A DNA stretch of 64,000 nucleotides from Gekko japonicus (lineage: Eukaryota): contig NW_015162483.1 of the NCBI RefSeq assembly GCF_001447785.1, positions 470,729 through 534,728 of the forward strand, in the 5' to 3' direction. Position 1 is the stretch's first letter. Each line of letters opens with the position of its first letter. A model generated the notes under the pieces. The model saw only the letters and a list, made by a program, of their open reading frames with translations. It made no database searches and was not told where the DNA came from. Shown here in pieces: positions 1-64,000 of this stretch. The position numbers were made by a program, and so were the translations under genes.

Positions 1-2940
1 ATAACACCTTTAAAGCTCTTGATCTTCTTAATCACTGTTAAAAAAAGTTAAACCTTGCAATTTTCCTCTCTCTAGATGTGGAGGAAGTATTTGATTAAGT
101 GGAATTCCCTTATCTATTCTCTTTATTGCACTGTATATGGGCTTTGGTCAAAGATTTACATTGTTCATTAAAGCTTTATATACTTCTCCCACAACCAGGC
201 TAAAAATCAATGGATATCATTCCAACCCTACGCGCTTAACTGGGGCGGTCATCAAGGATGCCTATTATCCCCACAGATATTGACACTGGCAGTGGAATGC
301 CTAGCTAATGCAATCTGGTCAGATCCATCCATCTCAGATATCGAAATACACAAATCAGAATACAAAGTATCTTTTTTTGCTGATAACAGGTTATTATTTT
401 TAACCAATTCATCCCAATCCCTACCAGAACTCCAACAAATTCTCAACTATTTTTTGAGGTATTCAGGTTTATGCATTAACAATTCAAAGTCCCAACCACT
501 GCCAATCCATCTTAACCATACTGAGATAGTGCTCATAAAATGATCTTACAACTTCTAGTGGGTCACTTCCCCTTTGCCCTACTTGGGGATCAAGATACTT
601 CTGGGCCTTTCAGTCCTGTTAAAACTTAATCATTGTTGTATGCATAAAGACCTGATGATGACTATCATCAAATGGAACAAACTAAATGTAAATTGGACAG
701 AAAGATTAATTCTCCCCAAATTTATCTTCTTTTTTCACACTATCCTGATAAAAATTCCCATCTTGACCTTTAAAGGTTGGCAAAATACCCTGGTGTACTT
801 CCTATGGGTGGGGGAAAGACCCCAAATAAGTTTTAATATCTTACACAAATCCACCATCCAAGGAAGATTTAACCTTCCTGATCTTCATAATTATTACAAG
901 GCTATTCTACTACCCAACATAGTTAAGATGCTGCATATTTCCTCTCCTTCTGATTGGGTCTGATTCTACAATGACATGCTACATCCATGCACATTAGAGG
1001 ACATAATCTGGTCTAGTTGACACTCCTTACCCCAGAATATTATTCACAATGAATGTATCCATCTGTACATTTCTGGAAACTCAAGTGCAAATTCAAGTGA
1101 ATAACTTGTATTATCGACATATCCTCTAAACATTATCGACACATCCTCTAAATACAATATCTTAGAGAAATCTTCTATAGAACACAAATTGGACCATCCA
1201 TGGTTTATTGATATGCAGCTAAACCATATGTTCAGCCATCTCAAACTCTCTCACTTCCAGGGGTCATTTCGTAGAAAAAGAGGTGCAGGAGCTCATTAGC
1301 ATAACTCAGTAGCATGACTTATTTGCATATGCCACACCCCCTTACATCACCGGAAGTGTGTCAGAAGGCAACATCCACTGTTTTGGATTGCTAGCTATTG
1401 GGGGGGGGGAGAACGTGCAGATCTGTCCTCACAGAAGAGGGAGAGCTTGTACCTGAATAAAACTTGGTCTTAAAGGTGCCACTGGACTGTTTTGGACTGG
1501 GGGGCCGGGGGAGCTCTGCAACTTACCTGGCTGCATCTTGCTCTGACTGAGGGCTGCTGGGAGCAGGGGATGGGGCTTGTTGCATGTGCCTGCCCCCTGG
1601 GCTCTTTACTGCTGGAGCTCCACTCCTGTGCGCTCCTGCAGGAAATGACCCCTGCTCACTTCCTAGCCAATAAACAGACTGAACTAGAACACATTCTACA
1701 CACTTATGGTACTCAGAATCATGGCTTAATCTCAGCTCTTTACACCCTTATTTTAAAGGAACCCCATCCTAAACTCTTACTTTATCAGCTTGACTGGCAG
1801 AAGGATTGTGATGGCCACCTTGACAATGAGGTATGGACAGGTTTATGGACTTCTGCTTGCTTTAACTCTTCTATCATCTCTGTTTGACTTCAAACCCTGA
1901 AACTTATGACATGTTGGTATGCCACACCATGCAAGCTTTCATACATATCCTCCTCACAGTCCCCATATTGCTGGAAAGGATGTAATCAGATTGGAACATT
2001 TGCCCACTGCTGGTGGCACTGTGATAAAATTCATAAATTTTGGAACACCATCCTTTCTCACATTAAATCAATCACTAATGTTATAGTCCCCTTCACTCTG
2101 GAAACTCTTTTTCTTGACCACTGGCCAGATAATCCTCCACACTGACAACATAAAGACCTTATAAATAACCTGTTGGTCTTGGCTAAAACAGCAATAGCCT
2201 CTTATTTGAAGGATGACAAACCGCCCACTATAAAAGTCTGATTCTGCAAGCTGTGGGATCACTACCTCATGGCTTTTGTCACTGAGTAAATTTCACACTG
2301 CAATGCTCAAATCGTTCCACCTTTGATGACAAATAGTTTCCAATTTTAGACTTATCTGTCCCCAAACCAATATTTCTTCCGAATGGTCTCAAGTACATAA
2401 ATGGGTGCAATGATTTAACTCTACCTAGGAACAATACTCTAAGACTGTCTTGCTCCTCCTCACCTGCATTGCTGTACTATAACATTATTATGTTCATACC
2501 AAATCATACATTTTCTTTGAAACCTGAATTATGTCTGAAACCCAATTCATAGTGTTTTGGTAAATATCCTGATTTCTAATTTCTTCATTTATGATTTGTA
2601 CAATGTGGATCTATAACTGTATATCATACTTCTTCAATTTCTCTTCATCAAGCCTCAATTAATGCCTTTTTTATATGTTGACTCTCATACAATATTGGAA
2701 TGAATTTACAGTTTCATTTTTGTGGCAACGTATTAGATAAGTTCCATGCCACTTTAATGCTTTACAAATATCACCTATTTAATTGATTGTATGCACTCCT
2801 CCATGTGTTGATAACTTACACGACATCATACCTACTCTGTATTAATATCTCCTTCTCAATGTTCATGTTCTCAAACTATTGTTATTGTAATATTTGCTAT
2901 TGTTAACTCTTTATTACATCAATAAAATTGACATTAAACT
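1..2940 (+). mobile_element. Decayed L1-clade LINE: ORF2 RT to C-terminal zinc knuckle and 3' UTR
   Basis: Frameshifted L1 ORF2 motifs: LSLDVEEVFD, QGCLLSP..LAVE.LA, YKVSFFADN (YADD equivalent), PYLGI, and CWKGCNQIGTFAHCWWHC.KI.KFW; AATAAA at about 2921. Confidence 0.9.
1258..1654. mobile_element. Non-autonomous hAT element (MITE) inserted in L1
   Basis: 13-bp TIR CAGGGGTCATTTC/GAAATGACCCCTG; perfect 8-bp TSD CTCACTTC (1250-1257, 1655-1662). Confidence 0.92.
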
Positions 2941-5494
2941 TTTTTTAAAAAGGCCTGATGGAGGGCATGCCCTGAACAAGCCATCACTTGCTGGATGGTG
3001 GGATCAGGCTTGGGAAAGAGAGCCTTTGGTTCTCCGCAACATCTTCCTGAACCTGGTAGTGGCTTAACAGTGCATAAGGTTCAGGGGCTGGGACCTGTCA
3101 GGTCTCTGTGCAGGCAAGGATAAACAAGGCTGGCAGTTGCTGCTGGTCAAGTGTGGAACCAGGGTGGTCTTGCCAGAACAAAGACAGACATGGAGAAGCT
3201 GCCAAGTGCAGCCTACCCTCAATTAAATATTAGCATAATTAATTGATTATTTAGATCAGCAGATCTGAATAAATTTAAATAAACTAGTTAAGCCCGCACT
3301 GTTGACTTGAGTCTTTATTTGGGTACTGGGCAAAGATCACTACAGTGATAAACTAAGTTGACATTAAAACCATCGTGAGAGTGTAGTTTATCATTTTCAC
3401 GACCTGACTCTATATTTAATCGAGTGTTCTGTTTACAGGCTCAGCCTTGATTTTGTGTTTAAAAAGAAAATAAAATGCTTTCTTTTATTTGTCACCACAG
3501 TGCAGTCAACATTTGAGAACTGAGCCAAACCCACTGAAGTTAATGGAGAGGTTCCAATTCATTACAGGGGCTTTGGGATGAGAATCTGTCAGAATATGAG
3601 TTGGAAGCTTTTCTGTTTTGTGTTTGATCAACATAATTTTCAAAAGAAATTCCCAGGGACCTAATTGATTGTATCTAGTTCAAGTTAAGCATTTTAAATA
3701 GGTAGTACTTATTTTTTTTTAAATTAACTATTTAAAAAGTAACCTGAAATGTAACAGTGAGATGTGCTAGTAAAATGAGTTAGAGTCGATGCTCAACATC
3801 CAACATAGATCAATGAACAAGTTATTTGATTGAGGGGCCCCAAAAATGGAGGCAAAGAGCACATTCGAAGGCAATTCAGCCATATGATGGTGTGAAGCTT
3901 CAAGACTGCATTTCACCCTTTTCCCCGTAACTTCCCTATTCCCTGTAATTTCACTTGAAGAGCTGGTCTCTGTTAAACCTAGGCTTGTGGCTTAGCTGAA
4001 GTCTGGACTCTTTTTCTCAGAGAGATCATTTCCTAACTCATATTTTTAGAATGTTCATTTTTTACTATCTCAAAATTCACCTGTTGCTCTGAATTCATAA
4101 CTACCAAGGCTGGCTTAGCCCCATAATGGGTCAGCTAATACTAATTCATAGTTTCCATGTAACATTCACCATTTCATCCTTCTCTGTAGTGTGAGATTTA
4201 AAAACAAACCAACAAAACAAAACCAAAATAACTATATTTATTAAAATATGTTGGCATGCATGTGACAGTTCTGCTTAGGAAAGTATGAAGCTTTTCGGTA
4301 GCCTAAGGGGCCTTTCTCCAACACAACCAGCTCTTTTGGAGGAAGGCTTCAGACCTTCCTGAGCAGAGTGGCAGATGTCTATATACCTCTATATCTACAT
4401 CTATATATAGATACAGATATATATCATGGTGACTGTCAACATCCACTGCAAGTGGTATGCTTTTGCCAGACACCTGCTTTCCTAGTATGTGTAGCAACTG
4501 AGTGCCAAATTGCACTTCTTTCTGTTTCTTTGCTACAGCTGTTTCTGATAAATGATGCTGAGTAGCATAGCAGTTGCATGCATACTCTTTCTCAATTCAG
4601 CCATGATAGGCATGATATAGAGCAAAATAATTGTATTAAGGGGCTGATCGGGGGGCATCAGCATGCAGCAGGAGGGCAGATGATATCAGGCTGGAAGGGC
4701 ACAGACAAGAAAAATGTGAAGTTGCCCCTCCTCGGTTTTCGAGGTATGATACCATTACTGATAATCTCTGTTAATAATTTAGCTTCTTAAGGATATATCA
4801 CATAAACAGTATATCAGGAAAAGATTTGTGGCTACTAAGAATTTTATCCTGCTTGATTTCATATTCTGAAGCATTCTTTCTTTTTGAAGGCTACTTTCCA
4901 TTTTCTGAATAGCTAACAGGCAAAACCCCCAGAAATGATGCATTAGCTATTGCAAAGAAATATTATGAAGGAAAATACATATTTTATGTAGTATACATTG
5001 AAAATATTGTGAGATTCATCACTATGAATGAGTAGTCAGGAACTGGACAAAAACGTTTTTTTTAATGACTGCAGATCTCTCTCTCTCTCTCTCTCTCTCT
5101 TCATTTGCAGGGGTGAAAGCTGAAATAAGTGTTCTGCAGATGGTGGTGGCAGTAATAAAAGAAGGCAATTTGGTAGTTTGAATTTGGGTGACAGACACAG
5201 AGAGCTGTAAGTGTGCTGTAGGTGAAACACCTGGAGGTGTAGGGATATGCTCTCTCTCTCTCTCTCTTTGTCTGCAGATCTGAAAAGTTTGTTTACTTAG
5301 ACCTTCTTGTATATTTGCCAGTAAAGAAAATATTACAGAAATACCATATCTCTATGATGTTGTGTGCTCATCTAAAAGAAGGTAAATTAGTTACTGTTTC
5401 CACTAGAACTCTCACCTCTCAGAAATGGGGAACATGTAACATTGGTGTCAGGGATGAGAGCCAATGTTTGAATTCCCACACTAGGACTTGGGAG

Positions 5495-6179
5495 TTGTTG
5501 TTGTTCAGTCGCACAGTTGAGTCTGACTCTTCGCGACCCCATGGACCAGATCACGCCAGGCCTTCCTGTCTTCCGCCGTCCTCTGAAGTTTGCTCAACTT
5601 CATGTTCGTTGCATCTATGACACTGTCTAACCATCTCATCCTTTGCCGTCCCCGTCTTCTTTGACCTTCAATCTTTCCCAGCATCAGGGTCTTCTCCAGT
5701 GAGGACTCCCTTCTCATTTGGTGGTCAAAGTATTTGAGCTTCAGTTTCATTATCTTGCCTTCCAGGGAACAGTCAGGGTTGATTTCTTTTAGGATTGACT
5801 GATTTGATCTTCTTGCAGTCCAAGGGACTCTCAAGAGTCTTCTCCAGCACCATAGTTCAAAAGAATCTATTCTTTTGCTCTCGGCCTTCCTTATAGTCCA
5901 ACTCTCGCAGCCATACATGACTACTGGGAATACCATTGCTTTGACCATGCAGACTTTTGTTGGCAGGGTGATGTCTCTACTTTTTATCATGCTGTTTAGG
6001 TTCGCCATCACTTTCCTCCCAAGGAGCAGGTGTCTTTTAATTTTATGGCTGCAGTCACAGTCTGCAGTGATCTGGGATCCCAGGATCGTGAAGTCTGTCA
6101 CTATTTCCGCGACTTCCCCTTCTATTTGCCAAGGAGTGATGGGGCTGGATGCCATGATCTTAGTTTTTTTGATGTTGAA
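5495..6179 (-). mobile_element. BovB (RTE clade) LINE 3' fragment
   Basis: ORF 5505-6257 gives the BovB C-terminus (KTKIMAS..., FELWCWRRLLRVPWTARRSNQSILKEI, GRQRMRWLD); (CAA)n tail at 5495-5506. Confidence 0.95.
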
Positions 6180-6290
6180 ATGTTTAAATGCCCCATTCAG
6201 CCATGAAACTAGTGAGGGTGACCTTGGGTCAGTCACTTTCAGCTGAACCTGTGTCAAATGACATATATTGCCCTGAGCTCATTGGGGAAC

Positions 6291-6315
6291 NNNNNNNNNN
6301 NNNNNNNNNNNNNNN
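6291..6315. other. Assembly gap
   Basis: Run of N. Confidence 1.
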
Positions 6316-8190
6316 GAAAGAGTTGGATAAAAATGTATTGTTTCCTTGAATAGATTATTTTTGCAGGGTGCTTTTTGGTTTTGGTATTTTAATGTTACTA
6401 ATTTTAGTTATGACAGTTGTCAATATTTTATGTGTTTTATATGTTTTGTTGTGCATTTTTGCAAGCTGCCTCAAGTCCCTATATAGTATGAAGGATAGAA
6501 ATACTTTTAAAATATGGAGGGGGCAACTTGTTAGTTACCTAAGAATGACTAAATAACAATTGCAATAAAAATTAAGCATAGTACCACAGCAACGGTATGC
6601 ATAAAAAAGCAAAGGAACCTAAAATTAGGTGGTACTCTAATTTTTCTCAGGAACTACAGGAAGTCAGATTTTTTTAAATTGAATACATTATAGTTTAACC
6701 AGCTTTTCCATGCTTTTTGAAGGTCATATCCAATGTTATAGTGTTCTTGCTACACAGTGACCTGATGCAGCATTGCATTTGGCCAAAAAATATTTTAAAT
6801 TATATCTAAATATTACTGATACACATTCTAGCATTAGGAGGGGAAAACACCCCTCTGCAGTACTCTTCATATTTACAGCTATCTTTAGAAAATGATGTTT
6901 AACATGGTGAAATTTCAAACCAAGCCTGGAATTACTGTCCAAATTGAATTTCAGTGGATCAAAATATTTTAATCGAGTAACCCCATATAAAGTGCATTGG
7001 GAAATAATTTTGTTTAGATATTTAAATGAGTGGAGAGAAATATGAATTTATAATAAAAAAGCTAAAGTGGCAGCTACTTCTAAAAATAATTTTGTAATGA
7101 CTTGCAAGTTATACCAGACTAATATGCAATTTCAGCTTTGCAAAAAGGCATAGTTTATTTAGTCATTAGTATAGAAAGACTCTTTACATGCTTCCAAGGA
7201 CTATTATGTAAGTAAGCAATTACAGTCCTTTTTAATCAAATATTTAACAACTTGAAAGGGGGGAGGACTTCAAAGGAACTAATCCACTGTTGCTTTCCAA
7301 ACAAAACAGTGTTCCATAATTCAATCAATTCAAATGCCAAATGTTACATCAAATATTTACTGAACTGGACAGCTCACACCTGTCCGCTATTTTCCTGCTT
7401 ATGGAGGCATCTAAAATGAGTCCACTACATTTACATTTAAATGATTATACCATATATTCAATATTTAAACTTTAACTGGGGGAAACTGTGTATTAGATGG
7501 CTCAATATATACACATCATAACTGAAAGGCAATACAAATATGTTATGATTTGTGAATGGCTTAGAACTTGCAGAATCCTGAATCTACAAAAGATGTGACT
7601 TGGGTTTATGCTGAAACAGTACAGAAGAGCTGGTGCAGATGTTCATGGCTGCATGCAAGGGGGAGAATTGGATGTGTAACTTCGCTTGCCATGAAATGCT
7701 ATGCTTCACAAGTCTATGCCACCAATAATTACACTGCTTCAGAAGGATTAAAGTGGGTACCAGAAGAAAAAGATGCCTAATGCCTGTGGTTTTCTATGTG
7801 TGGAGACCTGGCAGAGCTCACATTTTTATTGGGACTGGATAATTCCCTATAGCACCAACATAAAGGCTAAATGGTACATCGCTTTTGGTATCTGCGACCA
7901 CCTAGGGTTTCTTACTTTACTCTGTGACTTTTTTGTGGGGTTAAAAAGCAGATGAGAGAGATGATCAACAATTTCAAGTGTGATGCATAATATGGCCTAC
8001 AGTAAACAATACTGGTAGTAATGAATTAATCAGATTATTGTGTTTCAAATCCATTAACATTTTCATGAAATAACTTAATTGCTTGATCATTATATCTTGT
8101 GTTTTGCATTTTATTTAACATCAGAATTTCATACAGCTGAATATTAACATTTTATATCTCAAAGATTAAAAGGTGAACAAAATAATTTAT

Positions 8191-8721
8191 GGCTGCGGTC
8201 ACACGCAACATTAGCCACGCAAGAGATACGGAAGACAAGCGGAGTTTCCGGTCGCGATCTCACCAGCACATCTGGGAAGCGTAGTGCTTCCGTGGCACAA
8301 CTGAGGCTTCCTGCCGAAAAAGCGCAGCAAAAAACTAGTACCTTGGAGGTACTAGTTTCCAGAAACTGCGGGGCAAGGGCGGGCGTCTGATCGCGTTTCC
8401 AGTGGTATCCGGCGCCCGCCCATGTCCCCTTGCGGAAAAGGGTTTTTTTTCCCCCACGTCTCCGTGGATGCGCACACGCACCCAACGGAGCATGCGCATT
8501 CGTAGTGTACACAAAAAAAGAAAACCAGTTCGCCGCGCCGCGCGCTTCTTCATTGCGCGCAGGCGTGTGTTGTGATCGGCACCTCTCCCTTGCCATGGAA
8601 CCTCCACAGTACCTCCACAGAACCTCCACAGTAGGTCTGATCGCTTTACTGCATGTTAGTTTGCCCCGGGGCAAACAGCCACACTTCTCCTCTGCAGTTT
8701 CCTGTCCGTGTGGCAGGGGCC
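8191..8721. mobile_element. PIF/Harbinger-type MITE (GGCyyyGGTCACACG family)
   Basis: Imperfect TIR GGCTGCGGTCACACG/CGTGTGGCAGGGGCC; 3-bp TSD TAT on both sides; CpG-rich; homologous to copies at 35447, 36888, 37426 and 55005. Confidence 0.8.
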
Positions 8722-8869
8722 TATACAAAAATATAATAAAACAATACAACAGTATTATATTGATTGCAAAAAGCATTAAATGGATTCTGCTTTTAGTGGT
8801 TTTTAAATCTTAGTGGGATTTGGAAAACAAAAAATGGCAGCATCTGGCCTATTAGGACCATGAGCAGGC

Positions 8870-9151
8870 CAGGCCCATAGCTATGGTGGGGCCTACCAGG
8901 ACCCGGCCCTCCGACTTCCTCCCAAGGCCCCACAACTTTTGAGAAGAAGCGGGGAGAGGCCGCACATGCCTGCACTCCAAACTGCAAATTAGCAGATTGG
9001 AGTGCAAGTGTGTGGCTCCCTGCTTCTCCTCCAAAGAATTTAAAGGGTCCTTTAAATGCATTGCAGGAGAAGCAGGGGCTGCACATGAATTAAAGTACCC
9101 CCTGAGTTTTTAAAAGGCCCCCCAAAATTAAAAATCCTGGCTACAGGCCTG
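8870..9151. mobile_element. hAT-type MITE
   Basis: TIR CAGGCCCATAG/CTACAGGCCTG; 8-bp TSD GAGCAGGC/GAGCTGGC (7 of 8). Confidence 0.8.
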
Positions 9152-9364
9152 GAGCTGGCAAGTTCTTATTGCTGCTCTGGGCTGGGGTCATGGCTGTTTG
9201 GCCCAGTCAGCCAGCCAAGGTATCTGTTTTCCTGTGAACACAGTGAAGAAGAGAAGGAAATGGGCAATAAAACAGCAATAAAAGCAGGTCCCTCCAACTG
9301 AAGTCAGTGGCCCAGCAAATGGAATAGGAGGCACATCAGGGAATTTTACTGGGGAATACTTCTG

Positions 9365-9598
9365 GTGTCTCAGAGTGGCTTACAAACTCCTTTCCTTTCC
9401 CCTCCCCACAACAGACGCCCTGTGAGGTAGGTGGGGCTGAGAGAGCTCTGACAGAAACTGCTCTTTTTTCAAGAACAGCTCTTATCAGAACTACGGCTTG
9501 CCCAAGGTCATCCAGACAGGTGCAAGTGGAGGAATGGGGAATCAAACCTGGTTCTCTCAGATTAGAGTCCGCGCACTTAACCACTACACCAAACTGGC
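9365..9598 (-). mobile_element. tRNA-derived SINE (Squam3-like)
   Basis: Minus-strand head GCCAGTTTGGTGTAGTGGTTAAGTGCGCGGACTCTAATCT..GGTTTGATTCCCC with Pol III A and B boxes; same family as 58720-58990. Confidence 0.85.
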
Positions 9599-10510
9599 CA
9601 AACTGGTCTCTTGTTGAATCTTTCCCCCCCATTTCAAAAGAGTACCTTTGATCAGGGATGTTTGCAGCAAAAGCCTATTCTTTAAAAATGGCAACTGAAA
9701 CAACTTCAGCATAATGAGAATTGAGTATTCTGTAGACCTTCCAAGTGAGGCTGGATGTAGTATACCTAAAAGACAACATACCTTTTATTTTTAGCTAAAG
9801 ACCATTCTGAGATACGGTCTTGAACAAGGGATATCCCCAGTTTTCACCATTGTAAAGCTCCTACAACATTGTTTGAAGAAAAAAACATCTATGCCCACAT
9901 ATTCAAACTGTTCGACATTCACTATTATTCCCTTCTTCAGCTCGATCAGAAGTACCTGGAAGAGATCATGGTATGTCTCATTGGATGTCTTGTCACAGCT
10001 GCACAATGTGAACAGAGTTTGTTTCTTAGAAGTCTTGTTCACAAAAAATCTCTAGCTTTAGGTCAGACTTCTTGTTTGGGCAGCTGGTGATGAAAAAGTG
10101 TAAATGGCAATAGTTGAAATACAATCCAGGCTGCTGGATCACAAAGTTTCCATCATCATACTCATGCTGTAGAGAATACCATCTTTGATCCATCTTAGTT
10201 GGGACCAGTCAATTGGTTTTAATACTTGAAGATATTCAGCAGCTTCCTCAAATGGCAAAGTCTTCATAGAACTCATGGTAGGTTTTGTTTTATTATGTAG
10301 GCTATGCTGTCCTTTCACACTGTGGACAGGATCTAGCACATTATTAGCCATTGACTTATCTCCTTTATGATAACCAGGAGAGTGATTCAAATTTTATCTC
10401 ATGGCGGAAGGCAGTCCAGTCCACTGAATCACATGGTGTCAGGGATACTGTAGTTTCTGCTTTTGTGGAGATCTAAATATGATTGCTGTATTTGGCTAGT
10501 TTCATCAATA

Positions 10511-13279
10511 CAATACAATACAATACAAAAACCTTTATTGGCATATAAAATCAGTAAAGCTAAAATTACATCTATAAATCTTAGAACACACCAATATTAA
10601 GAATAGTTTCAGTCAGCACGGTGCGGCGAAGGGTGGCTCTCATTTGCTCAGAGCCGCCCGACCCCTTTTTGTTACTTTTGGAGCCTCCCGGTTGCCGGGA
10701 GAACTCCACCAGACCTCCCGGAGAGAGAACTGGAGCAGGGGGCTCTGTTCTGACTCCTCCTGCAGCTGGCAAATGCGGGGGAGTGTCCATTATTGCCCCG
10801 AAGCAGGGGCGACTTGTGGGGTGGAGCATGGACACCATGTTCTACGTAGCTGCAGCCACCCATTTTAACCATGTTTGGATTAAAAACTTCAAGTATATAA
10901 CACAGAAGAAGAAGCCCAAGAAGTGAATTTGTGAGTACAACTACTTCTAACTTCTAAGTAGAGAAAGAAGGGGACCATCTTACTTTTTTTTATTGCATCT
11001 CATCAGAATTGGAATATGACGAGTGGGACCTTCTTTCTATTCCAGAGCCTAATTCAAAGGTCAGTGAGATTGGAAGATGGTCGCTCTCAGTGCGGTCACT
11101 AATACAAAATCTGGTAATACTGTCTCTCAGTTCAAGGGAAGAAATTGTGTAATCTATCACACTACATCCTTGAGAAGAGACAAATGTAAAGGATCCATTA
11201 GGGTCTAAATGAGAACCATTCAGAATACCCAAATTTAATTCAGTGCGTATATCTGCTACCAGATGGCCTGCCATATTAACAGTAGAGTCTTTAGAGGTCC
11301 TAGGTAGTAAAAAAGGTAGTGGAGTAGAATCTAAATCTTCCCAATTCAATAAAACAATTAATTGTTCATTACTAGAACCAAGTCTTGCATTAAAATCCCC
11401 TAAAAAGGAGTAGCATCACCCTGGGGTGTTTTGCAACTGTCTTACTTAAGAACTCCTTTAACCTATTCCAATGGCCTAAGGTAGAATTATTATCAAAAAG
11501 GGGTGGTACATAAACATTCCAAATGTTGGTTGTTCAGGTCTAGTCAATCTAATTCAGCTATATGATTCAAGACTGGATTATCTTCTGAGCATATACATCC
11601 ATTAAACACCTCCTGGGTTGTACTGTGGGGTGAGTGAGATTGTACAATAGAGTTGTTTTCATTTAAAGGGGATGCTTTTACAGGGTCATTGGTAGATAGA
11701 TCAATGCCATTCCTAGCAGGATGAGTAAAAGTCTGTTGGGAAGAAGCCAAAGAGCTCACTCTTTCAAAGGGGCATGTACATATACATGCCGTAGGAGACT
11801 TGGGGACCGATAGGTCTGTCATAGGTAGCTCATCTAGAGGCATCTCAGCATCAATAATTGATTGAGGTTTCAAGTTTTTAATCTCTTGTAGTTTACAGGT
11901 CCTGGTGGTCAGTCTATCAGTAGTTATTAGATAGTTAGACAGAGGGCACACAGGTCCTGGGGTCCACAAGAACTATAAGGTCTTGTTGATTTCCTTGGTC
12001 AGCACAAGGGGTATGTGTTGTACATAGAAACTGAGGGTTTAAATCGGGTGTTCTTGAATCATCCTGGGATGTTAAATTCATGGTTGTCACCACATCCTTT
12101 AGCAGCATTTCCTGTGGAGACGGGTGCAGTTCTGGTTCAATAACTCTTTTCTTGCACAAAGGGTGAATAATAGAGTTATGGAAAACTCAAGAGGGAAAAA
12201 TCCCTTTAGATTGTAGCATCCCTTTCTTCACAAAAATCAGAGAGGGAATTTTTTGGGAGGAAAAAGTGATCATAACTCTTTGGGCCTGGTGCAGAGGGCT
12301 GAGAGAAGTATCCAATACATCAATCTCTGATAGTTTTAACTTGAGGAGGGTAGAAAGATGAGCTCTTGTTCTAGAAGCACCCAACCAGTTAGGAGTTTGT
12401 TTCCAGTGACCACAGACAGTAAGGCATACTTTCCTTGGTTGGTAGATGAGCTGGTAGAAGTTATTATTTGAAGGTTTCCCATGGGAGTTAACATGCTCAT
12501 GACTCTTCGTAAAGGCTTGCCTTAAACTGCCCAGGGCTCCCAGGGGGCTTTGAAGGTGTAAAGTGTCCACAATTGTTTGTTAAAAATTTGGCAATCTTTG
12601 TGGACAGGCATTGGATCTGTGAAAGTATATTCTGGGTTCCTTGAAATATGCATTCCACAGTTCTAGCAATCAGAATTAGCAGAGGATCTTCCATGGGCTG
12701 ATGAGCCTCCTCGGAGGGAGGGCAACATACCCTACTATCACCCTCCAGAGCCCCAGAGGTCTCAGGGGATTGTTCTAACATCTCACAGCTGGAGTCCAGT
12801 AAAGCAAAATGATTAGTCGTTTCCACAGCATACACAGGTAAAGACTGGGTGCTTTTTCCCACTCTAGTATCGTTGCCAGCCGGGTAAAAGAGATCACCAA
12901 TTTTAGATTGTCTAGAAACTGGTAAAAGAGAAATCTCCTCCGAGTCTCTCTGACGCTTTTCCTGAGGCATAATAAACACAGGCTTCAATGCAAGCGAAAG
13001 TTAGTTAATTAGTTCTCCACAGTCATAAATCATTTCTTCACTAGCTTCACTCCCAAATTTTTCAGATAAGGATTCCACAGTTCTTGGTATCAAAATACAC
13101 CAACATCTACTTAGCAGTTAGCTGTAGCCGTGCACAGTCAGCTTGGATAAAAGATATTATTCCAGGATGTATCATTAAGTACCTTGTTTCCTGCATTGGT
13201 TGGACATACAGTTAAAAGCTGCTTGCAACAATTAAAACAGTTAAACAGATGGAGTACCGGAGAATAATCTTGGGTGTGT
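10511..13279 (-). mobile_element. RTE-X-like LINE with ORF1 and APE endonuclease, RT region internally deleted
   Basis: 20-bp TSD TTTGGCTAGTTTCATCAATA (10491-10510, 13280-13299); AATAAA plus (ATTGT)n tail; APE motifs GDFNA, SVIDY, SDHLP in 10990-11410. Confidence 0.8.
10615..10857. mobile_element. Truncated GC-rich MITE (one terminus only) at the deletion junction of the LINE
   Basis: Abrupt GC/CpG-rich block ending ...CTACGTAGCTGCAGCC, a Harbinger-like terminus; left TIR not found. Confidence 0.4.
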
Positions 13280-13764
13280 TTTGGCTAGTTTCATCAATAG
13301 TCTGCTGGTTCTCTATATTTTGGGAGATGTTTCTCACTGAAGAGCAAAAGGAAGTTTGAGCCATCCTTCTAACTGTTCTTTTATTGCTGACCATTTTCCT
13401 GGTTTAACTCTCTATTGAGCTTACTTCTCCATTTGGTGTCATAGGAAGAGATAATTTTGCTGGACCATTTTCAATTTTATGAGGTAATTCATGGGGTAGT
13501 CATAAAGATCTTGATGAGTTAGTAAGGATTCTGTTGAAGGTAACTGTTCCTGAGCCACCATCAGTAGATGTCCTATCACCTGTGCTTTGTATTAATGGAT
13601 GAAGAGCCTCATCAACAAACTCTGGTGACTGAAATTTCAAACAGTGTGAGAAATTTGTGCATTTTAATAACATTTGTGGAATAGTTGGTTGCAAAAAAGT
13701 GAGAAGCAATCTCACCCCTGACCACAAATTCACCAGCTTTTAAACTTTAGTAAGATCTATAAGG

Positions 13765-14112
13765 AAAAGACTCTTGAGAGTCCCTTGGACTGCAAGAAGA
13801 TCAAGTCAATCAATCCTAAAAGAAATCAACCCTGACTGTTCCCTGGAAGGCCAGATAATGAAACTGAAGCTCAAATACTTTGGCCACCAAATGAGAAGGG
13901 AGCACTCACTGGAAAAGACCCCGATGCTGGGAAAGATTGAAGGTCAAAGAAGACGGGGACGGCAAAGGATGAGATGGTTAGACAGTGTCATAGATGCAAG
14001 GAACATGAAGTTGAGCAAACTTCAGAGGACGGCAGAAGACCGGAAGGCCTGGCATGATCTGGTCCATGGGGTCGCGAAGAGTCGGACTCGACTGTGCGAC
14101 TGAACAACAACA
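13765..14112 (+). mobile_element. BovB 3' fragment
   Basis: RVPWTARRS...KSRTRLCD; ends CTGAACAACAACAA; probable 6-bp TSD ATAAGG. Confidence 0.95.
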
Positions 14113-14795
14113 AATAAGGTGAAGCTCTGTTCTCAAGAGCTGGCTAATATAATATTGCCCCCATTTTGCCAGCAACCATGGTTTGGGTCATTTTCTGGAA
14201 TATATTGCTATCTGGGGTTTTTTGCAATCAATATGCCATTCCACTGCCAGATTTCTGTTCAGGTTTCCCTTCATCTATAAGCTTAGTAGACTGCAACTCC
14301 TGGGATAAAGAGATTCTGTTCTTCTCAGAATGATTTAGTATATTGCCCTGTAAGCCTTTTGAAGGGACAGAATTTAAAGTCTCCTGAATAGGAGCTCTGA
14401 GACTATGATTGAGGTGTTCAAGTTGTGCAGAAATGTGATTCAGCTGTTGAAAAATCTCAATAACTGTTTGTGAGGTCAGTAAACAGTGATTTCCAACAAA
14501 TTGCTATAAATAATCTTTTTTTTTTTATTAGATTTTTATCCCACCCTCCCAGGCCTAGGCTGGCTTTTAAATAGTCTAAGTCCAGTTTACATTCCTCATT
14601 ATTGTCTAGCTAGGCTGGTTCTTTTTCATCAATTAATTTAAGAGTTGTCAAAATCTTGGAAGTAGTTACTTAATAAGAATTGAGAGAATAGGTCTTGTTC
14701 TATTTCTAAGGCGTCATGCCTGTTTGGTGAGTAAAAGTGTTAGCCGAATTGTTTTATTTACAGCAATTGACAATTTATAATTGGGTTCTTGCCAA

Positions 14796-15830
14796 TGTAT
14801 ACCAAGGTCCTGATCCCACCTTGGGTGACCAGCAAGGGATTCTGAGGCTGTTGTAGTTAAAATAGATGTCTTTTACTAGAAATATATCTCATACAAACAA
14901 TACTGATGCACTCACACATTCAATCAAGTTCCTAAGATTTAAAGTAGGAAATAAGTACAGTTGCATTAGCAGGTAGGGATGATGATGGGCAATACTTATC
15001 TGTCTTGAAGCTTGGTTGTTCCAATGAAGAATGGATGGGAAGAAATGGAAAACAAAGGGCGTCCACATGACCAGAGCCAGCGAGAACGCGTGGGTCTCTT
15101 GACTGCAGATCAAGAGATCAATAGTAGAGGCAAGGGTTGGGAATAGCAAGGGGGAATCAAGGGGAGTAAAAGCAGACAGGGGTTGTCTTGGGGGAATGCT
15201 AGCTAGGAGGAGCCGGGTGACTGGTTCTGTCCTTTTATAGGGGGTCCAAGAGGTGGGTGATAACTGTTCCAACCTCTTGACCCACCTACCTGTTACTCCA
15301 TCCCAAAAACAATCCTATTGCAGGTAGAGAGGGAGGTTACCTAGTAGGGATGGCAAATATTGTAACCTAAAGCCTTAATTGAAGGATTGGCATCTGAGCA
15401 GGTGTGAAATCCAGGCGTCAGGATGCTTCCTTGTAGTGCTGATGAACTTGGACAGTTCCTTTGATAACCAAATATCCATCTGGCAGGAAATTCCAGCTCA
15501 GGAACAAAGCAGTTACATGGCGATGGGTGATAATTGACCAGCAAGCAGCTTTGCCATGGTGGTTGTCTCTTCCCAAAGTTGCTGTTTCATTGCTAACAAT
15601 AATGGAGATTTGTGCTTCTTCACCAGGCTGTACAACTGTGTTGCTGAAACCTTATTTACATGTAAGGTATGTGCAGGCACCCCCTATGAGTGTCATCACA
15701 ACAGGTGACCTAAAGTGAACAGTTCTCTGAGCCCATGTTTATGTGCACAGTCCATTGTGTAGCAATAAGCAGTCCATAAAACAAATATCAGGCTTTGTTC
15801 CCTAACAAAAGACAGATAAATCACTTACAT
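14796..15830 (-). mobile_element. Probable ERV-type LTR remnant
   Basis: Begins TG at 14796; minus-strand TATA-like CTATAAAA at about 15233-15240; composition differs from flanking LINE; right boundary and TSD not resolved. Confidence 0.3.
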
Positions 15831-15839
15831 TGTCCCATA

Positions 15840-16262
15840 GAGAAGGAGGGTCCTCATCCTCAGTTTAATTTGTTTTGCATTCTTGGCCATTGATGACTGG
15901 TCTGAGTTAGTCCTCCTGTGTCCCCCCCTTCTTAAAGAGCTCATAACTTACAACTTGTTATCTAAAACAAGACAAATATAATCGTCCAGCACTTCAAGAT
16001 CATTTGAAGGACCAGGAAGCACAGCTGTTTTGACTAATTAGCCACTCAGTTCTCCATTCTCCAAGCTAAACAATGAGAGTTTCAAATAAATACATCCACC
16101 CATGTAAGATAAAAAATCACCTCCAACCATCAGCAAAATGCATTTGAGAATGGATGCCTGCAATGAAGATTCTTGTGCTATCTGGCAGGGAGACAAAGAT
16201 CGAAAACAGGGCAAGAGGAGCTTAACGTTAAGCGTCTACTCAGGTTGCCATCTTACCCTAAC
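15840..16262 (-). mobile_element. L1-like 5' UTR
   Basis: Minus strand starts ...AAGATGGCAACCTGAGTAGACGCTTAACGTTAAGCTCC, resembling the AAGATGGC (YY1-site) 5' end of vertebrate L1s. Confidence 0.5.
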
Positions 16263-17855
16263 TCACTTAATTGTGTTTTAAAATCTCAACATTTTCATGA
16301 AATAACTTAATTGCTTGATTATAATATCTTAGTTGTATAACTTTTTCATTATTAGGAACACTTCTGGCCTTATGTTTCCCCCAGGGATTATACAATAAAT
16401 GACACCCATACTGGAACTGGCCTTATGTCCAGTTGAATGATCCAAGAAGACATAACCATATGAGTTCAATTACTGAGTCATCAGGAGTCTCATTTTTACT
16501 GTCATCTTCATTATTAGTATACAGCTCAATATATCTCTAAAACAAATGAAATTTTGCTTGATTGCAAATAATGCCAGCTTTCAGTTTTGCCACAGTAACT
16601 GACATAAATTAGATTAAAGCATGTCAATGAGGTAGCCACATCTGCAGAAATCTGATGCATTCCTCTTCCCAGGGAAATGATGCAACTAAGAGAAATGAGT
16701 TCTTTAAAAGCAAAGGGTACCATGCTGTTTTTAATTCCAAGTTAAATTAAATGTCAATACGAAAACCATTAGAAAGCTTCACTTTAGATCTTAGATGAGA
16801 CTGGTATTTATTTATGAGGCTAGTATTAATAGTTGCCTAGTGTAAGTAGTTAAGCTTATTATAAGCAAGCAACTGCAATGCTAAGACTATCCGAGCTGTA
16901 CTCAGCACACTCCAGTCTGGCAGTCTGTGTTGAAACTCACTTTACTACAATGTAGCAGTGCAACTGTATCTGCAGTAAATACTGTATGACAAACAGAACG
17001 CTGTTGCTGTTCGGAGCCTGGATTGGGACTATTGCTTTGTAGTGCACTGCTAAACAGAGTTACAGAGTTCTAAATCTACAGAGTTCTAAATCTGTCAGTC
17101 TATTACTGCTCATACAGCTATCATTTTAAGCTGAAATTAAAATGGAAAAAACTGTACTTAATGTTGTTTAATTATTTAATTATTGCTCCTATATAGAAGT
17201 CAATGTCTTTAGAAGGGTGTAATTCCATCTAGCATTGTATTGCAGATGGCTCAAAAATAGAGAACCAATGATCAGTACTTTGAAGAAGTGAATTAATATC
17301 AGTGCGAAAAGTCACACAATAGTCATGTTTTCATGTCTGACTACTGAAAAGAAAGAAACCAAATAATTTTTTCTGGAATGCAAATGTCTTTTGGATAAGG
17401 AATGTATTAATTTAGGTTACAGAAATATGTGATCAATTTGATTGTAAATTGCAAACTGCACTGTTAGGAGGCCCAGTATTCTTGCCCAAAATGCTGGTAG
17501 CTGCAGTAGGATGTTTGTTAGCACCAATTCACTGTAATTCAGGGATGTTTAACTGATGTAGATAAAGTAGCTAACCCACATACTGCTGTTGAGTGTCCTT
17601 ATTTGAGAGTATTAGAACAACTGTTTTAAATTGTATTTCAAGTATCTAATGCACTTCCATTTTCAGACTGTTTTTCTGTGGCCTTCCCCTAATTTCCTCC
17701 CCTCATCTCCCCCATCTGTTATTTACACCTTCCGCCTGGCAGGGGGAAAAAATACATTACACTAGAGGTACCATCCTTGGTTGTCTCAGTCTTGCTGAGA
17801 TTATGGCATATATATATAAGTGTATAGAGGAAAGCATCATGGTTTGCCACTGTAG

Positions 17856-18328
17856 TAGGGATGGGCATGTATTGGGAAAATGGAGTTCCTTTTAGTTTGT
17901 GGCCAAACCATGAACAGAACTAGTTTGTGAGAGGGACCACAGTTTAAAGGGACTGCACAAGACAGCCCAAAACAGCTGATCAGGGGAAACAGGCCACTCC
18001 CCATCACTCAGCTGTTTTTTGGGCTTTCTGCAAACCTTGTTTAAAGGGACTGCACGACAGCCCAAAACAGCTGAGCAGCTGGGAGAACCTCCCTGATGTT
18101 CAGCAGTTTTTGCGGCTTTCACAGGGAACAGAAAACAGATGTTTAAAGGGACTCAGAGTCCCTTTAAACCCCACCTTTCTGCTCCATCCGTGAACTGCCA
18201 TGAACTGCTTTGAAAATTCATGGAAGTTCATAATGGTAGACACATCACAAACTTCTGTTTTCAATACCACGAACAGGGCAAAATTCATGATGAATTTTGC
18301 TTCGTCGTTCAGTTCATAACCATTCCTA
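17856..18328. mobile_element. Old hAT-like MITE
   Basis: TAGGGATGGGCAT.../...AACCATTCCTA termini; internal repeats of TTTAAAGGGACT and ACAGCCCAAAACAGCTGA; TSD not retained. Confidence 0.55.
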
Positions 18329-19598
18329 CTTTCTGGTATTTCAGTCTAGTCCATTTTTGCCAGACTCTGAATGTCAAGTGTTCCAAGTCTAAATTGGATC
18401 ACCAGTGCTGTGCACAGTATCATACTGCTGGCTGGGATCTGTTGATTTATTCATTGCATTATGATCATATGCTGCTGTGATACATGCTACTGACTGGCAC
18501 ATGCTGTTAATTGAGCAGACACAAAAGCAGTGCATGTACTCGAAATGTAGCTGATTTTAAATGCATGATCTGTTCATGCTCAGTATGTTCTCTGCATGCA
18601 CAAGCATGATAAACACCACTGCCTGAAATGGTAGTGAGCAAGAACTTAACTTCAAAACATAGCTAATTTTAAATGATTTGCAATGTTGGCGATGGCTCTG
18701 AGATAATGTCCCAGCAATCTAGTAAATTCTGAGCCTGTGACAACAGCTTATACCTGGCCAGCTGCTGTGCTGGATACCGTTGAGTGCACAGATGCATTGC
18801 AAAGCCACTCAATATGCAGCTTGTTTTAAATCTGTGAACAGATATCAATTTGAGCATACAGGGTGCTTGACTCAAGAGAACACAGGCAATGTGAGCAAGA
18901 TAAGTTCAGTATCTAAACACATCATTTGTAAAGGCTGCAACATCATAGTTATAGCTCTATTGTTTACTCTAGAAGCCTAATACTATATTAGCTATATATT
19001 TATTTTTACTATATAAAGCTATATATTTATTCAGTTCCTATGGATCTGTTTAATGTTGTGTATGAATTTTTAATACAACATCAGAAACAAAGTGGAGGTT
19101 GGAATCTTTTTCAGAGTTATTATTAAAAATAAAGAACTGAATTGAGTGTACAGGAGTGTTGTTTTGAGAGAAAACTCAAAGTCCAACTGTTTCAGAAGAT
19201 TCTACTAGAAGGCATGCTAATTAATTTGAATACTAGCTTCCTTTAACATCGTTTCTGCAGTTCTTAACACAAGCAGAGTTTCCAGCAGGGATATCAGGTC
19301 AACAAATTTCTACTAATTTAATGAGACCTTCAGTCTTCATAAAGAAGAAAGTGCTCTGGGCAGACTAGACTAGAAGAAACACTACTGTATAGCTCATCAA
19401 TAATTTTTCATTCATATTCTGTTGTGCATCCTTTTAAAAGGGGTTCACATTTATTTCAGTGATTTCTTTCCATTCAGATCTTTGTTAGATGTGTTCATTT
19501 TCTTGATTTCCATGCCCATTAGAGAAATACTATCTTCCTCCTCGTCTCCCCTTTCTCCATGCCTTCTGTGCTGAAAATAGTGGCTGCCGATGAACTTA

Positions 19599-19738
19599 GA
19601 ATCATAGAGTTGGAAGAGACCTCCGGGGTCATCAAGTCCAAACCCTTGCACAGTGCAGGAAATTCACAAATACCCCCACCCCCAGTGACCGCTGTTCCAT
19701 GCCCAGAAGATGGCAAACAACAACAAAAAAACCATCCA
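19599..19738 (-). mobile_element. Short CR1 3' fragment
   Basis: CTATGATTCT tail and CR1 3' UTR on minus strand; 7-bp TSD GAACTTA (19592-19598, 19739-19745). Confidence 0.8.
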
Positions 19739-20259
19739 GAACTTACAGTGTTGGTGATGGCCATCCAGGTATCAAGTTTCCCAGCCTGTACAGTTGAAGC
19801 AATATCTGTTGGCTTCAGACTAGTTGCTGCTTTATTGAATTTAAACTTGTTACAACCTGTAACATTACTTAGATCCCATTTATTTTTAATGGTTAATGTT
19901 GCTGACCATGTGTTTTGTGCAATATAGAATTTGTTTTGCCAGTAATTTTATATTTAACAACAAAGGTACAGTCAATCCTGGTCTATGAAATAGACTCAGC
20001 AGGTTAGATACTCTAAGGCATGTTTTGGTAACCTATAAGGGTGCTGTTTAGAGCTAGGGAGACCTTGCCCAACACTGAAATAATAGAAAAGCATTACCTT
20101 GTAAGGAACTGAAAAGGGATTCTCAGCAGTGGTTCTTTGCTCCTGAGGAAGGACCAGAGGTCTGAAACACTGTAAAATTACCTGGGAAAAGTGCTGGACT
20201 TCCTATATGTAATTCTGCATATTTACCCTTTGGCTTCTGTAATTTCCTATGATGGATTG

Positions 20260-22592
20260 TATAAGAACATAAGATAAGCCAATGTCAGGCCAATGGCCCA
20301 TCCAGTATAACACTCTGTCACACAGTGGCCAAAAATACCAGGTGCCATCAGGAGGTCCAGCAGTGGGGCCAGGACACTAGAAGCCCTTGCACTGTTGCCC
20401 CCTAAGCACCAAGAAGACAGTGCATCATTTGCCCCAGCCTGAGAGTTCCTATCTATACCTTGTGGCTAATAGTCACTGATGGACTTCTGCTCAATATGCT
20501 TATCTAATTTCCTCTTGAAGCCTTCCATGCTTGTAGCTGCCACCACCTCCCGTGGCAGTGAATTCCATGTGTTAATCACTCTTTGGGTGAAGAAGTACTT
20601 CCTTTTATCTGTTCTTACCTGACTGCTTAGCAATTTCATTGAGTGCCCACGAGGTATTGTGAGATAGGGAGAAAAGTACTTCTTTCTCTACCTGCCCTAT
20701 CCCATGCATAATATTATGTGATGCAGCCCATTAAACAAGTTTGTAATCTAGTTGAGGTCTAACTATATAATGTTTGGTACTTGCAAGTTCAGAATGGGCT
20801 GGTGAAAGCAGAGGTGAGGAGATCACTTTTTCCCAGAGGTCTAGCTATGTGTTACACATTAACATGGCAATCCTAAGTACACTCCCCATTGGCTAAAATG
20901 GAACTTTCTTCTTAGTAGAATGGCTTAGGATTGTTATTTAATATTTCATACCTAAATACACTTGCTGGGGAGTAAGTTCCATTGATCTCAATGGGATTTA
21001 CTTGTGATTGCAATGCTTGTGATTGCACTTTTGTTTTGCAATAGGAGTGATTGCTTTAAGACTGAGCAACCTGCTCTATCCCAAGCATAATCTTATAAAC
21101 CTCGGTCATGTCACCCCTCAGCCGTCATTTCTCCAAGCTAAAGAGCCCCAAGTGCTTTAACCTTTCTTCATAGGAAAAGTGTCCCAACCCTTTTATCATT
21201 CTAGTTGCCCTTTTCTGCACTTTTTCCAATGCTATAATATCCTTTTTGAGGTGTGGTGACCAGAACTCTCCACAGTACTCCAAATGAGGTCACACCATTT
21301 GTTTATACAGGAGCATTACGATACTGGTTGATTTGTTTTCAATTCCCTTCCTAATAATCCCCAGCATAGCATTGGCCTTTTTTATTGCAATTGGACACTG
21401 TCTCAACATTTTCATTGAGTTATCTACTATGACTCCAAGATCTCTCTCTTGGTCAGTCTCTGCCAGTTCAAACCCCATCAATGTGTATTTATAGTAAGAA
21501 TTTTTGGCTCCAATGTGCACCACTTTGCACTTGGCCACATTGAAGTTCATTTGCCACGTTGACGCCCACTCGCCCATCCTCGACAGATCCCTTTGGAGTG
21601 CCACACAATCCTCCCTGGTTCTCACCACCCTGATCAACTTTGTGTCATCTGCAAATTTACCCACTTCACTGCTTACTTCCAACTCCAAATCATTAATAAA
21701 CAAGTTAAAAAATATTGGACCGAATACTGATCCCTGTGGTACCCCACTGCTTACCACCCTCCACTGAGAAAATTTCCCATTTTTACTCAGTCTCTGTTTC
21801 CTATTAATTAGCCAGTTTTTGATCCACAAGAGAACTTTTCCTTTTATTTCGTGAGTATTGAGCTTACTTAGGAGCCTTTGATGAGGAACCTTATTTTTTA
21901 AAAAAGGAACTTTATTGAAAGCTTTCTGGAAGTCAAGGTAGACAACATCTATTGGGTCCCCTTTGTCCACATGTTTGTTTACTCCCTCAAAAAACACTAA
22001 CAGGTTAGTGGGACCGAGGCAAGTACATCAAGAGCTTCCCTTACAGAACCCATGCTGAGTCTGCCTCAATAGTTTTTGTTCATCAATATGCCTACTAATT
22101 CTTTCCTTAATAACAGTTTCCACCAACTTACCCAGTATCGATGTCAGACTGACTGGTCTGTAATTTCCCGGATCTCCTATGGAACCATTTTTAAAGATGG
22201 GAGTGACATTAGCTACCTTCCAGTCCTCAGGAATGGAGACAGCTTTTAATGAAAGATTACATATTTTTGTCAGGAGATCCACAATTTCACATCTGAGTTC
22301 TTTCAGAACTCTTGGATGTATGCCATCCGGGCCTGGTGATCTATCAGTTTTTAAGTTGTCTATCAGTGGTAGGACCTCCTCTTTCATCACGTCAATCTGA
22401 CTCAGGTCTTTCAAACACCCCTCCTGAAATCAGTGGTTCTGGAGTGGGCAAGCACTTCTCATCTGCCACAGTGAAGACAGAGGCAAAAATGCATTTAGCT
22501 TCTCAGCCATTTCCCTATCATCCTTCAGTACTCCTTTTACCCCTTGGTCATCCAAGGCCCCACTGCCTCCCTGGCTGGTTTCCTGCTTCTAA
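20260..22592 (-). mobile_element. CR1 LINE, 5'-truncated ORF2 (RT) and 3' UTR
   Basis: SPGPDGIHPRVLKEL, NYRPVSLTS, YLDFQKAF, SGVPQGSV, KFADDTKL; (TTCTTATG)-type tail; interrupted by a foreign insert at 20713-21068. Confidence 0.95.
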
Positions 22593-25500
22593 TGTATGGG
22601 CATATTGACTTCATATAATAGATATATTACACTTCAAATGAAGTCTCCTTTATGAACATTTGTGGGAAATATAGCACACAGTTGTTTTGCTTGTGTTGCT
22701 AGTTTTGTGTCAGTAATTTTATATTTACCTAGAAACCTGATCTGATACATAAGAGCTATTCATAATCTCAAAGGCCATCATGAGAACTGCCTCGTGTCTC
22801 ATATCCAGATACTGTAACTCAATGATTTCAGAATTTAATAAACACTGATATGAAATTAAATGGGTATAATATATAAATCAATTCAGGATGACACATCGGA
22901 ATAATCTCAGAATGCTATGCTCACCACTCCCAGATATACTGAAAGCCCTCTTCCATAAAAATTATTTTCATTCCGTCTGACATTGTACCCATTAATGACT
23001 GTACTCCAGTATCAATTTATATATTGGCTGTCTTTGAGGTTAATGAAGGGGTCAAATAGATAATGACTGCTCTTTTCAAAGCCACTTTTGTTTTGAAAGA
23101 ATCTAAATTGAATGAGTACATTTTACAAGAAGATATTAATGCATTTAAAAACTTATACCTTTCATCTTTAGCCAGCAACATTTCATAAAGTGACCAATAT
23201 GTTCCATTCTGTGCAGGAATAAGGTAAGTGTGGCTATTACTCTGCAGACCTGACAGTTAACAAGTGGCATAACCCTGCCATCCATTAATCTGCAAGTAAA
23301 TCAGTAACTATTACTATATGAAATAACATTGTGCTAATTTTCAATTCTGGCACGATGCATAACTTTTTTGCACCCTCTGTAAAATCTGTATTTCAAAGGG
23401 AAAGGAAATTCTCCAATCATAATTACAATATAATAGCTATGCAATGCTATATGAATTGCTAATAATTTAGGAAAGCCTTTTAAGACTATTTTACAATCTT
23501 CAACATTGCAGTAGTACAGAAGAGTGGTCTAAAGGTCAAACATAAAGCAGCCACAGTACTCCACTATTATAGGAGGTCAGTTGTACATGTAAAACAGTCA
23601 CATCTGGCAGTGCCACCCAGATGTAAGGAAGCTACAGCTCAGATCCATGAGCTATATAATTAGCTTGTGGGTAAAAATCATAAGATGTGGTTATGGCCAT
23701 CAACCTTTGTTTACTTTGAAAATATGTTGGACAACATTGCCCCCCAAGCCGGAATAACGAGGCAGACACAAGTGCTGGGTTTAAACATAGGGCCACTTTA
23801 TTAACTGACAACCTTAACTGGACCCAAAGGCAAGGGCAAAAACAGATTGCGTTATGGTCAAGGCCAGAGGTCAAAGACCCCTCCCTTACCTTGTCAATAG
23901 GGCGAGCCACCCTGCCCCGGGTGGGAGCCCACTGCAGGGGCTACCATCCGGCCGGCTAGCCATTGCAAGACAACCCTGTAGCCCCATCCCCCAAACCGCA
24001 AGGCTCAAAGAGAGGACCTAAACAGGGCCGTCCCGAAGGCAGTCCGCTTTCCCCGCCCCGTGCCGCAAGGCACAAAGACTGTACTTACAGGACCCCTTCA
24101 ACCCAAATATGGGTGTCAGCTGGTGCTCACCGGACCGCAATCTGTATACCGCATAGCAACCTGCCATCGCTGAGGCCAAGCCTCTGCTTAGGCCTCCGCG
24201 CCCCACCAGGAGGTCCACAGCCTCCAAGCCCTTGCCGTGTGTTGTCCAGAAACATGCGCATGCCCACTCAGGCATGTGCCGCCATCCTGTTGGCAGCGCT
24301 CGGCCTGCCCATCATGACTGCTCAGATGCGGCAAATCCAGAAACTCAGCCAAGCTGCAGCCGCTCTCCCACGCATGCGGCGAGCCGCGGACTTGTAACCC
24401 CTACACCCACGGGACATAGCCATCTGATCAGCAAGCTCCCCCCACAGCCCTGCCTTCACTGACTTTGACAGAGCCCATGGGGTATACTCAGCCCCGATCA
24501 GGCCACCGTGCTACCCCAAGTAGCAGCCCGAACTTTAGGGAGGACAACCTGTCCCTACACAAAACTGTAGCAGGCCCGGCTTGCAGACTCCGTCATGCCT
24601 GCCATTCCGCCTTGGCTCACTGACAAATGCCCACTGAGCCCAGGGCATGCTCTCGGCACGATGAGCAGTTCAGCCAAACTGTGCCCACATAATCGGCCTT
24701 CTTCCCTTGCCAGTAACGCCAACCTGTAAGAGAAAAAAGGGGAGAGGCAGGGAACATTCAATTCCCCACAAGTTACCTCGGCATCCGTCAAGTACCTGAC
24801 CCGGGCCGCAGGTGAACCAGAAGGTAAAGCATCTCTTCACCGCCGAATATCCAGCTGGGGACCCCAAGGCCCCTCCTAACAGCTCAAAGCAACAAGAGTG
24901 GGCCAAAATGCCCGACACTGCCAGCTGGCGTTGAGACGCCATATCGGGACAACCCCCAGCAGGTGTCAAAGGTGCACCTAGCCCAGGAAAAGCAGCGGTC
25001 CCAAAACCCTGCTACCAAAGGCGGCCAGAGCTGCAACGAGGTGAACCTTTTCCCGTCTTTGCACCTCAAATCGCTGCAGCTGCATGAAGTCTGTCTGTTC
25101 CATATAAGTGCAGCACAGATTCCCAGGCAGCACTTCACCTTAGGCGATCGTAAAATCAAGTTGCTATAGACATCCATGAAGGTCTATAAAGGATAGAGCA
25201 CGGATATGACCCTCTAAGGCCTCCCTGCACCCCAAGATTGCTCCATCCTTGATGAAACTTCCTTTACATGCACAGATCTCCTTGGGCCTGCCACCTTGAC
25301 ATCAAGACAAGGTTAACAATGTCTTTGCAAGTTCCGAATCGTATAGGGTGCTACAAGGTAGCCGTAATCACCTTTCCCGCTTGCAGTGAAAGGTAATGGT
25401 ATCAAGCCACCCAGTCACCAACTTTTGCAGCAAGAGGATTGGCCCACCTGCCCACCGTTGTCTTGGTAGCAGTGAGTGGCTGATACTCCCCGCCGCTCTA

Positions 25501-27869
25501 CCCAATCAGTGGTCGGGCCAGAGAAGCACCTTCACCTGTCCCCATTTACGGCGGGACTGTTAGCTTTCTGCTGGCATCTTACAGTTCACCGACTACCATT
25601 CTGCTGCATTTAAGGGGACAACCACAAGGTTCCCCCCGCAGCCTTTGTATCCGGACTGTTACATAGGCATCCATGCCAGCAAAATGCATGCACACCCTCA
25701 GGAAAAACTGGGGGACACAGATATAGTTAAAGGTATCCCCCACACTCAAACGCCTAGCCTAAAAAAGCTCCTGTAAGAGGGTCCCGTTAGGGAATTTCCT
25801 GTACGCCAATAAGTCCGGACGGTGTGCCACTTGCAGCTCAGAATATGGGTTAACCGCAGCACTGAGCTCTCGACCCTGTTAACCCCGCTTGCCTGATGCC
25901 TTAATATCACCCGTAGCATCCAGGGGAATTACCAACCAGACCTTAATAAGCTGCTGGGACATTATGTAGACCAGCGCTGCTTTACGGGTTAAACTTTTCA
26001 GCCCCCCCAGCTAGGGCAATAACCAATCCAACTGACCTAAAGGGATTACCAACTCACGCCCGCAGCAGCTTCATCCGGCGTACATAGGCTGCCCAACAAG
26101 GGCAATGAGGGGCTGTCGCTAATAATGAAGGTTGGGAATGAAGCAAAACTACTTTGCCCTGAAGTAATGGAGAATCCCGTCAATATGTACTCCGGGGTGT
26201 TTCCCCATGCACGCCCAACAAACGTCCCCCAGGCTGGTAAAAGTGCATACATTTACCACCAGCCACGTACCCATAACATGGTACAGTGCGCTCACCCATT
26301 TCGCAATGTTGTAATGAACCCCCGTGTGAAATAAAAGGGGAATCTTGTTGTTTACTTGGGTGCAAGTAAAGGGGAAAATCTGTTCCCTCATGAAGGTAGG
26401 CTAAAACTTAATAAACTCCCATCCAACACAATGTGTGTCGAGCTGGGTCCAGCCCAGCAAGAGAAACAAACCATAACAATAGGGATCTATAAGGCCAAGA
26501 TCGTCAAGAGGTGTTGTAAAGTCACCTGATAGGACATAAAATCATCCATTCCAAGCGGGGACGCCATGCCAGCGGCACATGCTGCGGCTGCTTGCTCCCC
26601 CGCCAGACTAGACCAGCCCCCCTGGGCAACCTAAAGGTAACAGTTCCCTTGCTCGAAAACCAGCCAAACCCGACATAGGGTTGCGGTGCTCATCTCTGCT
26701 TCAAAGCCGATGAGCCAGCGCTATCTAAAGATGTTTCCGTGGCCATGTGGCCGGTATGACTAAACACCAAGGCACACGGAACGCTGTTACCTTGCCACCG
26801 AAGTGGTACCCATTTATCTACTTCAATTTCTTGCTTTCAAATGCTAGGTAGGCACCTAATCCCTCTGCAAAAGCAGAACCCTAGCTATTACCAACCCCCC
26901 GGCCGACAGAGAAGGGGGGGTCATAAATATGAATAATATACGGCTCACCGCACCTCTCAGTGAAGTCACTGCTCACGGAGGGCCAGAAGCAGACCCAGCT
27001 TTCAGCTTCTGCGCCATATCCGCCATAACCAGGCCCGCCCCCAGGGCAATACTTCGCTCAGCGGCAGAGTGCTGTAAGCAAAGCCTCCCCAAAAAACTTC
27101 AGCCCCGAGCTGTGAGCGAGCAACGTGCTTGCTGCCCCAATTAATTCGCTCTGGAGCCATTCTACCTGAGTGAAGCAACATGGAGGCGGAAGCCGCCAAA
27201 CCACTCCTAGCCCCTACACCGCAGCCTATCGGGAACATGGCCCAGGGTAAGTCCGAAAACCTCCTGGCATAGAAAAAACCGGAGTGCTCCCAAGCCTAAC
27301 TCCTGTTGCACAGCCCCTGTCCTACCGTCCCGAAGCAAAAGAAGACCCACGCCGTAAGGGCCGGCTGAGGCATCTGACCTGCTGCTGAACAGAAGCCAGC
27401 CGGAAAGTTGTGCAGGGCCCCGATCGCTGAGCATGCTCTCACGTGGTGTCTGTAGTTGTTCACAGCTCCATGGGCCCAGGAACGGAAATGAAACCAGGTC
27501 CTGGGCCGTTGGCGCATCGTCCTTAGTCACCTTCAGAGTAGGAGTGCGCCCTTCACAAAAAACAAATGGTTAACACCCTATCTTAAAAGGCTTATTGAAA
27601 CTGCAGTTAGGCCCCTGGGTCCCAATGCCCCTCCAATGGGCATCACAGAAGGAAGGATATTCCTGCCGCCGATCCCTCAGCATTCAGTCCCTTGCACCTG
27701 ATGACCCTATATCCTCCCAGTCCAAAGTGAAAGGCAGGGAGCGATAAGGTGGTGCCAGGCCAGAACCGTAATTCCCAAACCCCCTGGCGATGGCCAAGGT
27801 TCCTCGGTTGGATCTGCTGCCAAATTCGCGGACGTATGGTCACCCCTCATGGGTTTTCCAAGGCAATCA

Positions 27870-28005
27870 GCCTGGCTATCAAGATCTCAGGCGGAGAAGG
27901 TCTTTTCCCTCCCTGCAGCCAGGTCCATTAAACCAGATATCCGGGGATTGAACCAAGGACCTTTTGTATACCAAGCAAAGGCTCATCCACTGATCCATGG
28001 CCCCT
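27870..28005 (-). mobile_element. Degenerate tRNA-derived SINE fragment inside the Ngaro element
   Basis: CCGGGGATTGAACC...CCACTGATCCATGGCCCC is the reverse complement of a tRNA-like head with B and A boxes. Confidence 0.5.
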
Positions 28006-29022
28006 TCCGAGATATCAAAAGTGGAAGCCATGGGCTCGCCTCACCACCCTTGTAGTCCACACTGGTCTCCCTTCCAATCCAACCAGGGTAACCCTCCGTT
28101 TGTGATTTTAAATGGATCAGGCTGGCCCGGCAATCCAGGCAGAGCAACTGCGCATCTTTTTTTTTTTTTTTTAATAAAAGCATCATTGATGTGCTCCGTA
28201 GCCAGCCCCCCCGCACTGACAATGTGCGCGAGCTGAGGCCAAAAATTGCGAGCTAGCTGGCCCAACTAAGCTTAGCAGGAAGCAAGCCAAAATGGCTGAC
28301 CTAAACCATTAAATAAAATGGCTGCCAAACAGATCAAAATGGCTGACCCCTGCTGAATCTGGGACTAATTATTTAGTTAAGTAAACTGTTTCCTTGCTCA
28401 AAAGCCAGTCGGATCCGACCGAAGAAGCATGGTCGTCCTCCACTCCAAGCCTAAGAGCCAACGCTGTCCTAAGACCATTTATAGCTGCCCAAATTTAAAT
28501 GAATACCAAAATTCTATTCAAAGCAATAGGCGCCCTACCATCCAACACAACCGAGGGTCGTCAGGAATACCCCCAAAAGCTGTGTCTCCATCCGTTGCTC
28601 GCCTTATATCCCACAGAGGCCACAGACATAACACAGTTATGGTGGCTAAGCACCCCAAAGGGCAGCCATCCTCATTACGGCTGACTCCCCCGACAGCAAC
28701 CCCCGCGGGCTACTAGAATACCCTGCAATGGGCTGCTCCCAGGAATTGGGTGGAGGGCAAAGATTCCGGGGGCAGGGGAAAAACACACACACAGAAGTGA
28801 CCCATGCTGAGCTCTAGTGGACAACTGAAGAACCAACCCCCTGGGTGCCACCGTTTCCCCGGGACTCTCCATATATTGCCCCACGGACTGGCCCACGCAT
28901 GCTGCGTCCTGGCCTGGATGCATGCCCCAATCCCCAGATGGTCACCCTGGCACCAAAGGGTATGGAGCAGGCAGCCACCCCACTCGCTCAGGCCCCGCAT
29001 TTTCAGTCCCAAACGTTCAACA

Positions 29023-29400
29023 GCCGCCCGCAGCCCATTTCCTATAAAGGCCACTGTAGCCAGCGTCGCCAGCAATCTCCCCTTTGCTGCTCCGTCTGGC
29101 CCGCCGCTGTGATTGCCAAGCCGCTCCTAAGCGGCTGTAACCTCGCCTTTCCGCCGAGCGCTCCCCGGCCGCCCGCAGCCCTATTTTCCCTAGAGGCCAC
29201 CTCGCCAGCGATCCTCTCCGCTGCTCTGTCAGGCCGCCGCCGCCGTGATCACCAAGCCGCTCCCAAGCGGCTTTAAACCTCTCCTCCCCATTGAGCACTC
29301 ATCGGCCGTCCGCAGCCTATTTTCATAGAGGCCACCTTGCCAGCGATCTCCCTCTGCTGCTCCGTCGGGCTGCTCCGCCTCTCCACCGAGCTCCACCATG
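29023..29400. repeat. About three diverged tandem units of 140-145 bp in the Ngaro 5' region
   Basis: Recurring GCCGYCCGCAGCC...AGGCCAC...GCCAGCRATCTC...CCAAGCCGCTCCYAAGCGGCT. Confidence 0.7.
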
Positions 29401-30932
29401 TGCTCCCCGGCCTCAGAAGGCCCGAAAAAGGGAGCCATGTACCGGAGCTCAGCCTTTCCCGACGATTGACCGGGACTGCTGGGGAGAAGACGCAGGGCCG
29501 TCCTGTACCTCCTCGGCCCTGCCCCCACCGGATGCCCTTATATGGCGCTTTTGGCGCCAAACACCAGCCTGCCTCATCCTGCAGGGAGGCAAAGGCGATC
29601 CTCCAGCCCAACGGCTTGGTGCCGTGGGCTGTTAAATCGAATTATGGAGGGACATATATATTTTGGTGGTATTGGTTATTAGCCTTTGTATACAACATAA
29701 ATGTGTTCTTGAAGTTCCGGGGGTAGGGGATAACAGGAAAGAGTATGTATGGTGTAGAAACAGTTGCAGCGTGGTGAGAACTTTTGACTCCTGGGGCAGC
29801 TCCTGAGAGTCACCTGGATTGCCAGGTCTTTAGTGGAGCTTGAGGGCTCTCAAGCTCCCTTGGGCTTCCCGAAGAGAAACCCAAGGCAGGGGGCTTGATT
29901 CAGACATCCCGCAAGTGGCGGCGAGTGGGTGGTTAGTCCTGGATCGCCCTGAAGCGGGACCGAGGCAAGTACATCCATGGCAGCCATGGCTGCATAGCTG
30001 TAGCTGCCAGGAGAGGGGGAACTATTTTTTACTTCTACGAAGAACTTTAGACTTGAAATACCATGAGTACTTATAAACTGCAATAAAACCAATGAATCTT
30101 CAACTTAACTTAACTTTAAGCCCTTTAAATTTTAAACACCAATATCAGAAAGAGTATGTATGTCTTGAGTTGGTATCCATATATTTTACTCAGGGTGAAG
30201 TAAAATAGATGGAATTTCAGCTCCCAACCCCAGTGGTTTGGGAGCTGCTTTAGCCTCACCTCCTTTTTCAACTAAGGATGATGCCAAGCTTTCTTGCGGG
30301 GGGGGGGTATGCTGGGAGGCTTGCTCCCTGTTGGTCAAGTGTGAGAAGCAAGCGACCTTTATAAGCTTGCTCCTTCTTTTTAATGGCACTTGCCATTCAG
30401 AGTTGCCCACTGGCCCATCCTGGTATTTTGCAAGGTGGGAATAGCTGATCAAACAAGAATTTCATTTTTACTCTTTCAGATTGGCTGAGGAAGGGTTCCT
30501 TTCCCCCTGGTTTATTTTGCCACTTTATCAAGAAAGGTGTTCTCATTAAGCCTGGTTAGGCCCTACTGGGATATGAATGGAACAGTGTGGGCTTTTGCTT
30601 AATCTATGGGACTATGGTGAACACTCTGAGGCATTTGATGATGGGAGGGGAAGGCTTCCCAAACCAGCCTCTCATGGATAATCAGTCAAGGGGATTGGCA
30701 ATGGGGTCCCCTCAGGGCTGGAGCTCCACCAGTTGAACACTAGTGTTTGCTAGCATAGGAGGAGGGTGATCAAGGAACACCCTCTCTCAGCGCACCTTGA
30801 CATGTAGGCCAGGAAAAGCAATGGGAAAATTAAGGCTGCCTTGCACTTGGAGGCAGGGTGGATTTACCCATCATTATTAGTGGCATACCTCTGGCAGTCC
30901 ATTAGGTAGGAGCCCAAACTGAGCATTAGATA

Positions 30933-31652
30933 CTAACAAGAGGGGGACCCGCGATACTCGCGGGGGGGGAGAAGAGCTCCGTCTCCTCCATCCCCCCCGC
31001 TCAATCTCCCCGAGGCGGCGGCAGCAGCGGCGAGGCCAGTCCTCCCCCCCGCCCGACTCTGAGGCGGCGGCAGCGGAGAGGCCAGTCCTTCCCCCCCTTT
31101 GCCGGGCTCGGCGGCGGCGGCGAGGCCGGTCGTCCNNNNNNNNNNNNNNNNNNNNNNNNNNNNNNNNNNNNNNNNNNNNNNNNNNNNNNNNNNNNNNNNN
31201 NNNNNNNNNNNNNNNNNNNNNNNNNNNNNNNNNNNNNNNNNNNNNNNNNNNNNNNNNNNNNNNNNNNNNCTCCCCCCCACCCGCCCACCTGCCCGCCCGG
31301 CTCCAAGGCAGCGGCAGTGGCGGAGAGGCCAGTCCTTCCCCCCCTTTGCCGGGCTCGGCGGTGGCGGCGGGGGCGAGGCTGGTCCCCCCGGCCACCCGCC
31401 CAGCTCCGAGGAGGCGGCAGCAGCGGCGAGGCCAGCTACAGAGCATTCCCTGTGCATGCGCAGGGGATGCTCTGTCACTTTCGGTGGGATTTAAACATCC
31501 CCCCCTCGAAATTTTTTCAACTTTTTCGATTTTTGTGCACACGTGGGGACCGCCCCACGTGTGCACAAACCTCCCCCTCCCCCCCAAGTGCCCCCGGAGC
31601 GCAGATTTAGCGATCCGCACTCACTGGAGCAACTTGGCTACTAGTATATAGA
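30933..31652 (-). mobile_element. Non-autonomous Helitron with GC-rich minisatellite
   Basis: On minus strand: 5' A|TC at 31653/31652; 3' hairpin CCCGCGA-nnn-TCGCGGG (30948-30964) 15 nt from the end; terminal TTAG|T (variant of CTAG); no TSD. Confidence 0.75.
31136..31269. other. Assembly gap within the Helitron minisatellite
   Basis: Run of N. Confidence 1.
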
Positions 31653-34600
31653 TAAGGCTCAGATCAGTTTAATAAATAAATCCCAGGTAAACCCAACTTT
31701 TTAATTTGTTTTTATTTTATTTATTTTAGGGATGGTGGGGCAGAAGAATTACAAAAGGGGAAAATTATGTCCCCTGGCATTCCTTGTCCATTGCCACTAC
31801 TACTACAATTCCTAAGACTGCTTACGGACAAAAGAAATTCTGCAACTTTTTGCAACATCCATTTTGGACCTCAATAAGGATAATGTGGACAGAATTCTAA
31901 CATAGGAGCTGGCCCTTAAATCTGCAGACCAATCTTATTTATATTTACTTAAACTTGCAGTAATTTTGATGGGATTTATTCCCAGGTAAATCTGTATTTG
32001 ATTTCAGACTTCAAACATATATGAACTTGTCTGTGAAACAGATATACAGTCCATAATGCTAGTAGCAATCAATTTGATAGTGTAATAAAAGAGAAATGAT
32101 ACAATGAATATTGTCATGGCTGCTGGTTGACCATTCCTTTAAGTCAGAATAGTTGTCTGGTGTTTTATCAATGACAATTAAAAGTTACAATATTGTTTCT
32201 AGATTAAAGATCTCTGTATTTGAATTCGTTACTCATCAGAGCCTGGAGAAGATAACATCCCTTCAGCAGGCGGATGGAGGGGGGAGGCGTGTATGTATGT
32301 ATATACATGTATGTATGAAGGTATGAAAGGTTCAGGCTAGAAAGAACAGAAAGAAAGACATGAGAGAGAACTGCCTGAAACACCTTGGTGGTGCAAAGTT
32401 TCTTTCTCTCTGATCATTAGAAATAATTGCATAGCTGGAAGATGTTGCTCTCAATTGAAGCTATCTCATAGAGTCATTGTGAAATGTACTGCAGGAAGAC
32501 AGAGCCATGAACACTACCCTGAGTTCTTAGATGTACTAGATAGATTTATGGGGATCCATTCCGGGTAGCAGATCTCTTGTCTTGTAGGAGTGCTTCTTTG
32601 CCTATGGTCTACGTGTATTTTCATTAATAAAGCCAAAATATACAAAGGCATCAAAGGTCTCCATGCTCTGATTCAAAAAAAGAACAAAACTAGATAAAAG
32701 AACCCATGGAATTTCTTCTTACTTGGAAAAGTGGGGATTGCATAACAACATTATTAAGTGTTTTGAATCTTCAAGTCCATGCTTGCTTATACTTAGTTTT
32801 GTACATGCTGTTTAGGCATTATATAACATCGTGCCAAGATGGCCATTGCTTGGTTAATTCAGTTCAAATCATTTCCACATTTAAAACATGTCTTTTTATA
32901 TCTTTGCCATATTTCATTTTCTTAGAATTATGTTGCCCTGTAACAACGTCTTGAGCAGAAAGAGGCTTTTTTTTTTGAGTTGCTGGATTGTCTAATGTTT
33001 TCAGCACCATATTATACTTGATATTTAATTTAAGGTTCTGCGTGTCCTGTTGCACAATGCTGCCACAGCTAGTGCAGAAACAGCAGGAAATTTCATACAC
33101 TGGGAAATATTTCCTTATTTATACCCGAAATCTGTAAAAAAACAATCCCCCCAGCAACTAACCCTAACCCTAACCCCAGCAACTATCACCTTTAATTGTG
33201 AGTTAGCTTTAGGCAAAAAAAAAAAAAAGTTCAACAAGGATGCTTCTTTGTTTACTTTTGTTTGGTTTTCAAAAAGGAGTTTCACTTTGCAAGCTTAATG
33301 AAGGATTAATTAGAATAGGTAACTGATTTTTTAAAGATGTTGGAGTTTCTACACTAACACGCAGTGGCAAGCCAGCCAAGAAAATATGCTGGTAATTTAA
33401 AAAACAAACAAACAAAAAAGTGGATATATTAGCAGCAAACCTGTAATTTTAATAGGCAACCCCAAGTATGTCCAGCTAAAGTACTTCCATTGTTCATGTA
33501 GAAAAGGCACTCTATGAAACTATTGATTTTGGTCAAGTGCTTGAGTGGTTGGTTGGGCAAGAAAGATTAGACAGTGTTTTCAGCACACAAAAAAACCTGT
33601 TGTGTTTTATAATGTCTCCACAAGCCTTAGTTCCATTGAAATCAATGGTCAATTGGAATGGCAATAAAGGTTAGTCTATTTGTGACAGAGTACTAACATT
33701 TAAGGTTATTTTAAAAGCAAGTTATGTTTGTATAAATACTTATTATCAATTTCTATAGCACAGCTCAGAGGGTTGGGTTTTTTTTACTATATTTATTAAT
33801 TTAGGTATTGTAATATGAGGTTGATTAAGTTAAGGGTGTATTTAAACACTCACCACACCGAAGTCCACAGCTTTATAGATGTGTTTAGTTCCCCCACTAT
33901 TTATGGATATATGACAGAAGTGGATGTTTCCAGAGACATTATCTAAAATTACAGTGTGACCTTTAGCTGAACTTTTATTGATGCTGTGGGATGCATGCGC
34001 AGTAAGGGACAACATAACTAGGAGGAAAGATAGGCTTAGGAATGGGAAACTGAAATCTGAATGAAGTCTGACAGGCGACATGCTCAGACTGCTACTGATT
34101 TTATAGCACACTGTGCATGTGAATATAGTTGCCCCAGCACCTCCAGTTAAGGACATGAGACCACAGCATGTGTTTAACTAGTTTTATGATCTACATAATT
34201 TTTTAAAGTTACCATATTTACACTGCCTTGTGGTCTGCGTGTATTCCTGGCTTCTGTTTTGGTTCTTTTGGGCTTGTGTTGGTTCTTGGCATGGGATGTA
34301 TTGGCCGGTGTCAGTCAGTCAGGCAGGCATTTATTATGGCAACAAGCCATAGAGCACAAATGCTTAAATATAACATTCATAACATTCATACAACTGAATT
34401 TAGGACAGTAAAATAAAACTCTATAAAAATACAGTTGAGCATAATAAAGTAAAAGAAGAACATAAAACAGAGACTATTAGGCAACTATTATTATATATTT
34501 GATAGTGTATTTCAGATGCAGTAGCATGCTACCCAAAATTTTGCCACAGTTTCGGTAATTGTCCAGTTCCCATCAATTAACAATTGGTTACACTGCTCAG

Positions 34601-34869
34601 CACCTGATTGTCCCACCGTATCTGTTATAAGAGGAGTAAAATATTTGTCACGGATCTTGTTATACCAGTTACATCTGAGCATCATCTGCTCAATAGTTCC
34701 TATCTCTCCTGAGCTGCATCGACAAAGTCTATATTCAGTAGGGATCCTTTTGAATCTGCCCTAAAGCATCATGGAGGGGAAAGCCTCACATCTGGCTAAT
34801 GTGAAGGTTCTCCTAAACTTGTATCAAGCTGTGATAAATAGGACATGGGTTGCAAGTGATATTTGATAA

Positions 34870-35186
34870 TGTTATGTCTTCACTGTATTAAATGTCATGT
34901 TACGCTTGAGACCTTAGCCAGGATTCTAAGCTGGAACAATCCTATTGGCTAATGTATAATTGTAACCAATCAGAAGTCAGAGAACTGTGCTGGAGGGAAT
35001 GAATCTGATTCATTGTTAGCTTTACAATGCTATTGGTCCTTAACTATTCTAGGGCGTGGTTATATCAGTTCAGGATAGTTTAAAAGGGAGCTATGCTCCA
35101 CTGTTTGTTGTTGTGTGTTCTTGACTGTTCCAGTTCAATAAAGCTGAATCACTTTACTTACAACGTCATTGAGTCAATACTTGACA
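34870..35186 (+). mobile_element. Solo LTR inserted in the RTE-X-like LINE
   Basis: TG...CA ends (left end 34870 or 34893); CCAAT/ATTGG boxes, TTTAAAA TATA-like motif, AATAAA at about 35137; TSD degenerate. Confidence 0.65.
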
Positions 35187-35446
35187 GAAAGAATCTGGGG
35201 TTCTAAACTTAGGACATCTACCGAGATCTGTCTATCTTTCCATGTCCATCATTCTCTGTTTTAGGGCTGATTTTGCTACATCCCAATGCATACTCAAAAT
35301 TGCTTGGGGGGGGGGACCAAAAGCATATAATTTATTATGAACTGCTCTCAGCCATTTGGATTGAAAGTTGTCTGAGAGTAAGAAGTGGGTTAGTCCCTGA
35401 GGATAGAAATTTAGTTTAAGCCTATACTGGAGTGAAGCTAAAGTAA

Positions 35447-35670
35447 GGCTGTGGTCACACGGAACAGAAGCCACACAAGTGAGACGGAAAACAGACGCAT
35501 CTGGGAAGCGTAGCACTCCCGTGGCACAACCGAGGCTTCCAGCCGAAACTGCGTGGCAAAAAACTAGTACCTCGGAGGTACTAGTTTCCGGAAACTGCGG
35601 GGCAAGGGCGGGCATCTGATCGCGTTTCCGGTGGCATCTGGCGCCCGCCCATGTCCCCTTGCAAATAAGG
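35447..35670. mobile_element. Left half of a Harbinger-type MITE
   Basis: GGCTGTGGTCACACG preceded by TAA; homologous to 8191-8445; right part missing. Confidence 0.8.
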
Positions 35671-36455
35671 TGGGGCTTCTAAGGCCAACTGGTGTTCTAA
35701 CTAAGATGACAGCATCGTCGGCATGCAGTAAGATAGACACATGCTGTTGTTGAAGTTTTGGTGAATGTAAACTGGGGGAGTCCAAGTAACTTGCTATATA
35801 ATTAATATATAGATTAAACAGGGAAGAGGCTAGTATGCAACCCTGCCTAACTCCCCTATAGGTGTTAATAGGGTCCGATAAATTTCCTTTCCTGTTAAGC
35901 CTAACCTGCAAATGGGTGTTATCATGAAGAGCCCACAATAAAAATAGGAGGCTTCTATCAATTGAGGAAGCTTCTAAGCTGGGCCATAATTTCGGCCTCG
36001 ATATTGAATCAAAAGCCACTTTCAAGTCAATGAAAGCAGCAAAAAGCAAATGAGGACCTTTAGCAGCGTATTTTTCTATAAGGTGTTGAATTGTAAGGCA
36101 GTGGTATAAAGTGGATCTAAACTCTCTAAAAACAGCTTGCTCTGTTACAATCACATTTTCTTGGATCAGCCAATCCTCAAACTTTACCAGAAGGTGTTTA
36201 GCATATAACTTGCTACATATATTTAAAGGGCTAATAGGCCAATAATTTGTGGGCTCTTCTCTTGCACCCTTTTTGAATATGGGGACCACTATTGCCATAT
36301 TCCACTCTGAGGTAAGGCCTGAAGAGTCTATAAAAGTGAAAAGGGCTGCAAGGAAGGGTGTCCACCAATCAATATTTTCTTTAAAAAAATCAGTTGGCAG
36401 TCCGTCAGACCCTAAAACCTTAGCAGATTTTAATTCAACAATATAGGATTTAATT

Positions 36456-37533
36456 TCCTCTTGAGAAACTGTGGCCAGGAAGGCAAGTCCTCAAAATCAG
36501 CAGTTGTCACTGGGGTTAAGGGAGAGTCTTTATACAATTGCTCAAAAGAAGTAACCCATTTGCAAGGCTGTATTGGGGGATCAGTCTGGGAGGGGAAAAT
36601 TTTTTTTAATCAGTGACCAACTGCCAAAAGAGGGAGGAATTTTTCTGTTTGGCAGCCAGAATTAATTCTGCCCAAAGTGTTTTTTCTTTTCTTTTGTTGG
36701 ATTAGGTGTTTGTAATTCCTTTTTTGTGACCAGAGTTCTTGTTGGATTAGAAATCTTTGGTCACCACTTGATTTTTTAAACTGATAGTAAATGGTAGAAA
36801 GCTCTTTTCTTGCTTTTTGCCAATCCACATCAAAGCAGGGTTTAGATTTCTTGTAAGATGTGGTGGAATGGCCTTTAGGTTCACACTGGCCCCGGTCACA
36901 CGGAGCACTAGCCACGCTAGAGAGACGGAAGATAGCCGGATTTTCCGGGCACGATCTCACCGCCACATCTGGGAAGCGTAGAGCTCCCGTGGCTCCTCTT
37001 GAGAAACTGTGGCCAGGAAGGCAAGTCCTCAAAATCAGCAGTTGTCACTGGGGTTAAGGGAGAGTCTTTATACAATTGCTCAAAAGAAGTAACCCATTTG
37101 CAAGGCTGTATTGGGGGATCAGTCTGGGAGGGGAAAATTTTTTTTAATCAGTGACCAACTGCCAAAAGAGGGAGGAATTTTTCTGTTTGGCAGCCAGAAT
37201 TAATTCTGCCCAAAGTGTTTTTTCTTTTCTTTTGTTGGATTAGGTGTTTGTAATTCCTTTTTTGTGACCAGAGTTCTTGTTGGATTAGAAATCTTTGGTC
37301 ACCACTTGATTTTTTAAACTGATAGTAAATGGTAGAAAGCTCTTTTCTTGCTTTTTGCCAATCCACATCAAAGCAGGGTTTAGATTTCTTGTAAGATGTG
37401 GTGGAATGGCCTTTAGGTTCACACTGGCCCCGGTCACACGGAGCACTAGCCACGCTAGAGAGACGGAAGATAGCCGGATTTTCCGGGCACGATCTCACCG
37501 CCACATCTGGGAAGCGTAGAGCTCCCGTGGCTC
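36456..37533. repeat. 538-bp head-to-tail tandem duplication
   Basis: 36456-36995 appears identical to 36994-37533 by eye; 2-bp TC junction overlap; includes the first 108 bp of the MITE. Confidence 0.95.
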
Positions 37534-37903
37534 AACCGAGGCTTCCCTCCGAAGATGTGCGGCAAAAAACCGCGGGGCAAGGGCGGGCGTCTCATCGCAT
37601 TTCCGGTGGCATCCGGTGCCCGCCCATGCCCCATTGCGAAAAGGCTTTCCCCCCCCGAAGTCTCCAGGGATGCACACAAGCACCCAATAGGGCATGCACA
37701 TACTTCTGGTTAAAAAAAACAACCCCGTTTGCCGTGCCGCGTCGCTTCTTTGGCACGTCGTGTGATCGGCACCTCCCCCTAACCACGGGACCTCGACAGG
37801 ACCGCGAGGGGATGCCTGATTGTGCAGTCATGCGTTATTTCGCTGCGGGGCAAACAGCCATGCCTCCCCCCGCCCACGATATCCAGCTCATGTGACCGGG
37901 GCC
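37426..37903. mobile_element. Harbinger-type MITE, full length
   Basis: TIR GGCCCCGGTCACA/TGTGACCGGGGCC; same family as 8191-8721; flanks ACT and ATA do not match. Confidence 0.85.
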
Positions 37904-40900
37904 ATAGAATAATTTTTAAATCCTGGACAAATCTATTATAACATGTAAGAGGGTCACTCTGTATGTTAAATTCCTGGTAGGTAATTTTGGAAATTTGGGA
38001 ACCTTTAGCCTCTATTACTTTAGTTTTGCTTGCATCTGGGGAGACCATCTCACCCTATGACCTAATACCTGGGAACCTTCATGTAAAGGCTGAAGGGAAG
38101 CGGCTTGAAATAAAGAAGGAAACTTAAATTGGAGAAAGAGGGGGAAGTGGTCACTATAAAAAAATGGGAGCACCTTAAAGTTAGTTATTAGAGGTAATAG
38201 AGAAGCGCATGCTAACATATAATCAATAGTGCTAAGTTTCTGACCCGACATATAGGTAAACTCAGCCGGATAATCTTCCAAGAAAGTACCATTTAAAATG
38301 TACAGACCCAGCTTGTAGGCCATTTTGGCTAGATATAAACCTGAAACTTTTGAAGTGGAATTCTTAAAACACCTAGGAAGAGGAGAAAATTCATGAGTCA
38401 TACGAGTCACTGAAAAATTCCTTATATTTAAATTCCATACTTGGATCATCTTTGCCAAGGTGAGCATTAAAATCTCCAAGAAGTAAAACATTGGCTTCTG
38501 GATGCTCCGCAATTAGATTTACTATATAACTCTCTAGGGAGCTCCAAGCTTCATCTAATTGGACTTTTAGTGAAAGGGGAGGAATATAGACAATTATTAA
38601 AATCAGACTATTTGTTTTACTATGCAGAACTACTGTCATAGCTCTTGAGTCAAGGGGAGGTTTCTCTATACATTTAAACTCCAAAGAGGCTGAGATTAAT
38701 ATTGCCAGACCACCTTTCAACCTTCCCGGGCATATTGGCCAGTGTTTGCTGCAGCCTTGCCTCTTTGTTTTTGCCCTGGCGGGAAAAAAGCTGTCCCCCC
38801 CCATTGAAAACAATGGAAGAAGGATGGGGTCATCCTCCTTGGGAACCCATAAAATTGCACCCCCAGATCTAATCTTCTTCAAAAGACAGGCACCAGCAGC
38901 TCTGCTGTAAATCTGGTGCCTGTAGCTTGAAAATCAGCTCCTCCTCCAACTTTCCCATAGGTTATAATGGACCCGAAAAAAACTGGATTCAACCCCCCCC
39001 CCAAAAAAAAACCCCAAATCCAAATATCATACTGGTATTGGAATTTTGGGATGCTAGAATAAATGAAAATTTTCAGGTTCAATATACCTGAATCTGAAAA
39101 ATACCAATTTTTGTTTGGTGCACACTCCTAGGGGGTACCTTATTCAGGGGCCTTTAGAATTGGACCCCTTTGTCTAATTACCTTGAAACTCCCTCTGTAG
39201 ATGTATCCAGTTTGTAAGTATATGTTTACACAAACAAATATTTCTTCTAATTTCCAACACATGCCATCCCCCATAGCTAATAATAGTGTAACTGCTGTTC
39301 TACTTCCTTCCCTGGGTCCAGTTTGGGTAACAATTCTCAGTAACTTTTAGAGTTCTGAATTTTCTGGTCTTTTTTCTGTAGTAAAGCTGATGAATTAAGA
39401 ACCTTCAGTTTTTTATTCTGTATATTCAAATTTTGTACAAAGTGCTATACATTTGCAGATTGCTATAGCTTTTTGCTCCTTTAGTTAATTTGCATTTTCT
39501 TCCTGTTTATATTGACAACATGCATGTGTACATTGATAAAACATAGAAACAAAATCAGTCTTCATTTGATCATTCTGTTTTATCAAGATTCTTTTTACAT
39601 TGTGTTTAATATGTGCGCGCATCAACGAAACTCCATGCAAAAAGATGAAACAGTTACACCTACAATAATATTAAGGTTTTTCCAATGTTTTATCTATATC
39701 TTTATGCACATTGATATATACATTGCACAAACACAGAGAGGGATATAATTTGAAGGAACTATGCATGTATTTTTAAAAAGTCTCCTACTTAAAACAGAAT
39801 TAAGGAGGTGCAGAACACAAACCAGGCAGAATGTCTAGTGCAATAAAGGGACTGATCTGAGGAAATCTGTTTGTCTCTGCTCACAAGTGCATCACAATAA
39901 TTAGCCTGATATTTGAACACATGACTTCATGGCAAATCCATGCCCTAATATCACTGAATTCACAAGAACTGTTATACTCAGAGTTGCTCATACTTCATTT
40001 GTCTGATTAATTGCAACTATCACTAATTTCCAGGTCAAAAGAGAGCCCCTTTTTAAATCTAAAATTTTAATTGCTAAGGGAGAAACCCAGTAATTTTCCT
40101 TTCTAATGTATGCCAAAACAATGAAGAGACTGCACATACCACTGTGAAGACAAATTCTTGCCTTCTATCAGCATAACATGACTTTATGAGTAATGAGGGA
40201 TAGCTGTCTCATGTACACAGAATGTCTTTTCACCATCCATGATGACTTTATTCTAGGCAATGTATTAACTATAACCTCTATAACACCAAGCTTCCAGATG
40301 TTTCTATGGCTATGGATTCTTTTTAAGAAAAGGAAACATTTTATGGTAGATATCTTAGCAAAACATTTATTTCAAAGTGATGTACTGAATTCAACATTCA
40401 AAACACTGAAAATTGAAAAGAAACAGGACAGGCAGGCAACCCCAGCGAGGTGGAAGGCACAGGGAAAGCCTGCTCATATGGATGCAAATGGAGGAAAACC
40501 ATTATAATTGACTTGCAGTGAGCCTACTCGATGAGTTTGATTGTATATTGATAACATTTAGCCTCTATGACTCTATGAAAAAACTCTGGTTGTACAGCTC
40601 AGGTGCACACTTTCTCTTCAGCTAGCATTTTCATTTGCACATGAGCTAATAGAAGACCACTGATTTTATGCAAACTGAAGTGTTAGCAGAAGCGGAAGTG
40701 CACTCCACCACAGAGACTACCTAGTACATTTGGAATCTTTTCATAAGGTCCAAACCTAAGTCTACATCCATGGGATTTTTTGTTTGAGATCATGCTTGAA
40801 GGTTGTGAGGGCTATGTGAGTCTTGCAACATCTTTTGGCGGGGGGGGGGAGTTGATGTGATTAATTTTTCAATAATTGGTACTCCAAAAGTTCTCTTTAC

Positions 40901-41029
40901 AGTTTTTTATTCTTCTCCAATGCTATCTCATCACATTGTTTTCCTCCTTTGATCTTCATTATTTCTCCATCTTTCTCCATTTCTATAGTCCAATGAAGGT
41001 TACTGATTTCTTTGTTCCTGAAATAACGT

Positions 41030-41590
41030 TGCTGAATGGCCAGGGTCCGGCTTACCTAAGGGACCGCCTCTTCCCGTATGTTCCCTTAAGAGCACTGCAA
41101 TCAGGGAACCTTCATCGCCTTGAAGTTCCAGGCCCCCGAGCTGCGAGGCTGGCCCACACTAGATCTAGGGCGTTTTCAGTGGTGGCTCCTGCCTGGTGAA
41201 ATGAGCTCCCAGAGACAATCCGGGCCCTGCGGGACCTTATGCAGTTCCGCAGGGCCTGCAAGACGGAACTCTTCCACCAGGCCTTTGGGTAGGAGCCGCC
41301 GCCGTCGCTATACCACCACCGTGATGATACTATTCATCTATCGCATCTCAGGGAGCAGACGTTGCCCGACTGTGCTGTGAAATACTGCTCCTGGTGCTCC
41401 CGCTGTTAAGAATTTTAGCTGTAAATGTGGGTTGCTGTGTTTTGTGTAATTCTATGTAGGCTTTTGTAGCACCAGATTTTATTATATGTGTAACAGTTTT
41501 TTATTGTACCCAATTTTTAAACTTGTTGTTAGCCGCCCTGAGCCATTGGGTAGGGCGGCATAGAAATCTCAAAAATAAATAAAATAAAAT
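41030..41590 (+). mobile_element. L2-clade LINE 3' end
   Basis: LNGQGPAYLRDRL...RSRAFSVVAPAW; 3' GCCGCCCTGAGCC...GGGCGG stem and (TAAA)n tail. Confidence 0.85.
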
Positions 41591-42211
41591 ATCTACTGCA
41601 ATTTCCAGCACCAATCAACCAAGAGCTCCCTGAAAAAACTGTGTGTGTACTGTGCTAGAAAGGAAGGGCATACAAAGACATGGGGTGATTCTGCATTTGC
41701 TTTTCTTTTCGCTGTTTTACAAAACCCACATTGGGACAGAAATTCTCCTCTGCATTGCATGCTGCTTTCACTTTCTTTGATCATCGGATTTTGTGGTACA
41801 CTCCACAGTGCATGCCACTTTTGCTTCCTTTGAGCATCAGGTTTTATGGTACCTTCAGGGGGGACTTTGCAGTCAGTACTGCATTGTCCTGAGGTATCTG
41901 AACGTGGTTTTGAGCTGCACCTTTTCCTCCCAGTTGAGAAAATGTGGAGCAAATGCTAGATGCAGAATCGCCCCATATATTCTGGGTGGCTACAGTTATA
42001 GATCTCTTACTTTCAAGTCTTAGATCTATCTCTTTGTGCTGAAATTTTGGAGCTGATTCATGACTGTCGATTAAAGTCAGAAAATTGGAAAATACACATG
42101 CCACCTTTTTAAAATGTTAAGTTCTTCCATAATGGAATTCAAGATAGTGTACATAGGGCTCCCAGAAGATCTCCCAATCAGGCAAGACTCATATATAAGA
42201 CTTATATGACT

Positions 42212-42517
42212 TCTACTTTATATACTAGCAGGAAGCAGAGATGGTGGAAAGGCTGTAGTTTCAGTGTAGTTTTATTCCACTGTGGAATCAAATATAAATA
42301 AAACTACACTAAAACTACAGCCTTTCCACCATCTCTGCTTCCTGCTAGTATATAAAGTAGATACATTAACAATTTTCCTCCCTTTTGTGCAATCACAGTC
42401 CTATGTCTGCCTACACTAAAACTACAGCCTTTCCACCATCTCTTCTTCCTGCTAATATATAAAGTGGATACAGTAAAAATTTCCTCCCTTTTGTTTAATC
42501 ACAATCCTATATCCGCC
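42212..42517. repeat. 65-bp inverted repeat overlapping a 107-bp tandem duplication
   Basis: Arms 42212-42276 and 42297-42361 (one mismatch); tandem copies start at 42304 and 42411. Confidence 0.9.
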
Positions 42518-42536
42518 TTACCATATAGCAGCACAG

Positions 42537-42779
42537 AGCCCTGACCTGGGTAGCCCAGGCAAGCTCAGTCTTGTCAGATTTCAGAAGCTAAGCAGGATCA
42601 ACTCTTGCAAGTACTTGGATGGGAGACCACCTTGAAATACCAGCAGTTGGGAGGCGGGGGCAGGCTTTATTCAGCCACCTCTCTGAATTCAGTCCCCCAG
42701 TAGGGGTCAATCACCAGAGGTCTCCATGATTTCCAGATGCACTCACTCACTCATCCCCACACACCCACACACACAAATA
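42537..42779 (+). mobile_element. 5S rRNA-derived SINE (SINE3 type)
   Basis: GAAGCTAAGCAGG...AGTACTTGGATGGGAGACC matches the 5S internal control region; CA-rich tail; 15-bp TSD CATATAGCAGCACAG. Confidence 0.85.
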
Positions 42780-43879
42780 CATATAGCAGCACAGCAAAAC
42801 AAGAAGCCATATATGTGAGTCATTTAAATACAAATGGCACCATCGTTTTCTGCAATAATGCTACTTCTATTTCTAATACTTCTTTTGTATTACTGGAAAA
42901 AAATAAATAACTGAAGTGTTACTCTACTTTATCAGTCCTGAAATTGTACACAATGGTAACCTTATGTTGCCTTCTTAATAAGAATATACCCTTGTTAGCA
43001 TAAGAGGTGATGGTGTGTCTGAGGTTTCACACACTTTACAAGATGGTTCAAACAACCCTGAATATAATTTCCTGTTTCACACAAGTGTGATGTAAGCATT
43101 GACCGCTTAAAAGCTTCTGAAGACTTTAAAGTATAATGCATTATAAAATATTATATACATTAATGTTGGTAGGCCTAACATTTGCAAACTGTTTCTTCTG
43201 ATATTAGTACCATTTCATGTAATATACTAAATGCTTTTTATTCATTGTTGTCATGGGGAACTGGAAATAAATGCTTATTTTGCTTTCTTCCTCAGCATTT
43301 TAAAAACTTTTATGACAGATTTCCCCCCTCAACCCATCCTTATCTCTGTGCACAGATTTCCTGATTTGATGGCTCAGTAACATTTATGATGTATATGCTT
43401 CCACCTGCTGAAAATTATATGCATCAAGACTTATGCTGTATGAAATTAGAAAAACACTCAAGGTCTGAACATCAGGTGGGAGAAAAACACAAGGCATAAT
43501 TAGTTATCATCATAAGAAATGAATATAGACATAGCACTGCAACCAAACTGGCAGTTCTCACCTCAGTTAAAATGTGGGAGATTTAGTAAACCAGAAACTA
43601 TGATCCCTAGCCCAGTCTTGACAGCACTCCATTCATAGAACATGTAAGATCAAGCACTGGGGTCTTTGTGCACCCATGCAAGAATTCCTCATCACTTCAT
43701 GCTGGTGGTAGCACCTGACTATTTTCTTGCAGGCCCAACCATGTTTCTGGAATATAAGTTCCAAGGAATGTAATAGGCCCTGTTTCCAAGCAAGCATGGT
43801 TGAAATTGCAGCCCTAATGCCATGGTTTGGCTTCTTTTTGCAACACATTTCTCTTTTCACAAACACTGGCATACGATTT

Positions 43880-44170
43880 CAGTCCATCACATACCTTTAT
43901 TGGCATAAAAACAGAAATAGTTACATACGATTATCAGTGCGTATATGAATAATCTGATAAATATAAATAGAGCATACAACAGAGAATTTTAAAATCATAA
44001 TAGTGTATCGAATATAAAATATCAAACAGAAGCAGGCATCTTTTAGTTGGTTAAAATCTACAGGTGTGTTTCAATTTTGATTTTATAAGCTTCTGCTGAA
44101 AACTTTGCAATACATATGGTGGTTTTAGGATTTGCACCTAACATAACACTAATCGAACCCAAGTCCCTAG
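43880..44170 (-). mobile_element. RTE-X-like 3' end fragment
   Basis: GCCAATAAAGG 3' signal as in the 10511 element; C-terminal LGANPKTTICIAKFSAEA. Confidence 0.5.
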
Positions 44171-44337
44171 GCACTGCTAATATTCTTCATCTATGAGTAC
44201 AAGAAGGAACAGCTGAAACAATGCTCCTTTGCAGAAACCCAGGTCCTCTATTATTCATCTCCAAAGTCTGTGGTACAGCAAGTAGGGAATCACTTCTCCC
44301 TCTATCTGTCTTTGCAGTGCCAAAGGACTTTGGCTCA

Positions 44338-44463
44338 AAGTTCCCTCTAAGCTGAGTTAGTGTGAGCTAGCTCACATTTCTTTAGCCTCCGGCTCACATG
44401 TTTTTCTCTTAGCTCTGGAACGATGGGCTCGAGGGCAAACTAATTTATGTAGTAGCCAAATTG
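44338..44463. mobile_element. Fragment of the CAGTGTTCCCTCTAAG hAT MITE family
   Basis: Homologous to 59442-59647 and 61175-61374. Confidence 0.7.
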
Positions 44464-45014
44464 TTCCAAGCATAAGGCAAGCCTGTGATACTTGTTCCTT
44501 ACAGGTTTGTATTGATTTGAGTAATATTTAATGAACATCTAGCCCCATTCACACGGACTAGATTCATTCATATGTGCGCAAAATTAAAGACTCCACAGGG
44601 CATAGGTCTGAATCAGGCCAGGGGTTGCATGACACTGCTGGCCTATAAGAGCTTTCAGCAGCAGTATCCAAAGCAGCGTTATTCCCTTGAAAGCCCATTG
44701 ATTTCAAATTGACTTAGGGGAGTGTAGAGTGGTATATTTTGCACTGTTTCCTGTGGTCTCAATTATTAGGATATATCAGCCCTCCTAATAAGAAACTCTC
44801 TGTGTTTGTTCTCCATGATAATAAATATTGGTGGGTCTATTTTTATGATTTTTAAATGTTTACTTTGACCTGCTCTTTTAATTTCATTCTTTTCACAGTT
44901 TATAGTCACTGCCTGGTTGCATATGTTTAATTATATGACACAAACTTCTTTCAGATCTCTGCCAGGGAATCTATTTTTTTGACTGAGACGGATGCTTACA
45001 CATTCACAGGCATG

Positions 45015-45312
45015 TAGAGTTGCCAGCTTTGTCTTGGGAAAATCCTGCCACTTTGGGGGTAGTGCCCGCGGAGAATAGAGTTATTTCAGATGGGATGTGG
45101 CACCAAAGAGTCTGCCCAGGGCAACTGAAAAACACAGGGGAGATCTTGGAACCTAAGCAGTGTCAGTACTTGGAAGGGAGACCGCCAAGTAAGCTTGCAG
45201 AGGAAGGCAAACCACCCACTTTCTGGGGTGAGCTGCAACTTGATGGCACTTTACACACACACACAACTGGAGATCAACTGTAATTCTGGGAGAACTCCAG
45301 GTCCCATCTGCC
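45015..45312. mobile_element. TAGGGTTGCCA-family MITE containing a 5S-SINE fragment
   Basis: TAGAGTTGCCA start; internal AGTACTTGGAAGGGAGACCGCC and (CA)n; homologous to 56769-57015. Confidence 0.5.
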
Positions 45313-46279
45313 TTGTGTGTGTGTGTGTGTGTGTTTGGGTTGTGTTACATTTCTTCTTCATATGACTCAAATGAGATACACTGGTATGATAGTAAACTGA
45401 ATGCTGTATGATATTTACTATATTATATTAGGTAGATATTACCCTGACACCTGATTTTATGGAAGTCATGATTTTATCTAAGAGTCTGATGTGTTTATTT
45501 GTTTAAGGTATCTCAAACATGTCTATGTAGTCTTTAGTACAGAAATGTTCCTTTCCTGTGTGTTTTAATATATACATGTACTTATACTGAATTGGTATCC
45601 AACTGTCAATTCATCGTTCTTACAGAAATGGTGGTGGGGGAGGGCGAATGCTGAAACTGGAAACAAAAATACTAGCTAACAAAAATGCTTTAGATCAGGA
45701 GAAAAGGCCCACACGGGCCCTGTGAAATAAACTTGCTACCTTGCTCCTGACTTCTCACTCTGAAAACAGGTTACTGTTGTGGAAATCTTAAGAAAGAGGC
45801 TAAAACCTTGGACTGATTGATTAAAATAAATAAAACCTGGCATTTTAATGAACTAACAGACTGTGAAAAGCTTTTATAGCAAATGTTTATTCGGGGTTTT
45901 GGAAAGTAGGCCTTCTCCTAACATGGCCTAATTATAATCAGTACTCGGGGTGGATGATGCTTTCCACACTCAGCTTTAAGTCACAGAAGCCTCTGCTGTA
46001 GTGTTTCCCCCCACCCACTAATCCAACATTTAAGTGGGGAAAACCTCTTATCTCTTTGTTGCACCCTGAAGTCAACGGCCTGTTGCTTCCTTCTTTGCAC
46101 TAAAAATAACATGTGACATGCTGGTGCTTCATATCTAGAGCAGTCAAATCCTGCACTGGTAAGCTGCTTTACAGTGGTTCAGGCTCAACCAAATGACATA
46201 AAATTCCTTCTTTATTTGATTTTTTCCCTGCTGCTTCAATACACATGCTTTGTTTTTAAATGTCTCCCTTTGTAGCTAT

Positions 46280-46502
46280 GAGGTCACCAACACTGGGTTA
46301 GACCAGCATGCTAATCTTCTGGTGGAGTCTGCACCTCTCCCAGAATTACTACTAACCCCCCAGTTCTCCTGTAGAAACTGGAACTTTTGAAGGGTGGACT
46401 TTATGGCATTATACCCTGCTGAGGTCCCTTCCTCGTCAAACTCTCCCTTTCCCAGGCTTCAACCCCAAACTTCCCAGAATTGCCCCAAATTTAGTAACCC
46501 TA
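46280..46502. mobile_element. TAGGGTTGCCA-family MITE in reverse orientation
   Basis: Reverse-complement similarity to 56769-57015; ends AACCCTA. Confidence 0.5.
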
Positions 46503-46507
46503 GCAGG

Positions 46508-47274
46508 AATTCGAATCCAACAGCCCGCGGCCCCAATGGTCCTTGGGCTGGGGGAGGTGCCTTTGCCGCCCTGTCGGATTGAGGCGGGCAATTCTGGCAC
46601 CAAAGCGCCTAATATGGGTACTTGGAGGGGGAGGGGGCCGAGCAGTTAAGAGCTGGCCCCTCGGTCCCTCACCAGCAGTTCCCGCACAGATCTCGGCCCA
46701 CCCTCCCACCCTGTTGGTAGTGCAGGGTGTGGCTGGTCGCCCGGTTTTGGGGGCCAGGTAGGAATTTTTTCAACTCTTCCTGATTGGCCTGTGGAAGGGG
46801 TGTTTTTCGCCTACCTTGCACTGCAGCGGTGGTGCAGGTGTTTTCGGGTGAGGCTGTGTTAGTTAGAATGGTCACTTTTGTTAGGCAGGGTTATAGGCGA
46901 AATTCAGTTTGCGGTACAGTGAGCACCAGCCGATACCCATTAAGTGGGAATGAAGGAGTCTGTGAGTACAGTCTTTGTGCCCTGCGACACGGGGGGTGAA
47001 AACTGACTGCCTTCGGGAACGCCCCAATTGAGTCATCTCTTTGAGCCTAGTAGCTCGGGGGTTGGGTCTGCGGGGTTGTCCTGTAATGGCTAGCCGGCCG
47101 TGGCTCGCCCTAATTCATGAGATAAGGGAGGGGTCCCGGACCTCTGGCCTTATCCATACCGCAAAACTGTGTTGCCCTTGCCGTTGGTTTTCAGTTAAAG
47201 TTGTTATTTAATAAAGTGGCCCAATAGTTAAACCAACATTGGTGTCTGCCTCGTTATTCCGACTTGGGGGGCAA
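46508..47274 (+). mobile_element. Solo A-B terminal module of a Ngaro-type element
   Basis: 46508-46690 matches reverse complement of 29643-29455 (A); about 46883-47274 matches reverse complement of about 24165-23737 (B), sharing the AATAAAGTGGCCC...GTCTGCCTCGTTATTCCGRCTTGGGGGGCAA end. Confidence 0.8.
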
Positions 47275-47839
47275 CTGAAATTTCTGAATTAGTGGGACTC
47301 CCTCCCTGTGAATTCATTTTGTGTTCCTGCCTAGCATTCATCATGGATCTTCAGCAAGAAAAGGAAAACATGCATCTGAAGGGCTGACCATCCAGTTCAG
47401 ATCCCATTTGTCTTCTTAACCTTTCTAAAATGCATTGAGTTGTTCAGAATATTTGTCTTAAATTAAGACCTTTTTTCTGGGTGAAAACTGAAAGGCCTAT
47501 ACTCCTAATTTGTTTCTGAAAGAATCAGTCCTGCCTGCTATATATGCATTAGGGAGGAGAGGTGCAAAGGGGAAGGAGACTGCACCTCCAAATATCCTTA
47601 TGATGGACTCCTGTTCTCATGTCTGGTCCTTTAACCAGTCTCTGGAACACTCAGCATAGTGTTCCATCTAAACAGCGTGACTTTTCTTTAATGTCAGATT
47701 AGTGCTGCTTCAAGTTTCACAGGTAACATGTTCAATGATCAAATTTACCCTGTTCATAACATTTGCTTTTTCTTAAATTGAGCATCTCATACAGCACATT
47801 AGTGATTTATTCAGTATTAAATTAAATTAGCAGTATTTT

Positions 47840-48232
47840 AAGGAACCTCAAACAGATACCTTTTACCTTCTACCAAAAATACACAAACCTGGCAAACTAG
47901 GGTGCCCCATTGTCTCATGCATAGGAACTCTCACCGTGGGGGTTTCTGGATACATAGACTCTATTCTAAGACCCTATGCCATTAATGCTCTAGTTATGTG
48001 TGTGACATCACAGATTTCCTGAGGAAAATATGATCTTTGAAAAACCTTCCAGAGAATACTGTTTTGGCCACCGTGGATGTGCAATTTCTGTACACCAACA
48101 TCCCACACAAAGATGGATTACAAGCCATAAGGAACATGATTTCTGACAACACCACAGCTGACTTTGCCACCAAACTCTGCTCTTTTGTTCTCCGCTATAA
48201 CTACTTCATATTTGATAACAAGTTTTACCTAT
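47840..48232 (+). mobile_element. Penelope-like (Poseidon-type) RT fragment
   Basis: [16 protein letters not shown] and LATVDVQFLYTNIPHKDG...NYF.F motifs. Confidence 0.85.
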
Positions 48233-48408
48233 CTCCTGGACAGGTCTGTCTCTGGTAATAAGCAGACATTGAACCATTTAATCTGACTCAGGAAAGAACA
48301 GGCTGGTGTGGATGGAATCCTGTGTGTATTAAAAGATCCAACCTAGTGGTTAGTCAGTGAAAACCTGTTTGCATCCTGAAAACATTAAAGAGAATTCAAA
48401 TCACACTC

Positions 48409-48684
48409 TGAAAAGTACTGAGACTTACTAGTGATTTCAGCTCTCATACTTTATTTCAGCTCAGAACAAGACGAGAGTACCCAGCTCGCAGGCTGGTTTA
48501 TATGTGCACAAACCCCGCTCCCCAAACACCCACACCCACCATTGGCTATTTACAGTGGCCGAGAGTTCCATAGGCTCTCGGCGGGGATCCGCTTGTCCCA
48601 TTGTTACTGAGAGCAAAGCTCGGTCGCTTCGCCTGACCGCGTGGTGAAATGGCCGCGTACGCGGTCTGAGATGGATACATTACA
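48409..48684 (-). mobile_element. Solo LTR, young and CpG-rich
   Basis: TG...CA termini; perfect 5-bp TSD CACTC; minus-strand TATA-like motif and AATAAA. Confidence 0.85.
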
Positions 48685-50196
48685 CACTCTGAAGCCATAG
48701 CGAGCTTAAACTAGCTCAGCCAAGTTTCTCATTTGACTGTTTGAAAACCTGTGCTGCTGATCTGTTCATGAAAACCAACCTGTAAATGAATAAATCTTTG
48801 CTATTTTCACACAACTCACTTCCCACAAAATTTACCCATGGCAGTGAACCCAAAGCCTTTACACTTGCTACCCTAAGAACATCTTAAAACTGAATGGAAG
48901 TCCTATAGTTTAAAACAAACCTGGTCCCCCAAAATAATAAAAGGCTGTGTGGGGTCCCTTCAGTTGGTGGGAAAAGGCCTCTTTTGAAAGCCCCCCCCAC
49001 GATGGGTTAATGAAAGGCTGGTGGGGGTTCTCTACTTTGTGCTCAGGTGGGCACCCCCTTAGTAACCTGGGCTGCTTTCTGAAGTAATCTGTTAGTGTAT
49101 CAGCTATATTTTACTTTGTACATTCACATCAGATGAGAAATGGGTATATTCATAGTTCTGCAGTCTCTTCCCCCTGCCACCCAGAAACAGACTCCTTTGC
49201 ACTTTACAGATAAGTCACAAACTCGTTCTATCCCTCTTCCCCAGTATAACAAACAGGGCATAACATTCTTTCTCTAAGAGATTAATAAAGTGCAAACTAT
49301 CAACTACTAGTTTAAAAAAGTGTTCCTGTGTCAACATTAGCCAATAAATCAGTTCTAGATTCTGCACAAGAAGCCTTTGTGGCAACTATGAACAAATTCA
49401 AGAACAGGCCACGTGATGGCTACGTTTTACTGCCTTGTGAGCTCCTTGTCCAATCACTGTACTTAGGGTTATGATCCCATAAATCTACTCTGCACTGTAG
49501 GCAGCTCATCACTTACAGTAAAATGCTTTACCTCGTCAGCATTCAAAGGCATCCTATAAAAAGATTGGATGGTGCATCATTTTTTTAATCTCATAAAAGC
49601 TGCACTCACAGGAAATTGTCGATACCTTTTTAGAGTATTTGAAGAAAAAGATGTGTCCAAAATGAAATCACTATAAAATTCTTTTTGTCTAACACTATTT
49701 GTTTTGGTCTTATGGGACTTTGATTGATGGCACTAGCACTTTGTGTGCACCTTTCTTCCTGTGTGGACAGCCTGCAGTTTGTTGTGCTGCAATTCAATTA
49801 AGAGTGTTCAATAAATTTTTCAAAATGAAATGCAGTTTGGAATAGTAAATAAATAAGATGAAATTAAATTGCAGTAAGAAAGGAGAAATTCATTCAAATG
49901 CATTGTTTGTCCCTCATTATGAAATGCTTTCTGAATTACTAATGCAAGGTATAGAGTTTTTAGCATGTGCAAACTGAGCTTATCTACCATAACATTAAGG
50001 CTGTTCACCTGTAAAGACAAGATAAGGCAAGCAGCAAGCAACTACTGCATTAACATTTGTGATACTGAATAACAGAGTAATTGGTTCCACTGATGAACAA
50101 AGATGGAAAAAGATGAAACACTGGTAAATAAGACAGAGCAATCATCAAGCAACTATGAATATGAGTGCCAAATTTAGTTAAGTCTTTTAACAGTCA

Positions 50197-50571
50197 AGAA
50201 CAATGTTCAAGTCCAGTGGGGCACCTTTAAGACCAACAAAATTTTATTCAAGGTATAAGCTTTCATGTGCACACACACTACTTCAGATACAATTAAATGG
50301 AAGTTAACAGTCCACACATATAGGTAGAGGGTGAGCAGCAAATTAGCATACAGCATAATAAAGGTCCAACAACTTTTTTTATGCTGTATGCTGATTTGCT
50401 GCTCACCCTATATATGTATGGACTGATAACTTCCATTTCAATGTATCTGAAGAAATGTGCGTGCACATGAAAGCTTATACCTTGAATAAAATTTTGTTGG
50501 TCTTATAGGTGCCATTGGACTTGAATGTTGTTCTGATGCTTCAGACAAATACAGCTACCCCTCAGAATCTA
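50197..50571. mobile_element. Penelope-like inverted pseudo-LTR pair with minimal hammerhead motif
   Basis: About 160-bp arms 50197-50358 and 50379-50534; GTAT-CTGAAGA-A-ATGTG-CGTG-CACAT-GAAA-GCTTA-TAC at 50443-50480. Confidence 0.8.
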
Positions 50572-50949
50572 TTGATAATATTCATTATTCTCAAGGGACA
50601 ACAAGGAATCATGCTAAGGTGCCTTGACCGCTATGATTGTTAATGTTTTGAAGGTTTTGCTGTAATCCTTTATCTTTATAGAGACAATAATTTCATTCAT
50701 AGAATTCCTTCACGATCAATCTTAGAAAACTTTAATTAAGCATGATCTTTAAAATAAAATGTGGCTGCATTCTGGACAGGATTATCAATCAAAGGTTTGT
50801 TATTGTGAGTTATCCTTGTTATTGCAACCATAGAGAGGGAAGTGTTTTACATTGTATGTCAGATACAGAAATAACAACCAAGGAAACACAAATGACAACC
50901 AAGCAAAACAAGCAAACAGCTTGGTGTGCTATAAACAGATATGCATAAT

Positions 50950-51135
50950 ACATACATCCCCGTGCGACATGCCCGGCGTGATGACATCACCTCTGGGTGA
51001 CATCGTCATGCCAGGCACATTGGGGATGGTGGGGCTCTTTGGGGGTGGGGCTTCCCCACTGGCCAGCTGGCTGGCTATGGATTAGGCCCCCTGAAATTGG
51101 GGAAATCCTACCCCCATCATGGGTTGGCAACCCTA
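50950..51135. mobile_element. Right part of a TAGGGTTGCCA-terminus MITE
   Basis: Ends TGGCAACCCTA; TGACATC repeats. Confidence 0.45.
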
Positions 51136-51429
51136 CACAGGAGGTGGAGTCAACCACAAAATATCAGGGAGCTGGGTTATGAATAACTCTAATGGTAACT
51201 CTTCAACATTTCAAGAAGAAGCTCTGTTTAATAGGATGCCTTTTTGAATGAACATATTGTTTTAAAATATCTTTTTTAAAAAAGATTTTATTTACAGTTA
51301 TTTATTTATTTATTTATTTATTTATTTTACATGGGACCGCCGCCACCTCTTCGTCTCTCTCCGCTGCTGCCGACCGCACTCCCGGCACAGAGCCAGGAGG
51401 AGGGTGCCCCCTGCCACCTAGGGCAGGTA

Positions 51430-52060
51430 CCCATTCCTCTTGTTGTTACTAGAGCCGCTGGGTTTCCATCTTTTACATACATTTTTCTCCCCTTTAATAC
51501 CAATTGGGGGGTTAACCTTACAGTTTTTCTTCATACCATTTTATGGCCTTATGCCATTTCTGGTTAAATTTAATCTTCTGTTTTTCCCGCCAAGAACATA
51601 TTTAATTTATCAATTTCTATTACATCAAAAAGCTTGCTTATCAGTTCTTCCTTATTCGGGATATTATCCAACTTCCAGTTCTTTGCGATACATATTCTCG
51701 CCATTATAATTAGATATACATAAGAACATAAGAACATAAGAGACGCCAATGTTGGATCAGGCCAAAGGCCCATCCAGTCCAACACTCTGTGTCACACAGT
51801 GGCCAGAAATACCAGTGCCATCAGGAGGTCCAGCAATAATACATGTTTCATTATATTTAATACCGTTGGGTGTTATATTTAATACAAAGATTTCTAGAAT
51901 TAATGGTAAGTCTATTTCTGTAATGTCTTTTATCAGCTGCTTAGTAATTTTCCAGAATCTTTGTATTTTCTCGCATTTCCACCATATATGGAAGTGCGTT
52001 CCTGTATTGTTTTTACACCTCCCTGTCTGCCCCCACTTCAGTTTTAAGAACACTTGGCAG
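51430..52060 (-). mobile_element. L1 ORF2 C-terminal fragment
   Basis: C....GTHFHIWWKCEKIQRFW and ARICIAKNWK motifs; split by a CR1 piece. Confidence 0.8.
51719..51834 (-). mobile_element. CR1 3' fragment
   Basis: (CATAAGAA)n tail; near-identical to 20260-20361. Confidence 0.85.
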
Positions 52061-52589
52061 GCACCAGGAAAAGGGACAGTGGGTGACATGGTGCCCATGG
52101 GCACCACCTTGAGGAAGCCCGTCCTATAGCATCACCATTAACACCACCACCCCTATTTTTCTCCCACCATTAAAAATGCAAATCAAGTGATGCTAATCAA
52201 CACATTTCTGCCATGAGAATAGGGATCAAAAGCTACATGTGTGAAAAAGCCATTAACTGCTACTACTAAGCAAGTGGCAATCCCAAGGTTTTCACTATAT
52301 TGAACCCTAATGTTCACTAGCATGGGGAAGGGGGGGGTAGCAGCTATTCTCAGCCTACCTTTGGTATACAGGCCAGGGAAAGTGTTTGGTAGATTAAGCC
52401 CACTTTGAATTTACAGCCAGGGCAGGATTCCCCTTAACATTGGCATGCCTCTTGAAGCCCAGTACGTAAGGCGTGGTATAAACAAGGCTCAAATCAGTTC
52501 AATAAATAAATCCCAGCTGAACCCATGAAACGTGTGTGGCATCTTTATTTTGGGGATGGAGATGGCAAATAAAAGTTTCATAGACAATT

Positions 52590-53270
52590 GCATGTCTGTT
52601 GGTGGGTCTCCCTAAATGGGAGCACATCCGGCCTGTGCTGAAAGCGCTGCACTGGCTGCCGATAGCATACTGAGTCCGCTTCAAAGTGCTGGTTCTTACC
52701 TTTAAAGCCCTATATGGCCAGGATCCGACATACCTGAGGGACCATCTTTCCCCGTAGCACTACAGTCTGGGTCACAACATCGCCTACTGATTCCATGCCC
52801 CAAGGAGGCCCGGCTTGCTGCAACCAGGACCAGGGCCTACTCAGTGGCAGCTCCTACCTGGTGGAATGAGCTCCTGGAGGAGATCAGGGCCCTGCAGGAC
52901 CTTGTACAGTTTCATAGGGCCTGCAAGATGGAGCTCTTCCACCAAGCTTTCAATTAGGAGCCACCGCTACCACCATCACCAACGAAACCAGTTGATAACT
53001 GGGAACGGAGTGGCCCTAGGACGATTGCATCTCAGTGGTGTGGTAGATCAGTACTGTTGTACGGGGATGGAGGTAACATCTACTGGACACCATCTTGTTT
53101 TAATTTAAGAGCAACAGTACTGAGCACTTTATGAAATTTTGATATTTATTCAATTTTATCTTGTTTTACTTGGTTTTATGTATTGGCACATAGTGCCCTT
53201 GCTTGTTAGCCGCCCTGAGCCCATTATTGGGGAGGGCGGGGTAGAAATGTAAATAAATAAATAAATAAAT
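52590..53270 (+). mobile_element. L2-clade LINE 3' end
   Basis: EHIRPVLKALHWLPI...FKVLVLTFKALYG; (TAAA)n tail; homologous to 41030-41590. Confidence 0.85.
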
Positions 53271-53609
53271 TTAATGCTGAATAAAAGTAGCATCATAAAA
53301 TTCTAAGGGAGAATAAAATTGATATTTGCAGAGCTATGTAAATATTAATTTATCTGAGACTAAAGTGGAGGGATCAGATATTAATTCAGACTTTCACATC
53401 AGGATTCACTTGAGAGCCTTTATGACTAATTGGCCGGTCTGTATAACAGAAACAACTATTGTTGAATGGCTGAAACTTTGAAATGTCATTTTGACAGATA
53501 TTTAGAAAGGTAGAACACTCTAGATCATTGAAATATAGAAATGATAATGGGATCAGTTTGACTGCTTTTTTATACCATGAAATTAAATATTGAGCTATTT
53601 TTAGGTTAG

Positions 53610-53802
53610 TAGAAAAGAGCAGGAGTCCAGTAGCACCTTCAGATATCTGAAGAAGATATTATCTGAAGATATGTTATTTGAAGAAGTGATCAGTGATGCA
53701 TGAAAGCTCATACCCTGCCACATATTTTGTTAGTCTTTAAGGGGTTACTGGACTCTTGCTCTTTTCTGCTGCTACAAACAGACGGCTACCCATCTTGATC
53801 TA
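53610..53802. mobile_element. Penelope-like 3' terminal fragment with short inverted repeat and decayed hammerhead motif
   Basis: Arms 53610-53639 and 53739-53768; TGAAGAAGTG...GAAAGCTCATAC; flanking TTAGGTTA direct repeat. Confidence 0.7.
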
Positions 53803-55266
53803 CCTCTTAGGTTAAAAACTGTCAACTCAAATTTGACTGGATTTAGCTTTTCCAACTCTTCCTTAGATTTCTCCCCAAAAATTGTTGGGGGGCCTTTCCA
53901 ATGAAGTGATCAGAATTAAAAGTTCCAGGTAGGTTTTGTCAATATATCATATTTTCTTCTGTAGAAACACAAAAGTATGGGGTACCAAAAAAACCCAACT
54001 CACCCTTAGTTCAATTCCTGTGAATTCTGCCAACAGCAAAATAACAGATCATTAAATGTATTATTTACCTTGAAGAATGATCCTTCTATTCAGCTGAGTG
54101 GCATTTTCTTATTTGTTTAGGGGTTTTTTCCTTACAAGTGCCTGTATTTGTTTCCTAACTTTTATCTCTAATGCTCTGTGCTGTTGTTTAACCTTTCTTT
54201 ATCTATTTAAACTTTCACCTAAATGCATTTTTGAAGTCTAGAAAATGCTCAGGTTGTTCTTCTGGAGGAAAACAATCCCCAGAAAACATAGTGTGGTGTT
54301 AGTTCTGGGTAAATAAGCTGTGTTCATGATAGATCAGGAAGGAATAGTAATAACAGAAATAAAGGGCTGTAATTCTTAGCAGCTTGAACTTCTAGCTGTC
54401 AGCTACTGACAATTCAAACAAACATCAAAGAATATGCTATTTAGAACTCAGTTAATAAATTATTCCTTTTGCTATCCAACACATAAACCTCCAGCCATGA
54501 AGCTAACATCCCATAACCTGACAGTCTCCAGCTGGCATTTTGGATTTTCATGGCCTTCAGCCAGCTCAGTGTCATTCTCTCAGTCACAGTGGAATGGAGA
54601 ACAAGGTTCTTGCTGTATATACATACCCACTTCTATTTGTAGTTTGCCCCAGGAATAAACTAATTGCTGCTGTAAAACCTTACTCCCACCTTAGCTCAAA
54701 TTCATCTATAAACCCAGGGAGAGAGCAAACTGTAAAGGCGAGCCAGCTGGCCTTTTGGCTTTGTCTAGCCAATTAGTAGCAGGCTGCCAATTAGCTGCTA
54801 GAATAGTTAAGAATGAGAATCAACTAACATGTAAAATGTGAGGCAGATTCCAGTATTTACAGTGCAATCCTATCAGGAGTTACTCCAGTCTAAGTCTTTT
54901 GAAATAAACATTGGTTACCTCACACAGTTTTTCTCTGAGCAGACTCAATAATACACAAGAGCAATCCCCCATTATAACAGATATCTGAGGAAAAGGTCTT
55001 CATAGGCCCTGGTCACACGGGAGGCTTTGATCCGCGAGAGGGACAGATCGGGGGCGCAGCAAGCGGGCGCGATCACACCGCAACATCTGGGAAGCGGCAC
55101 GCATCTGTCCCCGATTTGTCTCTTCCGGCTGAAGATGCAGATCAAAAAAACCCCTACAAAGCACTACTACTTACCTGAAAATCCGCAGCAGGGGTGGCCG
55201 TGGGATTGCTGGCGCGCCCATCTCCGGCAGCATGTGAGGCCCCCGGCCAAACTGTGCAGGCATGCA

Positions 55267-57357
55267 CAGGGCCGGCTCACTCACTAGGCAAACTAGGCGC
55301 TCGCCTAGAGTGCGCCAGCCCTTAGGGGTGCCAAACTGGAACCCCCCCACCAAAAGCCCTCCCCCGCCAAAAGCCCTGCAACTTTCTTGACCGGGTGGGT
55401 GACTGCTGTGCGCCGCTGGGTCTTTCAGTGCGCTCAGAAGCGCAGCCACCCTCCTTTTGGAGGAGCAGGAGCCGAGGAGCTCTCGGAGGAGGGGAATTGG
55501 AGGAGAGAGCATTAGTTTCGTTTGCCTGTTTCCGAAAGCCGCGACATTTCTCTTCCAGCCGATTGATTTTCTGTTGGCAGAGAATGGACAGCCTGGTCAT
55601 CAACAGTTGCTAGAAAAAGGTGGAAAGCAGAGCATGGTGGGGAGACACCGCCTTTGGCCGGCATTTGCAGGCACCTTGGAGGGAGGAAGAGAGACCCTTC
55701 CTGCTGCTCTCCAGGGGACTGGCAGGGGGCGTCCCTGGGACCAGGGAGAGGCTTCCCTGCAGTGCTGGGGGGAGAGGTTGGGGGTCTCCAGCGAATAGGG
55801 GTGAAAGGAGACTTGGAAAGCTTCCCCCAAGGAGAAGAAAATCGCTGAGGGAACCGTGGAAGGAAGCAGAGGAGCGCAGCAGAGACTGCTGACCGAAGGG
55901 AGTCACCACATCCATCTGCCCCCCTTTCCCAAACCACAGCAAGTTTCTCATCTTCCCCCCACCTCTTACTACTTGCGGGGAGGGGGGTGGCAGAAACCCT
56001 CAGATTTCCCCTAGGAAGCGAAGGTAAAACAATTTCTCCCCCTGCCCCGCGTTAAAATAAAGTCCACGCAGACAGGAAACAACACAGGGCCAGGTACACA
56101 CAGGAGATTTTTTTTTTTTTACCAGACCAAGTTTGCAGAAAAATCCATGGAAGAAAATTACCAGTTTGATATTTTTAGGAAATGGATCAGCAGCCTGGGG
56201 GCCTAAACACTAGCTTAAGCCCCACCTCCAGCTCCCAGCAGCACTCAGTCAGGCTTGGAGGAGCTGGAGGTAGCAGGTGCTGCTTCTGCCGCCATCAGCC
56301 AGAAGGGTAAGTTGGTCGGGATGTAAGGAGCAGGGGCTTGTGTCAGGTGGATTGGGGTGGGAGGAAGTCCAGGGCTGCACCCACCCAGCCAGCCAGCCAG
56401 GAGAAAGCGAGCCCCAGGAACTCTTGTGCTGCAGGGAGCACATTGCTCCAGGATACAGAGAATCCTGGGCTCACTTTCTCCACTGGGTGTGTGTGTGTCT
56501 GCGCTCTCTGTCACCCTCTCTCTTTCTGTTTCTCCCTCTCTTTCTGTTGAGGTGTGTGAGAGCTGGAAATGAGAGGCTGGGGAGCTGCTCCACCCCACTC
56601 CAGGCTGCTTCCCTTGCAGCCTGACTTTCTTTCTTCCCTTCTTTCTGTCTTTCATTTCTCTCTTCCCACCTATTAGGTTTTTCCCCAGCTTCTCCTCCTC
56701 CCTCCTCTCCTCATCTATTTGCTTTCTTTCCACCTTTCCCCTCCTTCCCTCGCTAAAATAGCCCTAGTTAGGGTTGCCAGGTTCCCCCTGGCCACCTCTG
56801 GGGGATGAGGGGAGGGATGGCCCAGTCCAGGTTAGGAAACTCCTGGAGATTTGGGAATGGAGTCTGGGGAGGACAGGGACCTCAGTGGGGCACAATGCCA
56901 TAGAGTCCACCCTTTAGAACATCAGGTTTTTCCCCAGGGAAACTGATCTCTGTAAACTGGAAATGAGCTGTAATTCCAGGGATCCCCAGGTCCCACCTGG
57001 AGGCTGGCATCCCTAGCTCCAGTGCTGAAATTGGAAGCTCTGGTTCTGCTGTGTGAGTCCTGGCACTAGCTTGCATTTGCCAAATGAGAGTGTTTGGGTT
57101 TCTCTGTGAATTTGAGGACAGGAACTGGCTTTAAGTGAGATTGGAGTCAGTGTGCTGTTGGGGTTTGATGTTTGTGGGGGAGGGGAGAAAGTAAGCCTGG
57201 CATATCACATCATAACCAAAGCCATTGCTCATGTTTATCATCATCATCATCATCATCATTTCCTAAAATGCATTTATGTTTGAAAATTGGTGGGCACATG
57301 GGGGGGCGCCAGAAGGTAGCCTCGCCTAGTGTGCAAAAAAACCTGGAGCCGGCCCTG
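55267..57357. mobile_element. Large non-autonomous hAT element with non-transposase cargo
   Basis: Perfect 12-bp TIR CAGGGCCGGCTC; subterminal CTAGGC/GCCTAG repeats; 8-bp flanks GGCATGCA and GGCGCACA, both derivable from GGCGCGCA by CpG decay. Confidence 0.85.
56769..57015. mobile_element. TAGGGTTGCCA-family hAT MITE (innermost nested element)
   Basis: TIR TAGGGTTGCCA/TGGCATCCCTA; 8-bp flanks GCCCTAGT/GCTCCAGT (6 of 8). Confidence 0.75.
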
Positions 57358-58719
57358 GGCGCACACATGCACAGCGGGCTGCCTTGCACACTGATCTGTG
57401 GCTTCCCCCCCCCGACTTCTAATCGTGCTGGGGAGCAACTGCGCGACAGCTCGAGGGATCTGTCTGATCCCGCCGCCGCGCATCTCTTTAGATGCAGCTC
57501 AAAAAAGCCACACTTCAGCCGCACCTTTTCCCCCAGTGTGACCAGGGCCATATTTGCCTTTTCCTCCTCATGATATCAGTGTCTAGAGAGAGAAACATGG
57601 GGTTTGCCTTCCCTCAGGTCTAACACAGATTGCAGTTTGTTTACCCTGGCCTATAAAACCTATGCCAATTTTCTGTCTGTGTAATCCTGTCCTGTTTTTT
57701 ACTCATTCATGTTCTGATTTTACTAGGCCTGATCTGTACACAAGTTTAGAGGATTCTATTTTACAAATTACAGGGAAAGAATACGCATACAATCCATTTC
57801 TGGGGAACAGGGTATTAGCAGTTGGAGTCACGGAGAGCCCGGGGATAGTAGTAATGTATTGGTTCTAACCAAGCATTTTATGAGTGTTCTTCTAAATGTG
57901 AGTGGAGGCCAAAGAAATATGTTGCTGCAGGTGGCTTTGGGAACCCCATATATGCATAGAACAGAATAAGAATTCTGATATGGCAGTGCAGATTGTATCA
58001 CTTTAGACTGCAGATGAGGGGTGCCTTTTTAATGATTCCCTTTGTATAAAAAGTGCCGCACAAGTAAAAAACTCACAAAAAACCCACCACTATAGAAGAG
58101 TGATTAAAATCCAGCCTACTCCTTGCCAAGCTAATTTCCACACCGAGCAGGGTTGGTCTTGGGTTGCCATAAGTTGGATGAAACATGACAGCAAACAAGC
58201 ACAAAAACAATAAGCAAATAAATAGATGGGTGAGAGAAAATTTAAAGAGAGAGGCTGCCTAAGGGAGGGAAAGCTGAAGATGATCAAGAGAGAGAAATGG
58301 TAGTTGAGGGACAGAGGCTGCGGTTCCTATTTCTGGGGAAGGGAATGACAAAATGCTAGTGGAAGATTCTGTGAGTCCTTGTGAGTCCCTCACTTGCATT
58401 CTATATAAGTGGGAGATCCTCAAGGACTTAAGGGGGCATCTAATTCCCTCTTCCCCACTATATCCCTTTCCCTTCCCTGAAAACCCACAGCCTCTCCTCC
58501 TCCACCACTTCTTTATCTGATTCTCACCCACTAGGCAACCTGCTTTTATCTTCTCCCCATCTTCAGTTTTACCTCCTTACCTCCCCCTTCAGCCCCTAGC
58601 AGGGAAAACTCTGATTGAGTTGCATGGTTCCATAGCCAAGCTGGGCCAGCTGTGCAATATGGACCCTGCAAAGATTTGTGGGCGACCTCACTTTTCCCAG
58701 TATCCTCCTTTTCACAATA

Positions 58720-58990
58720 TTTGGTGTAGTGGTTAAGTGTGCAGACTCTAATCTGGGAGAACCGGGTTTGATTCCCCACTCTTCCACTGCTGATGTGACC
58801 TTGGGTCAGTCACAAGCTCTGGCACAGCTGTCCTTGAAAAAGAGCAGTTTGTGTCAGAGTTCTCTCAGCCCCACCCACCTCACAGGGTGTCTGTTCTGGG
58901 GAGGGGAAGGGAAAGGAGTTTGTAAGCCGCTCTGAGACTCCAAGTGAAGGGCGGGGTATAAATCAATCTCTTCTTCTTCTTCTTCTTCTT
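58720..58990 (+). mobile_element. tRNA-derived SINE (Squam3-like)
   Basis: TTTGGTGTAGTGGTTAAG...GGTTTGATTCCCC head; (TTC)n tail. Confidence 0.88.
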
Positions 58991-59441
58991 TTTCCATCCT
59001 CCTGGCAGCCCTTATATCCTCATCTTTCCCTGCTTCTTTCTCTTCTTCCACTCCCAGCCAAACTATCTTTCATCTGCCCCCATCTTCAGCATTATTTATG
59101 TACTTATTTAATTAATTAAAACACAGTATCCTTCCTTTTCACATGGTTTAAGGCAACTTACAACAGCAGTTTAAAAACATTTCCAATTAAAACCCTAAAT
59201 CTCCCCCCCCCTTAAAATATGTTTGCCATTTAAACCCTAGCAAGAGCCCTGGCAAACAAGCAGCACCTCCTGAAGATGTCCAAGGAGGGGGCATCCCTCA
59301 CCTCCTTAGGCCTGGGTTCTGGTTGAGGCCAGACAGGCTACTCTTAGTGGTGGCGATGGTCTCCAGATGATCAAGGATGAGCTCTTCATGGCAGATCTCT
59401 GGAGCAGCCAGCAGCATGGCTACATCTCCCTCACTCCCCAC

Positions 59442-59647
59442 CAATGTTCCCTCTAAGCTATGGAGTCTTGTGAGCAAAAATTCTACTTTGTGAGCTGCTG
59501 GCATTAAAGCTGTGAGTGAGCAATTTGGTTACTGCATAGATTAGTTTGCTTTGGAGCCACCCTTCCTGAGCAAAGACAAAAATGTGTGAGCCAGAGGCTT
59601 AAAAATGGTGAGCTAGCTCACACTAACTCAGCTTAAAGGGAACACTG
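59442..59647. mobile_element. hAT MITE
   Basis: TIR CAATGTTCCCTCTAAGCT/AGCTTAAAGGGAACACTG; perfect 8-bp TSD CTCCCCAC. Confidence 0.92.
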
Positions 59648-60104
59648 CTCCCCACTGGTGGCAACCAGAGGACTTGTCTGTCTGGACTGTTGAGGCATGG
59701 CCCAGGCCCCAGGAGGGGGACAGTCCTCCCACTGGGATACAACATGGTTCTGCTCCATGTGCAGGGGATGGGTTGCAGCTGTGATACAGAGTAGCCTGAG
59801 GGAGCAAATGGGGGGGGGGCACAATATCATCCGTGGCTACATGGTAACAGACGCCGGCACCAACATGCTGTGTGCCTCAAGGGCATCATCTGGCTGGTAC
59901 ACATGCTTCACCTGGTGGTGAAAGATGCTCTGGGGCTGGGGAGCACTGTCAGGGCCACCTGGGATGCTGCCACCCTTGAGATGTGGGCCTTGCTGGAGAC
60001 CTGCTAGGACCTGGCTGCCCACTTCTCACACAGCATCAAGTCTACCTGTCTGCTGCATGAGAGGCAGGGGAGGGGGATGAGCCTGACCGCTGGCTCATTC
60101 TGGA

Positions 60105-60390
60105 CTTACCCACCCTCTGGAACTCTAGCTATGGCACAGGATGTCATCTCCTCCATGACCATTGTGTACAAGGAAGAGGAGCTCAGCATCAGCTTCAATG
60201 ACTGGCTGACCCTCTTCCAAATGGTGCAGGTCTTCTGGCCCTTTCAGGACACCTCCAACATGCTCTGCATCCATATGGCCAGCCTGGGGCATGCCATTCT
60301 CCTAATTCAATGGCTGGACCAGGCAATGGCCTCCACATTGCAGCCAGACCTCGAGGGGATGCCTGTCCTCCCAGGGATCAGGGCCTTGAC
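60105..60390 (-). pseudogene. Decayed Myb/SANT-like DNA-binding exon, possibly from an autonomous Harbinger
   Basis: Minus-strand PW..(LEVW)..VEAIAWSSH*IRR...RLAIWMQ....KGQKTCTIWKRV with stops and a frameshift, followed by a GG|GTAAGT donor. Confidence 0.35.
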
Positions 60391-61174
60391 TGAGGGGTTG
60401 TGGGTGGGCATCACTACCAGATTGCATCCACACTGCAAGGAAGGGGAGTACAGGCTGGCCTGTATTTGTGACCCTCAGATAAAAAGCAGCATTGCTCTCT
60501 GGAATGCAGAGCTCGTGCAATGGAAGTGTGAGCTCTGCAAAGAAGTGCAGAGGCTACAGGCCAGCAGACATGGCCAGGGCAAACAGTGGGTGGTAGATGC
60601 TAAGGAGGGAGGAGGAGGAGCTGTAGCCCAGCACATCTGCCTCAAAGAGCCCAATCAGGGAGAAGTCTCGCTACTGGTTGACAGTGGTGGACTGGGAGAT
60701 CAGCAGCACAGGGGTGCCAGGCATGCAATGGCAGAGGATTCGGCAGAGGTGATGATGAAGGAGTGCCTTGCTGAGTCCCCTGAGTCTGCCTTCACTGATC
60801 CATTTACTGGTCACTCAAGGCTGCCATCTGGTCCAACTTCCCTCTTTTTAAAAATTTATTACAAAAATCACATAACTTGTTACAAAATGTGTAATTACAG
60901 CAAGAAATGATTACATTAGGAAATTATTGGGGCAAAAATTTCCTTTACAGTTATAATCTAAATCCAAAAATATTGCCACAGATCAATCTTGCAGAGACAG
61001 AAAATAATAAACAATAATCTAATTGGAGACAGTCATGTTATTGAAATCTCTTGATACAATTCAAATATATAAGTAATTAATTTCCTAGTAAGGATTTACA
61101 CCTAAGTTTATGGTTAAAACATTGATACTTCCATAGTATAGTACTGGCACGTAATAGTGCCCAACCAGGGGTGA

Positions 61175-61374
61175 TAGTGTTCCCTCTAAGCCAAGTGAGC
61201 TAGCTCACAGTTTTTTATTCTCCAGGTCACACATTTTTGTCTTAGCTGAGGAAGAATGGCTCTAGAGCAAACTAATTTATGCAGTAGCCAAATTTCTCAC
61301 TCACAACTTTAAACCCAGTAGCTCACAAAGTAGAATTTCTGCTCACAAGACTCCACAGCTTAGATGGAGCATAG
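61175..61374. mobile_element. hAT MITE, same family as 59442 in opposite orientation
   Basis: TAGTGTTCCCTCTAAG.../...CAGCTTAGATGGAGCATAG; internal homology to 59442-59647. Confidence 0.8.
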
Positions 61375-62189
61375 AAAATCACACATCATTCTGGTTAAGG
61401 TCAAGGCTCCCTAGGTTGTTGGGCTAGGGTTAATCTAAACTACTCTAAAATTCTTCAAATACAACATCAGAAAAAACATTTTTCTTTGAATTCAGAATTG
61501 TACTGCTGTGTGCTGATTAGGTCCCAGTACCATAATCACTTTCATGTTTTTCGAGAAACCTGAAGAATCTACCAGCCAGGGGACTCTTTGGGCTAAATGA
61601 TCTTCCTCTCTTCAGATGTAAATTTAGAAACTACAATGCAATGGTTGCATAATAACACATTTGGTGTGATGAGATGAATAAGCAAATATTTATAAAATTT
61701 TTGTTTACTAGTAGGGTTTCTATATTCATAACGTCACACTTTCTTGGCAAAAAATTTCTTTAGGTTAAATTGATTTTGGTCCAATCAGTACTAGGGAGTT
61801 ATTCTATCATTGGAATATTAGTGCCTTGCATCGGCCTCTCTTGCATGGCCATGAGTCTCCTCTCTTGCCCTCTCATCAGTGTTCAGAGAGAGCAGGTGTT
61901 CTCCCACCTAGGAGACATTCTCAGCCCACTGCTCCTGCCTGGACCCGACCAGGGTGGTCTTCTTGAAGGTCAGTCTCCCACTGCTGGGCTTACCCCTCTT
62001 TGGACCTCAGAGGGTAACATCAAGGCCTCTGCTGTCCCCCTGTGTCGTCCCCCCCATTCCTTCTCCTTTTTGGGTTATCTGGCCTGTGGGTTGTGCCCTT
62101 GGAGCTTCCGTGGGAGGATGGCCACCTCTGCCAGGTGGGGGTGGGCTCCCTCACACAACACCTACCTCATGTAACAACAACATCTACCT

Positions 62190-62700
62190 CATGATAACTT
62201 TAAATGACAACATCTGATTTCCACTGGTCTGGTGGGGTTGGGGTGCCCAGCCCACCAAGCTATCATGCAGTTCTTTGGAGAGCCCTGGTCTTGTTGATCT
62301 CTGCCTTTCTGTTATGGCTGGCATCACTAATCACTTGAAATAGAAAACTCTGATTTCCACTGGTCTGGTGGGGCTAGGGTGCCCTGCCTGCCAAGCTGCT
62401 GTGAGGTTACTTTGAGGAGCCTCTGTTTTGTCAGATGTCTCTCTTCCTGTGGTGGCTGGCATCACTAATCGCTTTAAGTGGAAAACTCTGATTTCCACTG
62501 GTCTGGTGATGCTGGAGTGCCTGCCAAGCTGTTGTGGGGTAACTTTGGAAAGCCCTTGTCCTAAGTCTCTTGTCATGTTTGCTTTTGCATCACTAATCAT
62601 TTTAAATGGAAAACTCTGATTTCCACTGGTCTGGTGGGGTTGGGGTGCCTGCCAAGTTGTCATGGTGTAATTTTGGGGAGTTCTGTCAAAACTCTGGGAA
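62190..62700 (-). repeat. Four diverged tandem units of about 128-138 bp
   Basis: CTGATTTCCACTGGTCTGGTG recurs at 62214, 62350, 62488 and 62616 (encodes TRPVEIRVF on minus strand). Confidence 0.85.
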
Positions 62701-63783
62701 GGTCTGCCTTTCTGTCCTTTAGAACTTGCCTTTGGAGACTTGGAGACTGGGGGGGGGGCTGTGAGCACATGGGATATACCTGCCTTGCTTCCAGTGTCTG
62801 GCTGGGAGAAGGGGTCTTCCCAGGTGAAGTTTCCCTGTGAGTCTGGTGTCACGGGCTTGTTCCCGAACCATTCCATAGATTCCTGGCTGTATGCAGTCCT
62901 TGAAAACACTGTAATCATTTTTTCTAATTTATTATGTTTGAGACATATGCCTTGAAGTAACACTTTAGTGGTATTTGACCTTGATCAATACATTTTCTCC
63001 ACCATATTTTGTTTTTGTTATTGCTTCTGGCTTCTGGCTGGGGGGGGGGTCTGCCCAGGTGAAGTTTCCTTGTGAGTCTGGTGTCACTGGGTTGTTCCTG
63101 AACCATTCCATAGATTCCTGGTTGTAACTGCTGCTGACTTTTCTAGAGGGAGCACTGGGGAGACCTTTTGGGGGAGTACATAACCCCTGAATGTAATCTG
63201 CCCCCAACTTGGAGAGATTGTAGAGGCACAGGTGGCAGGGTGAGGTTCCCTGTGTGTTTGGTTTGTATAGTTTGCAGGGAGTCCATTCTATACAGTTTTT
63301 ATCCTGTGCCTGACATTTCACCGAGAAGCATTTTCCTGGCTTGACCTTAGTCCTATTGGGTTTGCAGTGCCACAGTGGCACTGGTTCTTCTGGGCACATT
63401 GCACTGGTAATGCTGGTCTTGCAAAAATGCCCCCCTTCAGTTTCTACTGAGAGATTCTCTGGTTTGACCCTAGTCCTTTGAAAACAATGGAGTTTGGGGT
63501 ACCTTCTTTGGGGGGCTGCAACTCAAACTCCATAAATCCAATCCTCCCCAAACTTGGAGGTTGAAGAGAGTCAGCTGGAGATCTGCTGTGAGTTTGATGT
63601 TTCTAGTTTGCACAGGATCTGTTATATACACTCCTGAACCTCCTGAACCTGTGCCTGTAATTTTTCCAGACAATACTTTCCTGGGGGGGCCTCTTTGTTG
63701 GGGGGGGCGTAACTCAGACCCTATAAGGTCGGGGACAAAGGGTGGTTCTCGGGGACCGGCGCTCCCATAGGTATCCCCTTGAG

Positions 63784-64000
63784 TGTGGGGTGCCACAGGG
63801 AGTAGTGTTGTCCTTGATGCTATTTAATATCTATATGCACCCCCTTGCCCAGATTGCCCGGAGTTATGGGCTTGGGTGTCATCAGTATGCAGATGACACC
63901 CAGCTCTATCTGATGCTGGGTGGCCGGTCGAACTCGAGTCCTGATGACCTTCAGCGGGCATTAGCAGCTGTGGCTGGTTGGCTCTGGCTGAGCCAATTGA
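63784..64000 (+). mobile_element. L2-clade RT fragment running off the window
   Basis: CGVPQGVVLSLMLFNIYM.PL...HQYADDTQLY. Confidence 0.9.

What the first reader, a model, noticed from the sequence alone, without database searches (positions are those of the whole stretch)
55005..57549. Triple-nested composite transposon: Harbinger MITE > 2.1-kb cargo-bearing hAT > small hAT MITE (Pack-TYPE-like)
Seen: perfect outer 14-bp TIRs with an ATA TSD; perfect inner 12-bp TIRs with an 8-bp TSD reconstructable as GGCGCGCA; no transposase inside; about 1.9 kb of GC-rich, gene-like interior instead. Known: Pack-MULE/Pack-TYPE elements capture host gene fragments in plants and are less well described in vertebrates. 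Inferred: this is a reptile Pack-hAT, and because both TIR sets are intact the cargo could in principle be moved by two unrelated transposases. What looks like a CpG-island promoter here would then be imported DNA.
Basis: partly seen in the sequence, partly recalled or inferred. Interest (0 to 1): 0.8.

Follow-up and report, generated by a model that had tools for sequence, protein, structure and literature searches.

The report
Ordinary nested transposons in gecko DNA
Three cut-and-paste transposon relics sit one inside another in a repeat-rich stretch of a gecko genome; the nesting is real, but I found no sign that the middle one carries a captured host gene, so it looks ordinary.

Summary
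The nested structure is real. A roughly 446-bp Harbinger/Tourist-like MITE has perfect 14-bp TIRs and ATA/ATA flanks, and four relatives lie in the same window. It is split by a 2,091-bp element with perfect 12-bp hAT-type TIRs (CAGGGCCGGCTC), mirrored subterminal CTAGGCG motifs and a decayed 8-bp target duplication (5/8). That element holds a 248-bp hAT-type MITE whose family also recurs in the window.

The "Pack-hAT carrying host gene or CpG-island promoter" reading is not supported. There was no Pfam domain in 20 open segments, no PDB match for three, and no real relative for the longest open frame among 1.84 billion proteins. Interior CpG o/e is 0.26, and the CpG-rich parts are mainly the outer MITE arms. 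The one exon-like piece (ATG plus GTAAGT donor) is homologous to the subterminal part of a different hAT MITE at 1258-1654, so it is a transposon-borne module.

The decisive tests could not be run: genome-wide copies, a TIR-less donor, and empty sites.

Best reading: an ordinary non-autonomous hAT nested in a MITE. A non-coding Pack-type capture remains possible at about 0.2.

The parts
55002..55004 (.). Left copy of the 3-bp target-site duplication (ATA) of the outer MITE
   Evidence: Read directly. The same ATA follows the right TIR at 57550-57552.
55005..55266 (+). Left arm of the outer Harbinger/Tourist-like MITE. TIR GGCCCTGGTCACAC at 55005-55018. The last 8 nt (55259-55266, GGCATGCA) are the left copy of the inner element's TSD.
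   Evidence: Perfect 14-bp TIR. Seven matches of 2 mismatches or fewer in the window against 0.36 expected. Subterminal similarity to copies at 8193-8722, 35447-35670, 36888-36993 and 37426-37903. CpG o/e 0.78.
55267..57357 (+). Inner 2,091-bp non-autonomous hAT-like element. TIR CAGGGCCGGCTC at 55267-55278 and 57346-57357. No transposase.
   Evidence: Perfect 12-bp TIR starting with the hAT-type YARNG. CTAGGCG occurs 4 times in 64 kb, and 3 of them lie 27-42 nt inside the two tips in mirror orientation. A 14-mer CTCGCCTAGNGTGC is shared by both ends. No Pfam domain in 20 open segments.
55279..55343 (+). Left subterminal region of the inner element, carrying the CACTAGGC / CTAGGCG / CGCCTAG motifs
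55344..55377 (+). 17-bp tandem repeat x2 (CCCCCRCCAAAAGCCCT). It underlies the weak, spurious SARAF Pfam hit.
55345..55679 (+). The only part of the interior with borderline CpG-island-like composition (GC 0.57, o/e 0.55)
56177..56314 (+). Exon-like module. Acceptor-like tttttAG at 56178-56179, ATG at 56182, donor-like G|GTAAGT at 56306/56307. Homologous to nt 27-136 of the separate hAT MITE at 1258-1654.
   Evidence: blastn gave 36 nt at 89%. MAFFT alignment. Gapped local score 67 against shuffles of 24.2 +/- 4.3, maximum 47. Splice signals were read from the sequence only. No RNA evidence.
56761..56768 (.). Left flank (GCCCTAGT) of the innermost MITE. The right flank is GCTCCAGT at 57017-57024 (6/8).
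56769..57016 (+). Innermost 248-bp hAT-type MITE, TIR TAGGGTTGCCAG / CTGGCATCCCTA (11/12)
   Evidence: Family relatives in the window at 46361-46454 (74% over 97 nt) and 45265-45310 (80% over 46 nt). No CpG at all.
57237..57259 (+). (ATC)7.7 microsatellite inside the inner element
57290..57345 (+). Right subterminal region of the inner element (GCCTAGTGTGC, T7 run)
57358..57549 (+). Right arm of the outer MITE. The first 8 nt (57358-57365, GGCGCACA) are the right copy of the inner TSD. TIR at 57536-57549.
   Evidence: CpG o/e 0.69.
57550..57552 (.). Right copy of the outer 3-bp TSD (ATA)

Best explanation
This is a stack of ordinary class II transposon insertions in a repeat-rich, probably intronic or intergenic, stretch of a gecko genome.

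1. A roughly 446-bp CpG-rich Harbinger/Tourist-like MITE inserted at an A/T-rich site and duplicated ATA.
2. A 2.1-kb non-autonomous hAT-type element then cut into it and duplicated an 8-mer (about GGCGCRCA). Its 12-bp TIRs and short subterminal CTAGGCG-type repeats would be the binding sites for a transposase supplied in trans. Two CpG-type transitions in one copy of the 8-mer and one in the other have since blurred it.
3. A 248-bp hAT-type MITE lies inside that element. It either inserted later or was already there when the element moved.

The 1.9-kb interior is non-coding patchwork, of the kind typical of long non-autonomous hAT elements. It contains a GC-rich 5' part, an exon-like module that another hAT MITE also carries near its 5' end, CT-rich low-complexity DNA and a microsatellite. 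One possibility is that the exon-like module is the remnant of a transposase gene's 5' UTR or first exon.

Shown: the TIRs, flanks, motifs, family relatives, absence of coding homology and composition. Inferred: the order of events, trans-mobilisation, and the origin of the interior.
For: Outer element:
- Perfect 14-bp TIR and ATA/ATA flanks.
- The TIR recurs 7 times at 2 mismatches or fewer, against 0.36 expected.
- Relatives of 478-530 bp have TAT/TAT or A/T-only 3-bp flanks. The 2,545-bp span here therefore needs a ~2.1-kb insertion.

Inner element:
- Perfect 12-bp TIR beginning CAGGG.
- Mirrored CTAGGCG motifs: 3 of the 4 occurrences in the whole window sit within 45 nt of the two tips.
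- The two ends share a 14-mer at 13/14.
- Relative B of the host MITE has one copy of the 8-mer region where this locus has two.
- The TIR matches 10/12 the 12-bp TIR CAGAGSCGGYCC of the Anolis orphan families hAT-N6/N7/N8_AC (PMC3014272).
- In Anolis, non-autonomous hAT elements of 1.5-2.4 kb are listed, and some families share no homology with any autonomous element outside the TIRs (same paper).

No sign of cargo:
- No Pfam domain above threshold in 20 open segments.
- PDB search blank.
- The 179-aa open frame had only one repetitive, spurious hit among 1.84e9 representatives.
- The exon-like module is shared with the hAT MITE at 1258-1654.
- Interior CpG o/e is 0.26.
Against: - No second copy of the inner element was seen: none in the 64-kb window, and the genome could not be searched. 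'Multi-copy family' is therefore an assumption.
- The inner TSD is only 5/8, and by chance a 12-bp inverted repeat with such flanks is expected about 0.8 times per window.
- The interior does show a tidy string of donor-like, acceptor-like, ATG and donor-like signals, plus a borderline CpG-rich first 330 bp.
- Earlier unchecked notes of this scan report several Pack-type hAT and Harbinger elements with host cargo in this same genome. That raises the prior for capture.
Confidence: 0.62

Rival explanations
1. True Pack-hAT (Pack-TIR). The hAT termini enclose about 1.9 kb copied from a host locus, for example the promoter, a non-coding exon 1, a short intron, an ATG exon and the start of the next intron. 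The copy would have been acquired by gap-filling repair or template switching, and may or may not have been transposed afterwards.
For: - There is no transposase, and the TIR ends are intact.
- The interior has a GC-rich 5' part with borderline CpG-island composition at 55345-55679.
- Consensus-like splice signals surround an ATG at 56182.
- The rest is intron-like: an embedded MITE, a microsatellite and CT-rich tracts.
- The interior has no relatives in 61 kb of surrounding repeat-rich DNA except one module.
- Pack-TIRs are documented in animals and are mostly hAT (208 of 370; PMC8277862).
- Earlier notes of this scan report similar elements in this genome (unchecked).
Against: - No coding or domain homology was found in the segments tested: Pfam on 20 open segments, PDB on three, phmmer on one frame.
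- The exon-like piece is shared with an unrelated-TIR hAT MITE, so it is more likely transposon sequence.
- Most of the interior has CpG o/e of 0.1-0.3.
- No parental copy was identified, and that is a defining requirement.
Confidence: 0.22
2. The inner 'element' never transposed as such. The 2.1 kb is filler DNA or a rearrangement inside the MITE, and the 12-bp inverted repeat with partial flank match is coincidence.
For: Perfect 12-bp inverted repeats are common here, with three other pairs in 3.6 kb. About 0.8 pairs with 5/8 or better flanks are expected per shuffled window. The flanking MITE sequence is internally repetitive (ATGCACA motifs, D6), and that inflates the flank similarity.
Against: The inverted repeat starts with the hAT-type CAGGG. 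It carries mirrored and direct subterminal motifs that are otherwise almost absent from the window. It resembles a known squamate hAT TIR. My rough estimate of the joint chance is below 1e-3. This estimate is inference, not a tool result.
Confidence: 0.06
3. The composite was assembled elsewhere, and the whole 2.5-kb unit moved here on the outer Harbinger-type TIRs. The nesting order would then not reflect events at this locus.
For: The outer TIRs and TSD are perfect, while the inner TSD is decayed. Earlier unchecked notes describe recently mobile ~2-kb Harbinger-like elements in this genome.
Against: No second copy of the composite is known. A 3-bp TSD has little room to decay, so its perfection says little.
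Confidence: 0.1

Closest known systems
Anolis carolinensis orphan non-autonomous families hAT-N6_AC / hAT-N7_AC / hAT-N8_AC (Novick et al. 2011, PMC3014272)
   Same: The TIR is 12 bp and matches 10/12 (CAGAGSCGGYCC versus CAGGGCCGGCTC). Both have an 8-bp TSD, no transposase and no known autonomous partner, and both are squamate.
   Different: The Anolis families are 288-810 bp and high-copy, while this element is 2,091 bp and of unknown copy number. I could compare only the published TIR string, not the family sequences.
Pack-TIR / Pack-hAT elements of animals (Tan et al. 2021, PMC8277862), e.g. Pack-hAT-N8_XT carrying the CAPSL 5' UTR in Xenopus
   Same: hAT termini on both sides, no transposase, and a GC-rich 5'-gene-like interior.
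   Different: A Pack-TIR is defined by an identified parental non-TE copy. None was found here, and the one exon-like piece is shared with another transposon.
Tourist-like MITEs of the PIF/Harbinger superfamily, e.g. rice mPing (TIR recalled from memory as GGCCAGTCACAATGG)
   Same: The outer element is about 450 bp and non-coding, with a 14-bp TIR beginning GGCC..GTCACA, a 3-bp A/T target duplication and several copies.
   Different: The duplications seen here are ATA and TAT, not the canonical TWA (TAA/TTA). No transposase partner was examined. The resemblance to mPing is a recalled lead, not a test.
Nested transposon insertions in general
   Same: Younger elements interrupt older ones, and each has its own TIR and TSD.
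   Different: Nothing of note. Three DNA-transposon layers within 2.5 kb is simply a tidy example.

Membership tests
hAT superfamily, non-autonomous element (inner, 55267-57357) | Short TIRs (about 10-25 bp) beginning YARNG | tested here: met
   CAGGGCCGGCTC, 12/12 complementary.
hAT superfamily, non-autonomous element (inner, 55267-57357) | 8-bp target-site duplication | tested here: inconclusive
   GGCATGCA versus GGCGCACA, 5/8, with three transition differences. Relative B of the host MITE has one copy of this region, but the alignment is loose.
hAT superfamily, non-autonomous element (inner, 55267-57357) | Short subterminal repeats shared by both ends (transposase binding sites) | tested here: met
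   CTAGGCG occurs 3 times within 45 nt of the tips and only once in the rest of the 64 kb. The 14-mer CTCGCCTAGNGTGC is at both ends.
hAT superfamily, non-autonomous element (inner, 55267-57357) | Other copies, and an autonomous partner encoding a BED/DDE/hATC transposase with the same termini | not testable with these tools
   No eukaryotic genome collection is searchable. There is no copy in the window.
Pack-TIR / Pack-TYPE (gene-capturing non-autonomous TIR element) | TIR-transposon sequence on both sides and no transposase | tested here: met
Pack-TIR / Pack-TYPE (gene-capturing non-autonomous TIR element) | Interior recognisably derived from a host gene (coding homology) | tested here: not met
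   Pfam on 20 open segments gave only SARAF at 17.7 bits, below the 30.8 cut-off and lying on a tandem repeat. PDB was blank. phmmer against 1.84e9 proteins gave one spurious hit. Only one frame received the large search, and non-coding cargo would escape all of these tests.
Pack-TIR / Pack-TYPE (gene-capturing non-autonomous TIR element) | Parental (donor) copy elsewhere in the genome without the TIRs | not testable with these tools
   This needs BLASTN against the source genome. There is no donor in the 64-kb window.
PIF/Harbinger MITE (outer, 55005-57549) | 3-bp TSD, canonically TWA | tested here: inconclusive
   The duplications are 3 bp and A/T-only but not TWA: ATA/ATA here and TAT/TAT at 8193-8722. 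There is TAA left of 35447, and ACT versus ATA at 37426-37903.
PIF/Harbinger MITE (outer, 55005-57549) | TIRs of about 14-25 bp, small non-coding body, multiple copies | tested here: met
   14/14 TIR, 446 bp once the insert is removed, and four relatives in the window.
PIF/Harbinger MITE (outer, 55005-57549) | Cognate DDE transposase plus Myb-like protein with matching TIRs | not testable with these tools
   None is present in the window, and the genome is not searchable.
hAT-type MITE (innermost, 56769-57016) | TIR beginning YARNG, 8-bp TSD, repeated family | tested here: met
   TAGGGWTGCCAG 11/12. Flanks 6/8. Relatives at 46361-46454 and 45265-45310.

The most novel reading that the evidence does not exclude
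The 2.1-kb element is a mobile, multi-copy Pack-hAT. It picked up the non-coding 5' end of a gecko gene (promoter, leader exon, short intron, ATG exon with donor) and can drop a promoter-plus-splice-donor cassette at new sites. The shared module in the MITE at 1258-1654 would then be a shortened derivative of the same capture.
Probability: 0.1. Interest if true: 0.5.

Novelty: new member of a known kind. Interest (0 to 1): 0.17.

Why it matters
As it stands, it matters little. Nested DNA transposons are routine in squamate genomes, and Pack-TIR capture is already catalogued in animals. The useful outcome is a caution: the CpG-rich, promoter-looking signal at this locus comes from transposon sequence, mainly the arms of a CpG-rich Harbinger-like MITE family, and not from a host promoter. 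If a donor locus were found, this would add one more vertebrate Pack-hAT to a gecko genome that, according to earlier unchecked notes of this scan, seems unusually rich in them.

Tried and rejected
- **Read laying.** One call was sent, with DNA runs of three organisms and one RNA run, for a depth profile, empty sites and splice joints. No read evidence was obtained.
- **Exact look-ups.** Eight ORFs of the region were looked up in the 15-billion-protein collection, and none is on record.
- **Word-based protein search.** The ORF across the left junction gave nothing.
- **SARAF.** The Pfam hit (E = 0.003, 17.7 bits, cut-off 30.8) on 55325-55603(-) was rejected. It lies partly on a 17-bp tandem repeat, is Pro/Gly/Ser-rich, and about 0.06 such hits are expected over the 20 segments.
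- **Rfam.** The search of 54700-58300 gave only a chance mir-156 match.
- **Earlier findings.** Searches by sequence were blank three times.
- **CpG depletion as an age clock.** Rejected. The young MITE at 1258-1654, with perfect TIR and TSD, has o/e 0.17. The 12-19% diverged Harbinger-like copies have o/e of about 0.9.
- **An internal second hAT terminus at 56085 (CAGGGCCAGGTA).** It has 3 mismatches, and such matches are frequent (44 in the window). Not significant.
- **Collection scans.** I did not scan the viral, prokaryotic or metagenome collections for the termini. They hold no gecko DNA, and a 19-base degenerate pattern would return mostly chance hits.
Full report
**What is there**

The window is repeat-rich vertebrate DNA. 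Earlier notes of this scan call the genome a gecko, Gekko (unchecked). LINE reverse-transcriptase and endonuclease fragments lie at 21293-21997, 35567-36298 and 38394-38882.

At the stated coordinates the sequence shows three pairs of terminal inverted repeats, one inside another.

**Outer element**

- GGCCCTGGTCACAC at 55005-55018 is perfectly complementary to 57536-57549. The match is 18/20 when extended. Both ends are flanked by ATA.
- The TIR is not a chance palindrome. It recurs seven times in the window at 2 mismatches or fewer, against 0.36 expected.
- It marks a family of 478-530-bp non-coding elements at 8193-8722 (flanks TAT/TAT) and 37426-37903. A LINE-truncated copy starts at 35447 (left flank TAA), and a duplicated left end lies at 36888.
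- Once the insert is removed, the copy here is 446 bp. It is a diverged subfamily, 63-70% identical to the others over the first 90-200 nt.
- A 14-bp TIR starting GGCC, a 3-bp A/T-only duplication and the small size fit a Tourist-like PIF/Harbinger MITE. The duplications seen are ATA and TAT, however, not the canonical TWA.
- The family is strikingly CpG-rich. CpG o/e is 0.89-0.96 in the other copies despite 12-19% pairwise divergence, and 0.69-0.78 here.

**Middle element**

- CAGGGCCGGCTC at 55267-55278 is perfectly complementary to 57346-57357.
- On its own this is weak evidence. Three other perfect 12-mers in inverted orientation occur in the same 3.6 kb. In block-shuffled windows, a perfect 12-bp inverted repeat with 5/8 or better matching flanks turns up about 0.8 times per 64 kb.
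- The flanks here, GGCATGCA and GGCGCACA, match only 5/8.
- The subterminal sequence is what makes the ends convincing. The heptamer CTAGGCG occurs four times in the whole window. Three of those lie 27-42 nt inside the two tips in mirrored orientation. A 14-mer, CTCGCCTAGNGTGC, is present at both ends at 13/14.
- The TIR begins with the hAT-type YARNG. It matches 10/12 the 12-bp TIR CAGAGSCGGYCC of the Anolis orphan families hAT-N6/N7/N8_AC (PMC3014272).
- Local alignment with MITE copy B shows one copy of the 8-mer region where this locus has two. The alignment is loose.
- The MITE family is about 450-530 bp and this one spans 2,545 bp, so about 2.1 kb must have been inserted.
- I take the element to be a genuine hAT-type insertion, at roughly 90%.

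**Innermost element**

- It runs from 56769 to 57016.
- Its TIR is TAGGGTTGCCAG / CTGGCATCCCTA (11/12) and its flanks are GCCCTAGT / GCTCCAGT (6/8).
- Diverged relatives lie at 46361-46454 and 45265-45310.

**Is the interior captured host DNA?**

I found no positive evidence.

- Pfam scans of 20 start-to-stop or stop-free segments covering all six frames found no transposase and no domain above threshold.
- The single sub-threshold hit was SARAF, at 17.7 bits against a 30.8 cut-off. It falls on a Pro/Gly-rich frame partly encoded by a 17-bp tandem repeat, and I judge it spurious.
- PDB sequence searches were blank.
- The longest open frame is 179 aa, at 55515-56051 on the minus strand. It had one hit among 1.84 billion representatives, a repetitive 801-aa protein matched in seven short stretches. 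That hit is an artefact.
- In composition the interior is GC-richer than the flanks, 53% against 36-45%, but its CpG o/e is 0.26.
- Windows of 200 bp that meet the usual CpG-island criteria exist only at 54900-55324, 55345-55679 and 57255-57619. These are the outer MITE arms, the hAT tips and the first ~330 bp of the interior. The promoter-like CpG signal is therefore largely the Harbinger-like MITE's own sequence.

**The exon-like piece**

- The interior does contain a neat run of signals: donor-like GAAG|GTAAAA at 56023/56024, acceptor-like tttttAG|G at 56179/56180, ATG at 56182, and donor-like AAGG|GTAAGT at 56306/56307.
- This segment, 56177-56314, is homologous to nt 27-136 of a different transposon in the same window. 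That transposon is a 397-bp hAT-type MITE at 1258-1654 with perfect 13-bp TIRs (CAGGGGTCATTTC) and a perfect 8-bp duplication GAAGTGAG.
- BLAST found 36 nt at 89% identity.
- A gapped local alignment includes the GGTAAGTTG donor-like end. It scores 67, against 24.2 +/- 4.3 (maximum 47) for shuffles.
- In the MITE the module carries ATG CAG CCA G|GTAAGT. Here the corresponding ATG appears as ATC after a one-base loss (my reading of the sequences).
- A second copy within 64 kb of a multi-gigabase genome argues for a high-copy, transposon-borne module, not a unique host exon. A plausible source is the leader or first exon of a hAT transposase gene, retained in deletion derivatives. That source is inference.
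- The rest of the interior is CT-rich low-complexity DNA, an (ATC)n microsatellite and the small MITE.

**What could not be done**

- The decisive tests are genome-wide copies, a TIR-less donor, empty orthologous sites and RNA junctions. All need the gecko genome or reads.
- The run search found two DNA runs of one organism holding about half of the sampled words. Runs of four other organisms held 11-19%.
I worked beside those places afterwards and sent none of their letters as a query to any search tool.
- Exact and word-based protein look-ups of ORFs from the region found nothing. Open frames from non-coding gecko DNA therefore seem not to be represented in those collections.
- CpG depletion cannot serve as an age clock here. 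I therefore cannot say whether the small MITE entered before or after the hAT element arrived.

**Comparison with what is known, and verdict**

- Nested class II insertions are routine.
- Long non-autonomous hAT elements whose interiors share nothing with any transposase are described in Anolis (PMC3014272).
- Pack-TIR capture is documented in 100 animal genomes. Of 370 cases, 208 are hAT, most of them single-copy products of gap-filling repair (PMC8277862).
- Earlier unchecked notes of this scan list several Pack-type hAT and Harbinger elements in this same genome, and a "mobile CpG island" inside a Harbinger-type element. That raises the prior somewhat, and it agrees with the CpG-rich MITE family measured here.
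- My odds are about 0.6 for an ordinary non-autonomous hAT with a patchwork non-coding interior, and about 0.2 for a Pack-type capture of non-coding host DNA. About 0.1 goes to the composite having moved here as one unit, and 0.06 to a chance inverted repeat around filler DNA.
- That both TIR sets are intact is true. Mobilisation by two transposases is speculation without evidence.
- Interest is low.

Noticed in passing
window 1258-1654 (flanks 1250-1257 and 1655-1662): A young-looking 397-bp hAT-type MITE with perfect 13-bp TIRs CAGGGGTCATTTC and a perfect 8-bp TSD GAAGTGAG. Near its 5' end (minus strand) it carries an exon-like module, ATG CAG CCA G|GTAAGT. It also holds a piece of the palindromic repeat seen at about 50205-50525. 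CpG o/e is only 0.17.
   Followed up: partly
window 8193-8722, 35447-35670, 36888-36993, 37426-37903: Harbinger-like MITE family with TIR GGCYSYGGTCACAC. It keeps CpG o/e at 0.89-0.96 despite 12-19% pairwise divergence, so these copies behave like small dispersed CpG islands.
   Followed up: partly
window 36800-36993 and 37339-37532: A near-identical duplication of about 194 bp, spaced about 540 bp apart. It includes the left ~106 bp of the MITE at 37426, and that MITE's flanks do not match (ACT versus ATA).
   Followed up: no
window ~50205-50525: A long-armed palindromic repeat (arms contain GGCACCTTTAAGACCAACAAAATTTTATTCAAGGTATAAGCTTTCATGTGCAC). A fragment of the same family sits inside the MITE at 1441-1488.
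   Followed up: no
window 21293-21997(-), 35567-36298(-), 38394-38882(-): LINE fragments. Two are reverse transcriptase (RVT_1, E = 8e-20 and 2e-17) and one is a weak endonuclease match. The RT fragment at 35567-36298 cuts off the MITE copy that starts at 35447.
   Followed up: partly
window ~24000-31000: The largest GC- and CpG-rich block of the window (GC 0.53-0.56, CpG o/e 0.5-0.6). An assembly gap lies at 31136-31269. It may be a genuine host CpG island or gene 5' end. I did not examine it.
   Followed up: no
window 18039-18169: Candidate 131-bp MITE: a perfect 12-bp inverted repeat GTTTAAAGGGAC with 6/8 matching 8-bp flanks.
   Followed up: no
window 54642-54679: These places tripped the read tool's filter, which the tool itself says is no evidence of anything. 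I left them out of all later searches.
   Followed up: no
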